NCBI RefSeq assembly: GCF_000012925.1
Contig: NC_007517.1
Location: 1,590,001 to 1,622,000 of the forward strand
Reading direction: 5' to 3'
Length of the DNA: 32,000 nt
Source of the DNA: Geobacter metallireducens GS-15
Lineage (GTDB): Bacteria; Desulfobacterota; Desulfuromonadia; Geobacterales; Geobacteraceae
Part shown: positions 1-32,000 of the stretch, piece by piece
Position numbering within the stretch: position 1 is the first letter of the stretch
Layout: each line of letters begins with the position of its first letter
Made by a program: the position numbers and the translations under genes
The notes under the pieces: model-generated
Told to the model about the DNA's origin: nothing
The model's database searches: none
What the model saw: only the letters and a program-made list of their open reading frames with translations

Positions 1-176
1 AAGTGCTCATTGCCGACGACGTTCTTGCTACTGGAGGGACTATGTCCGCTGTTGTTGAGATGGTCAGGGACCTTGGCGGTGAAATTGTAGAATGCTGCTT
101 TTTGGCAGAACTCGATTTTCTTGGTGGAAGAAAGAAACTGCCGGACGGGAAGGTCTTTTCACTCCTTACGTTTTGA
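1..176 (+). CDS. apt: Adenine phosphoribosyltransferase, 3' end (5' end lies outside the window)
   Basis: Frame 3 reads [57 protein letters not shown]. This contains the PRPP-binding motif ([13 protein letters not shown]) and the typical Apt C-terminus. The TGA stop is at 174-176. Confidence 0.8.
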
Positions 177-221
177 ACGACTAGCTGCGGCTTGAATCCC
201 GTGTGATCATAGGGAAAAGGG

Positions 222-250
222 TTGCAAAGCGAAGTGCGGTGGGCTATAAA
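222..250 (+). promoter_or_regulatory. Sigma70-type promoter for tRNA-Arg
   Basis: TTGCAA (222-227), a 17-nt spacer, then TATAAA (245-250), ending 10 nt upstream of the tRNA 5' end. The tRNA-fMet promoter at 15802-15830 has the same architecture and the same -10 hexamer. Confidence 0.5.
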
Positions 251-260
251 CAAGCTTCTT

Positions 261-337
261 GTCCCCGTAGCTCAGCTGGATAGAGCACTTCCCTCCTAAG
301 GAAGGGGTCGGACGTTCGAATCGTCTCGGGGACGCCA
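261..337 (+). tRNA. tRNA-Arg (anticodon CCT, decodes AGG)
   Basis: Hand-folded cloverleaf. Acceptor stem GTCCCCG/CGGGGAC, D stem GCTC/GAGC, anticodon stem CTTCC/GGAAG with loop CTCCTAA, T stem GGACG/CGTCT with loop TTCGAAT. The 3' CCA is encoded. Confidence 0.95.
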
Positions 338-775
338 CTTCAATAAGTAGCTGTAATAGCAGCAGAAAAACAGAGCCTCTTAGCTCTGGGTATACAACTA
401 GGTATACTAAGGAGCGAGAGGCTTTGTCATATCCAACACACCTCAAAGGGTCGGTAGTCGCTTTTACCACAAAATAAAGGTGCCTGCCGACCTGTCCCAT
501 CTTCTCCCAACCCAGTTCATCAAGAAGTCTTTGCAGACTAGTGAGCTACATCGAAGCGAGCATGCTGTCGAGGGAATGCTCATGGACATCCATGGCTGGC
601 ACAACGATGAACCAATAAGAGACAGTCGCTACCTCCAAAACAAAAAGCTGACCATCGGGTCGGCTTTATTGTTCGTGAACTGCAAGCCCACTTTCGTTGC
701 GGGTTTTGGTTTTGCAAGGTGCGTCAGTTTCTGCTACGATACCTTCCCAATTCCTTCAACACCAAGGCTTTACCG

Positions 776-3394
<2,619 letters not shown>

Positions 3395-3395
3395 C

Positions 3396-4667
3396 GTGAG
3401 AATACAACGATGGTTACGGATAGTGCCCCTTCTCTTCGCCCTTGCAGGAGTGCTGTTTCTTTTTTCTTCTGCCGAGGCCAAGGAGGTGCGCCGCGTTAAG
3501 GGCTCCAGCGTTAAGGCAACGGCCGTGGTGAAGGAGATGCGTCATTGGTCGAACCCCGATTATACCCGGATTGCCATCACCGTCGACCGAGAAGCACATT
3601 TTGAAACCCACCAGATCAAGCAGCATCCGGGCGATGCTCTTCCGTCACGCATTTACCTCGATATAACCGGCGCCAGGGTTGGACCCGGCGTACACGACCT
3701 TCAAATAGCCGATCAGCAGCTGAAATCGGCAAGGGTCGGCCAGTACAAGCCGGATGTGGTGCGGGTGGTTCTCGATGTTGACCGGATCAAGGAATTCAAG
3801 GTGTTTTCCCTCTCGGACCCGTTCCGGATCATCGTCGATGTGAAGGGAGAACGTCCCCTGGAATTCGCGAAACTGACGGAGCAGGTCCAGCCGGCACCGG
3901 CGCCGACAAGTGCTGCCGAGACGAAAGCCGCCGATACCAGTGATGAAAAACCGAGCCCCAAGCCAGTAGCCAAATTCAAGCCGGGAAAGATTCGGCGGAT
4001 TGTGGTCGATCCGGGTCACGGCGGTCACGACCCCGGAGCGATTGGCGCGGGGGGGACCCAGGAAAAGGACGTTGTGCTTGCCCTCGGGCTCCAACTGGCG
4101 GCGAAGATTCGGGAAGAGTTGGGCATTGACGTGGTCATGACCCGTTCAACCGATGTCTTCATCCCGCTGGAAGAGCGTACCGCCATCGCCAACAAGGTGA
4201 ATGCCGATCTCTTCGTGTCGGTCCATGCCAATGCATCCCTCAACCGCGGTACTTCGGGGATAGAGACCTATTACCTCAATCTGGCCAAGACCGAGAAAGC
4301 TGCCCAGCTTGCTGCCCGGGAAAACGGCACATCCCTGGACAAGGTGAGCCTTCTGCAGGCGATTCTCTTCGACCTGATGGCCAACTACAAGCTCAACGAT
4401 TCCGCCCACCTGGCCGATGAAGTCCAGAAGGCCCTCTACAAAAAGATCAACGGCCACTATCCGGGAACACGGAACCTGGGGGTCAAGCAGGGGCCATTTT
4501 ACGTTCTTGTGGGTGCCACCATGCCGAGCATCCTCGTGGAGACGGCTTTCATCAGCAACGAAACCGAGGAGGCCCGGCTTCGGGACAAGGCCTTTCTTGA
4601 TCGGGCTGCCGACGGCATTGTGGATGGAATTAAGGGGTATATCCGTACAATCGGCACCGGGCGATAG
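3396..4667 (+). CDS. amiC: N-acetylmuramoyl-L-alanine amidase with N-terminal AMIN domain (AmiC/AmiB type)
   Basis: Signal peptide, then an AMIN-like segment (YTRIAITVD...VVRVVLDV...FRIIVDV), a Pro/Ala linker and an Amidase_3 core (VVDPGHGGHDPGA, SVHANA, ETAFISN). The GTG start lies 1 nt after the mutS stop. Confidence 0.9.
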   Translation: MRIQRWLRIVPLLFALAGVLFLFSSAEAKEVRRVKGSSVKATAVVKEMRHWSNPDYTRIAITVDREAHFETHQIKQHPGDALPSRIYLDITGARVGPGVHDLQIADQQLKSARVGQYKPDVVRVVLDVDRIKEFKVFSLSDPFRIIVDVKGERPLEFAKLTEQVQPAPAPTSAAETKAADTSDEKPSPKPVAKFKPGKIRRIVVDPGHGGHDPGAIGAGGTQEKDVVLALGLQLAAKIREELGIDVVMTRSTDVFIPLEERTAIANKVNADLFVSVHANASLNRGTSGIETYYLNLAKTEKAAQLAARENGTSLDKVSLLQAILFDLMANYKLNDSAHLADEVQKALYKKINGHYPGTRNLGVKQGPFYVLVGATMPSILVETAFISNETEEARLRDKAFLDRAADGIVDGIKGYIRTIGTGR

Positions 4668-4679
4668 GTAAGGGATTTT

Positions 4680-7379
4680 ATGGAATTCAACATTGACCGC
4701 TACTTTCCCGACACCTCTCAGGAGACTGGTGATGCCGGCCGTGCCTCCTTCGAGGAGAAGCGTCCCCTTTACCTGGCTGCGAGCAAGCACTTCCTGAACC
4801 ACTACCGGGAAGAGATCAGGGAGATGCACAATGCCGGCACTCAAGGAAGCGTCGTGGTGCGTAACCTGACTGCCATGACCGATACCCTGGTCCGCAAGCT
4901 CTTTCGCAGCATAACAAGGGATGTGGCCCAGAGGGGGCGGGTGAGGGAACCATTGACCCTGACTGCCATCGGTGGTTATGGACGGGGAGAGCTCAACCCC
5001 TACTCGGACATCGACCTGATGTTTCTCTACGGCGGCAAAGACCAGGCCCGGGTTGAGGATATCGCCCAGAAGCTCCTCTATTTTCTGTGGGACATGCGGC
5101 TTGACGTTGGGTACTCGGTGCGTACCCTGCAGGATTGTGTGGAGATGGCTGCCTCCGACTTGACGGTGCGGACGGCTCTGCTCGATGCACGCGTCCTTGC
5201 CGGAAGCCGATTGCTGTTCAAGGATTTCGAGAAGGTCATGCTGACCCAGATCCTTTCCAAACGGAGCGACTCCTTCATTAAGGAGAAGGTTGCGGAACTG
5301 GGGAAGCGGAGGGAGAAGTACGGCTCGTCGGTCTATCTCCTCGAGCCCAATGTCAAGGAGAGCGAAGGGGGGCTCCGGGACCTTCACACGGCACTCTGGG
5401 TGGCGAAAATCAAGTACAAGATTTCCGATATCCGCGAACTGATCGTCAAGGGGGTCATGACCGAGGAGGAGGTCTCGGTTTACGGCGAGGCGCTTTCCTA
5501 TCTCTGGCGCATCCGGAACGAACTCCATTTCCATGCCGGCCGCAAGAACGATCAGCTCACGTTTGATGCCCAGATCAATCTGGCCGGGTTCTTCGGCTAC
5601 AAGGACGTCGGAAAGTCTTTGGCAGTGGAAGAGTTCATGCGTGACTACTACCTCCATGCAACTCGGGTCGAACATCTTTCTTCCTCTCTCATCACGAAAT
5701 GTTCACAGCGGGAAGAGAGGGCGCTGAAGATCATCGGCTACTTTGTCCGACGGCATGTGGGTGAGGGTTTTTACATCATCAAGGGTGAGTTGGTGATCCC
5801 CGACGAATCGGTGATCCACAAGGAGCCGGCCCGGCTCATGAAAATATTCGAGTATGCCCAGAAGCATGGCGTTGCCATAAGTGTCACGGTGAAGTCGCTG
5901 ATCCGGAAGAATCTTCACCTCATTAACGACAAGTTCAGGAGAAATAAGGATGTCAACCAGTCATTCTTTGCGATCCTCCGCAGCGAGAAGGGGGCCTCCG
6001 AAACTCTGCAACTCATGCATCACCTGGAGTTCCTGAACCGTTTCATCCCCGAGTTCGGCAATATCTACTGCAAGGTTCAGCATGACCTCTACCACATCTA
6101 CACCGTTGATACCCACTCGCTTTTTGCGGTGGAAGAGATTGAGAAGCTGTTGCGGGGAGACCATGCCGAAGATCTGCCGCTTCTTACCCGGCTTGCCAGG
6201 GAGGTGGACAAGAGGGAACTCCTGATCCTTGGGGTACTTTTCCACGATATCGGCAAGGGGGAAGGGGGGGGGCATGCCGACAAGGGCGCTGACATGATCC
6301 CCACCATTGCCCGCCGGATGGGGCTCTGCAAGGAGGATTCGGAACGGCTCGAATTCATGGTGCGGAGCCATCTCCTCATGGCGCACATCGCCCAGCGCCG
6401 TGACCTCCATGATGACAAGATGATCATCCAGTTTGCCCGACAGATGGAGAAGAGTGAGAACCTCAAGATGCTCTACCTTCTCAGTTATGCCGACATACGA
6501 GCTGTCGGGACCGATGTCTGGACCGAGTGGAAGGCGATGCTCCTCCAGGAGTTGTACGAGAAGAGCTTCAACGTGCTGGAGCGCGGCGATTTCCGGCTGG
6601 AGGCCAGGAGTGAGCGGGTCAAGAAGGTGAAGCGGAACGTACTGGAGCTTCTTGGCGACGAGTACCCAGTGGCTGCAGTGAAAGAAGAGCTGAAGGCGAT
6701 GACCAACCGGCATCTTCTCTCCAATGCTCCGCAGGTCATCGCCGAGCATGTGAAGCTGCTCCTTGCCCTTGAACACGAAAAAATCATCACCCGTCTCGAC
6801 CATGAGTCCGACGGGGGATACTCCAATTTCACCATCTGCACCCTCGATGTACCGGGGCTCTTTTCCATGATTACCGGCGTCATGGCCGCCAACGGGATAA
6901 ATATCCTCGGTGCCCAGATTCATACGAGTTCCAATGGCAAGGCGCTGGACATCCTGCAGGTGAATTCACCCCAAGGCTTTATCATAACCGACGTGGGTCG
7001 GTGGAAGCGGGTGAATGAGGATCTCCGGCAGGTGCTGACCGGCAAGACCCCGGTGGCCTCGCTCGTTGCAAAGCGGCAGCGGCCGACACTCCTTGCTGAA
7101 AAGGCAAAACCCCGTTTTTCCGCGCGAGTCGAAATCGACAACGAGGTGTCATCGGACTATACAGTCATCGACATCTATACCCATGACAAAGTGGGAATCC
7201 TTTACCAGATCACGAGCACCCTGACGGAACTGGGGCTCTACATCGGTGTCTCCAAGATTTCCACCAAGGTGGACCAGGTGGCCGACGTCTTCTACGTGAA
7301 GGACATATTCGGCCACAAGATCACCAATCCGGAGCGGCTCGAAGAAATACGGGAGAGACTTTTGAAGGCCGTGGAGTGA
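4680..7379 (+). CDS. glnD: [Protein-PII] uridylyltransferase / uridylyl-removing enzyme GlnD
   Basis: Nucleotidyltransferase motif GGYGRGELNPYSDIDL, HD domain (LFHDIGKG) and two C-terminal ACT-like repeats (TICTLDVPGLF..., TVIDIYTHDKVGILYQI...). The 899-aa length is typical of GlnD. Confidence 0.95.
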   Translation: MEFNIDRYFPDTSQETGDAGRASFEEKRPLYLAASKHFLNHYREEIREMHNAGTQGSVVVRNLTAMTDTLVRKLFRSITRDVAQRGRVREPLTLTAIGGYGRGELNPYSDIDLMFLYGGKDQARVEDIAQKLLYFLWDMRLDVGYSVRTLQDCVEMAASDLTVRTALLDARVLAGSRLLFKDFEKVMLTQILSKRSDSFIKEKVAELGKRREKYGSSVYLLEPNVKESEGGLRDLHTALWVAKIKYKISDIRELIVKGVMTEEEVSVYGEALSYLWRIRNELHFHAGRKNDQLTFDAQINLAGFFGYKDVGKSLAVEEFMRDYYLHATRVEHLSSSLITKCSQREERALKIIGYFVRRHVGEGFYIIKGELVIPDESVIHKEPARLMKIFEYAQKHGVAISVTVKSLIRKNLHLINDKFRRNKDVNQSFFAILRSEKGASETLQLMHHLEFLNRFIPEFGNIYCKVQHDLYHIYTVDTHSLFAVEEIEKLLRGDHAEDLPLLTRLAREVDKRELLILGVLFHDIGKGEGGGHADKGADMIPTIARRMGLCKEDSERLEFMVRSHLLMAHIAQRRDLHDDKMIIQFARQMEKSENLKMLYLLSYADIRAVGTDVWTEWKAMLLQELYEKSFNVLERGDFRLEARSERVKKVKRNVLELLGDEYPVAAVKEELKAMTNRHLLSNAPQVIAEHVKLLLALEHEKIITRLDHESDGGYSNFTICTLDVPGLFSMITGVMAANGINILGAQIHTSSNGKALDILQVNSPQGFIITDVGRWKRVNEDLRQVLTGKTPVASLVAKRQRPTLLAEKAKPRFSARVEIDNEVSSDYTVIDIYTHDKVGILYQITSTLTELGLYIGVSKISTKVDQVADVFYVKDIFGHKITNPERLEEIRERLLKAVE

Positions 7380-7386
7380 GGAGAAC

Positions 7387-8274
7387 GTGAACCAGTACCT
7401 CGATCTCTTTCTGAATTACCTTCTTGTGGAGAAGGGGCTGGCGAAAAATTCCCTCGATTCCTACGGCCGCGACATGATCCGGTATCTGGATTTTCTTGAG
7501 AAACGGAATTGTGGTGAACCGTCTGCGGTGCGTCCCGTGGATGTGGCGGATTTTCTGGCCCATCTCAAGGATTGTGGTCTCGCCCCCCGAAGCAGAGCCA
7601 GGGCCTTATCCGCCGTCCGGATGTTCCACCGGTTTCTCCTGGTGGAGGGGTATGCCGAGGCGAACCCCACCGCGATCATCGAGGCGCCCAAGACGTTGGC
7701 CAAGCTTCCCCAGATCCTCGCCGGCCGGGAGGTCGAGGCGCTTCTGGCTGCTCCCGGAAGTGACAGTGCCCAGGATATGCGGGACCGGGCCATGCTGGAG
7801 CTTCTCTATGCCACGGGGCTGCGGGTCTCCGAACTTGTGGGCCTCGGTTTGCGCGATGTGAATGTAACCGCGGGATACCTCATGGCTTTCGGCAAGGGGG
7901 GGAAGGAGCGGCTCGTTCCCATGGGTGAATCCGCCTGTGCAGCAGTTTCCCGTTATCTTGCCGAGGCGCGTCCCGAAATGGATCGAAACGGCGACAACGC
8001 CTATCTGTTTCTTACCCGGCTCGGAGACCGGATGACGCGGCAGGCGTTCTGGAATATAATCAAAAAACGGGCCATTGAGGCGGGAATCAGAAAAACCATT
8101 TCTCCCCATACTCTGCGCCATTCGTTCGCAACCCATCTGCTGGAGAACGGCGCAGATCTGCGGAGCGTGCAGGCAATGCTCGGCCATGCGGACCTCGCGA
8201 CGACACAGATTTACACCCACGTGACCCGGGAGCGATTGAAACGCATCCACGAGGAATACCATCCACGGGGATAG
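7387..8274 (+). CDS. xerD: Site-specific tyrosine recombinase XerD (XerC/XerD family)
   Basis: N-terminal SAM-like domain (FLNYLLVEKGLAKNSLDSYGRDM). Catalytic residues sit in ATGLRVSEL, HTLRHSFATHLLENGADLRSVQAMLGHADLATTQIYTHV. GTG start preceded by GAGGAGA. Confidence 0.9.
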   Translation: MNQYLDLFLNYLLVEKGLAKNSLDSYGRDMIRYLDFLEKRNCGEPSAVRPVDVADFLAHLKDCGLAPRSRARALSAVRMFHRFLLVEGYAEANPTAIIEAPKTLAKLPQILAGREVEALLAAPGSDSAQDMRDRAMLELLYATGLRVSELVGLGLRDVNVTAGYLMAFGKGGKERLVPMGESACAAVSRYLAEARPEMDRNGDNAYLFLTRLGDRMTRQAFWNIIKKRAIEAGIRKTISPHTLRHSFATHLLENGADLRSVQAMLGHADLATTQIYTHVTRERLKRIHEEYHPRG

Positions 8275-8321
8275 GGCGGGTCGGTGCAGACAGGAAAACT
8301 CACTCAGGAAAGGACAGGGCA

Positions 8322-9521
8322 ATGAAGTATATCGTGCTCCTCGGCGACGGGATGTCGGACGAGGCCGTGAAGGATCTGGACGGAAAGACACCACTGCAGG
8401 CTGCCAAAACGCCGCACATGGATGTCATGGCCCGGCGGGGGAGGATCGGCCTCGCTCACACCGTGCCGAAGGGGCTCCCTCCGGGAAGCGATGTGGCAAA
8501 TCTCTCGGTGTTCGGCTATGACCCGCGTACCTGCTATACGGGTCGATCACCCCTCGAAGCAGCAAGCATGGGGGTTCAACTCGGGCCCGATGACGTGGCG
8601 TTCCGGGTTAATCTCGTGAATCTCCTGCCGACCAAGGGGACGCTCGTCATGAACGACTACTCGGCGGGGCATATCTCCACCGAAGAGGGACGCGAACTCA
8701 TCGAGGCCATCCAGCAGCAGATCGGCGATGACGAGTTCCAGTTCTACCCCGGCGTGGGATACCGCCATCTCATGGTATGGCGCAACGGCAAAAGCGGCAT
8801 GTCCGCCACCCCTCCCCATGACATCTCGGGGAAAAGCATCCTCGACTACCTTCCGAAGGGAGAGGGGGCCGACAAGCTCATCTATCTGATGAACTCCTCC
8901 CAGATGATACTCAACAATCATCCCCAATACCGGCGGCGCCTTGAAGCAGACAAGATCCCGGCGAATTCCATCTGGCTCTGGGGGCACGGCAAAGCACCCC
9001 GGATGGAGCCCTTCAAGGAAAAGTTCGGCCTTGCCGGGGCGGTAATTTCCGCGGTCGATCTCATAAACGGTATCGGCATCGGAGCGGGCCTCGACGTGAT
9101 TCGGGTCGAGGGGGCCACCGGTTACCTGGACACCAACTACGAAGGCAAGGTCCAGGCAGCTCTTGAGGCCCTGGAGACCCATGACTACGTGTACCTTCAC
9201 GTTGAGGCGCCCGACGAGGCTTCCCATTCGGGGAACCTTTCCCACAAGCTCCAGGCCATCGAAGATTTCGATGCCAGGGTTGTCGGCCCCATCATGGAAG
9301 GGATCAGGCGTTTTGGTTCGTTCCGGATACTCTGTACTCCCGATCACCCGACTCCCCTCAGGCTGAAGACACATACGGGCGCGCCTGTGCCCTTCATCAT
9401 CTACGATGGAGGAGAATCGGAAGATGATTCGATTGCGGGCTATGACGAAGATTCGGCCCGGACTTCCGGCCTGGTGCTGGAGGAAGGGCACCGGCTCATG
9501 GAGCTTCTGCTTGAAAGGTGA
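8322..9521 (+). CDS. apgM: Cofactor-independent phosphoglycerate mutase, archaeal type (ApgM family; some members have been proposed to be an alternative homoserine kinase)
   Basis: MKYIVLLGDGMSD N-terminus plus YLHVEAPDEASHSG and TPDHPTP metal-binding motifs of the alkaline-phosphatase-like metalloenzyme superfamily. Length is about 400 aa. Confidence 0.85.
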   Translation: MKYIVLLGDGMSDEAVKDLDGKTPLQAAKTPHMDVMARRGRIGLAHTVPKGLPPGSDVANLSVFGYDPRTCYTGRSPLEAASMGVQLGPDDVAFRVNLVNLLPTKGTLVMNDYSAGHISTEEGRELIEAIQQQIGDDEFQFYPGVGYRHLMVWRNGKSGMSATPPHDISGKSILDYLPKGEGADKLIYLMNSSQMILNNHPQYRRRLEADKIPANSIWLWGHGKAPRMEPFKEKFGLAGAVISAVDLINGIGIGAGLDVIRVEGATGYLDTNYEGKVQAALEALETHDYVYLHVEAPDEASHSGNLSHKLQAIEDFDARVVGPIMEGIRRFGSFRILCTPDHPTPLRLKTHTGAPVPFIIYDGGESEDDSIAGYDEDSARTSGLVLEEGHRLMELLLER

Positions 9522-9551
9522 CCAGGCAGGATGTTGTTAGGTGAGGAGAGA

Positions 9552-9587
9552 GACAGGGCGGGTTATGGGATCCGCCCTGTCCTTTTG
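9552..9587 (+). terminator. Rho-independent terminator between the convergent apgM and slp genes
   Basis: Perfect 10-bp stem GACAGGGCGG / CCGCCCTGTC (9552-9561 and 9572-9581) with a 10-nt loop, followed by CTTTTG. Confidence 0.6.
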
Positions 9588-9589
9588 CG

Positions 9590-10162
9590 TCACCAGCGCC
9601 GGTAAACCGGCCCCAGGGGGCGGTACCAGTACGGCCCGGGCCAGTATCCGTAGTAGTAGGGATCATAAAAGGAGTAGGGTGGCGGAGTGGGGTAGGGGTA
9701 GCCCTTCTCGTAGTCGTAGCTTTTCCAGACGTAAATCTCTTTGATTGCGAGGACCGGATAGGTGTACTCAACTTCGTCGACCGGCATTACTTTTTTGCCC
9801 TTCACTTCCCCGACCAGGGTAACGAGGCGATCCGGTTTATAGATCATGCTGTCGAGGAACGATTCGGAAATGGCGAGAAACCTTCCCTCGGAGCGAAATG
9901 TATCCTCCGGCATACCCGTCTTGTCGAGAGCAACCTGCATTATCTCCAATTGACTTCCTGTGGTAGTGTTCTTGACCCCGACAATTACCCCTCCCAGTTG
10001 CACGTACTTCCCGACAAACGCATCGGGTTTTTCTTTGAGCATGGCGTAGGTAATGGTGGGGTCAACCAGAGACCGTGACTGCTCACTGATGACATGGGCA
10101 CACCCCGATAATGACAAGGTTGTGAGCAGGATTATAAGGATTGATATTCTCTGCAAATACAT
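9590..10162 (-). CDS. slp: Slp-family outer-membrane lipoprotein
   Basis: Lipobox LSLSGC follows a short signal peptide. The body resembles E. coli Slp (FVGKYVQLGGVIVGV..., LEI..., GRFLA...FLD..Y, ...IYVW) and has the family's aromatic/Pro-rich tail. I chose the start at M20 (MYLQRI..., 10162) because the upstream track residues are not signal-like. Confidence 0.8.
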   Translation of the reverse strand: MYLQRISILIILLTTLSLSGCAHVISEQSRSLVDPTITYAMLKEKPDAFVGKYVQLGGVIVGVKNTTTGSQLEIMQVALDKTGMPEDTFRSEGRFLAISESFLDSMIYKPDRLVTLVGEVKGKKVMPVDEVEYTYPVLAIKEIYVWKSYDYEKGYPYPTPPPYSFYDPYYYGYWPGPYWYRPLGPVYRRW

Positions 10163-10402
10163 CGTGGCCCCTCCCGGTGGAGCGACATTTTCCGCCCCTC
10201 TGCTGTGTTGCTCGAACATCCTCGCCTGTCCGGGACGTCCAGCAGTCTATGCACTGACATGAATCAAGATTAGCTCCGGTCAGGTGAAAGTCAAATTAGC
10301 CGTGGAGGTAGGCGTGGATACCATTTCTGAGGAAAATCACTGGAAGTTTCAGCGTTTTTTATGATATGTTGAAACGCTAAATTATGTCTGAGGAGTTGCA
10401 TT

Positions 10403-11755
10403 GTGAAAATCTGTGTCATTGGCTCCGGGTATGTGGGCCTTGTCGCTGGAACCTGCTTCGCCGAAAGCGGCAACACTGTCATTTGCGTTGATGTTAACCA
10501 GGAGAAGATTGAAGGACTCAAGCAGGGGATTCTCCCCATATACGAACCGGGCCTCAAGGAGCTGGTTCTCCGCAATAGCGCCGAGGGGCGCCTTTCCTTC
10601 ACTACCGACCTGGCGTCAGCGGTGAAGGAATCACTCATCTGCTTCATAGCCGTAGGGACACCGCCGGGGGAAGACGGTTCGGCCGATCTTCAGCATGTTC
10701 TTGCCGTGGCCCGGGAAATTGGTCGCAACATGGAGGGGTTCAAGATCATCGTCGACAAGTCGACGGTACCGGTTGGCACCGCTGATAAGGTGAGACGGGC
10801 CGCCCAGGAGGAACTCGATCGCCGCGGTGCCGCCTACGAGTTCGACGTGGTGTCGAACCCGGAATTTCTCAAGGAAGGCGCCGCAATCGACGACTTCATG
10901 AAGCCCGACCGGGTCGTTATCGGTGCCGACAATGTCCGTACCGCAGAGATCATGAAAGAGCTCTATTCCCCTTTCATGAGAAAGACCAACCGCCTTATCG
11001 TCATGGACGTCCACAGCGCCGAAATGACCAAATATGCCGCCAATGCCATGCTCGCCACCCGCATCTCGTTCATGAACCAGATAGCGAACCTCTGCGAGCG
11101 GATGGGTGCGGATGTGTCAGCCGTGCGCGAGGGGATCGGATCCGATTCTCGGATCGGCTACGATTTCCTTTTTCCCGGCGTCGGTTACGGCGGCTCGTGC
11201 TTCCCGAAGGACGTGAAGGCCCTCATCAAGACCGCCGAGGAATGCGAGTACGACTTTGTCCTGCTGAAGTCGGTGGAGGAAGTCAACGAACGGCAAAAGG
11301 CGATCCTCATAGACAAAATGATCGCCCATTTCTCCCGGGACAACGGGGCGTCACCCCTTGCAGGAAAGACCATCGCCATCTGGGGGCTCTCGTTCAAGCC
11401 CCGCACCGACGATATGCGCGAAGCTCCCTCCATCGTCATCATCAGCAAGCTCCTCGAAATGGGCGCCACGGTCCTGGCGCACGATCCCGAAGCGGTCAAG
11501 GAAGCGAAAAAGATCTTCGGCGACCGGATAACCTACACCAGTACCAACCAGTACGAGATTCTCAAGGGGGCCGACGCGCTCGCCATCATTACGGAGTGGA
11601 ACGAGTACCGCAACCCTGACTTCGAGCGCATCAGCGCAAGCCTCACCGCCCCGGTTATCTTCGACGGCCGGAACCTCTACAATCCGCGGCGGATGAAGGA
11701 GATCGGCTTCACGTACCACTCCATCGGCCGTAACGGTTCGGCCTTTACCGGTTAG
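10403..11755 (+). CDS. ugd: UDP-glucose 6-dehydrogenase
   Basis: [16 protein letters not shown]-binding fold and catalytic-Cys motif [10 protein letters not shown]. The C-terminal UDP-binding domain includes [19 protein letters not shown] start preceded by GAGGAG. Confidence 0.95.
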
Positions 11756-11767
11756 CAGGAGCAAGCA

Positions 11768-12709
11768 ATGCGTGTTCTGGTAACCGGCGGGGCAGGGTTC
11801 ATTGGCTCCCATCTGTGCGAGCGGTTGGTCAGTGACGGCCACGAGGTTCTCTGTGTCGATAACTTCTTTACGGGGAGCAAACAAAACATCCTGCCGCTCT
11901 TGGGAAACCCCCGTTTCGAGTTGATCCGCCACGATATAACCGAGCCGATTCTTCTGGAGGTGGACCAGATATATCATCTGGCCTGTCCCGCTTCGCCGGT
12001 CCATTATCAGTACAACCCGGTGAAGACCATCAAGACAAGCGTCATGGGGACCATCAACATGCTTGGCCTCGCCAAGCGGGTCCGGGCGCGAATCCTTCTG
12101 GCCTCCACCTCTGAAGTCTACGGCGATCCCCAGGTGCATCCGCAGCCCGAGACCTACTGGGGGAACGTTAACCCCATCGGAATCCGCAGCTGCTACGACG
12201 AAGGGAAGCGGGTTGCGGAAACCCTCATGATGGATTACCATCGCCAGAATGGTGTCGACATCCGCATCGTCCGGATTTTCAACACCTTTGGCCCCCGCAT
12301 GGCCGAGCATGACGGCAGGGTGGTGTCGAACTTCATTGTTCAGGCTCTCAAAGGGGAAGACATAACGGTCTATGGCGACGGCAGCCAGACCCGCTCCTTC
12401 TGCTATGTGAGCGACTTGGTGGAAGGGCTTGTCCGGACGATGTCATGTGAAGGCTTCACCGGTCCGGTCAACCTGGGCAACCCCGGTGAAACTACTATCC
12501 TGGAATTTGCCCGGCGCATAATCGCACTGACCGGTTCCCAGTCGCAGATTGTTTTCAGGCCTCTCCCGTCGGATGACCCCAAGCAGCGCCAACCCGATAT
12601 AACCCTCGCCCGGACGACGCTTGGATGGGAGCCTATCGTGCCCCTGGAAACGGGTCTCACAAAGACAGTTGATTATTTCTCCGGCCTCGGTGCCGGTTCG
12701 GGTTCATGA
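11768..12709 (+). CDS. uxs: UDP-glucuronate decarboxylase (UDP-xylose synthase), extended SDR
   Basis: [14 protein letters not shown] Rossmann motif, STSEVYG and YDEGKR (YxxxK). Shows strong overall resemblance to UXS enzymes ([18 protein letters not shown]). Confidence 0.93.
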
Positions 12710-12723
12710 CCAAAGGAGGAAGC

Positions 12724-13056
12724 ATGCGGAAGCGGATGTACCTCGTCCCTGCCGGCTGCATACTCTTCATTCTCTTCTTCACCGTTTTCGGCGAGCGGGG
12801 ACTTCTGCGCATCTACCACCTGAGCAGGGAGAAACAGGAAATTGCGGAGAAGGTGACCGAGGTCAGGGGTGAAAATGAGAAACTCAAGCGCGAGATAGAA
12901 GCGCTCAAGACCGACCGGCGTTACCTGGAAAGCATTGCCCGAAAGGATTTCGGGCTTGTGCGGCCCAATGAAGTCGTCTATCAGTTCCCGTCGTCGGACA
13001 AGGCCCAGGCCAAGACTCAGCAGCCGGTTTCATCGGCGGTCGAGAAGAAGCGATAG
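12724..13056 (+). CDS. ftsB: Septum formation initiator FtsB/DivIC family protein
   Basis: A single N-terminal TM helix, then a coiled coil (REKQEIAEKVTEVRGENEKLKREIEALKTD) and the conserved ESIARKDFGLVRPNEVVY motif. The ATG at 12724 has the AAGGAGGA RBS. The track start at 12706 overlaps the uxs stop and is the alternative. Confidence 0.75.
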   Translation: MRKRMYLVPAGCILFILFFTVFGERGLLRIYHLSREKQEIAEKVTEVRGENEKLKREIEALKTDRRYLESIARKDFGLVRPNEVVYQFPSSDKAQAKTQQPVSSAVEKKR

Positions 13057-13059
13057 GGT

Positions 13060-13090
13060 GAGCGGAGAGAATCCGCTCTTTCCTTTTTGT
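13060..13090 (+). terminator. Rho-independent terminator after ftsB
   Basis: Stem GAGCGGA / TCCGCTC with loop GAGAA, followed by TTTCCTTTTTGT. Confidence 0.65.
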
Positions 13091-13106
13091 CATCAGGAGA
13101 TTAACC

Positions 13107-13262
13107 ATGAGCAGTTCAAAGAGGCAGGCATGTGTCGTCTGCGCCTGGCGCGAAACATGTGCGAAGAAATTCTGCGTCACCGATGGCGGCGCGCGCTGTC
13201 CCGATTTCAGCCGTGACGTTTCCATTAAGGTTCCGGACGAAGAATCGGATGAAATACAATGA
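13107..13262 (+). CDS. Small Cys-rich protein (51 aa), function unknown; absent from the supplied ORF track because it is shorter than 60 aa
   Basis: AGGAGA lies 6 nt upstream of the ATG. Translation: [51 protein letters not shown]. It has five Cys (CxxC-x5-C-x4-C-x7-C) and an acidic tail. It sits between the ftsB terminator and argS, and its TGA overlaps the upstream candidate argS ATG (13259). Confidence 0.45.
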
Positions 13263-13279
13263 GTCAACTGGAGGGAACA

Positions 13280-14968
13280 ATGAAGGATAGGGTTCGTTCT
13301 CTGGTCGCCGAGGGAATCGAGCGGTGTTTTGCCGACGGCTCTCTTGCCTCGAACCAGATGCCGGCCATAGTCATAGAGAAGCCGGCCCATGCCGAGCACG
13401 GCGACTTTGCCTGTACCGTCGCCATGTCCATGGCGAAGGCCGAGCGCAAGGCGCCGCGGGTGATTGCAGAGACAATCGTCAAACATATTGAAAATGGTGA
13501 AAGTGGTATCATCGGGGGAATCGATATAGCCGGCCCCGGTTTTATCAACTTCAGAATCAAGAACGAGGCATGGAGCAGAACGCTTGCGGTCGTGGAGGCG
13601 GCAGGGGCGAGCTTCGGGCGCAGCTGCGCGGGTGAAGAGCGTAAGGTGCAGGTGGAGTTTGTGAGTGCAAACCCCACGGGACCACTCCATATCGGCCACG
13701 GACGGGGTGCCGCCATCGGTGACACCATCTGTCGCCTTCTGTCAGCTTCCGGATTCGATGTGACCCGTGAGTTCTATTACAACGATGCCGGTGCCCAAAT
13801 CGCCAATCTTGCGCTTTCCGTTCAGTCACGCTGTCTCGGTATTGAGCCGGGAGACCCCCGGTGGCCGGCCGATGGCTATCAGGGCGACTATATCAAGGAC
13901 GTGGCCCGCTCCTATCTCAATCGCGAAACCGTAGATGCCGGTGACCAGCACGTCACTGCCGCCGGCGACCCGAATGACCTTGACGCGATCCGTCGCTTTG
14001 CCGTGGCCTATCTGCGGCGCGAACAGGATCAGGACCTCCTGGCCTTCGACGTGCATTTCGATGTCTACTCGCTTGAATCGAGCCTTTATACCGAAGGTCG
14101 TGTTGAAGAGGTAGTCAGGCGTCTGATCGAGAACGGCCATACCTTCGAGCAGGACGGCGCCCTCTGGTTGCGGACCACGGACTTTGGAGACGACAAGGAC
14201 CGGGTCATGCGCAAGTCGGACGGCAGTTACACCTACTTTGTCCCCGATGTTGCCTACCATCTGGCCAAGTGGGAACGTGGCTTCACCCGCGTCATTAACG
14301 AGCAGGGAGCGGACCACCACAGCACCATAACCCGCGTGCGTGCCGGTCTTCAGGCCCTCAATGCAGGAATCCCTCAAGAGTGGCCCGAGTACGTTCTACA
14401 CCAGATGGTTACGGTCATGCGCGGTGGTGAAGAGGTGAAAATATCCAAGCGCGCCGGTAGCTATGTTACGTTACGAGATCTGATCGACGAAGTGGGCCGT
14501 GATGCCACGAGATTCTTCTTCCTCATGAGGAAACCTGATTCTCAACTGGTTTTCGATATCGATCTGGCCAAACAGCAATCACTCGAAAACCCGGTTTACT
14601 ACGTCCAGTACGCCCATGCACGGATCAGCAGCATCTTCGAGGCCGCCTGTGACCGTGGAATCAGCGTTCCGTCCTTCCCTGATGCCCATGTGGATCTTCT
14701 CGAGACACCGGAAGAAATTGAACTCATCAAGCTCATCGGCTCTTTCCCCGAAGTTATCGAAGGAAGCGCCTTGTCCTTCGAGCCACACCGGATCACCTAC
14801 TACCTTCAGGAACTGGCAGGGGCTTTCCATTCTTTTTACAATAAAAATCGCGTCATAGGCGAAGGGAAGGAGTTGAGTTCGGCACGGCTCTTCCTCCTCA
14901 AGGGCGTTGCTCAAGTACTGAAGAACGGGCTTGCACTCCTGGGTGTCTCGGCACCGGAAAAGATGTAG
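13280..14968 (+). CDS. argS: Arginine--tRNA ligase
   Basis: HIGH-type motif [20 protein letters not shown], the ArgS N-terminal additional domain and a C-terminal DALR anticodon-binding domain ([13 protein letters not shown]...[11 protein letters not shown]). The ATG at 13280 (MKDRVRSL...) follows GGAGGG. The in-frame ATG at 13259 is the alternative. Confidence 0.97.
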
Positions 14969-14980
14969 CTGGAAGGGTTT

Positions 14981-15784
14981 ATGGTCCTTGATTATCGTGA
15001 ACGGAAACCGGTCAACAAAAACCGGCCAAAATCGAAACCCGTCGGCCTCTTTGTCATAGCATTCGGCCTGGTTGCAGTCTGCTCCTTTGCCCTTGGTGTT
15101 CTGACGGACCGTTTTCTGCTTTCTCCTCGCAGCCTTAAGGTCGAAAATGCCCAGGCACCCCCTTCTGTCGCGCCGAAGAACGGCCCTCAGGAGCAACCCT
15201 CTTCAACTGCCAAGGATTCGGTGACCGCCAAACAGGGTGCAGCCCCTGCGCTTCAGGAACCATCTCTGACTTTTTACGAGACGTTACCCAAGGGCGGAAA
15301 AATTATTCTCGGGAGCGGCATGAATCCCAAAATGCCAAAGGTGCTAACCGCATCCCCCGCAAAAACAGCCACTGAGGCTTTGCCAAAAAATGACCAGGTT
15401 TTGCCGCGACAGACAGAAGCTGTGATGGTGCAAAAAGCCGACAAACCTGCCATTCCTGTCTCATCTCCAGAGAAAAGTGCGGCTGCAGATAATGCTGAAC
15501 GCCCGAAGGCGGCCGGCGAAACAGCCAAAGAAGTATCGGCGAAAAAAACTGCGGTATCCAAGGGGAAATTCTCCGTGCAGGTGGTATCCGCAAGGGAACG
15601 CAAGGAAGCAGACGCCATCAAATCGGGGTTACAGGAAAAGGGGTTTGCTGCCTATGTTGTTGAGTCCGTCGTTCCCGGTAAGGGGACATGGTATCGCGTA
15701 CGGGTGGGGAAACAAATGGATCAGTCGGCTGCCGCGAAGCTTGCAAAACAGCTCGGTAAGGCAGCAATAATAATTCCTGAATAG
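14981..15784 (+). CDS. SPOR domain-containing protein (septal peptidoglycan-binding)
   Basis: N-terminal TM helix, a low-complexity Ala/Pro/Lys linker and a C-terminal SPOR fold (FSVQVVSARERKEADAIKSGLQEKGFAAYVVES...WYRVRVGKQMDQSAAAKLAKQL). Confidence 0.85.
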   Translation: MVLDYRERKPVNKNRPKSKPVGLFVIAFGLVAVCSFALGVLTDRFLLSPRSLKVENAQAPPSVAPKNGPQEQPSSTAKDSVTAKQGAAPALQEPSLTFYETLPKGGKIILGSGMNPKMPKVLTASPAKTATEALPKNDQVLPRQTEAVMVQKADKPAIPVSSPEKSAAADNAERPKAAGETAKEVSAKKTAVSKGKFSVQVVSARERKEADAIKSGLQEKGFAAYVVESVVPGKGTWYRVRVGKQMDQSAAAKLAKQLGKAAIIIPE

Positions 15785-15801
15785 TAAGAGTGATTTTTTT
15801 A

Positions 15802-15830
15802 TTGACTCGAGATCGTGCTCATAGTATAAA
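15802..15830 (+). promoter_or_regulatory. Sigma70-type promoter for initiator tRNA
   Basis: TTGACT (15802-15807), a 17-nt spacer, then TATAAA (15825-15830), ending 14 nt upstream of the tRNA 5' end. An AT-rich tract (GATTTTTTTA) lies just upstream. Confidence 0.6.
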
Positions 15831-15844
15831 CAAATCTCTTGTGA

Positions 15845-15921
<77 letters not shown>

Positions 15922-15931
15922 AACAATAACA

Positions 15932-15965
15932 GGCGCTTAGCTGAAAATGCTAAGTGCCTTTTTTG
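15932..15965 (+). terminator. Rho-independent terminator after tRNA-fMet
   Basis: Stem GGCGCTTAGC / GCTAAGTGCC (one G:U pair) with loop TGAAAAT, followed by TTTTTTG. Confidence 0.7.
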
Positions 15966-16122
15966 TTGTCCTGACGCATGTTTTGCTTTGGGTGGCAAAA
16001 TAGATAGTTGCGAGTCCTACTCCTGTCAAGGCAATCCACCCCTTGGACTGAGTGAGCCGGTCCACGTACCGCTCCCAGAACTCGGCAATCTCAGGGGCCC
16101 GGAAGAGTGAAGGACATCTCCC

Positions 16123-17469
16123 ATGAATTCTGACCGCAAACAACGGTTGCTGACGCTGACCCCGGAGCGGCTGGCGGACGCCCTGCTGGAACTGGCCGCC
16201 CGCGATGATGCTGCCGACGATCTGGTGGAACGGATGATCGCTACCCCCTGGGAAAATATCGAGCGCTTCAGGAAAAGACTGGCCGGCATCAAGCGCAGCC
16301 GCCGCTTCATCCGGTGGGGTGAATCCGCGGCCTTTGCCCGTGAACTGCTTGCCCTCCTGCAGGATGTACAGGCGGGAGTCTCCGATCCCCGCACGGGCGC
16401 CGAGCTGGTTGCCGCCTTCTACGAGTGCGACAAGGGGGCCCTGGGAAACTGCGACGATTCCAGCGGCCATGTGGGTGATGTCTTCCGGCATGATGCCAGA
16501 GAACTCTTCGTCCACTACGCCTCCCGCTGCGACGAGAAGGAGTGGCTGGGGGATCTGGTTTACAAGGTGAGCCGTACCGATGACTATGGGGTGCGGGATG
16601 CCTTGGTCAAATGCGCCATCGACTATCTGCCGGAGCCGGTCATCCGGACCATGGTGAAACGGTTTCAGAAAATGGCCGACGGCGAGAGCGACGAATACCA
16701 CAAACGGCACTGGCTGGGGCTGGCCGAGTCCCTTGCCCGGCAGCTCAAGGATGCCCCCCTGTTCGAGCGGACACGGCGCGCCTCGTGGGGGAGTCTCTCC
16801 ACCGCAGCCTGCGTCGACATAGCCCGGGTATATTTGGAGAGCGGCGACGGGCAGACGGCCCTGGCGTGGCTCGAGAAGATTCCGGTGACGGAGAACTTCA
16901 TGGCGGAGGATCGGGACTCGCTGCTGCTGGAGGTCCATGGCCGACTGGGGAACCCAGCTCGGCAGGCCGACGTCGCCTGGCGGATCTTCAGGCGTCACAG
17001 AAGCCTTGCCTCCCTGACGCGACTGCTGGACGTAATCGGCAGTGACCAGAGGGATGCCGTAGTGGCAGGGGAAGTTGCCGCCATTCTCGGGGAGGATCGG
17101 TTCTCTCCGGGGGATGCCGCCTTTCTGGTGGAGGTCGAGCGCCCCGACGACGCGGAAAACTATCTCCTCAGGCATGCCGACGCGCTTAACGGCGACGACT
17201 ACAGCGGGCTTCTCCCCCTGGCCGAGGCCATGGAGCAGAGCGGTCGCCACCTCTGCGCTTCCTTGCTGTATCGGGCACTGCTCGATTCGATCCTCCGCCG
17301 GGCCCAGACCAAGACCTATCCCCACGGTGCCCGGTATCTCCGCAAGCTCGATAAACTCGCCGGGACCATTACCGACTGGCGCACCTTTGAGTCCCATGAC
17401 TTTTACAAGGAGAATCTCCGGCTGAACCACGGCCGGAAAAGCAGTTTCTGGTCCCGTTACGGGGAGTAA
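16123..17469 (+). CDS. Conserved hypothetical alpha-helical protein, 448 aa (from memory it resembles the DUF6880-type family; unverified)
   Basis: ATG with GAAGGA upstream, strong GC3 bias in this frame and a balanced charged/helical composition. The C-terminus reads ...YPHGARYLRKLDKLAGTITDWRTFESHDFYKENLRLNHGRKSSFWSRY. The longer antisense ORF (15937..17616) is Gly/Pro-rich, has no RBS and is taken to be a shadow ORF. Confidence 0.8.
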   Translation: MNSDRKQRLLTLTPERLADALLELAARDDAADDLVERMIATPWENIERFRKRLAGIKRSRRFIRWGESAAFARELLALLQDVQAGVSDPRTGAELVAAFYECDKGALGNCDDSSGHVGDVFRHDARELFVHYASRCDEKEWLGDLVYKVSRTDDYGVRDALVKCAIDYLPEPVIRTMVKRFQKMADGESDEYHKRHWLGLAESLARQLKDAPLFERTRRASWGSLSTAACVDIARVYLESGDGQTALAWLEKIPVTENFMAEDRDSLLLEVHGRLGNPARQADVAWRIFRRHRSLASLTRLLDVIGSDQRDAVVAGEVAAILGEDRFSPGDAAFLVEVERPDDAENYLLRHADALNGDDYSGLLPLAEAMEQSGRHLCASLLYRALLDSILRRAQTKTYPHGARYLRKLDKLAGTITDWRTFESHDFYKENLRLNHGRKSSFWSRYGE

Positions 17470-17479
17470 GGTTGGTGTG

Positions 17480-17608
17480 ATGATTCTCGGCAGGAGGAAG
17501 AAACCGACTGTGGTGGTTCCAGGCGGGCCATGGATGGCGCTGCTCTGGGTGGCGTTGTCGGTTTGTTTCTGGGGATGCCAGGTATTATACTCGGCCGGTA
17601 ATCGGTGA
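17480..17608 (+). CDS. Candidate small membrane protein (42 aa)
   Basis: MILGRRKKPTVVVPGGPWMALLWVALSVCFWGCQVLYSAGNR*. It has a basic N-terminus followed by one hydrophobic helix. It begins 11 nt after the stop of the 448-aa gene and has only a weak RBS (AAGG). Not in the ORF track. Confidence 0.25.
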   Translation: MILGRRKKPTVVVPGGPWMALLWVALSVCFWGCQVLYSAGNR

Positions 17609-17768
17609 ACTTTCACTACAACTCAGACTGAACGAAGCGAGTCGGGTTGGTTTTGGCACTGTGGTGGGCATGGCAATTGGCGTGGCCGGCAAGTTGGCCA
17701 TCGGCTTCGCCATGATCGGACTTTTTCTCGTGAAGTGGTTTATATGAAAGAATTAATGGTGGGTTTTA

Positions 17769-18338
17769 ATGATTCCTAGAGTCCCCTCACCAGCGACTAT
17801 GCTGTCAGTATTGAAACTCTTCCTCATTCCGGTCGGTGGCGGGATACCCGCCGGCGTCATGCTCGCCCAGACCAAAGGTGTGGCGTGGCCTTTTACGACA
17901 CTGCTTTATCTGGCATCGGACATCATCCTGGCGCTTGCCTTTGAACCGGTTCTCCGGTTGCTTGCCTTCATCTGCGGGAAGGTTTCCTTTTTATCCCGGA
18001 TCGGTGCGGTTATGAAAGCAGCGACAGCCCGCAGCGTCTCCCATTTCAGCGGTACTGGCGCAGGTCCGATTGCTCTCATCATGATTGCCTTCGGCGTTGA
18101 CCCAATGACAGGTCGGGCCTCGGCTCTTGCGGCCGGACACGGCATTATCGCAGGGTGGGCGTTCGCCATTGCTGGGGACATGATCTACTTCGCGGTTATC
18201 GCGATCAGCACCCTGCGTCTCAATTCCTATATCCACGACCCTAACATTACGATGCTGATAATCCTTGTTGCGATGTTCTGCGTTCCGGCCTTGGTGCGCT
18301 TCATCCGTTCCAAGCTGGTCATCCTGCAGAAGGCGTAG
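17769..18338 (+). CDS. Integral membrane protein, COG2426 / putative small multidrug-export-like family
   Basis: 189 aa with about five hydrophobic helices. The LFLIPVGGGIPAGVMLA...ASDIILALAFEPVL pattern is reminiscent of that family. The assignment rests on pattern memory only. Confidence 0.6.
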   Translation: MIPRVPSPATMLSVLKLFLIPVGGGIPAGVMLAQTKGVAWPFTTLLYLASDIILALAFEPVLRLLAFICGKVSFLSRIGAVMKAATARSVSHFSGTGAGPIALIMIAFGVDPMTGRASALAAGHGIIAGWAFAIAGDMIYFAVIAISTLRLNSYIHDPNITMLIILVAMFCVPALVRFIRSKLVILQKA

Positions 18339-18476
18339 CCATGGGAGAGCTCCGCGCAGTCCCAAGATCGGTATGGCAATTATCGGTTAGCACAGAGCGT
18401 TGGAAACGGCGGTGAGTAATCTCAATCCCAATCGGAGACTGATCAATCTGACGACCAGATTGGCGGGTGTTTAAAA

Positions 18477-18737
18477 GTGAGCTGGCAGGTTTACATAATC
18501 CTTTGCTCCGACAATTCGTTGTATACCGGGATTACTACGGATCTTGACCGGAGGTTCCGCCAGCATGCAGGTGGGACTGGCGCAAAGTATTTCCGGGGAC
18601 GGCGACCGCTGCGGGTAGTCTATCTTGAAAACGACCACAGCCGCTCGTCAGCCGCCAGCAGGGAAGCGAAGATCAAGGCCATGGGCCGTACCGAGAAAAT
18701 GAATCTGATCACCACAACGTCTTTGCGGGCAAGGTAA
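18477..18737 (+). CDS. GIY-YIG nuclease-superfamily protein (UPF0213/YhbQ-like)
   Basis: WQVYIILCSDNSLYTGITTDLDRRFRQH....AKYFRGRRPLRVVYLE...SRSSAASREAKIK matches the single-domain GIY-YIG motif order (YIL..., YTG, R..QH, E..IK). GTG start, so the start position is uncertain. Confidence 0.8.
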   Translation: MSWQVYIILCSDNSLYTGITTDLDRRFRQHAGGTGAKYFRGRRPLRVVYLENDHSRSSAASREAKIKAMGRTEKMNLITTTSLRAR

Positions 18738-18919
18738 GTACATGTGTAGGTGTGTAGCCGGGTAAGAGGATAACATGGCCGGACATGTCGTTGTCGGTAC
18801 CGACGTGCGTCGATAATGAATCAAGACAGCTTTCGACATGGTCAACAATTTTCTCTCTGGCCACGCCATGCGTAATGCTCAAGCTCTTCCAGGGGTAACC
18901 TCCCTCACACACCACCCGC

Positions 18920-18948
18920 TTGACACGCTGCTCCTCTGGTGATAGGTT
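18920..18948 (+). promoter_or_regulatory. Putative lexA promoter
   Basis: TTGACA (18920-18925), a 17-nt spacer, then TAGGTT (18943-18948). The -10 element overlaps the LexA box. Confidence 0.45.
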
Positions 18949-18962
18949 GGCACATGTGAACC
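18945..18962 (+). promoter_or_regulatory. LexA operator (Geobacter-type SOS box)
   Basis: GGTTGGCACATGTGAACC matches every constrained position of GGTT-N2-C-N4-G-N3-ACC. That imperfect palindrome was reported as the binding site of both Geobacter sulfurreducens LexA proteins in their own promoters (Jara et al., J Bacteriol 2003). It lies 18 nt upstream of the lexA ATG. Confidence 0.8.
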
Positions 18963-18979
18963 TATAGAGGAGCAGCGCC

Positions 18980-19585
18980 ATGGAAGAACTCACCCCTCGC
19001 CAGAACGAAGTCCTCCGATTTCTCGAAGGCTACCTCACCCAATACGGCTATCCCCCAACCATGAGGGACATTGCCGCCCATCTGCGGATAAGTGGCACCC
19101 TTGGGGTATCGAAACACCTCACCGCCTTGGAACGCAAAGGGTACATCCGCAGGGACCCTGGCAACTCCCGCGGCATTTCCCTCGTGGGCCACGGATCAAA
19201 ATCGGCATCGCTCCCGATCGCTGGCGTGGTGCGGGCCGGCATGCTCCAGCCGGCCATCGAGGATATCGAGGGGTATCTGGCCATCGACCAGGCCCAGCTC
19301 AAGGGGGGAAAGTTCTTCCTGCGGGTGAAAGGGGACTCCATGGTGAACGCCGCCATCCTCGACGGCGACCTGGCCCTCATCCGTCCGCAGCCCACTGCGG
19401 AGAATAACGACATCGTCGTCGCCATGGTCGACGGCGAGGCGACCCTCAAGGCCTTTTACCGGGAGCGGGGACAGATTCGCCTCCAGCCCCGCAACCCGAA
19501 CATGGAGCCGATCATCATCCGGGAAGGGGAGGGTGAGGTCGCGATCGTCGGCAAGGTGGTCGGGATCTTCCGGACCCTGGAATAA
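18980..19585 (+). CDS. lexA: LexA repressor (SOS transcriptional regulator / S24 autopeptidase)
   Basis: Winged-helix N-terminus (LTPRQNEVLRFLEGYLTQYGYPPTMRDIA), an Ala-Gly cleavage region (VVRAGM), catalytic Ser in GDSMVNAAI and Lys in ATLKAFY. Confidence 0.95.
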   Translation: MEELTPRQNEVLRFLEGYLTQYGYPPTMRDIAAHLRISGTLGVSKHLTALERKGYIRRDPGNSRGISLVGHGSKSASLPIAGVVRAGMLQPAIEDIEGYLAIDQAQLKGGKFFLRVKGDSMVNAAILDGDLALIRPQPTAENNDIVVAMVDGEATLKAFYRERGQIRLQPRNPNMEPIIIREGEGEVAIVGKVVGIFRTLE

Positions 19586-19588
19586 GCC

Positions 19589-19843
19589 ATGCTGCAGCGG
19601 GTACAGGAACAGATCAGAGTCGGGGCCGTCTTTGGCCCGGGGCCGTCCATCCACCCGGTCTGGTTCGACTGGCGGCAACAGAAACACGCCATAGAGAAGG
19701 TCACCTACCGCTGGCGGCACATTGCGGGCAATGCCCTCCTGCTTCACTTCGCCGTTACCGACGGCACTGCCCTCTATGAGCTGATCTACAACTCCCGGGA
19801 ACAACTCTGGACCCTGGAAGCGGCCGATGCGGAGGTCGTGTGA
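19589..19843 (+). CDS. Hypothetical 84-aa protein embedded in the lexA-dinB operon
   Basis: The ATG lies 3 nt after the lexA stop. Its stop overlaps the dinB GTG start in GTGTGA (4-nt overlap). It has GC3-biased codons and no recognisable motif: MLQRVQEQIRVGAVFGPGPSIHPVWFDWRQQKHAIEKVTYRWRHIAGNALLLHFAVTDGTALYELIYNSREQLWTLEAADAEVV. Confidence 0.65.
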   Translation: MLQRVQEQIRVGAVFGPGPSIHPVWFDWRQQKHAIEKVTYRWRHIAGNALLLHFAVTDGTALYELIYNSREQLWTLEAADAEVV

Positions 19844-21081
19844 GCGGCCGGGTCATCATGCACGTGGACATGAACGCCTTTTTCGCCAGCGTGGAGCAGC
19901 AGCACGACCCCGCGCTCAGGGGCAAGCCCATCGCCGTCATCGGCTCCGCAGCCCGCACCGTCATCACCACTGCCTCCTACGAGGCCCGGGCCTTTGGCGT
20001 CAAAACCGGCATGACCGTCTGGCAGGCACAACAGAAATGCCCCCAGATCATCCTCGTCACCGGAGACAACCGGAAATACACCTACACCTCCGCCCGGATC
20101 GTCGAGATGATGAAGCAGTTCACCCCGCTGGTGGAGGTCTTCTCCATCGACGAGGCCTTTCTCGACGTCACCGGCTCCCTCTCCCTGTATTCCAGCGCCG
20201 AGCGGATCGCCTTTCTCCTCAAGGCCGAGATCCGGCACCACTTCGGCCTTACCTGCTCCATCGGCATCGCCCCCAACAAGCTCCTCGCCAAGCTCGCCTC
20301 GGAGATGAAAAAGCCCGACGGCCTCACCGTCATCAAGCCCGACGACGTTGCCCCGGTCCTCGAAACCCTGCCGATCAAGGAACTCTGCGGTATCGGCGCC
20401 AAGATGGAGTGCCAGCTGAACCTCCTGGGGATCAGAACCTGCGGCGAGTTGGGCCGCTACCCGGTGGACCGGCTGATGCGCAAATTCGGGATAGTGGGCG
20501 AGAAGCTCCACCTCATGGGGCAGGGGATCGACGACTCCCCGGTAGTCCCCCACGAAGAGGCCGAGGAAGTCAAATCGGTGGGCCACTCGACGACGCTTGA
20601 GCACGACATCGAGGACCGGCGGGAGATCCTTAGGTGGCTCCTCCAACTCTCCGAGATGGTGGGGCGCCGGGCCCGCAGATATAACGTCTGGGGAAAGACC
20701 GTCACCCTCTCCATCCGCTACGCCGACTTCGACACCTGGGTAGGGAGGCAGGAAACGCTCCCCCACCACATCAACCAGAGCGATGACATCTACCGGGCCG
20801 CCGTCGCCATCCTCGATACTCTTGTCCTGGAGCAGCCGGTAAGGCTCCTGGGGGTAAGGCTCAGTAACCTCCGCTACGAGTCGAACCAACTGCCGCTCTT
20901 CGAGGAGGAGCGGAAGAAGGTGCTCCTGGCCGGGGCCATGGACCAGGTGAACGACAGGTTCGGCGACTTCGCCGTCACCTTTGGGAGCCTCCTGGACAAG
21001 GAGCGGCGCCAGGAGAAGGGCTCCCACGTCATCTCCCCCGCCTGGCGGCCGGAGGGGATCAGGAATGTGGATGTGAAGTGA
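19840..21081 (+). CDS. dinB: DNA polymerase IV (Y-family translesion polymerase)
   Basis: IMHVDMNAFFASVEQ, FSIDEAFLDVTG, GIAPNKLLAKLASEMKKPDG and the HhH segment LPIKELCGIGAK. GTG start preceded by GGAGG. Confidence 0.95.
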   Translation: MSGRVIMHVDMNAFFASVEQQHDPALRGKPIAVIGSAARTVITTASYEARAFGVKTGMTVWQAQQKCPQIILVTGDNRKYTYTSARIVEMMKQFTPLVEVFSIDEAFLDVTGSLSLYSSAERIAFLLKAEIRHHFGLTCSIGIAPNKLLAKLASEMKKPDGLTVIKPDDVAPVLETLPIKELCGIGAKMECQLNLLGIRTCGELGRYPVDRLMRKFGIVGEKLHLMGQGIDDSPVVPHEEAEEVKSVGHSTTLEHDIEDRREILRWLLQLSEMVGRRARRYNVWGKTVTLSIRYADFDTWVGRQETLPHHINQSDDIYRAAVAILDTLVLEQPVRLLGVRLSNLRYESNQLPLFEEERKKVLLAGAMDQVNDRFGDFAVTFGSLLDKERRQEKGSHVISPAWRPEGIRNVDVK

Positions 21082-21314
21082 ACACCCGAACCTCAGACAC
21101 TGGTAATCCCGATTATTTCTACGAGGCATGATAAAATAAAAGTATATTTCTTGATTTGTAGAGCCCATCACGGCCGACCTCTCTGAGGCATGATGCAGCA
21201 GAGGCCATGATGATTGGTCTCCGGGGGTTCATACACCTCGGCTGACTGGAGTCTCTCCCCAAAGAACTGCAACGCTGATAATCCATTATCACTGATCTCT
21301 CAAGGAGGATTTGC

Positions 21315-21968
21315 ATGAAGGTCTATGCTGTAAATGGCAGCCCAAGGAAGAACTGGAACACCGCGATGTTGCTCGAACATGCGCTTTCAGGTGCTGCGTC
21401 GCAGGGGGCGGAAACGGAGCTTATCCATCTCTATGATCTCACTTTCAAGGGGTGTACGAGCTGTTTTGCCTGCAAATTGAAGGAGGGCAAGAGCTACGGC
21501 AAATGTGCCATGAAAGACGGACTCACGCCGGCCCTCGAAAAGCTCGCCACCGCTGATGCCTTCATCCTCGGCTCGCCCATCTATTTCGGAACCGTGACAG
21601 GAGAGATGCGTTCCTTCATGGAACGGCTCCTTTTCCAGTATCTGGCATACACCCGGCCACCGAGCTCACTCTTCACCAGAAATATTCCGACCGCGTTCAT
21701 CTACACCATGAACGTCTCGGAAGAGATCATGAAGGAGAATCAGTACCCGATCCATATCGGGATGAACGAAAACTACCTGGCTCGGATTTTCGGTCAGGCG
21801 GAAACGCTCTGTTCCTATGAAACACTCCAGTTCGAGGATTACGACAAGGTGGTGTTCAACTACTTCGATCCCGAAGAGCGCCGGCAGCGGCGCAGGGACG
21901 TGTTCCCGGAAGATTGCAGAAAAGCTTCAGAGTTGGGCGCCCGATTGGCAAGATCAGCCAGAGGGTAA
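21315..21968 (+). CDS. Flavodoxin-fold NAD(P)H-dependent FMN reductase family protein, iron-sulfur-flavoprotein-like
   Basis: MKVYAVNGSPRKNWNT and ADAFILGSPIYFGTVTGEMRSFMERL are FMN_red signatures. The Cys cluster CTSCFAC-x10-C resembles the compact Fe-S motif of Isf-type flavoproteins. Strong AAGGAGGA RBS. Confidence 0.85.
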   Translation: MKVYAVNGSPRKNWNTAMLLEHALSGAASQGAETELIHLYDLTFKGCTSCFACKLKEGKSYGKCAMKDGLTPALEKLATADAFILGSPIYFGTVTGEMRSFMERLLFQYLAYTRPPSSLFTRNIPTAFIYTMNVSEEIMKENQYPIHIGMNENYLARIFGQAETLCSYETLQFEDYDKVVFNYFDPEERRQRRRDVFPEDCRKASELGARLARSARG

Positions 21969-21994
21969 AACTGAAAACATAGATTGGAGACCAC

Positions 21995-22564
21995 ATGAAA
22001 CAATCACTCGGTGCCAAGACGCTGCTGTTCCCTACACCGGTCCTGATGGTGGGGACATACGACCACGCAGGCAAACCAAATCTGATGAATGCTGCCTGGG
22101 GCGGCATCTGCTGCTCCGATCCGCCGTGCGTGACGGTATCCGTGCGCAAGTCCAGACACACCTATGACAGCATCGTCGAGCGCCAGGCATTCACGGTGGG
22201 GATTGCCAACGAAGCGACCATGGCGGAAGCGGACTACGTGGGCATCGCCTCCGGACGTGACGCTGACAAATTTGCCGTTGCCGGATTGACCCCTGTCAGA
22301 AGCGAACTGGTGGACGCTCCGTATGCGGAGGAGTTCCCGGTAGTTCTGGAGTGCCGCCTGCTCCATACGCTGGAGATAGGGATCCACACCCAGTTCATTG
22401 GCGAGATCATTGATGTGAAGGCAGACAAGAACATCTTGAGCGAGGACGGTCTTCCCGACATCCTCAAGATACAGCCACTGGTCTTTGATACCGCCCACAG
22501 GGGGTATCATGCTGTTGGGCCGTTGCTTGACAGGGCATACTCCGTGGGTAAGAAATTGTTATGA
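21995..22564 (+). CDS. Flavin reductase-like, FMN-binding split-barrel protein
   Basis: LLFPTPVLMVGTYDHAGKPNLMNAAWGGICCSDPPCVTVSVRKSRHTYDSI is the typical Flavin_Reduct domain pattern. Length 189 aa. Confidence 0.85.
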   Translation: MKQSLGAKTLLFPTPVLMVGTYDHAGKPNLMNAAWGGICCSDPPCVTVSVRKSRHTYDSIVERQAFTVGIANEATMAEADYVGIASGRDADKFAVAGLTPVRSELVDAPYAEEFPVVLECRLLHTLEIGIHTQFIGEIIDVKADKNILSEDGLPDILKIQPLVFDTAHRGYHAVGPLLDRAYSVGKKLL

Positions 22565-22726
22565 TGAGCAACGTCTAGCGGATCCACGGAAAAAGGCCCA
22601 CGGCAAGAAATGATTTTGGTCGCGCCCTGAAACTGAATGTCAAGCCCATGTCCCTCGCCGACGCGGCAAAGCTTTTATCGACTGGCCCTGTGAAGCCTCG
22701 TAGCCTGAAATGTGTGCAGGAGCACA

Positions 22727-22917
22727 ATGACCAGATATCTTGCTGGAAAATCAGTGGTAGTGACCGGTTCGGGCAGCGGAATAGGGCGCGCGGTCGCGCT
22801 GGAGACACCTTCCTCGGCACCGCGCTTCCCTCCCTTGAAAAGAGCCTCTATCCGTTGGACCGCTCCAAGACGTCTTCACGTGGGATCGTTGCTCCGGGCT
22901 GGCTGATACCGAAATAG
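22727..22917 (+). pseudogene. Remnant of a short-chain dehydrogenase/reductase gene
   Basis: AGGAG RBS plus ATG, then MTRYLAGKSVVVTGSGSGIGRAVALE, a classic SDR N-terminus with the TGxxxGIG motif. After about 26 codons the reading frame loses all SDR character. A different frame ends ...RGIVAPGWLIPK*, reminiscent of the SDR (V)APGWI segment. This is consistent with internal deletion and frameshift. Confidence 0.5.
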
Positions 22918-23244
22918 CTGCCGCGTGGTGCCTATCGCATGACGCCGCTCCATGACGTCATGTCCGCCTGGCCGATAGTGGCGAGGAAAGAACTCCACAG
23001 GAAGCAGATGAAAATGGCCATGTCCGTGGATGGCAGAAATAAGAACTATTACTGGGGCGAAATCCTGGAACGTCACTGGGTATCCGGCGGTAAACGAAAT
23101 CGATAATCTGAATAAACTCTGGTACGTCAAACGAACGGCACTATTTTGGATATTTTAATGTACCTGACATAAACATGTAACGCGGAGGTGGTACGGTCAT
23201 GACGTTTTAGAAATGCGTTCAGAATCGACTGATACGAGGATTTC

Positions 23245-24402
23245 ATGACGTCACGTACCACAGCAATTTTCGGTGTTTTCGTTGCTATCTCGGCATCCGC
23301 CACATTGATGGTGGGGGATAGCCCTGTCCATGCCGCATCCTGGGGGCTCTGGAACGACCCCCACGGCGGTATTGTGAAATCCGTCCCCCGTCCCGCGCCT
23401 GCACCGCCACCTGTTGCTCCCCCCAAGGCAGAAGTTCCTCCCGTTCCCTCTCAAGACTCGGAAAAACATTCCGATACAGCCGCGTTAGCCGAGACTGCCC
23501 CGGCTACGTCATCGTCAGCCGAGACAAATCCCCAATCTTCCGCTGCAGACTCGATTCCTTCGGACAGTGCCGCCGTTCCGCCCGCTGTCACCGATGCGAC
23601 TGGAACTGTTGCGTCCGACAACGAGCCCGGGTCTCCCGTTCTGATGGCCACCGAGCCTGCCGAAAAAGCCGTCGCTGCTGTAGCAACGGAGAATCCCGGT
23701 ACTACTGAAAACCGGCAGCCTGTCGTTGCGGAATCGCCAGCGAAGACCGTGGCTGATGATACTACGATTCCGGTTCAGGAGCAGGGCGCCATTGGTACCA
23801 GTGTTGCCGATCAAGTGCCTGCGACTGGTGAGATGCCGGCGACTAAGGAAGTGCCTGCTCCCAATCCCGTGGTGCTTGCCGGGGTGGATCAGCCCACGTC
23901 GGTTCCCCCGCAGGCTGGCGATGCCTATGTCATCGGTGCCGGCGATGTTCTCGATATCGCGGTCTGGCGCGACGAGAGCCTGACCAAGACGGTGGTGGTG
24001 CTTCCCGACGGGACCATTTCGTTTCCCCTTATCGGTGTGGTCAAGGCGGGTGGGAAGACCGTGGAGCAACTCAAGGATGAGATCAGGACGCGCCTTTCGA
24101 GCTACTTTTCCGACCTGACCCTCTCCCTTGAGGTGCGGCAGGCCAACAGCATGATGATCTTTGTGGTGGGAAAGGTGAATTCTCCCGGGCGTCATCCGAT
24201 CAGCTCGCCTGTGAACGTGTTACAGGCCCTGGCCATGGCGGGCGGGGTAAATCCCTTTGCCAAGAAGGATGACATCAAGATTTTCCGCCAGGACGAGGGG
24301 AAAACCGTCATCTTTTCCTTTGCCTACAGCGAGGTGTCCCGGGGTAACCGGCTGGAAGAGAATATTGTCCTGAGGCGCGGTGACCTGATCGTCGTCCCCT
24401 GA
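23245..24402 (+). CDS. Polysaccharide export protein (Wza/Poly_export family, PEP-CTERM-locus type) with a long low-complexity N-terminal extension
   Basis: Signal peptide, then about 180 aa rich in Ala/Pro/Ser/Thr/Glu, then the Poly_export plus SLBB core (YVIGAGDVLDIAVWRDESLTKTVVVLPDGTISFPLIGVVKAGGKTVEQL...MIFVVGKVNSPGRHP...VLQALAMAGG...LRRGDLIVVP). Confidence 0.9.
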   Translation: MTSRTTAIFGVFVAISASATLMVGDSPVHAASWGLWNDPHGGIVKSVPRPAPAPPPVAPPKAEVPPVPSQDSEKHSDTAALAETAPATSSSAETNPQSSAADSIPSDSAAVPPAVTDATGTVASDNEPGSPVLMATEPAEKAVAAVATENPGTTENRQPVVAESPAKTVADDTTIPVQEQGAIGTSVADQVPATGEMPATKEVPAPNPVVLAGVDQPTSVPPQAGDAYVIGAGDVLDIAVWRDESLTKTVVVLPDGTISFPLIGVVKAGGKTVEQLKDEIRTRLSSYFSDLTLSLEVRQANSMMIFVVGKVNSPGRHPISSPVNVLQALAMAGGVNPFAKKDDIKIFRQDEGKTVIFSFAYSEVSRGNRLEENIVLRRGDLIVVP

Positions 24403-24427
24403 TCCGATTTAATCGACGAGGCTTGCC

Positions 24428-25660
24428 ATGTCTTTGCCATGCCGCAGACCGGTTTCGGCCGTGCAGGTGATCTCTGCCGCCGCAGCCCTGATCGGAACTG
24501 CCCTTACAATGCTTCCCGTTTCCGCCTTCGCTGACGACTTCCGTCTCCTGGGTGCGACGGCCCTGCAACAGGAGTATATCGACAATCTGTTCATGTCTCC
24601 CGACGATCGGAAGAGTTCATTTATCACCACTCTTTCGGGCGGATTCGAGGCAACGGAACGGACCGAGCGGCTCGATGCCGACCTGACGCTCAAGCTGGAC
24701 CAGATCTTTTACACCGATGAGAACAGGCTCGGCAATTCGCTGAACCAGCTTTACCGGGGAGGTGCCCGCTACCGGCTCACGGAGCTTCTGACCCTGGGTG
24801 CGTCAGCGAAGTATGAGCTGAACAACCGCCCCGACCAGGACATCGAGCGGACAGGGCTCATCGTGGAGCCGGTCACCCGGCACCGGCAGGAATACGGGGC
24901 CACGGCCAATTACATCCTGAGCGAGACAATGTCCACGGCCCTTTCGTACTCGTATCTGCAGGATGACTTCAATGACCGCACCAACACGCAGAACAGCTCC
25001 CACGATCTCTCCGTGGTGCTGGAGCGGAATCTAAGCGCTTACCTGCCGGACCTGACCGGGAGCCTCATTTTCGGCTACGGCAACTACCAGACGCGGGAGG
25101 CCACGGACACAAAGGTTGAGCAGTACCTGGCCATGGCCGGGATCTCGTGGTCCTACACCGAGCTCTGGAAACTGTTTGCCAATCTGGGGGCCAGCTACAC
25201 CACGTCGGAATTCGACACTCTTGCCGGCTCATCGCTTGTCCGTAACGGCGAGCACAGTTGGGGGGGGACGGGGAAGGCCGGGGTCAGCTACAGGGATGAG
25301 TACACTGCCGGGACCCTTGCCTTCAGCCAGGGAATCGTGCCGGCATCGGGGAGATCGGGCGCAAGCCGCCGCACCGGCCTGACCCTCGATCTGAGTCGGC
25401 GCTTCACGGAAGAATTGACCGGCTTCCTGTCGTCCGGGTTCTTTCTGAACCGCTCCGACAGGGGAGAGTTCTCGGCGGGCGAAATCGACGAGACCACCTT
25501 CAATGCGGGGATTGGCGCCCGGTACAACGTGAGCAGGGACTTCTCCCTGGAGGCGCGGTACGGCTATGCACGGATCGACTACGGGGTGTCCGGACAGACG
25601 GCGGAGCGCAACGGTGTGATGATGAGCCTGGTCTACCGGTATCCGTTTCTGGAGAAATAA
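24428..25660 (+). CDS. Outer-membrane beta-barrel protein of the type found in PEP-CTERM/exosortase EPS loci
   Basis: Signal peptide ending SAFA. Alternating hydrophobic/polar beta-strand periodicity runs throughout (e.g. GATANYILSETMSTALSYSY, GISWSYTELWKLFANLGASYT, LEARYGYARIDY, VMMSLVYRYPF). It sits between the exporter and the chain-length determinant, as in other such loci. Confidence 0.7.
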   Translation: MSLPCRRPVSAVQVISAAAALIGTALTMLPVSAFADDFRLLGATALQQEYIDNLFMSPDDRKSSFITTLSGGFEATERTERLDADLTLKLDQIFYTDENRLGNSLNQLYRGGARYRLTELLTLGASAKYELNNRPDQDIERTGLIVEPVTRHRQEYGATANYILSETMSTALSYSYLQDDFNDRTNTQNSSHDLSVVLERNLSAYLPDLTGSLIFGYGNYQTREATDTKVEQYLAMAGISWSYTELWKLFANLGASYTTSEFDTLAGSSLVRNGEHSWGGTGKAGVSYRDEYTAGTLAFSQGIVPASGRSGASRRTGLTLDLSRRFTEELTGFLSSGFFLNRSDRGEFSAGEIDETTFNAGIGARYNVSRDFSLEARYGYARIDYGVSGQTAERNGVMMSLVYRYPFLEK

Positions 25661-25682
25661 TTGAGAAAGTGCGAGGCGTAAG

Positions 25683-27242
25683 ATGGAAGCAGAAATCAAA
25701 TCGTTCGGCGATATCGTACGGATCGTAAAGCGGCGCAGGCTGAGCCTCATCGTTCCGGCTGCGGTCATATTTGCGATGACGCTCGTGGCCGCAGTGGTGT
25801 TGCCGCGCATCTACCGTTCCACCTCCACGATCCTCATCGAGGAGCAGGAGATTCCCCGCGATTTCGTCATGACCACCGTGACGAGCTACGCCGAGGAGCG
25901 TCTCCAGACCATCAACCAGCGGATCATGAGCTCCACGAAACTCCTGGAGATCATCAACCGCTTCAATCTCTACAGCGACCTGCGCAAGAGCAAGACCACC
26001 GAAGAGATCATCTCCCAGATGCGCGGGGACATCAAATTCCAGACCATCAGCGCCGATGTTGTGGATCGCCGCACCGGCAGGCCCACCGCCGCCACCATCG
26101 CCTTCTCCCTCTCTTACGATGGGAAGAGCCCGGCAACGGTCCAGCAGGTGTCGAACGTCCTGGCATCCCTCTACCTGGAGGAGAACCTCAGGGTTCGCGA
26201 GCAGCAGACCCTGGGAGCCACCCGGTTCATGGAAGAGGAAATGAAGGATGTTCAGGCAAAGCTCGTGGAGATCGAGAGAAAGATCGCCGATTACAAGCAG
26301 CGCAACGTGAGCGCGCTGCCCGAGCTTGCCCAGTTGAACATGCAGACACTTGACCGGAGCGACCGGGACGTGGACCAGTTCCATGACCAGCTGCGAATGC
26401 TGCGGGAGAAGGAAGGGTATCTGGAGGCCCAGCTTTCCAGTATCCCCACGGACGACGCCAACACCGACAAGGGGCGGCTGCGGGAATTGCGGGTGAAGCT
26501 TGTGGACCTCAAGACCCGCCTCTCCGATGCCCATCCCGACGTGATCAAGGCCCGCTCCGAGATTGCCGCCCTTGAAAGACAGCTCAAGGGGTCGGGACGC
26601 AATATGGAAAGCAAGCCCGACAATCCTGCCTACGTGACCCTCTCGGCCCAGCTGGCCAGCACCCGGTCCGAGATCGAATCGGTCAAGCGCCAGGTGCAGC
26701 TGGCCCAGGGCAAGCGCGACAGTTACCGCCGCCGCCTGGAGGCTTTCCCCCAGGTGGAGGAGGGGTACAAGGTGCTGCTCGTGGAGCGGAACAACCTTCA
26801 GCTCAAATATGACGATCTCTCCAAGAAGTTCATGGAAGCCAAAGTGGCCCATGGCCTCGAAAAGGAGCAGATGGGGGAACGCTTCACCCTCATCGACGCG
26901 GCCCGGCTCCCCGAGAAACCGGTGAGCCCCAATGTGCCGGCCATCCTCGTTATCGGCCTGATTCTCGGGCTGGGTGCCGGCATCGGCACCGCCGCCTTCA
27001 GGGAATACGGCGATCAGTCCGCCCACGGCATCGAAACCCTGGCACGGGCCACGGCCCTGCCGGTGCTCGCCGCGATCCCCGAGATCGTCACCCTGGAGGA
27101 AACCGACGTCCGCAAGCGGCGTTATCGGATGGCGGCAGCCGGGGTGGCCATGGTCATCATTGTGGCGATTCCGCTTATTCACTTCTTCGTCATGGATCTG
27201 GATATCATCGTGGCCAAGATGATGCGGCGGCTCTCCGTCTAG
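25683..27242 (+). CDS. Polysaccharide chain-length determinant (Wzz/PCP family, PEP-CTERM-locus type)
   Basis: N-terminal Wzz motif with a TM helix (IVKRRRLSLIVPAAVIFAMTLVAAVVL...YRSTSTILIE). A long periplasmic coiled coil follows (LRVREQQTLGATRFMEEEMKDVQAKLVEIERKIADYK...). The second TM helix comes after the PEKPVSPN motif, and there is an additional C-terminal TM helix. Confidence 0.9.
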   Translation: MEAEIKSFGDIVRIVKRRRLSLIVPAAVIFAMTLVAAVVLPRIYRSTSTILIEEQEIPRDFVMTTVTSYAEERLQTINQRIMSSTKLLEIINRFNLYSDLRKSKTTEEIISQMRGDIKFQTISADVVDRRTGRPTAATIAFSLSYDGKSPATVQQVSNVLASLYLEENLRVREQQTLGATRFMEEEMKDVQAKLVEIERKIADYKQRNVSALPELAQLNMQTLDRSDRDVDQFHDQLRMLREKEGYLEAQLSSIPTDDANTDKGRLRELRVKLVDLKTRLSDAHPDVIKARSEIAALERQLKGSGRNMESKPDNPAYVTLSAQLASTRSEIESVKRQVQLAQGKRDSYRRRLEAFPQVEEGYKVLLVERNNLQLKYDDLSKKFMEAKVAHGLEKEQMGERFTLIDAARLPEKPVSPNVPAILVIGLILGLGAGIGTAAFREYGDQSAHGIETLARATALPVLAAIPEIVTLEETDVRKRRYRMAAAGVAMVIIVAIPLIHFFVMDLDIIVAKMMRRLSV

Positions 27243-27286
27243 CAGGACGTTCCTGCTGAGACCTGACTGGAAAGGAGCAGAGTGAC

Positions 27287-28465
27287 ATGGCGGAAACATC
27301 GACAGCTCTTGAACGGATGAGAAAAAAGGTCCTGGAGTCGGCCCGTTCCGACAGCCAGGAAGCTGTTTCAACCGAAGCGCCCCGGCTCAAGGCGGCACTG
27401 CCGGCGCCCGAAACAGAGGCGGTTGTCTTCGAACCGGTGGAGCAGCGGGCCGAAACGGCGCCTAAACGGAAGCTGTCCACCTTGGGGCGGATGGGAAAGA
27501 CTGCCTTTGGTCTGATCTCTTCCCGTCGGGAGAACGCGCTTCCTGCGACAGTAGATTCAGGGACTGCTGCAGATCTACAATACGAGGCAACGCAACCAAT
27601 GGCTGAAGTGGACACATGTTGCGGAAATCTCGCCGTGCAGGCGCCTGAACCGGTGGTTTCACCGGACGAAGTTATAGACACTGCTGGAGTAAGTTGCCCC
27701 GAAGAGCCTTGCATCGATCACACGGATGATAAGCGCCAGCCCTCCGTCGTCAACAGGGAAAAGATCGGCTGGGTGTCGCCGGCCTATACCGTCTCGCGCT
27801 CCGTCCGCCTCGACCCGCAGCTGGTGGCGAGAAATAAATGTGTCGCCTTTTTGTCCGACGCCGACGAAGTCGAATCGTACCGCGTGCTCCGAACCCAGAT
27901 TCTCCAGCGCAGCCGCGAGCGGGGCGGAAACACCATCATGATCACGAGCGCCCTTCCGGGCGAGGGGAAGACCCTCACCGCCATCAACCTGGCCCTCACC
28001 TTTGCCAAGGAGTTCCGTCAGACGGCTCTCCTGGTCGATTGCGACCTGCGCCGCCAGCGGATCCACGAACTGCTCGGCATCGGGGGCGAAAAGGGACTCA
28101 ACGACTATCTGCTGGACGACTGCCCCATATCCGATCTCATGGTATGGCCCGGTGTGGAGAAGCTCACTCTCATATCCGGCGGCAGGACCATCACCGAAAG
28201 CAGCGAACTGCTCGGTTCACCCCGCATGAAGGAACTGGTGGAAGACATGAAGCACCGCTACCCGGAGCGGTACGTGATCTTCGACGTGCCGGCCGTCCTC
28301 AGCGGGGCTGACGCCCTGGCCTTCGCGCCGCTGGTGGATCACATTGTCGTCACCGTCAAGGCGGGCGAGACCCCCATGTCCGAAGTCACCCGGGCGATCA
28401 GGATGCTCCCCCGGGAGAAGGTGCTGGGGGTGGTGCTGAACCGCCGGCGCAGGGGCGACGCGTAG
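27287..28465 (+). CDS. BY-kinase-like P-loop ATPase (EPS / PEP-CTERM-locus 'tyrosine autokinase' family), with no C-terminal Tyr cluster
   Basis: Walker A ITSALPGEGKTLTAINLA, Walker A' LLVDCDLRRQ and Walker B YVIFDVPA. It has an N-terminal extension of about 165 aa with no recognisable domain. The C-terminus is ...VLNRRRRGDA and contains no tyrosines. Confidence 0.85.
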   Translation: MAETSTALERMRKKVLESARSDSQEAVSTEAPRLKAALPAPETEAVVFEPVEQRAETAPKRKLSTLGRMGKTAFGLISSRRENALPATVDSGTAADLQYEATQPMAEVDTCCGNLAVQAPEPVVSPDEVIDTAGVSCPEEPCIDHTDDKRQPSVVNREKIGWVSPAYTVSRSVRLDPQLVARNKCVAFLSDADEVESYRVLRTQILQRSRERGGNTIMITSALPGEGKTLTAINLALTFAKEFRQTALLVDCDLRRQRIHELLGIGGEKGLNDYLLDDCPISDLMVWPGVEKLTLISGGRTITESSELLGSPRMKELVEDMKHRYPERYVIFDVPAVLSGADALAFAPLVDHIVVTVKAGETPMSEVTRAIRMLPREKVLGVVLNRRRRGDA

Positions 28466-28472
28466 CAAAGAC

Positions 28473-29456
28473 GTGGAACTCGCCGCAGGTCATGACGGGG
28501 GCACGATCCGGGCCATCAGGTTCGCGGTCGTTGCCCTCGTCCTGTTTCTGGCTGAATTCCTGGCCCCGGAGGCCGTCTTCGAGCCCCTCAACCGCACCAC
28601 CGCCATCATGACGGCGGAACTCTTGGGGCTCATGGGGCGCCATGCCCAGGCAGCAGGCACCCTGGTACGGCTCGACGGCTTCTCTGCCCGGGTCGTGACG
28701 GAATGCTCCGTCATCAACCCCGCCATCCTTTTTGCCTCCTTCGTCCTTGGTTCCGGCGCCTCTCCCCGCGCTAAGGCTGCCGGCATCCTGGCCGGTATTC
28801 CCATCCTCAACTCAATCAATGTCCTTCGCATTGCCGCTGTCATTGCCACGGGCGCGGCGGTTCCAGCCCTCTTCGAGGCGGTTCACGTCTACGTCGGTCA
28901 GATACTCATGGTGGGCGTGGTGTTATTCGGGGCGATTCTCTGGAGCCGGTGGGCCTCCGCCGATGGGGTTGCAACCTTTCCGTTTGTTCCCGGGGTACTG
29001 GCGTGGTCGGTGGTTCTCTTCGTTCCGTGGCTCTTCATGAACCGTTGGTACGTTGCCGTGGGCGATATACCGCTCAGGTTTTTGTTTGAAATGGCCGGAA
29101 GGCCCGTGGAGCTTCCCGTCGAGCGTCCTCTCTACTACCAGACCTTCAACAGCGTCCTTTTCGCGTCACTGGTCCTGGCGACAGGCTCCATCCCGATCCG
29201 GCGAAAAGCCGTATTCCTTGCAGGGGGGCTGGCTCTGCTGGCCGTGGGGCATCAGCTCTTCCGCGTCTGTAACATCCTCTTGTCCGCTTTCGGCATCCGG
29301 GAGGCCTACCTTGCCTCCGTGGCCATTCATGAAATCCTCGGATATCTCCTGCCGTTTCTGCTGTGGTTCATCCTGTGCCATGGGGTATCAAGACCGTCTG
29401 CGCACCGCCAGGGCTCCGCCGAGAAAGACCGCCGAGAGGCCGATACCCCAAGGTGA
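28473..29456 (+). CDS. Exosortase-family transpeptidase (short form; apparent tandem duplication)
   Basis: Polytopic membrane protein with the exosortase/archaeosortase catalytic signature in the expected order: Cys78 in VVTECSVIN (28704-28706), Arg119 in PILNSINVLRI and His138 in EAVHVYVG. It is the last gene of the EPS export operon, where EpsH/XrtA-type genes sit. The only in-frame start is a GTG. Confidence 0.85.
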   Translation: MELAAGHDGGTIRAIRFAVVALVLFLAEFLAPEAVFEPLNRTTAIMTAELLGLMGRHAQAAGTLVRLDGFSARVVTECSVINPAILFASFVLGSGASPRAKAAGILAGIPILNSINVLRIAAVIATGAAVPALFEAVHVYVGQILMVGVVLFGAILWSRWASADGVATFPFVPGVLAWSVVLFVPWLFMNRWYVAVGDIPLRFLFEMAGRPVELPVERPLYYQTFNSVLFASLVLATGSIPIRRKAVFLAGGLALLAVGHQLFRVCNILLSAFGIREAYLASVAIHEILGYLLPFLLWFILCHGVSRPSAHRQGSAEKDRREADTPR

Positions 29457-30728
29457 CATCGCCGGCACGAAATTCGAGTCCGGCAACCCCATTGACGAAA
29501 AAAGATCGAGCCGCGGGAAGACCCCGCCGGTGCGCTGGTCGGTCACCGGTTTTCCCGAGGAAATGAGACGGGAGATGAGCTGGTCCGGCGTTTCATTGGG
29601 GTATTGGGCCTTCAGTACCGCCACGGAACCCGCCACGTGGGGCGCCGCCTGGGACGTCCCGCCCATGGTCGAGCCGGCGGCAGTGATGAATGCCCCCGGC
29701 GCCAGCATGTTGAGGAACGTGGCGGTGTTCGACATGCAGGGGACCTTGTCGGCACCGCTGGTCGCGTCGGTGCAGGCGGTCCACTTGATCCCTCCCACGT
29801 TCGCGTCGTACACCGCACCCACCGACACCGCGGCCGGGGTGCAGGCGGGGCGTGAGATGCCGTCTGTATACCCTTCGTTCCCTGCCGAGATGACTGTCAC
29901 GATTCCCGCGCTCTTGGCGTTATTGATGGGGGTCACGTAGGGATTGGTCCCCCTGTTGCTGCATGCTGCGGTGTTGCGGCTACCATCCCCCAGGCTCATG
30001 TTGATGGCCACAATATTGTACGTTGCCCGGTTTGAAATGGCCCAGTTGATTCCTGCGATAACCAGGGCATCGGAAGAGGTGCCGTCGGGATTGAACACGT
30101 CGAGAACGGCTAGTTTCGCACCGGGAGCGACACCGGCGACAATACCGGCCACGTTGGTGCCGTGGCCCAGGTCGTCCAGGGCGTTGTCGTTGGTGGCAAT
30201 ATCCACCGATGCCGCCACCTTGCAGTCGGCCGGAACCCCCGGCGCGGTGCAGGAGCCGAAGGCCGGCAGCGTATAGTTTATCCCGCTGTCGATTATCGCC
30301 ACGGTTGTGCCGCTGCCGGTTTTCCCGATGGCGGCGAGTGGGGGCTGGCCGATGAGGGGGAGGCTCTCGGCGAGATGGGGCCGGAGGACGCGGTTTTCGT
30401 ACACAGCCTGGATGCCGGGAGCCGTCAGGAGACGGTCAAGGGCCTTTGTGGATCGAATTCTGGCGAAGAGCATCGGCAGGTGGGAGTAATCTGTTACCAC
30501 CTCTCCCCCCTCGGCCCTGAGTGCGCCGATAACGTGGGATTTGGCAATGGCACCCTCATCGAGCAGGATCAGCATCTCCTGGGGAGCGCCGGACGAAAGC
30601 CGTTGCCGCATGCCCGGTGGTTCAACGGGCGCAGCGGCAGCGACTGACGCGGGGCTTTGACTGAAAAGGGCGGCAAGGAATGTGGCGGCGAGGATTTTCC
30701 GGATGACGGGAAGACGATGTGCGGGCAT
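29388..30728 (-). CDS. Subtilisin-like serine protease (peptidase S8) with I9-type propeptide and a C-terminal exosortase-type sorting signal
   Basis: Catalytic triad in TVAIIDSGI (Asp), LGHGTNVAGIVAG (His) and GGTSQAAPHVAGSVAVL (Ser), with the oxyanion Asn in SAGNEG. The C-terminus VPAMSPWGIGLSAVFLGGALAVRRRS* is motif plus TM helix plus basic cluster. I prefer the start at MPAHRLPV... (30728, GGAGA RBS). In-frame alternatives are at 30740 and 30761. Confidence 0.92.
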   Translation of the reverse strand: MPAHRLPVIRKILAATFLAALFSQSPASVAAAAPVEPPGMRQRLSSGAPQEMLILLDEGAIAKSHVIGALRAEGGEVVTDYSHLPMLFARIRSTKALDRLLTAPGIQAVYENRVLRPHLAESLPLIGQPPLAAIGKTGSGTTVAIIDSGINYTLPAFGSCTAPGVPADCKVAASVDIATNDNALDDLGHGTNVAGIVAGVAPGAKLAVLDVFNPDGTSSDALVIAGINWAISNRATYNIVAINMSLGDGSRNTAACSNRGTNPYVTPINNAKSAGIVTVISAGNEGYTDGISRPACTPAAVSVGAVYDANVGGIKWTACTDATSGADKVPCMSNTATFLNMLAPGAFITAAGSTMGGTSQAAPHVAGSVAVLKAQYPNETPDQLISRLISSGKPVTDQRTGGVFPRLDLFSSMGLPDSNFVPAMSPWGIGLSAVFLGGALAVRRRS

Positions 30729-30842
30729 GACAGTCTCCATTTGGCGGGAGGATTGATTCATGCTTAAGAATGGCAGATGAAGTTCTCTTCGGTGTTACGA
30801 CGGGGCCGAAAGTGTGTGAATGTGCGTGGATTTTGGGTGGGA

Positions 30843-30865
30843 GCGGCCCCTGTGACAGGGGCCGC
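30843..30865 (-). other. GC-rich hairpin between the PEP-CTERM protein gene and the protease gene
   Basis: GCGGCCCCT-GTGAC-AGGGGCCGC is a perfect 9-bp stem 9 nt downstream of the PEP-CTERM gene stop. No U-tract follows on the minus strand, so it is a partial terminator or processing/stability element rather than a canonical terminator. Confidence 0.4.
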
Positions 30866-30873
30866 CATGGAGG

Positions 30874-31419
30874 TCAAGACTGGCGCTTGCGCCGGATGCC
30901 GGCGAGGCCCGCAAGTCCCGAGCCCATGAGGAAGAGGGCAGGGGGGACGGGGACGGTGGTGGCGTTGGCGGGTGTTATGACCGTAACGATCCCTGGGCCG
31001 CTTGGGGCGACCTCGGTGATAATAGGGGGGAGTGGTTGTTGGGTGAAGAATGCGCTCATGCTTCGTATGCTGCTTGAACCTATCGTCGCCATGCGGCTTC
31101 CGCCGGCGCCGAAGGTGTCCGATGTGTCGAAGAAGAATCCCTGGGAGTAGGAGAGTTGGGTGAAGGTAAAGTCCATGGGTTCCACGACGGTCACGATGCC
31201 GGTTTTTTCAGCTGGAGCAATGACGGTGATGATCCCCTTGTCCTTTCTATCTTCAATCGGATTGATGACAGTGAGAATGGCGTTGCCACCGCTCAGGCTC
31301 TGGTTCAGGCCGGGAAGCTTAACATCAGCGCTTGAGGAGAAATCGGTGTATGCCGCCAGGGCATTGCCGGCAAGTCCGAGCAGGAGGGCCGCGGCGATTG
31401 TGGCGGTGATTGTTTTCAT
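30874..31419 (-). CDS. PEP-CTERM sorting-domain protein with internal short repeats
   Basis: GGAGGAACC RBS plus ATG at 31419, and signal peptide MKTITATIAAALLLGLAGNALA. The C-terminus VPVPPALFLMGSGLAGLAGIRRKRQS* is PEP-like motif plus TM helix plus Arg/Lys cluster. Four copies of an x-I-[ILV]-T-V-[IV]-x-P motif are present. Confidence 0.85.
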   Translation of the reverse strand: MKTITATIAAALLLGLAGNALAAYTDFSSSADVKLPGLNQSLSGGNAILTVINPIEDRKDKGIITVIAPAEKTGIVTVVEPMDFTFTQLSYSQGFFFDTSDTFGAGGSRMATIGSSSIRSMSAFFTQQPLPPIITEVAPSGPGIVTVITPANATTVPVPPALFLMGSGLAGLAGIRRKRQS

Positions 31420-31442
31420 TGGTTCCTCCATGATCCGGAATG

Positions 31443-31472
31443 GAAAAAGAGGGGCCTCGGTCGAGGCCCCTC
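31443..31472 (-). terminator. Rho-independent terminator after the PstS-like gene
   Basis: On the minus strand, GAGGGGCCTCGACCGAGGCCCCTC forms a 10-bp stem and is followed by TTTTTCC. It starts 26 nt downstream of the stop at 31498. Confidence 0.7.
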
Positions 31473-31497
31473 GAAGATACACCGCAGGTGGGCGGGG

Positions 31498-32000
31498 TTA
31501 GGGAAGCTGCGGGTTGATGGCACCGAGAAGATAAGGATACTCGGCTTCAGAGCCCTTGAAGAACTTCATCTCGTCCTTGGTGGCCCAGTACTTGGCCTTG
31601 GTGGCGGGGACGTTGGCCGGGCTGGAGGCGTAAGCTACCAGAGCGTCGACTACCGGGCGCTGTGCAAGGGAGGTGCGGGCAGCGTCCTCATAGACCCACT
31701 GGGTGGTCCAGAAATCGTAGACGCCGTTGCGGATGCTGTAGCGGGTACCGAAGTGGCCGTTGTACTTGACAGCCTTCACGTTCTGGCTGGTGCCGGCCGC
31801 ACCAACGGTCTGGTCGGCGTCTGCATAGCCTATGGCGCCGATTGCGGAGCCGGAGGGGGTTGCGGTGCTGTTACCGTTTACGCACTTGATGAGGTCGGTG
31901 GAGCCTTCGTTGAACCAGACGGCGCCGGGGTTCTCGAAGCTGGCGAGGCCACTACCCCAACCATTGCCGCGGACCACCGAGAAGTCGAGGGCTGCTGCTG
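31498..32000 (-). CDS. Periplasmic substrate-binding protein, PstS/PBP-like (3' part; the reading frame is open to the window edge)
   Basis: ...RGNGWGSGLASF...SAIGAIGYADADQ...VKAVKYNG...IRNGVYDFWT...VVDALVAYASSP... loosely follows the phosphate-binding-protein-like (PBP_like_2) motif order. The frame continues upstream of the track's GTG at 31977 (..AAALDFSVV..). The functional call is tentative. Confidence 0.55.
   Translation of the reverse strand, partial: AAALDFSVVRGNGWGSGLASFENPGAVWFNEGSTDLIKCVNGNSTATPSGSAIGAIGYADADQTVGAAGTSQNVKAVKYNGHFGTRYSIRNGVYDFWTTQWVYEDAARTSLAQRPVVDALVAYASSPANVPATKAKYWATKDEMKFFKGSEAEYPYLLGAINPQLP

Follow-up and report, generated by a model that had tools for sequence, protein, structure and literature searches.

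The window that we analysed, a 32,000-nucleotide stretch of Geobacter metallireducens GS-15 (contig NC_007517.1, positions 1,590,001 to 1,622,000), contains a tight cluster of three genes in which an 84-aa open reading frame (ORF) lies between lexA and the gene for a Y-family DNA polymerase. Numbered from the first letter of the window, its features are the following:

18920-18925, + strand: -35 element TTGACA of the lexA operon promoter, read from the sequence and present at the same place in 17 of 17 orthologous upstream regions inspected
18940-18948, + strand: putative extended -10 element TG-n-TAGGTT, read from the sequence, following the -35 element after a 17-nt spacer
18945-18962, + strand: putative LexA operator GGTTGGCACATGTGAACC of the GGTT-N10-AACC type, an exact motif match that overlaps the -10 element
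18980-19585, + strand: lexA, 201 aa (TIGR00498, 1.1e-62; PF01726 and PF00717)
19589-19843, + strand: imuB-C, 84 aa, Pfam DUF6504 superfamily (homologues, dN/dS, links to DUF6504, hhalign, AlphaFold2 model and the listing in PMC6511836)
19840-21081, + strand: dinB, Y-family polymerase gene (PF00817, 8e-53; PF11799, 2e-31; NF002848, 391 bits)
20887-20901, + strand: beta-clamp-binding motif QLPLF, DinB residues 350-354, read from the translation
20905-20988, + strand: RecA-NT-like motif EERKKVLLAGAMDQVNDRFGDFAVTFGS, DinB residues 356-383; the same string is listed for ABB31675.2 (PMC6511836, Supplementary Table)
20989-21078, + strand: conserved C-terminal tail ...GSHVISPAWRPEGIRNVDVK, DinB residues 384-413, a candidate docking site for ImuB-C

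The genes are packed with hardly any space between them: 3 nt separate the TAA of lexA from the ATG of imuB-C, the TGA of the latter shares a 4-nt overlap (GTGA) with the GTG of dinB at 19840, and a GGAGG lies 4 nt 5′ of that GTG. In this species a single mRNA would presumably carry lexA, imuB-C and polY(dinB), and the 3-nt gap together with the GTGA overlap would couple their translation, so that ImuB-C would be produced along with the polymerase. A profile search returned this lexA as the sole match in the genome above the cut-off, and the dinB product is likewise its sole full Y-family match; the genome has one complete cassette and one decayed remnant. A sequence-only reading of the locus had described a three-gene, LexA-controlled cassette with a Geobacter-type operator and coupling signatures, and all the features that it named are indeed present in the sequence.

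With respect to regulation, PMC8565304, citing Jara et al. 2003, gives GGTT-N10-AACC as the LexA motif of G. sulfurreducens; our literature search found no match in any paper to the exact motif string. The palindromic GGTTNNCNNNNGNNAACC occurs once in the window versus 0.04 times expected from shuffles. At loci L002, L004 and L006, which belong to the same genus, boxes of the GGTTnnCAnnTGnnAACC form are found at the same position and TAGGTT is kept, and in more distant genera related CAnnTG-centred palindromes occupy the same upstream position. A consensus scanner called no promoter at lexA, because the -10 element agrees with the consensus at just 3 of 6 positions. The looser published pattern GGTTNNCNNNNGNNNACC shows no genome-wide enrichment (33 matches versus 52 in the reversed control), so the case for the operator is carried by its position and not by the mere match. 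With these data, we infer that 18945-18962 is a LexA binding site: in undamaged cells LexA would sit on the GGTT-N10-AACC box overlapping the -10 element of the single promoter, and upon DNA damage its RecA-stimulated self-cleavage would free that promoter. We rejected the LexA motif alone as a means of defining the regulon in this genome, given the above control count and the fact that the closest-matching second site, at 571654, lies within a gene.

The 84-aa ORF is a real gene under purifying selection. Homologues with open frames occur in 32 of the 41 genomes of the order, with frames of the same length in five of its families, and the dN/dS values of unsaturated pairs (0.10-0.17) lie in the same range as those of lexA and dinB, so that selection on the frame in orthologous loci, on which the earlier proposal had hinged, is confirmed. 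The same can be said of the three-gene order: it was seen in all 17 loci first inspected, lexA lies directly upstream of imuB-C in 78 of 80 loci and dinB downstream in about 60 of the 80, and across 110 loci the distance from the lexA stop to the imuB-C start has a median of 3 nt, with the imuB-C stop abutting or overlapping the dinB start in most of them. There are also 13 loci with imuB-C and no polymerase within 3.5 kb, and three with a dinB stub only. Thus, imuB-C is tied more tightly to lexA than to dinB, a pattern that is less easily reconciled with a protein whose only partner is the polymerase. These related loci were gathered with the alignment of closer homologues, which returned Geobacterales only; hence, the distribution beyond the order rests on the literature. 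At E<=0.001 the homologues form 574 clusters of 50% identity, nearly all of about 80 aa. That the ORF might instead be a chance open frame in the lexA-dinB spacer, giving rise to no functional protein, could be argued from the bare GGA, in lieu of a strong Shine-Dalgarno sequence, ahead of its ATG and from its annotation as hypothetical in public databases; but the low dN/dS, the constancy of frame length across five families, the 574 clusters, a fold predicted with confidence and the homology to an ImuB domain (see below) render this scarcely conceivable, and conservation and selection by themselves already refute it to a reasonable standard.

The affinities of the protein emerge from a chain of links rather than from a single search. 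Against DUF6504 (PF20114) the window protein scores a sub-threshold E=0.026, and 10 of 13 close homologues likewise match below threshold; homologues that are 44-46% identical to it and are found in the same lexA-orf-dinB arrangement exceed the cut-off. The same model recognizes an ImuB of 518 aa encoded in an imuA-imuB-dnaE2 cassette, at residues 437-512 (30.3 bits, cut-off 24.2). In a profile–profile comparison with hhalign, the 89-sequence family profile aligned with four ImuB C-termini over 70 columns at E=1.5e-4 and a probability of 52%, with W74, the sole invariant column of the 89-sequence alignment, falling on the conserved C-terminal W of ImuB (RWF[LI]HG). A direct search of the four ImuB proteins with the family HMM gave 6.7 bits, a score too weak to stand alone. 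Given the sub-threshold E-value, this bit score and the modest probability, membership rests on several moderate links taken together with published analyses, in which HMM searches for the ImuB-C family gave 1e-4 to 1e-5 (PMC3765255). Among the close homologues R10 is invariant and K32 is at least 90% conserved; in the broad alignment of 89 sequences every basic column stays below 90%, with a consensus R after WFxWxG at the place where ImuB has WRRKRYR. Two other hits were dismissed: HoxF, retrieved at E=0.82 in a search of PDB sequences with the family profile, is only a chance match, and a second weak genomic match to DUF6504 (G000:C1:1223557) falls within a 509-aa ORF that is unrelated.

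The AlphaFold2 model of the 84-aa protein (mean pLDDT 94, pTM 0.84) has seven strands and no helix, in agreement with the description of ImuB-C as a domain of about 80 residues formed almost entirely of beta-strands. Foldseek found no PDB structure similar to the model at E<=0.001; this agrees with the published view that ImuB-C has a novel fold (PMC12926913). Lectins and lipocalins, which gave the best TM-scores of about 0.4, were rejected as chance beta-sheet matches.

The family, the lexA-imuB-C-polY type of operon and this very gene are already known in the literature. The ImuB-C family was defined on GSU0042 of G. sulfurreducens by Aravind, Anand and Iyer in 2013 (PMC3765255), and the supplementary table of Timinskas and Venclovas 2019 (PMC6511836) lists for G. 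metallireducens GS-15 ABB31673 as LexA, ABB31674 as ImuB-C and ABB31675 as PolY, the window gene being ABB31674.1. According to the same work, which cites Jara 2003, damage induces the Geobacter lexA-imuB-C-polY operon, whose genes form a single transcription unit. A 2026 survey (PMC12926913) states that AlphaFold was used to model representatives of 11 kinds of module built on DnaE2 or PolY, with PolY-ImuB-C among the listed associations; hence, co-folding appears to have been done already for this family. As a discovery the locus accordingly matters little. The earlier reading saw in the small protein a possible accessory factor for the Y-family enzyme, a part that survives; it also considered it apparently unrelated to other translesion modules and uncharacterised, a part that gives way to the profile search, which places the protein in the known ImuB-C/DUF6504 family by way of the ImuB C-termini. 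Public databases still carry the protein as "hypothetical", without a domain.

As judged from its translation, DinB is a GeoPolY-like Y-family polymerase, with intact catalytic carboxylates in the motifs HVDMNAFFASVE and SIDEAFLDV and, further on, a RecA-NT-like motif with an additional conserved tail. The QLPLF motif, whose assignment to clamp binding relies on the established QL[SD]LF consensus, is conserved in 70 DinB orthologues. Immediately downstream, EERKKVLLAGAMDQVNDRFGDFAVTFGS resembles the N-terminus of the genome's own RecA, ...ALSQIEKQFGKGAIMRLG, and is kept in the same 70 orthologues, in which the GSHVISPAWRPxGIRNVDV of the tail is nearly invariant. The strings of motif and tail alike agree letter for letter with the ones given for ABB31675.2 (PMC6511836).

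Which proteins could ImuB-C contact in this organism? Neither in this genome nor in 100 further genomes of the phylum did an ImuA exceed the cut-off, the ImuA model giving matches at the RecA level only, and ImuB and DnaE2 are absent from this genome, the latter as indicated by its one Pol III alpha. The contacts known for ImuB-C, namely DnaE2's PHP domain and ImuA, thus cannot be the ones used here; with a single full Y-family enzyme at hand, this leaves RecA, LexA and the polymerase encoded next to it as the candidate partners among known mutasome components. We therefore consider it very probable that lexA-imuB-C-polY(dinB) is an SOS operon autoregulated by LexA in which the 84-aa ORF encodes the stand-alone ImuB-C, and likely that this protein serves as a small subunit in a translesion complex, PolY-ImuB-C-RecA. 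ImuB-C would most likely bind the C-terminal region of the PolY enzyme (RecA-NT-like motif plus tail) and RecA, yielding a three-part translesion polymerase that would correspond to UmuC-UmuD′2-RecA (Pol V) as well as ImuA-ImuB-DnaE2. Such a complex may be expected to influence lesion bypass or mutagenesis. The authors of PMC6511836 state that the interaction between tail and ImuB-C has no supporting data. With its single lexA, single Y-family polymerase and lack of ImuA and DnaE2, G. metallireducens offers a clean background for experiments on free ImuB-C.

Two other functions deserve to be weighed against this one. Aravind et al. 2013 (PMC3765255) originally proposed a role for ImuB-C in sensing DNA damage, whereby it would be a DNA-binding domain that guides the polymerase to lesions or distorted DNA rather than a structural subunit bound to its tail. 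This proposal drew on conserved basic residues, the lack of a catalytic pattern and links to repair systems as unrelated as Ku/ligase, SplB photolyase and SRAP (PMC3765255), and it would also account for DUF6504 members found away from any polymerase and for the lexA-imuB-C loci that lack dinB. However, in modelled ImuA-ImuB-DnaE2 complexes the ImuB-C barrel touches DnaE2's PHP domain as well as ImuA, not DNA (PMC12926913), only Trp74 and no basic residue (at the 90% level) is conserved throughout the 89 sequences, and a protein partner is suggested by the strongly conserved extra tail of the polymerases adjoining imuB-C; we hence regard a DNA-sensing role as unlikely. A still less probable alternative, to which we give little credence, is that the Geobacterales ImuB-C has the LexA/RecA switch as its main target, for instance by tuning RecA filaments or the cleavage of LexA in the manner of DinI or RecX, with the polymerase as no more than a frequent neighbour. 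It would explain the near-constant presence of lexA directly upstream (78 of 80 loci, as a rule at a distance of 3 nt), and the roughly one quarter of loci in which dinB is missing, truncated to about 50 codons or displaced by inserted genes with imuB-C left intact; moreover, the ImuB-C domain of ImuB helps to bind ImuA, itself a RecA homologue (PMC12926913). If true, it would amount to a new kind of SOS modulator. Yet, outside the order ImuB-C travels with polymerases, often without lexA, as in the YqjH groups, with ImuY/DnaE2 of Deinococcus and with DnaE2 of Actinobacteria (PMC6511836; PMC8072749; PMC12926913), and the two genomes checked in which the locus has no dinB or only a stub (G010 and G021) carry a complete cassette elsewhere, so that action in trans on that polymerase is possible there.

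Understood as a subunit of PolY-ImuB-C-RecA, the protein can be set beside several known systems. The Geobacter lexA-imuB-C-polY operon prototyped by GSU0042 shares with it the family, gene order and type of operator, as well as a polymerase of the GeoPolY-like subgroup with the RecA-NT-like motif and tail, and nothing essential differs; the title of Jara 2003 speaks of two lexA genes in G. sulfurreducens, as against the single one here. ImuB's C-terminal domain, as found in the ImuA-ImuB-DnaE2 mutasome, is a homologous beta-barrel, likewise under LexA control and next to the RecA-NT-like motif of a Y-family protein, but the domain here is a separate polypeptide and its Y-family partner is catalytically intact. 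UmuD′ of Pol V and YolD/YqjX of Gram-positive bacteria are similar in being small, mostly beta accessory proteins of LexA-regulated operons, associated with a Y-family polymerase whose RecA-NT-like motif precedes a conserved tail. Unlike them, ImuB-C shows no relationship in sequence or fold and has neither an S24 peptidase domain nor self-cleavage, and relative to the repressor the genes stand in the opposite order; indeed, the 84-aa protein has no Pfam or NCBIfam match to UmuD- or YolD-type families, and PMC12926913 sets the barrel of ImuB-C apart from the SH3-type one that UmuD′ and YqjX have. Finally, another known LexA-led operon shares with this locus an 80-residue stand-alone ImuB-C; the Y-family protein of that operon is predicted to lack activity, with DnaE2 serving as the polymerase, whereas here the Y-family enzyme appears active and DnaE2 is absent.

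The 84-aa frame between lexA and the Y-family polymerase gene is a genuine gene, whose product is identified by sequence comparison as a stand-alone ImuB-C protein. The gene, imuB-C, lies in the following configuration in the window:

18920-18925, + strand: putative -35 element TTGACA, read from the sequence and followed by a 17-nt spacer
18940-18948, + strand: putative extended -10 element TG-n-TAGGTT, read from the sequence, upstream of lexA
18945-18962, + strand: putative LexA box GGTTGGCACATGTGAACC, an exact GGTT-N10-AACC over the -10
18980-19585, + strand: lexA, 201 aa, matching TIGR00498 at 1e-62
19589-19843, + strand: imuB-C, 84 aa, read from the window sequence
19840-21081, + strand: Y-family polymerase gene (dinB, PolY), GTG start, 413 aa, matching PF00817, PF11799 and NCBIfam's Pol IV models

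The imuB-C ATG follows the lexA TAA by 3 nt, and its TGA shares 4 nt with the polymerase GTG, which has a GGAGG 4 nt to its 5′ side; indeed, the genes, box, promoter and coupling signatures described in the sequence-only reading are all present in the window. A six-frame search of 41 genomes from the order recovered the frame, open and equal in length, in 32, across all five families sampled. The order lexA-imuB-C-dinB, whose conservation had been singled out for checking, was seen in each of the 17 loci in the initial inspection. Another 80 loci came from named assemblies, every one belonging to Geobacterales or Desulfuromonadales; among them, lexA was directly 5′ in 78 and a full dinB was 3′ in 57 (adjacent in 52 of these), and across 110 loci the median gap between the lexA stop and the imuB-C start was 3 nt, with the imuB-C stop abutting or overlapping the dinB start in most, these counts being descriptive because the loci are related and partly overlapping. 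Against the closest four orthologues its dN/dS was 0.10–0.17, in the same range as those of lexA (0.10–0.15) and dinB (0.15–0.19), and searching 1.8 billion representative proteins with a family profile recovered 574 clusters at E≤0.001, nearly all of about 80 aa. Absence, frameshifting or lack of purifying selection, named beforehand as grounds for dismissing the gene, is thus not the pattern found, and a non-coding frame is excluded.

Public databases label the protein hypothetical with no domain assigned, and against Pfam it gives only a weak match to DUF6504 (E=0.026). Four lines of sequence and profile comparison beyond that match confirm its membership of the ImuB-C family. The same weak match recurs in 10 of 13 close homologues, and several small proteins of the phylum sample that score above the DUF6504 cut-off are homologues of imuB-C (44–46% identity, tblastn 1e-17 to 1e-22), likewise in the lexA-ORF-dinB arrangement. 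As reference ImuBs we used four encoded directly 5′ of dnaE2 on plasmids, with an imuA-type gene annotated alongside in three; DUF6504 matches the C-terminus of two, one above cut-off (residues 437–512 of 518, 30.3 bits), and is therefore Pfam’s model of the ImuB C-terminal domain. When a profile of 89 family members was aligned by profile–profile comparison (hhalign) to one of the four ImuB C-termini, the result was E=1.5e-4 over 70 columns at 52% probability, with Trp74, the sole invariant residue of the family, aligned on the conserved Trp of ImuB. Given this probability and the weak direct HMM score of the family against ImuB, each link is moderate, and the links are mutually consistent. 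The AlphaFold2 model is seven-stranded and all-beta (pLDDT 94), and PDB sequence and structure searches found no neighbour, in agreement with a 2026 survey that describes ImuB-C as a beta-barrel whose fold is novel and differs from the SH3 barrel of UmuD′ and YqjX (PMC12926913). Full-length DUF6504 proteins of about 94–109 aa also occur in non-SOS contexts (loci L028-L030 and L035), beside genes that by eye are cobalamin-biosynthesis- and outer-membrane-receptor-like; hence, the domain family extends beyond its SOS-linked branch.

The literature already contains this finding. ImuB-C was defined on G. sulfurreducens GSU0042 by Aravind, Anand and Iyer in 2013 as a beta domain of ~80 residues that has a conserved C-terminal Trp and is related, at HMM E-values of 1e-4 to 1e-5, to the C-terminus of ImuB, with dinB its most frequent neighbour and lexA an often-found one (PMC3765255). 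The supplementary table of PMC6511836 (2019) lists for GS-15 (two replicons, 4,011,182 bp) ABB31673.1 LexA, ABB31674.1 ImuB-C and ABB31675.2 PolY (GeoPolY-like), so that the protein which the sequence-only reading took as apparently unrelated and uncharacterised belongs to a described family; the C-terminus of the window’s polymerase corresponds letter for letter to the RecA-NT-like motif EERKKVLLAGAMDQVNDRFGDFAVTFGS and tail LLDKERRQEKGSHVISPAWRPEGIRNVDVK tabulated there. The same paper, citing Jara et al. 2003, describes the Geobacter lexA-imuB-C-polY operon as damage-induced and a single transcription unit, and PMC12926913 includes PolYs associated with ImuB-C among its listed associations and reports AlphaFold models for representatives of 11 DnaE2- and PolY-based module types.

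The polymerase looks active from its motifs DMNAFF and SIDEAF; it also carries a putative clamp motif QLPLF, a RecA-NT-like motif similar to the N-terminus of the genome’s own RecA, and a tail, GSHVISPAWRPxGIRNVDV, that is nearly invariant among orthologues. The GS-15 genome holds one lexA, one full Y-family polymerase and one Pol III alpha, hence no DnaE2, and ImuA gave no match over the cut-off either in it or in a further 100 genomes from the phylum. Thus, DnaE2 and ImuA, the known partners of the domain within ImuB, are absent, leaving the adjacent polymerase, RecA and LexA among known mutasome components. In the best-supported reading, LexA would repress the operon lexA-imuB-C-polY, its genes would be translated in a coupled manner, and the products would assemble as a PolY-ImuB-C-RecA translesion complex; a contact between the polymerase tail and ImuB-C has, by the explicit statement of the PMC6511836 authors, no data in its support. 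The earlier idea, that an SOS operon encodes a translesion polymerase together with an accessory factor for it, survives in spirit, shorn of its novelty and of the claim that the protein is unrelated to Imu systems.

Alternatively, ImuB-C might act on the LexA/RecA switch, as suggested by its tighter link to lexA than to dinB and by loci in which dinB is absent, cut to about 50 codons or displaced by inserted genes. However, beyond the order the constant neighbour of ImuB-C is a polymerase, and both genomes checked among those with dinB-less or stub loci (G010 and G021) hold a complete cassette elsewhere. It is also possible that ImuB-C is a DNA-damage sensor, as Aravind et al. proposed.

The GGTT-N10-AACC motif is that quoted for G. 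sulfurreducens LexA (PMC8565304). Its palindromic form has a single match in the window, where 0.04 would be expected, and the looser pattern shows no genome-wide enrichment; therefore, its position over the lexA -10 is what counts. Upstream of lexA in loci L005 and L007-L017, the palindrome over the -10 varies with phylogeny: the window’s genus has GGTTnnCAnnTGnnAACC, other genera have TAT-N10-ATA or GTT-N10-AAC types, in many cases with two boxes in tandem, and the paralogous lexA of G010 and G021 has AGTGCTCAATTGGACACT, with a CAnnTG centre kept throughout. This looks like co-divergence of operator and repressor. A 94-aa minus-strand ORF (18709-18993) is antisense to both promoter and operator of lexA, and directly 5′ of the promoter an 86-aa plus-strand ORF (18477-18737) with a GIY-YIG-like N-terminus (YIILCSDNSLYTGIT...) stops about 180 nt before the -35.

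Outside the window, the genome carries a decayed second SOS cassette (G000:C1:~1808637-1808945; locus L130:1294-1605), in which a frameshifted C-terminal piece of lexA (residues ~146-201, the final 38 at 71% identity) is directly followed by N-terminal dinB residues 4-43 (72% identity), ending in a stop, with imuB-C missing between them. Thus, GS-15 is left with a single working cassette plus a stub, in contrast to the two complete cassettes of several relatives. Some relatives have genes between imuB-C and dinB (L017:3916-5222; L031:1843-3006; L033:1900-2760): in one case a 192-aa ORF and a 243-aa HExxH protein, metallopeptidase-like by motif, and in others a DNA methyltransferase-like ORF or a 286-aa protein. 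An association of ImuB-C with zincin-like peptidases was noted by Aravind et al. (PMC3765255). In loci L067, L070, L072, L076-L078, L087 and L115 the lexA-imuB-C pair has no polymerase within 3.5 kb, and the genes 3′ of it, judged by eye from their N-termini, are variable, being response-regulator-like or of mobile/defence type, the latter including toxin–antitoxin-like pairs and a recurring ORF of ~480 aa; this suggests that the polymerase-less pair is located at the edge of variable regions.

Follow-up and report, generated by a model that had tools for sequence, protein, structure and literature searches.

Exosortases are widespread and have been tied to the biofilm matrix and to the display of surface proteins, and to our knowledge their mechanism is almost unstudied. 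We know of no solved exosortase structure that could serve for comparison, and the only superfamily member that we know to have been dissected experimentally is the archaeosortase ArtA of Haloferax volcanii, for which a mutagenesis study reportedly found the Cys, Arg, and His to be required for activity. Exosortase H (XrtH) can be regarded as the IPTL-CTERM-type member of this exosortase/archaeosortase superfamily of membrane cysteine sorting enzymes and is described by the model TIGR04177 (IPTL(xxWG)-CTERM-specific). The eight-TM exosortases of the XrtA/EpsH type (TIGR03109, TIGR02602, and PF09721) share the same catalytic core, and the separate membrane protein that partners short XrtH enzymes is already a curated family of its own, XrtH_assoc (NF041730/PF28117). 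In the literature that we searched on XrtH, IPTL-CTERM, pseudo-exosortases, and exosortases in Geobacter or AlphaFold, the architecture described here did not appear, nor did experimental work on XrtH or its partner protein. In Geobacter papers, GSU1979, "epsH (exosortase)," appears only as a differentially expressed gene.

The stretch of Geobacter metallireducens DNA analyzed here (the window, 32,000 nucleotides) contains a complete exosortase gene at 28473..29456; positions are those of the window and lie on the + strand unless marked otherwise. The gene was originally predicted from the open reading frame list at exactly these coordinates, which we checked; it begins with GTG, ends with TGA, and encodes 327 aa. 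Its product matches exactly the G. metallireducens protein WP_004511621.1/ABB31682.1, which is named "exosortase H" in the databases. The name of this protein is thus already public, and the curated model behind it describes one half of the chain only. We propose that this exosortase H is probably an active core joined to a duplicated, noncatalytic partner module, so that two homologous four-helix membrane modules lie in one chain. The duplicated origin of this two-part design seems to have gone unnoted so far; it sheds light on how a known family evolved and is built, and does not amount to a new system.

The first half of the protein, module 1 (residues 15–162, 28515..28958), was delimited by TIGR04177, PF09721, and an AF2 model. 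The XrtH model TIGR04177 scored 100 bits, above its trusted cutoff of 86, and aligned almost in full, with model positions 5–156 of 158 falling on residues 15–162. The signature TIGR04178 (38.9 bits, cutoff 23) and PF09721 (E = 4e-10) matched as well. In our reading, module 1 (residues ~15–162) would be a complete minimal catalytic core built around Cys78, the predicted nucleophile (codon 28704..28706), Arg119 (28827..28829), and His138 (28884..28886). All three residues are invariant in the 112 diverse family members over which conservation was counted (112/112 each), and the same Cys, Arg, and His are conserved in XrtH and in ArtA. The AF2 model places a TM helix at residues 6–30, a periplasmic helix at 33–53, and a three-strand beta meander at 58–73, followed by helices at 81–92, 98–129, and 131–161. 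A single TM helix and one amphipathic helix therefore precede the nucleophile in its TECSV context, in line with the original prediction of one TM helix ahead of Cys78. The CSV sequence itself, which had been singled out as a departure from a near-universal CSG, proved to be normal for XrtH, as position 79 is T or S and position 80 is A, V, P, S, or G across the family.

Comparing this core with the longer exosortases, it becomes clear that the enzyme is short at its N terminus, as had been proposed. The XrtA, 8TM_EpsH, and PF09721 models align only through their last ~150 positions, to residues 12–160, implying that the N-terminal helices of XrtA/EpsH are absent here. The XrtA/EpsH models TIGR03109 and TIGR02602 gave 14.7 bits against cutoffs of 208 and 105, with only model positions ~84–260 aligned. 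Whereas the extra helices of XrtA/EpsH come before the core, the extra module of the Geobacter protein comes after it. ArtA belongs to the same superfamily but to a distant subfamily (TIGR04125, 16–21 bits); it acts with a PGF-CTERM signal and is not known to have a Cys-less second module.

Downstream of the core, a short and poorly conserved linker (residues ~163–167, 28959..28973) is modeled with low confidence, with pLDDT dropping to 64 at residues 161–170, and the spacing between W157 and F171 has a median of 16 residues across the family (range 12–44). It is followed by module 2 (residues 168–305, 28974..29387), which was delimited by hhalign and AF2, and by a poorly conserved basic tail predicted to be cytoplasmic (residues 306–327, 29388..29453; pLDDT ~60), whose DNA is shared with the 3′ end of a convergent protease gene. 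No exosortase model of NCBIfam or Pfam matched residues ~168–305. Two partial matches tiling the protein, as a repeat of the enzyme might have given, were not found; the first half alone was matched, and every exosortase HMM, including the long XrtA, EpsH, and PF09721 models, stopped at about residue 160–162. In neither collection did we find a model that runs collinearly over residues 1–327, so that residues 163–327 are left uncovered and annotation by current family models reaches only one half of such proteins. The XrtH model and its annotation likewise do not describe the second, core-like module. That this second half represents the ordinary C-terminal helices of an exosortase, or that the reading frame is a fusion or assembly artifact of two genes, is highly improbable: we found no point in its support, all exosortase models end near residue 160 however long they are, and the same continuous frame is found across at least 111 diverse clusters as well as in finished genomes.

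The central proposal, that an active N-terminal core is followed by a diverged copy of itself without the Cys, gained support from profile statistics with controls, from replication with independent cores, and from matching helix layouts. A Smith–Waterman alignment of the N-terminal half with the C-terminal half scored 61 and reproduced, segment by segment, the register originally predicted. This score was reached by none of 2000 global shuffles and by 5 to 11 of 2000 local-window shuffles. When profiles of 100 sequences were compared by hhalign, the two halves aligned with a probability of 95.9% (P = 6e-9) over 115 collinear columns, and the alignment contained the predicted pairings of LMGR with MAGR, of the NPAILFASFVLG.../NSVLFASLVLA... 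hairpin, and of R119 with R264. The whole-profile score of 55 exceeded those of reversed profiles (14), of columns shuffled within blocks (12 ± 2), and of blocks shuffled in order with the hairpin preserved (28 ± 4, maximum 40). Two segments were significant on their own, namely TM1 with the periplasmic helix (P = 2e-6) and the TM2–loop–TM3 hairpin (P = 1e-8). The last third, from the Arg helix to the end, showed no significant similarity when aligned alone (score 12.9, shuffle maximum 13.6). Homology in this catalytic Arg/His region is suggested by predicted helices that correspond. Module 2 also aligned in the same register with the cores of 15 stand-alone short XrtH proteins (95.1%, P = 3e-8), in which the Cys-bearing segment corresponds to a 12-residue gap.

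The AF2 model of the fused protein (pLDDT 88.2, pTM 0.80) was compared between the halves as secondary structure. In module 2 it predicts a helix at residues 171–207, a coil at 208–221, and helices at 222–236, 242–273, and 276–303; the last three match helices 81–92, 98–129, and 131–161 of module 1 in layout, as the proposed repeat had anticipated. A search of PDB sequences with both half-profiles and a Foldseek search of the AF2 model against the PDB returned nothing meaningful.

It might be argued that module 2 has no common origin with the core and is a four-helix accessory domain, added by fusion of an XrtH_assoc-type partner to the enzyme, and that its resemblance to the core is convergent or compositional, arising from a TM hairpin, a basic loop, and helices of similar length. 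HH-suite probabilities run optimistic on membrane proteins, the single-sequence self-alignment is marginal by the local-window shuffles, the Arg/His-helix segment lacks significant similarity, and canonical XrtH_assoc has no similarity to exosortase cores. We nevertheless regard this explanation as unlikely, because two segments are each significant and in collinear order, the whole-profile score exceeds every shuffle even when the hairpin is left whole, independent exosortase cores give the same result, and the two helix series match. Moreover, the XrtH_assoc profile, which represents a membrane protein of similar size, reached only 0.5% against the same cores, indicating that the profile method is not indiscriminate. 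Under the favored reading of a shared origin, module 2 would derive from a duplication of the core in which the segment bearing the Cys was lost.

What remains of the catalytic set in module 2 agrees in part with the original prediction. As expected, the C-terminal half has no conserved Cys, since the segment that would carry it is deleted. The Arg is present as R264 (85% conserved), which the profile alignment pairs with R119. The His, however, was not retained as had been claimed: at the proposed equivalent, H286, a His occurs in 20 of the 112 family members (18%), and the others have Y, S, N, or L. Module 2 appears instead to have evolved a conserved polar set of its own, comprising Y221, T224, F225, N226, H260, and R264. 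The motif YYQTFN (residues 221–226, 29133..29150), in which Y221, T224, and F225 are 86%, 87%, and 91% conserved, precedes the short helix of module 2 and holds the position of TECSVIN in module 1. The long helix carries H260-x3-R264-x2-N267 (29250..29273), with H260 at 78% and N267 at 54%. Overall, W186, Y193, Y221, T224, F225, G252, H260, R264, P294, and W298 are conserved at 78–99%, implying that module 2 is under selection.

Strongly conserved polar residues at the site that corresponds to the catalytic residues of module 1 could also mean that module 2 forms an active site in its own right, of another kind, in which Tyr221, Thr224, His260, and Arg264 bind and activate a lipid or polysaccharide acceptor for a second half-reaction that follows the Cys78 acyl-enzyme. 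The gene lies within a polysaccharide export operon, and XrtH_assoc shows the Y-x-TFN, basic-loop, and His landmarks as well, with F96, N97, and H130 invariant. However, the same residues could just as well bind cargo or pack one module against the other, and we consider a second active site improbable.

The proposal of a noncatalytic partner leads to a concrete structural hypothesis. Each module is predicted to cross the membrane an even number of times and to expose a basic hairpin loop (SPRAKA and IPIRRKA) to the cytoplasm, so that both would have the same membrane orientation and form a parallel pseudo-dimer. Cys78 and YYQTFN would then both lie at the periplasmic face. Module 2 may act as an obligate partner subunit, noncatalytic but functional, that completes the XrtH core, itself very small and without the ~100 N-terminal residues of XrtA/EpsH. 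It most probably contributes part of the groove for the C-terminal TM helix and signature motif of the cargo, or for the acceptor. As originally suggested, module 2 might also be a docking site for the two different sorting signals encoded beside the gene. Pairs of a membrane enzyme and a pseudoenzyme paralogue, such as those of rhomboid-like iRhom, offer a parallel in that an inactive paralogue is retained as a functional partner, although this is an analogy without homology, and the two partners described here share one chain or come from adjacent genes. The hypothesis yields a shortlist of residues for mutation, with Y221, T224, H260, and R264 of module 2 set against C78, R119, and H138 of module 1.

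The two-module form is not the rarity that the original prediction implied; it is the normal form in a large clade already labeled "exosortase H." Module 2 was present in 214 clusters at 50% identity, and complete two-module proteins were found in at least 111 diverse clusters (111 of 161 sequences, from the 150 listed matches and closer homologues). Besides Geobacter, many other Desulfobacterota have the fused form, and the continuous reading frame was also seen in finished genomes. Other XrtH proteins have 166–206 aa and are without module 2. In the split form, a short XrtH of 175–188 aa is followed by an overlapping gene for a membrane protein of 191–213 aa, as in three loci (L004, L005, and L006) where the partner is a separate gene that overlaps the short xrtH. 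One of these split-form partners is a bona fide XrtH_assoc of NF041730 (43.7 bits, cutoff 35).

XrtH_assoc resembles module 2 in size and in predicted layout, being likewise a membrane protein of four helices. Its gene directly follows the short xrtH, whose stop overlaps its start, and takes the place that module 2 has in the fusion. Both also have the Y-x-TFN motif, a loop with RR[RK], and a long helix that carries a His. The XrtH_assoc profile aligned with module 2 at 82% (P = 1e-5, 64 columns), scoring 38.2 against 15 ± 3 and 21.5 ± 4 for shuffles, and the partners from L001/L002 gave 72% (P = 3e-5). In its AF2 model, XrtH_assoc shows the layout of an exosortase core, including a three-strand meander, which module 2 lacks, whereas sequence similarity to exosortase cores is detectable for module 2 and not for XrtH_assoc. 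Based on these profile comparisons, the evidence for a link between XrtH_assoc and module 2 is moderate. Module 2 does not qualify as a member of NF041730, as this protein scored 6 bits (E = 8.8), below the 35-bit cutoff, and the best of nine relatives reached E = 0.83.

The stand-alone matches to the module 2 profile (149–204 aa) were considered as split genes and rejected. Most are fused genes truncated at the 5′ end; the start of P0042 lies within the core, and P0050 is a truncated fusion open to the contig edge. None of them matched NF041730. In L003, the only locus that seemed to have a stand-alone gene of the module 2 type, a short repeat spans the frame change at the junction, so that this locus may be a frameshifted fusion and is treated as ambiguous.

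In lineages with the split form, a short xrtH would thus be directly followed by a gene of its own for the partner, XrtH_assoc or a similar protein, with the two genes coupled in translation, and this pairing would account for the small membrane-protein gene that is always found behind short XrtH genes. A broader and distinctly more tentative possibility is that minimal exosortases in general are obligate two-module machines, composed of an active core and a Cys-less paralogue that are fused in Geobacter and many Desulfobacterota and split elsewhere. XrtH_assoc would then be a far-diverged pseudo-exosortase, and the Tyr/Thr/His/Arg site of the pseudo-core would serve for docking the sorting signal or presenting the acceptor. 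If this idea is carried further, the additional N-terminal helices of eight-TM enzymes such as XrtA could be a remnant of the same duplication, permuted.

A polysaccharide export operon ends with xrtH. The four genes upstream of it (23245..28465), assigned from HMM matches and spacing, encode a polysaccharide export protein and an outer-membrane protein as well as a chain-length determinant and a tyrosine autokinase. Gaps of 22–44 nt separate these genes, and xrtH begins 7 nt past the stop codon of the kinase gene. The operon resembles the polysaccharide system associated with XrtA/PEP-CTERM, with all four products of that type scoring below the equivalog cutoffs. A scan for promoters and terminators around the locus gave nothing informative.

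Convergent to xrtH lies the gene for a subtilisin-family (S8) serine protease of 457 aa (29388..30761, − strand), recognized by subtilase matches and an IPTL_CTERM tail. Its C-terminal signal, encoded at 29391–29468, consists of VPAMSPWG, a TM segment, and RRRS, and was matched by the IPTL_CTERM model TIGR04174 at 22.4 bits (cutoff 20.5). With an IPTL-type tail thus next door, as expected for XrtH, this protease is likely to be a cargo of the enzyme. IPTL-like tails also adjoin fused XrtH in L009 and L010 and split XrtH in L005. Farther along on the − strand, a secreted protein of 202 aa (30874..31482) ends in a PEP-CTERM/VPLPA-CTERM-like tail (VPVPPALFLMGSGLAGLAGIRRKRQS), identified by its motif and by TIGR03370, which at 24.3 bits falls just under its cutoff of 25.35; several other PEP-CTERM family models matched the same tail.

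The xrtH gene occupies 28473-29456 (+ strand) as a GTG-initiated ORF of 327 codons, exactly where the original prediction had placed it, and its start codon lies 7 nt past the stop codon of the upstream gene. Its product is a bona fide member of the exosortase H (XrtH) family and has been annotated as such before; a G. grbiciae protein with 93% identity is likewise named exosortase H. The XrtH model TIGR04177 (158 positions) matches residues 15-162 end to end, with 100 bits against a cutoff of 86. The long models XrtA (261 positions), 8TM_EpsH (241), and Pfam PF09721 (254) align to residues 12-160 through no more than their final ~150 positions, and therefore the N-terminal helices of XrtA/EpsH are missing here, as had been proposed. 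The remaining exosortase and archaeosortase models likewise end near residue 160. No exosortase model reaches residues 163-327, and the C-terminal half scanned alone returned nothing but a trace of NF041730, "exosortase H-associated membrane protein" (E = 8.8). A single exosortase HMM spanning the whole protein was thus not found, and the second half is not an ordinary exosortase C terminus.

A Smith-Waterman alignment of residues 1-162 with residues 163-327 gave a raw score of 61 in the register of the original prediction, pairing NPAILFASFVLG... with NSVLFASLVLA..., R119 with R264, and H138 with H286. This score was reached by 0 of 2000 global shuffles and by 5-11 of 2000 shuffles preserving local composition; taken alone, the single-sequence self-alignment is only suggestive of a repeat. 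Profiles of nine sequences, compared half against half, gave an hhalign probability of 32%. With the C-half profile as query, exhaustive HMMER searching retrieved 214 clusters at 50% identity, and the set examined for layout comprised 161 sequences, namely 150 of these clusters (among the matches listed) and closer homologues. Complete two-module proteins, with a catalytic core (module 1, residues ~15-162) and a Cys-less half (module 2, residues ~168-305), made up 111 of the 161, so the family holds at least 111 of them and the layout is not as rare as had been implied.

With deep half-profiles built from the complete two-module proteins, hhalign aligned 115 collinear columns of the N-half and the C-half with a score of 55.4, a probability of 95.9%, and P = 6e-9. 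The control scores were 14 for reversed profiles, 12 ± 2 (maximum 18) for column shuffles inside 10- or 20-column blocks, and 28 ± 4 (maximum 40) for reordered intact 20-column blocks. Taken alone, TM1 with the periplasmic helix was significant (score 28.9, P = 2e-6), as was the hairpin formed by TM2, the basic loop, and TM3 (score 32.1, P = 1e-8), and the last third of the halves, with the Arg and His helices, was not (12.9 versus a shuffle maximum of 13.6). The C-module profile also matched 15 stand-alone short XrtH proteins, which lie outside any fusion, in the same register (95.1%, P = 3e-8, 113 columns), with the C module showing a gap of 12 residues opposite the Cys-bearing stretch. As a negative control, XrtH_assoc, a membrane family of similar size, gave 0.5% against the same exosortase cores. 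Given the deep alignment, its controls, and this replication, the central claim of an active core joined to a Cys-less diverged copy of itself holds both as observation and as interpretation.

In the AlphaFold2 model (33-sequence alignment, mean pLDDT 88.2, pTM 0.80), drops in confidence are limited to the inter-module linker (residues 161-170) and the C-terminal tail. The first predicted helices are 6-30 and 33-53 in module 1 and 171-207 in module 2, followed by three strands (58-73) and then Cys78 in module 1 and by a coil with no strands (208-221) in module 2. Each module then continues with a short helix (81-92 and 222-236, respectively), a long helix (98-129 and 242-273), and a last helix (131-161 and 276-303). 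YYQTFN directly precedes helix 222-236, the place occupied by TECSVIN in module 1, and a basic loop lies behind the short helix in both modules (SPRAKA and IPIRRKA, respectively). The N terminus and the C-terminal tail are also basic, and the membrane passes are even-numbered per module; from these features, we infer that both modules would be inserted in the same orientation as a parallel pseudo-dimer. Among solved structures, none resembles the model and none matches by sequence.

xrtH closes a run of five closely spaced genes on the + strand. Products of the preceding four (23245-28465, +) are a polysaccharide export protein, an outer-membrane protein, a chain-length determinant, and a tyrosine autokinase, each related to components of the XrtA/PEP-CTERM system. 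All four fall under every curated equivalog cutoff (e.g., 248 versus 279 bits and 208 versus 231 bits), suggesting that XrtH is linked to a distinct version of that system for polysaccharide. A subtilisin-family protease gene (− strand) is convergent with xrtH and overlaps its last 69 nt, and the protease tail, VPAMSPWG-TM-RRRS, passes the IPTL-CTERM model. The shared 69 nt (29388-29456) hold the last 23 xrtH codons (+) and the protease 3′ end (−), and the tail with the IPTL-type sorting signal is encoded at 29391-29468 (−); the poorly conserved basic tail of the enzyme and the sorting tail of its putative cargo therefore occupy opposite strands of the same DNA. Elsewhere, IPTL-like tails adjoin the fused (two-module) XrtH genes of two further genomes, as well as one split XrtH, which has a separate partner gene. 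A 202-aa secreted protein (30874-31482, −) has a PEP-CTERM-like tail, VPVPP-TM-RRKRQS, scoring just under the VPLPA-CTERM cutoff, and contains the internal near-repeats GIITVIAP, GIVTVVEP, and GIVTVITP. ORFs of 159-461 aa at 31498-31977 (−), 14981-15784 (+), 16123-17469 (+), and 19786-21171 (−) have no NCBIfam match. Ordinary housekeeping genes lie upstream at 719-15000 (mutS, an AmiC-like amidase gene, glnD, xerD, argS, and genes for phosphoglycerate mutase, UDP-glucose dehydrogenase, and a sugar epimerase/dehydratase), and the XrtH cluster is therefore chromosomal. There is no sign of a mobile element around it in the window, and GC content climbs from ~0.55 to 0.63 toward it.

It is established for the superfamily that archaeosortase activity needs Cys, Arg, and His, reportedly from a mutagenesis study. 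PMC7157517 includes that study among its references. Module 1 has all three residues, and C78, R119, and H138 are invariant in 112 diverse members. Module 2 is without any cysteine chemistry: a conserved cysteine is absent, and sporadic Cys occur at non-equivalent positions in 7 of the 112. H286, described originally as a retained His, is His in only 20 of the 112 members, and the supposedly odd CSV is ordinary in the family, with T/S at position 79 and A/V/P/S/G at position 80. Module 2 has its own strong signature, made up of W186 (96%), Y193 (95%), Y221 (86%), T224 (87%), F225 (91%), G252 (99%), H260 (78%), R264 (85%), P294 (99%), and W298 (84%). In the mechanism we propose, module 1 would use a Cys78 acyl intermediate to cleave the IPTL-type signal on the protease encoded next door. 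Module 2 would be a non-catalytic but conserved partner, completing the small core and probably helping to hold the TM helix and motif of the cargo, or the acceptor. Less probably, the Tyr/Thr/His/Arg cluster of module 2 would be active in the second half-reaction.

In the N-half profile search, proteins labelled exosortase H fell into two populations, one of ~270-345 aa with two modules and one of 166-206 aa with a single module. At loci with DNA for the following gene, a membrane-protein gene comes next after the short xrtH, its start overlapping the stop of xrtH. In two of them (L004 and L006), this partner is Pfam PF28117 "XrtH_assoc" and passes NF041730 (43.7 bits versus a cutoff of 35), and the adjoining XrtH passes TIGR04177. 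An XrtH_assoc profile of 120 sequences matched module 2 (82%, P = 1e-5, 64 columns) in a region that takes in Y-x-TFN, the RR[RK] hairpin, and a conserved long-helix His, scoring 38.2 versus 15 ± 3 for within-block and 21.5 ± 4 for block-order shuffles. The more divergent partners of two further loci (L001 and L002) gave 72% (P = 3e-5). The AlphaFold2 model of XrtH_assoc (pLDDT 86.3) has the layout of an exosortase core, in the order long helix 11-54, three strands, SSYTFN, and helices 97-111, 115-148, and 156-189. The predicted strands before its TFN motif are replaced by coil in module 2. Because XrtH_assoc lacks the direct similarity to exosortase cores that module 2 has, and because module 2 does not reach the NF041730 cutoff, the relationship of module 2 to this curated partner family is plausible but not proven.

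At another locus (L003), a 147-aa gene behind XrtH has a full-length match to module 2 (97%, P = 1e-10). Where the two genes meet (1141-1200), a short motif in the tail of XrtH (...WIRFVVHFG...) recurs across a frame change in the next ORF start (MIALRFVVSF...), and the junction may be a frameshift, a recent gene split via a small duplication, or an assembly error. Most other apparently stand-alone module 2 matches were rejected as truncated fusions. The separate XrtH partner family was curated before. In the papers that could be searched, no description was found of the C-half of long XrtH as a duplicated catalytic core without the Cys, or of that duplicate connecting fused proteins to split xrtH-partner gene pairs.

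Genomic relatives were located in Desulfuromonadales, Geobacteraceae, Oryzomonas, Syntrophobacteraceae, and other Desulfobacterota, and some of these genomes have two copies. Two Desulfobacterota MAG genomes each carry two separate fused copies (L010/L011 and L012/L013), and paralogous XrtH systems therefore coexist in one organism. Among the homologues found with the C-half, P0031, P0056, P0062, P0063, P0066, P0093, P0098, P0114, P0115, P0119, P0124, and P0127 are 640-944 aa long, with a two-module XrtH and a further 300-600 C-terminal residues that include a signal-anchor-like helix followed by a soluble region, giving a three-part architecture.

Follow-up and report, generated by a model that had tools for sequence, protein, structure and literature searches.

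The S8 family protease and the exosortase encoded by two adjoining genes in Geobacter metallireducens form an already catalogued pair, that is the exosortase H (XrtH)/IPTL-CTERM system. We consider it likely that the locus as a whole is an XrtH system in which the protease is the cognate, and probably the dedicated, IPTL-CTERM substrate. What is new emerges from genome comparison, which shows that the predicted protease family is a regular and sometimes physically fused partner of such exosortases. The window, that is the whole stretch of 32,000 nucleotides that was analyzed, contains all but one of the features collected in Table 1.

Table 1. Features of the exosortase-protease locus. Bit scores are given with the cutoff of the respective model.
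Feature	Position	Strand	Remarks
Wza-type polysaccharide export protein	23245..24402	+	TIGR03027 122.1, under cutoff 180
Outer-membrane beta-barrel protein, PEP-CTERM-system type	24428..25660	+	TIGR03016 43.7, under cutoff 90.85
Polysaccharide chain-length determinant	25683..27242	+	TIGR03007 248.5, under cutoff 278.85
BY-kinase-type tyrosine autokinase	27287..28465	+	TIGR03018 208.2, under cutoff 230.65
Exosortase H (XrtH)	28473..29456	+	327 aa; TIGR04177 above cutoff
Sorting signal and stop codon of protease	29388..29474	-	NF-VPAMSPWG, helix IGLSAVFLGGALAV, RRRS; IPTL-CTERM class
S8 subtilase	29388..30761	-	Longest ORF, 457 aa; intact
Annotated protease start	30728	-	446 aa; 11 codons 3' of longest-ORF start
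Secreted 181-aa protein	30874..31419	-	GI[IV]TV[IV]xP repeats; VPLPA-like PEP-CTERM tail VPVPPALFLMGSGLAGLAGIRRKRQS
Terminator-like hairpin	31449..31472	-	10-bp stem, 8 G-C pairs, T-run; between 434-aa and 181-aa genes
Secreted PstS/PBP-like protein, 434 aa	31498..32000	-	3' part only; continues past window
VPLPA-like PEP-CTERM protein, 245 aa	L001:7128-7865, outside window		Further upstream than 434-aa gene

Exosortase H and the C-terminal tail of the protease

With 100.0 bits (cutoff 86) the XrtH model TIGR04177 is the best of all exosortase models for the enzyme, XrtX follows with 60.2 bits, which is under its cutoff of 170, and neither XrtA (TIGR03109) nor EpsI is among the matches at E≤1 in the locus. 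A 93% identical ortholog already carries the name 'exosortase H' at NCBI. The first-pass annotation had taken the protein for a short, atypical and unassigned exosortase over which two classes of sorting signals were in conflict. Neither part of this description can be upheld: since the 327-aa protein passes the XrtH model, the IPTL-type tail on the adjoining protease represents the expected cognate pairing. The exosortase domain spans residues 15-162 and includes C78, R119 and H138; E77-C78, N116..R119 and H138 are invariant in an alignment of 13 long XrtH sequences. It is followed by a conserved part of about 150 residues with four helices and the motifs YYQTF and FR..N, which lies outside the XrtH model with its 158 positions. 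A comparison of this C-terminal half with the exosortase domain, of which it might be a degenerate duplicate, gave a BLAST match of 25 residues (E=5e-4) and an hhalign probability of 33%, and we do not claim a duplication. A fold search of the PDB with the AlphaFold model (pLDDT 82.5) returned nothing at E≤0.001. The XrtH protein of G. uraniireducens, encoded 5.6 kb from a protease homolog, reaches 245 bits. The score of the window XrtH is far below this value and therefore points to a divergent branch of the family.

The protease gene is convergent with the exosortase gene, the 3' end of which it overlaps by 69 nt. The annotated 446-aa protein is 100% identical to a public protein from G. metallireducens, and the protease matches Pfam Peptidase_S8 (PF00082) with 109 bits (cutoff 21.8). 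Its Asp/His/Ser triad and oxyanion Asn (D158, H200, S370 and N254) are present and do not vary among 20 homologs, and the closest solved structures are subtilisin-like proteases (E=6e-22). Inspection by eye suggests a signal peptide at the N-terminus (MPAHRLPVIRK-ILAATFLAALF-SQSPASVAA/AAP) and a possible I9-like propeptide region in addition to the catalytic domain.

At its C-terminus the ORF reads ...NFVPAMSPWGIGLSAVFLGGALAVRRRS*, and the arrangement of VPAMSPWG, helix and RRRS that had been noticed earlier was found exactly so. The whole protease scores 22.4 bits with the NCBIfam model TIGR04174 (IPTL_CTERM), about 2 bits over the cutoff of 20.5, and the tail alone scores 26.9 bits (E=4e-6) and matches no further family at E≤0.01. 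The PEP-CTERM models (TIGR02595, PF07589) gave no match at E≤1 with the protease and none at E≤0.01 with the isolated tail. The first-pass assignment of this tail to the IPTL-CTERM and not the PEP-CTERM class thus stands: it neither scores as PEP-CTERM nor fails both types of model. Orthologs with 75-78% identity have kept VPALSPWG, in one case as VSALSPWG (L006), followed by a helix and a basic cluster of the type RRRF, RRRR or RRR. The eight-residue motif outside the helix is retained at catalytic-domain identities as low as about 50%, the homolog from G. pickeringii carries the degenerate version PVPALPLQAVP, and the one from Geotalea uraniireducens (33.4 bits with IPTL_CTERM) bears the public name 'IPTL-CTERM sorting domain-containing protein'. 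Judged from these sequences, the likeness of the protease tail to a sorting signal is not due to chance.

Protease and exosortase across genomes

Genes for the protease and XrtH are close neighbors in five lineages from at least two phyla, namely G. metallireducens, a Desulfuromonadales MAG, G. uraniireducens, a Nitrospiraceae MAG and a Syntrophorhabdales contig. In addition, three divergent proteins combine a long XrtH, a signal-like helix, an S8 domain and an IPTL-type tail. These fusions (P0151, P0155 and P0179) originate from metagenome assemblies and are known as protein sequences. Their mutual identities over the full length are 44% and 30%, and their S8 parts share 51-52% (two proteins) and 32% (the third) identity with the window protease. 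A word-based search found no fusions beyond these three.

The presence of a tail is strongly associated with the presence of an exosortase. In 66 metagenome loci with an S8 homolog complete at the 3' end, an exosortase gene accompanies 12 of the 18 tailed homologs and none of the 48 tail-less ones (Fisher p=3.8e-9; p=2.2e-5 with the unedited heuristic). Furthermore, the predicted tail motif tracks the type of exosortase. This was apparent from 21 loci and fusion proteins, nine of them linked to XrtH and 12 to XrtM-like enzymes: all nine XrtH-linked tails read VPAx[S/D]x[WYLV]G (one with S in place of P), while proline is found two residues ahead of tryptophan in each of the 12 tails linked to XrtM-like enzymes. 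Some S8 homologs are encoded 2-6.5 kb from an XrtD gene. For one of them (L017), XrtD was dropped as the candidate cognate sortase because a short XrtM-like exosortase is closer (677 nt).

It might be argued that the adjacency in G. metallireducens is incidental, that the protease tail is a PEP-CTERM variant processed by XrtA and that XrtH has other substrates. The locus does resemble an XrtA locus, and the genome harbors XrtA-type enzymes together with ten PEP-CTERM proteins. We nevertheless regard this explanation as highly improbable, as the tail has no PEP-CTERM match at E≤1 and conserved synteny, fusions, the distribution of exosortase genes over tailed and tail-less homologs and motif covariation are hard to ascribe to chance.

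Another alternative is that the tail serves as an uncleaved membrane anchor, which would leave the protease in the periplasm, tethered to the inner membrane and possibly assisting XrtH or the polysaccharide export apparatus instead of being processed by the former. Our literature search found no experiment on any XrtH or on IPTL-CTERM cleavage, nor do we know of one. A fusion of XrtH and protease would suit two subunits of one machine just as well as an enzyme and its substrate, and the motif is degenerate in some homologs, as in the L006 and G. pickeringii proteins mentioned above. On the other hand, a plain anchor does not need a conserved eight-residue motif outside the helix, let alone one that persists down to about half-identical catalytic domains and covaries with the type of the adjacent exosortase. 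In the fusion proteins, neither the signal-like helix in the interior nor the tag at the C-terminus has been lost. An IPTL-CTERM protein from Methylomirabilis has been found in the isolated S-layer, outside of the outer membrane (PMC8671808), and such proteins can therefore reach the cell surface. Taken together, these points make a mere anchor improbable.

The notion of a dedicated exosortase-protease module, put forward in the first-pass annotation, is thus partly supported, namely by synteny in five lineages, three fusions, the association in metagenomes and motif covariation. It does not hold throughout, however: in five of seven genome loci with a long XrtH, identified in a scan of genome contigs and not including the G. 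metallireducens locus itself, there is no protease gene within 10 kb, and G. pickeringii possesses the protease with no XrtH nearby. A literature search on exosortases and subtilases revealed no report of such a pairing.

Neighboring genes and the second class of tails

The predicted Wza, outer-membrane, chain-length-determinant and tyrosine-kinase proteins encoded next to the exosortase constitute a paralogous polysaccharide-export cassette. TIGR03027, TIGR03016, TIGR03007 and TIGR03018 are the best matches of the four export genes, yet none of them reaches the cutoff. As all four stay under the cutoffs for the XrtA system, the genes are paralogs of XrtA-system genes. The earlier description as an XrtA-style EPS locus is hence appropriate with regard to the style of the export genes and fails with regard to these cutoffs.

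A different class of tail is present on the proteins encoded upstream of the protease. The PEP-type tail of the 181-aa protein, likewise pointed out in the first-pass annotation, was corroborated by TIGR02595 (PEP_CTERM), which it passes with 18.0 bits (cutoff 16); with Pfam PF07589 it remains at 17.9, under the cutoff of 20.7. The VPLPA-CTERM model TIGR03370 yields 24.3 bits for the 181-aa and 20.1 bits for the 245-aa protein, both under the cutoff of 25.35, which is passed by a Nitrospiraceae ortholog of these VPLPA-like neighbors with 27.2 bits. The genes for the 434-aa and 245-aa proteins accompany the protease in other lineages too.

These tails are most likely served by another exosortase of the XrtA or XrtD type. 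Two EpsH-family exosortases, Gmet_1503 and Gmet_2003, and ten PEP-CTERM proteins have been reported from elsewhere in the G. metallireducens genome, and Gmet_1503 is an EpsH-EpsI fusion (PMC1569441). The same architecture is exhibited by XrtD proteins that we met in other genomes. Gmet_1503 and Gmet_2003 can account for the PEP-type tails. Alternatively, XrtH could process the whole cluster, i.e. the IPTL-type protease as well as the VPVPPA-tailed 181- and 245-aa proteins, and thus act on two classes of motifs, a reading that was implicit in the first-pass annotation. The 245-aa and 434-aa proteins accompany protease and XrtH in G. metallireducens, the Desulfuromonadales MAG and the Nitrospiraceae MAG, no further exosortase was seen in about 20 kb at these three loci, and tails of both types start with VP and continue with a Gly-rich helix. 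Still, we judge this alternative unlikely. IPTL and VPVPPA tails belong to separate curated models without cross-matches, and a profile built from the tails of the protease family gives VPVPPA tails only about 5 bits. In G. pickeringii, a 245-aa-like and a 434-aa protein occur with the protease and without a nearby XrtH, and G. metallireducens has its other EpsH-family exosortases, one with a fused EpsI part, at its disposal (PMC1569441). Finally, the tight tracking of exosortase type by the tail motif argues for narrow exosortase specificity.

Comparison with known systems and proposed function

An exosortase H/IPTL-CTERM sorting system was reportedly described by Haft et al. in 2012. The pair studied here agrees with it in that both models (TIGR04177, TIGR04174) are passed, the cargo tail is tripartite with motif, helix and basic cluster, Cys, Arg and His are conserved in the enzyme and the genes for enzyme and cargo are adjacent. 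It differs by the motif VPAMSPWG instead of the canonical IPTLxxWG, by an XrtH of the 300-370 aa form with its conserved additional C-terminal four-helix part, by the location within a polysaccharide-export cassette and by a recurring enzyme as cargo, in place of an assortment of surface proteins that are not related to each other. The PEP-CTERM/XrtA (EpsH) system shares the putatively Sec-exported cargo, the succession of motif, helix and Arg cluster, the polytopic Cys enzyme and the linkage with Wza, chain-length-determinant and tyrosine-kinase genes (PMC1569441). However, the protease tail fails the PEP-CTERM models, the exosortase fails XrtA, and EpsI as well as PrsK/PrsR/PrsT are absent from the window locus. 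Points of contact with the XrtD/VPLPA-CTERM system (TIGR04152, TIGR03370) are the S8 homologs encoded near an XrtD gene in other loci and the VPLPA-like tails of the 181- and 245-aa neighbors, which fall just short of the VPLPA cutoff; the window contains no XrtD and the tail of the protease itself is not of the VPLPA type. Gram-positive subtilases anchored by LPXTG sortases (SGO_0316 family, lactocepins) also combine an S8 domain, a C-terminal sorting signal, a Cys transpeptidase and delivery to the surface, but their envelope differs, and neither their sorting enzyme nor their motif is related to those described here. With the LPXTG peptidase model the protease gives a weak match (24.6 bits, cutoff 1400).

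A functional precedent may be seen in OzpA (GSU2075) from G. sulfurreducens, which is reported to be a subtilisin-like protease that matures the cytochrome OmcZ. By this description OzpA is an extracellular Geobacter subtilase that processes a specific matrix protein, as the window protease might do as well; no omcZ gene adjoins the window protease. We know of no reported link between OzpA and an exosortase.

In the proposed route, the protease would be exported by Sec via its N-terminal signal peptide and remain tethered in the inner membrane by the C-terminal helix, while RRRS would face the cytoplasm. By analogy with sortases and archaeosortases, the polytopic XrtH (Cys78, Arg119, His138) would recognize VPAMSPWG at the periplasmic face, cut off the tail, probably through a thioacyl intermediate, and hand the protease over to an acceptor for delivery to the cell surface or the polysaccharide matrix. 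The active subtilase could then act on surface or matrix proteins, the obvious candidate targets being its travelling companions, the PEP-CTERM proteins of 181 and 245 aa and the PstS-like protein of 434 aa.

With regard to annotation, the finding draws attention to a protease family that has not been curated and that pipelines could name after its partner, and it reveals that half of the XrtH protein lies outside the XrtH model. For most exosortases, dozens of dissimilar cargoes are predicted, so that experiments become diffuse, and to our knowledge there is no exosortase with a biochemically defined substrate-product pair. Here, an exosortase is combined with one enzymatically assayable cargo in a genetically tractable Geobacter, and the pairing is supported by natural fusions and by a motif that tracks the type of enzyme. 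The pair would offer a clean system for studying the cut site in the tail, the later attachment of the protease and the specificity of the exosortase.

Tentatively, and with more doubt than confidence, we suggest a broader picture, in which the S8 subtilase family and small exosortases (XrtH in its long form together with a short, unclassified XrtM-like clade) are a co-evolving one-to-one pair that extends across phyla and is sometimes a single polypeptide. If so, these exosortases would exist mainly for the sake of the protease, which would be more than one cargo among many. The surface protease would serve as a maturase of matrix proteins, for example of the co-travelling VPLPA-type PEP-CTERM proteins, in parallel to the role of OzpA for OmcZ, and a single pathway would join the XrtH system with a second exosortase system, either XrtA or XrtD.

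Sorting signal of the protease and the adjacent exosortase

By its sequence, the S8 protease encoded next to the exosortase of Geobacter metallireducens GS-15 is a bona fide subtilase. It matches Pfam Peptidase_S8 with 109 bits, residues D158, H200, N254 and S370 are invariant in 20 homologs, the closest solved structures are subtilisin-like proteases, and inspection by eye suggests a signal peptide and, after it, a propeptide-like region. Database comparison revealed 100% identity with 'peptidase S8' of Geobacter metallireducens RCH3. The protein ends in NFVPAMSPWG-IGLSAVFLGGALAV-RRRS, which the first-pass annotation had assigned to the IPTL rather than the PEP class of sorting signals. This assignment is borne out and does not reflect a chance resemblance: NCBIfam TIGR04174 (IPTL-CTERM) is matched by the whole protein with 22.4 bits (cutoff 20.5) and by the 45-residue tail alone with 26.9 bits (E=4e-6), the tail alone matches no second family at E<=0.01, and the PEP-CTERM models of NCBIfam and Pfam do not match the protease even at E<=1. 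VPALSPWG is kept in five of six orthologs at 75-78% identity and replaced by VSALSPWG in the remaining one, and all six retain the helix and the RRR cluster. That the tail is a mere anchor and the protease an accessory subunit is quite unlikely, as the motif is conserved outside the helix. Among the best 120 homologs, 41 tails match IPTL_CTERM and 33 match NF033207 'midcut-by-XrtH' (E<=0.01).

The exosortase itself had been described as short and atypical. With 327 aa it is not short, and it passes the exosortase H (XrtH) model TIGR04177 with a score well above that of every other exosortase model, so the IPTL-type tail adjoins an enzyme class already assigned to such tails. The G. grbiciae ortholog (93% identity) is named 'exosortase H' by NCBI, and XrtH from Geotalea uraniireducens, which scores 245 bits, aligns end-to-end with 40% identity. 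Cys78, Arg119 and His138 are invariant in the XrtH alignment. TIGR04177 comprises 158 positions and covers only the N-terminal half. The other ~150 residues make up a four-helix part that is conserved, with the invariant motifs YYQTF, FR..N, AF and Y..P. Of 148 newly listed XrtH relatives 108 are 280-399 aa long, most listed matches span nearly the whole profile and, by these measures, relatives have the two-part form as a rule. A fold search with the AlphaFold model, which is confident (pLDDT 82.5), gave no match in the PDB at E<=0.001, and an hhalign value of 33% is only a weak hint that the C-terminal part may be a degenerate duplicate of the exosortase domain.

Another class of XrtH relatives has 640-690 aa (P0148, P0152, P0183, P0187, P0189, P0192, P0197, P0199 and P0202). 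In the two that were read, P0148 and P0152, the long XrtH precedes a signal-like helix and a domain of ~330 aa without Pfam match and without sorting tail; a Pfam scan of four of the nine found the exosortase domain alone. The extra domain may have a role analogous to that of EpsI fused to XrtA.

The convergent xrtH and protease genes overlap by 69 nt at their 3' ends, such that the DNA for the sorting helix and RRRS of the protease is read on the opposite strand as the cytoplasmic tail of XrtH, which is poorly conserved. In a Desulfuromonadales MAG (L006) the overlap is broken by a 3.8-kb insertion, the ORFs of which resemble a CHAD-domain protein, a ParA-like ATPase and a CYTH/NUDIX-like protein (translations read by eye).

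Features of the window and of compared loci (L001, G. metallireducens; L006, Desulfuromonadales MAG; L015, Syntrophorhabdales contig)
Feature	Position	Strand	Length	Remarks
S8 subtilase	29388..30761	-	457 aa	longest ORF; public gene calls begin at 30728 (446 aa)
XrtH	28473..29456	+	327 aa	TIGR04177: 100 bits, cutoff 86, residues 15-162
XrtH C-terminal part	28962..29390			residues ~165-305
xrtH/protease overlap	29388..29456		69 nt	convergent
PEP-CTERM protein	30874..31419	-	181 aa	directly upstream of protease, same strand
Terminator-like hairpin	31449..31472	-		10-bp stem, 8 G-C pairs, T-run
Long ORF	15937..17616	-	559 aa	no NCBIfam match
Long ORF	16123..17469	+	448 aa	no NCBIfam match
ORF	17769..18338			no NCBIfam match
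lexA, then dinB	18980..21081			dinB, DNA polymerase IV
Insertion	L006:11000..14750			three unrelated ORFs between xrtH and protease gene
245-aa/434-aa gene pair	L001:7128-9231			just past window end
245-aa/434-aa gene pair	L013			
245-aa/434-aa gene pair	L014:18000-20054			
Two-partner secretion system	L001:1-3869			
Two-partner secretion system	L015:1-7405			
ShlB gene	L019:5894-7051			near S8 homolog

Recurrence of the protease-exosortase pair

Four lines of comparative evidence, i.e. synteny, fusion, association and covariation, indicate that the protease-exosortase link exceeds adjacency in one genome. The pair recurs in the Desulfuromonadales MAG, where the unrelated insertion lies between the genes, and in an EPS locus of G. 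uraniireducens, where they lie 5.6 kb apart and the protease is termed 'IPTL-CTERM sorting domain-containing protein' in RefSeq. A Nitrospiraceae MAG has the gene order Wza-OMP-PCP-kinase-S8-CBM48-XrtH, and on a Syntrophorhabdales contig the pair is divergently oriented, with 469 nt in between. As exceptions, the protease is absent within 10 kb of XrtH in five of seven genomic long-XrtH loci, two of these five encoding instead a non-S8 protein of ~727 aa that has a VPALGxWG tail, and G. pickeringii has the protease with a degenerate tail and without a nearby XrtH.

Searching 1.84 billion representatives with a profile yielded three XrtH-S8 fusion proteins (915, 944 and 825 aa), in which a long XrtH precedes a signal-like helix, the S8 domain and an IPTL-type tail. 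An Inhibitor_I9 propeptide match precedes the S8 domain in P0179, and DUF11 follows it in P0151 and P0155. The fusions are 44% and 30% identical to one another over their whole length, and their colinearity at such divergence argues against an assembly artefact; their S8 parts share 51-52% (two) and 32% (the third) identity with the G. metallireducens protease.

In a set of 80 metagenome loci found with the protease family, 66 S8 ORFs had an intact 3' end. The locus also contained an exosortase gene in 12 of 18 cases with a tailed protein, usually no more than 700 nt away, versus none of 48 with a tail-less one (Fisher p=3.8e-9; 2.2e-5 with the unedited tail heuristic, which overlooked three obvious tails). 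It is extremely improbable that the adjacency is incidental and the tail a PEP-CTERM variant, since all comparative data count against this.

The tail motif varies with the exosortase. The nine tails that go with long XrtH, from six loci and three fusions, all follow V-[P/S]-A-x-[S/D]-x-[W/Y/L/V]-G, and all twelve linked to short exosortases (173-295 aa) have Pro two residues before Trp (VPTLPEWG, VPMLPWWG, APLPAWA). Most short exosortase genes lie within about 700 nt of the tailed S8 homologs (loci L021, L031, L033, L064, L072, L074, L080, L081, L091, L094, L016 and L017), the one in L016 being 6.5 kb off. XrtM was the best NCBIfam match for those scanned (L016 and eight of the eleven others), with 62-122 bits and thus below the cutoff of 125, which leaves them unclassified. 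Apparently, they represent an uncurated exosortase clade with S8 cargo carrying ..LPxW[G/A] tails.

Neighbouring genes and other features of the window

As the first-pass annotation had stated, the gene upstream of the protease ends in a PEP-CTERM-type tail. The tail VPVPPALFLMGSGL..GIRRK is common to the 181-aa protein and a 245-aa protein encoded beyond the window; with 18.0 and 17.1 (cutoff 16) both exceed the threshold of the generic PEP-CTERM model, and they score slightly below the cutoff of the VPLPA-CTERM model (24.3 and 20.1, cutoff 25.35), which the Nitrospiraceae ortholog tail passes (27.2). It is unlikely that XrtH handles both tail classes, given that the motif covaries with exosortase type and that the tail models show no cross-matches. 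Ten PEP-CTERM proteins and two EpsH-family exosortases are encoded elsewhere in the genome, namely Gmet_2003, with Gmet_2002 as EpsI, and the EpsH-EpsI fusion Gmet_1503 (Haft et al., 2006; PMC1569441). XrtD proteins found in other genomes are EpsH-EpsI fusions. The simplest reading of these sequences is one tail class per enzyme, with IPTL tails served by XrtH here and PEP/VPLPA tails by XrtA or XrtD elsewhere in the genome. The four genes preceding xrtH encode a Wza-like protein, an outer-membrane barrel, a chain-length determinant and a tyrosine kinase; XrtA-system models are the best matches of all four, each under cutoff, which points to a paralogous export cassette.

The genes for the 245-aa protein, weakly similar to the flocculation protein PepA, and for a secreted PstS/PBP-like protein of 434 aa form a pair. 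They are found together with the S8 protease in G. metallireducens and G. pickeringii and also in the Nitrospiraceae MAG, where their homologs lie 6-7 kb past the Wza-to-XrtH series. The strong hairpin between the 434-aa and 181-aa genes sits inside the 5' extension of a 202-aa ORF version and therefore favours the start of the 181-aa protein at 31419. In G. metallireducens and on the Syntrophorhabdales contig, the surroundings of the protease include, at a distance of a few kb, a two-partner secretion system composed of a TPS exoprotein of ~3300 aa and a ShlB/Omp85 transporter. Two long ORFs overlap on opposite strands in a stretch of 63% G+C, and flavin reductase genes lie between the SOS-type lexA-dinB pair and the EPS cassette.

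Proposed processing route and significance

Protease and XrtH both look catalytically competent, the topology of the protease tail is that of an exosortase signal, and the data show the two genes to be linked genetically, by fusion and by covariation. By analogy with sortase, archaeosortase and the PEP-CTERM model (PMC1569441), the protease would be exported by Sec, tethered via its C-terminal helix, cleaved at or near VPAMSPWG by Cys78 of XrtH, transferred to an acceptor and delivered to the surface or matrix. Surface delivery is plausible because an IPTL-CTERM protein of Methylomirabilis was located in isolated S-layer sheets (PMC8671808). Candidate substrates of the protease are the 181-, 245- and 434-aa proteins that travel with it. 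OzpA from G. sulfurreducens, which reportedly matures OmcZ, sets a precedent within Geobacter for a subtilase acting on a single matrix protein.

The locus agrees with the XrtH/IPTL-CTERM system in every feature that can be judged from sequence, the signal peptide being a putative one, and does not fit the PEP-CTERM/XrtA system. We assign it to the former, known system, close relatives of both parts being already named in public annotation. Three points are absent from curated libraries and the literature searched: the subtilase family recurs as a seemingly dedicated and sometimes fused partner of small exosortases, the subtype of its tail goes with the exosortase clade in the loci compared, and the second half of XrtH is conserved among the aligned relatives yet lies outside its model. 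By these points, the module of exosortase, anchored protease and repeat cargo that had been proposed is partly borne out, and a tractable system for exosortase biochemistry is offered; the feature is still not categorically new.
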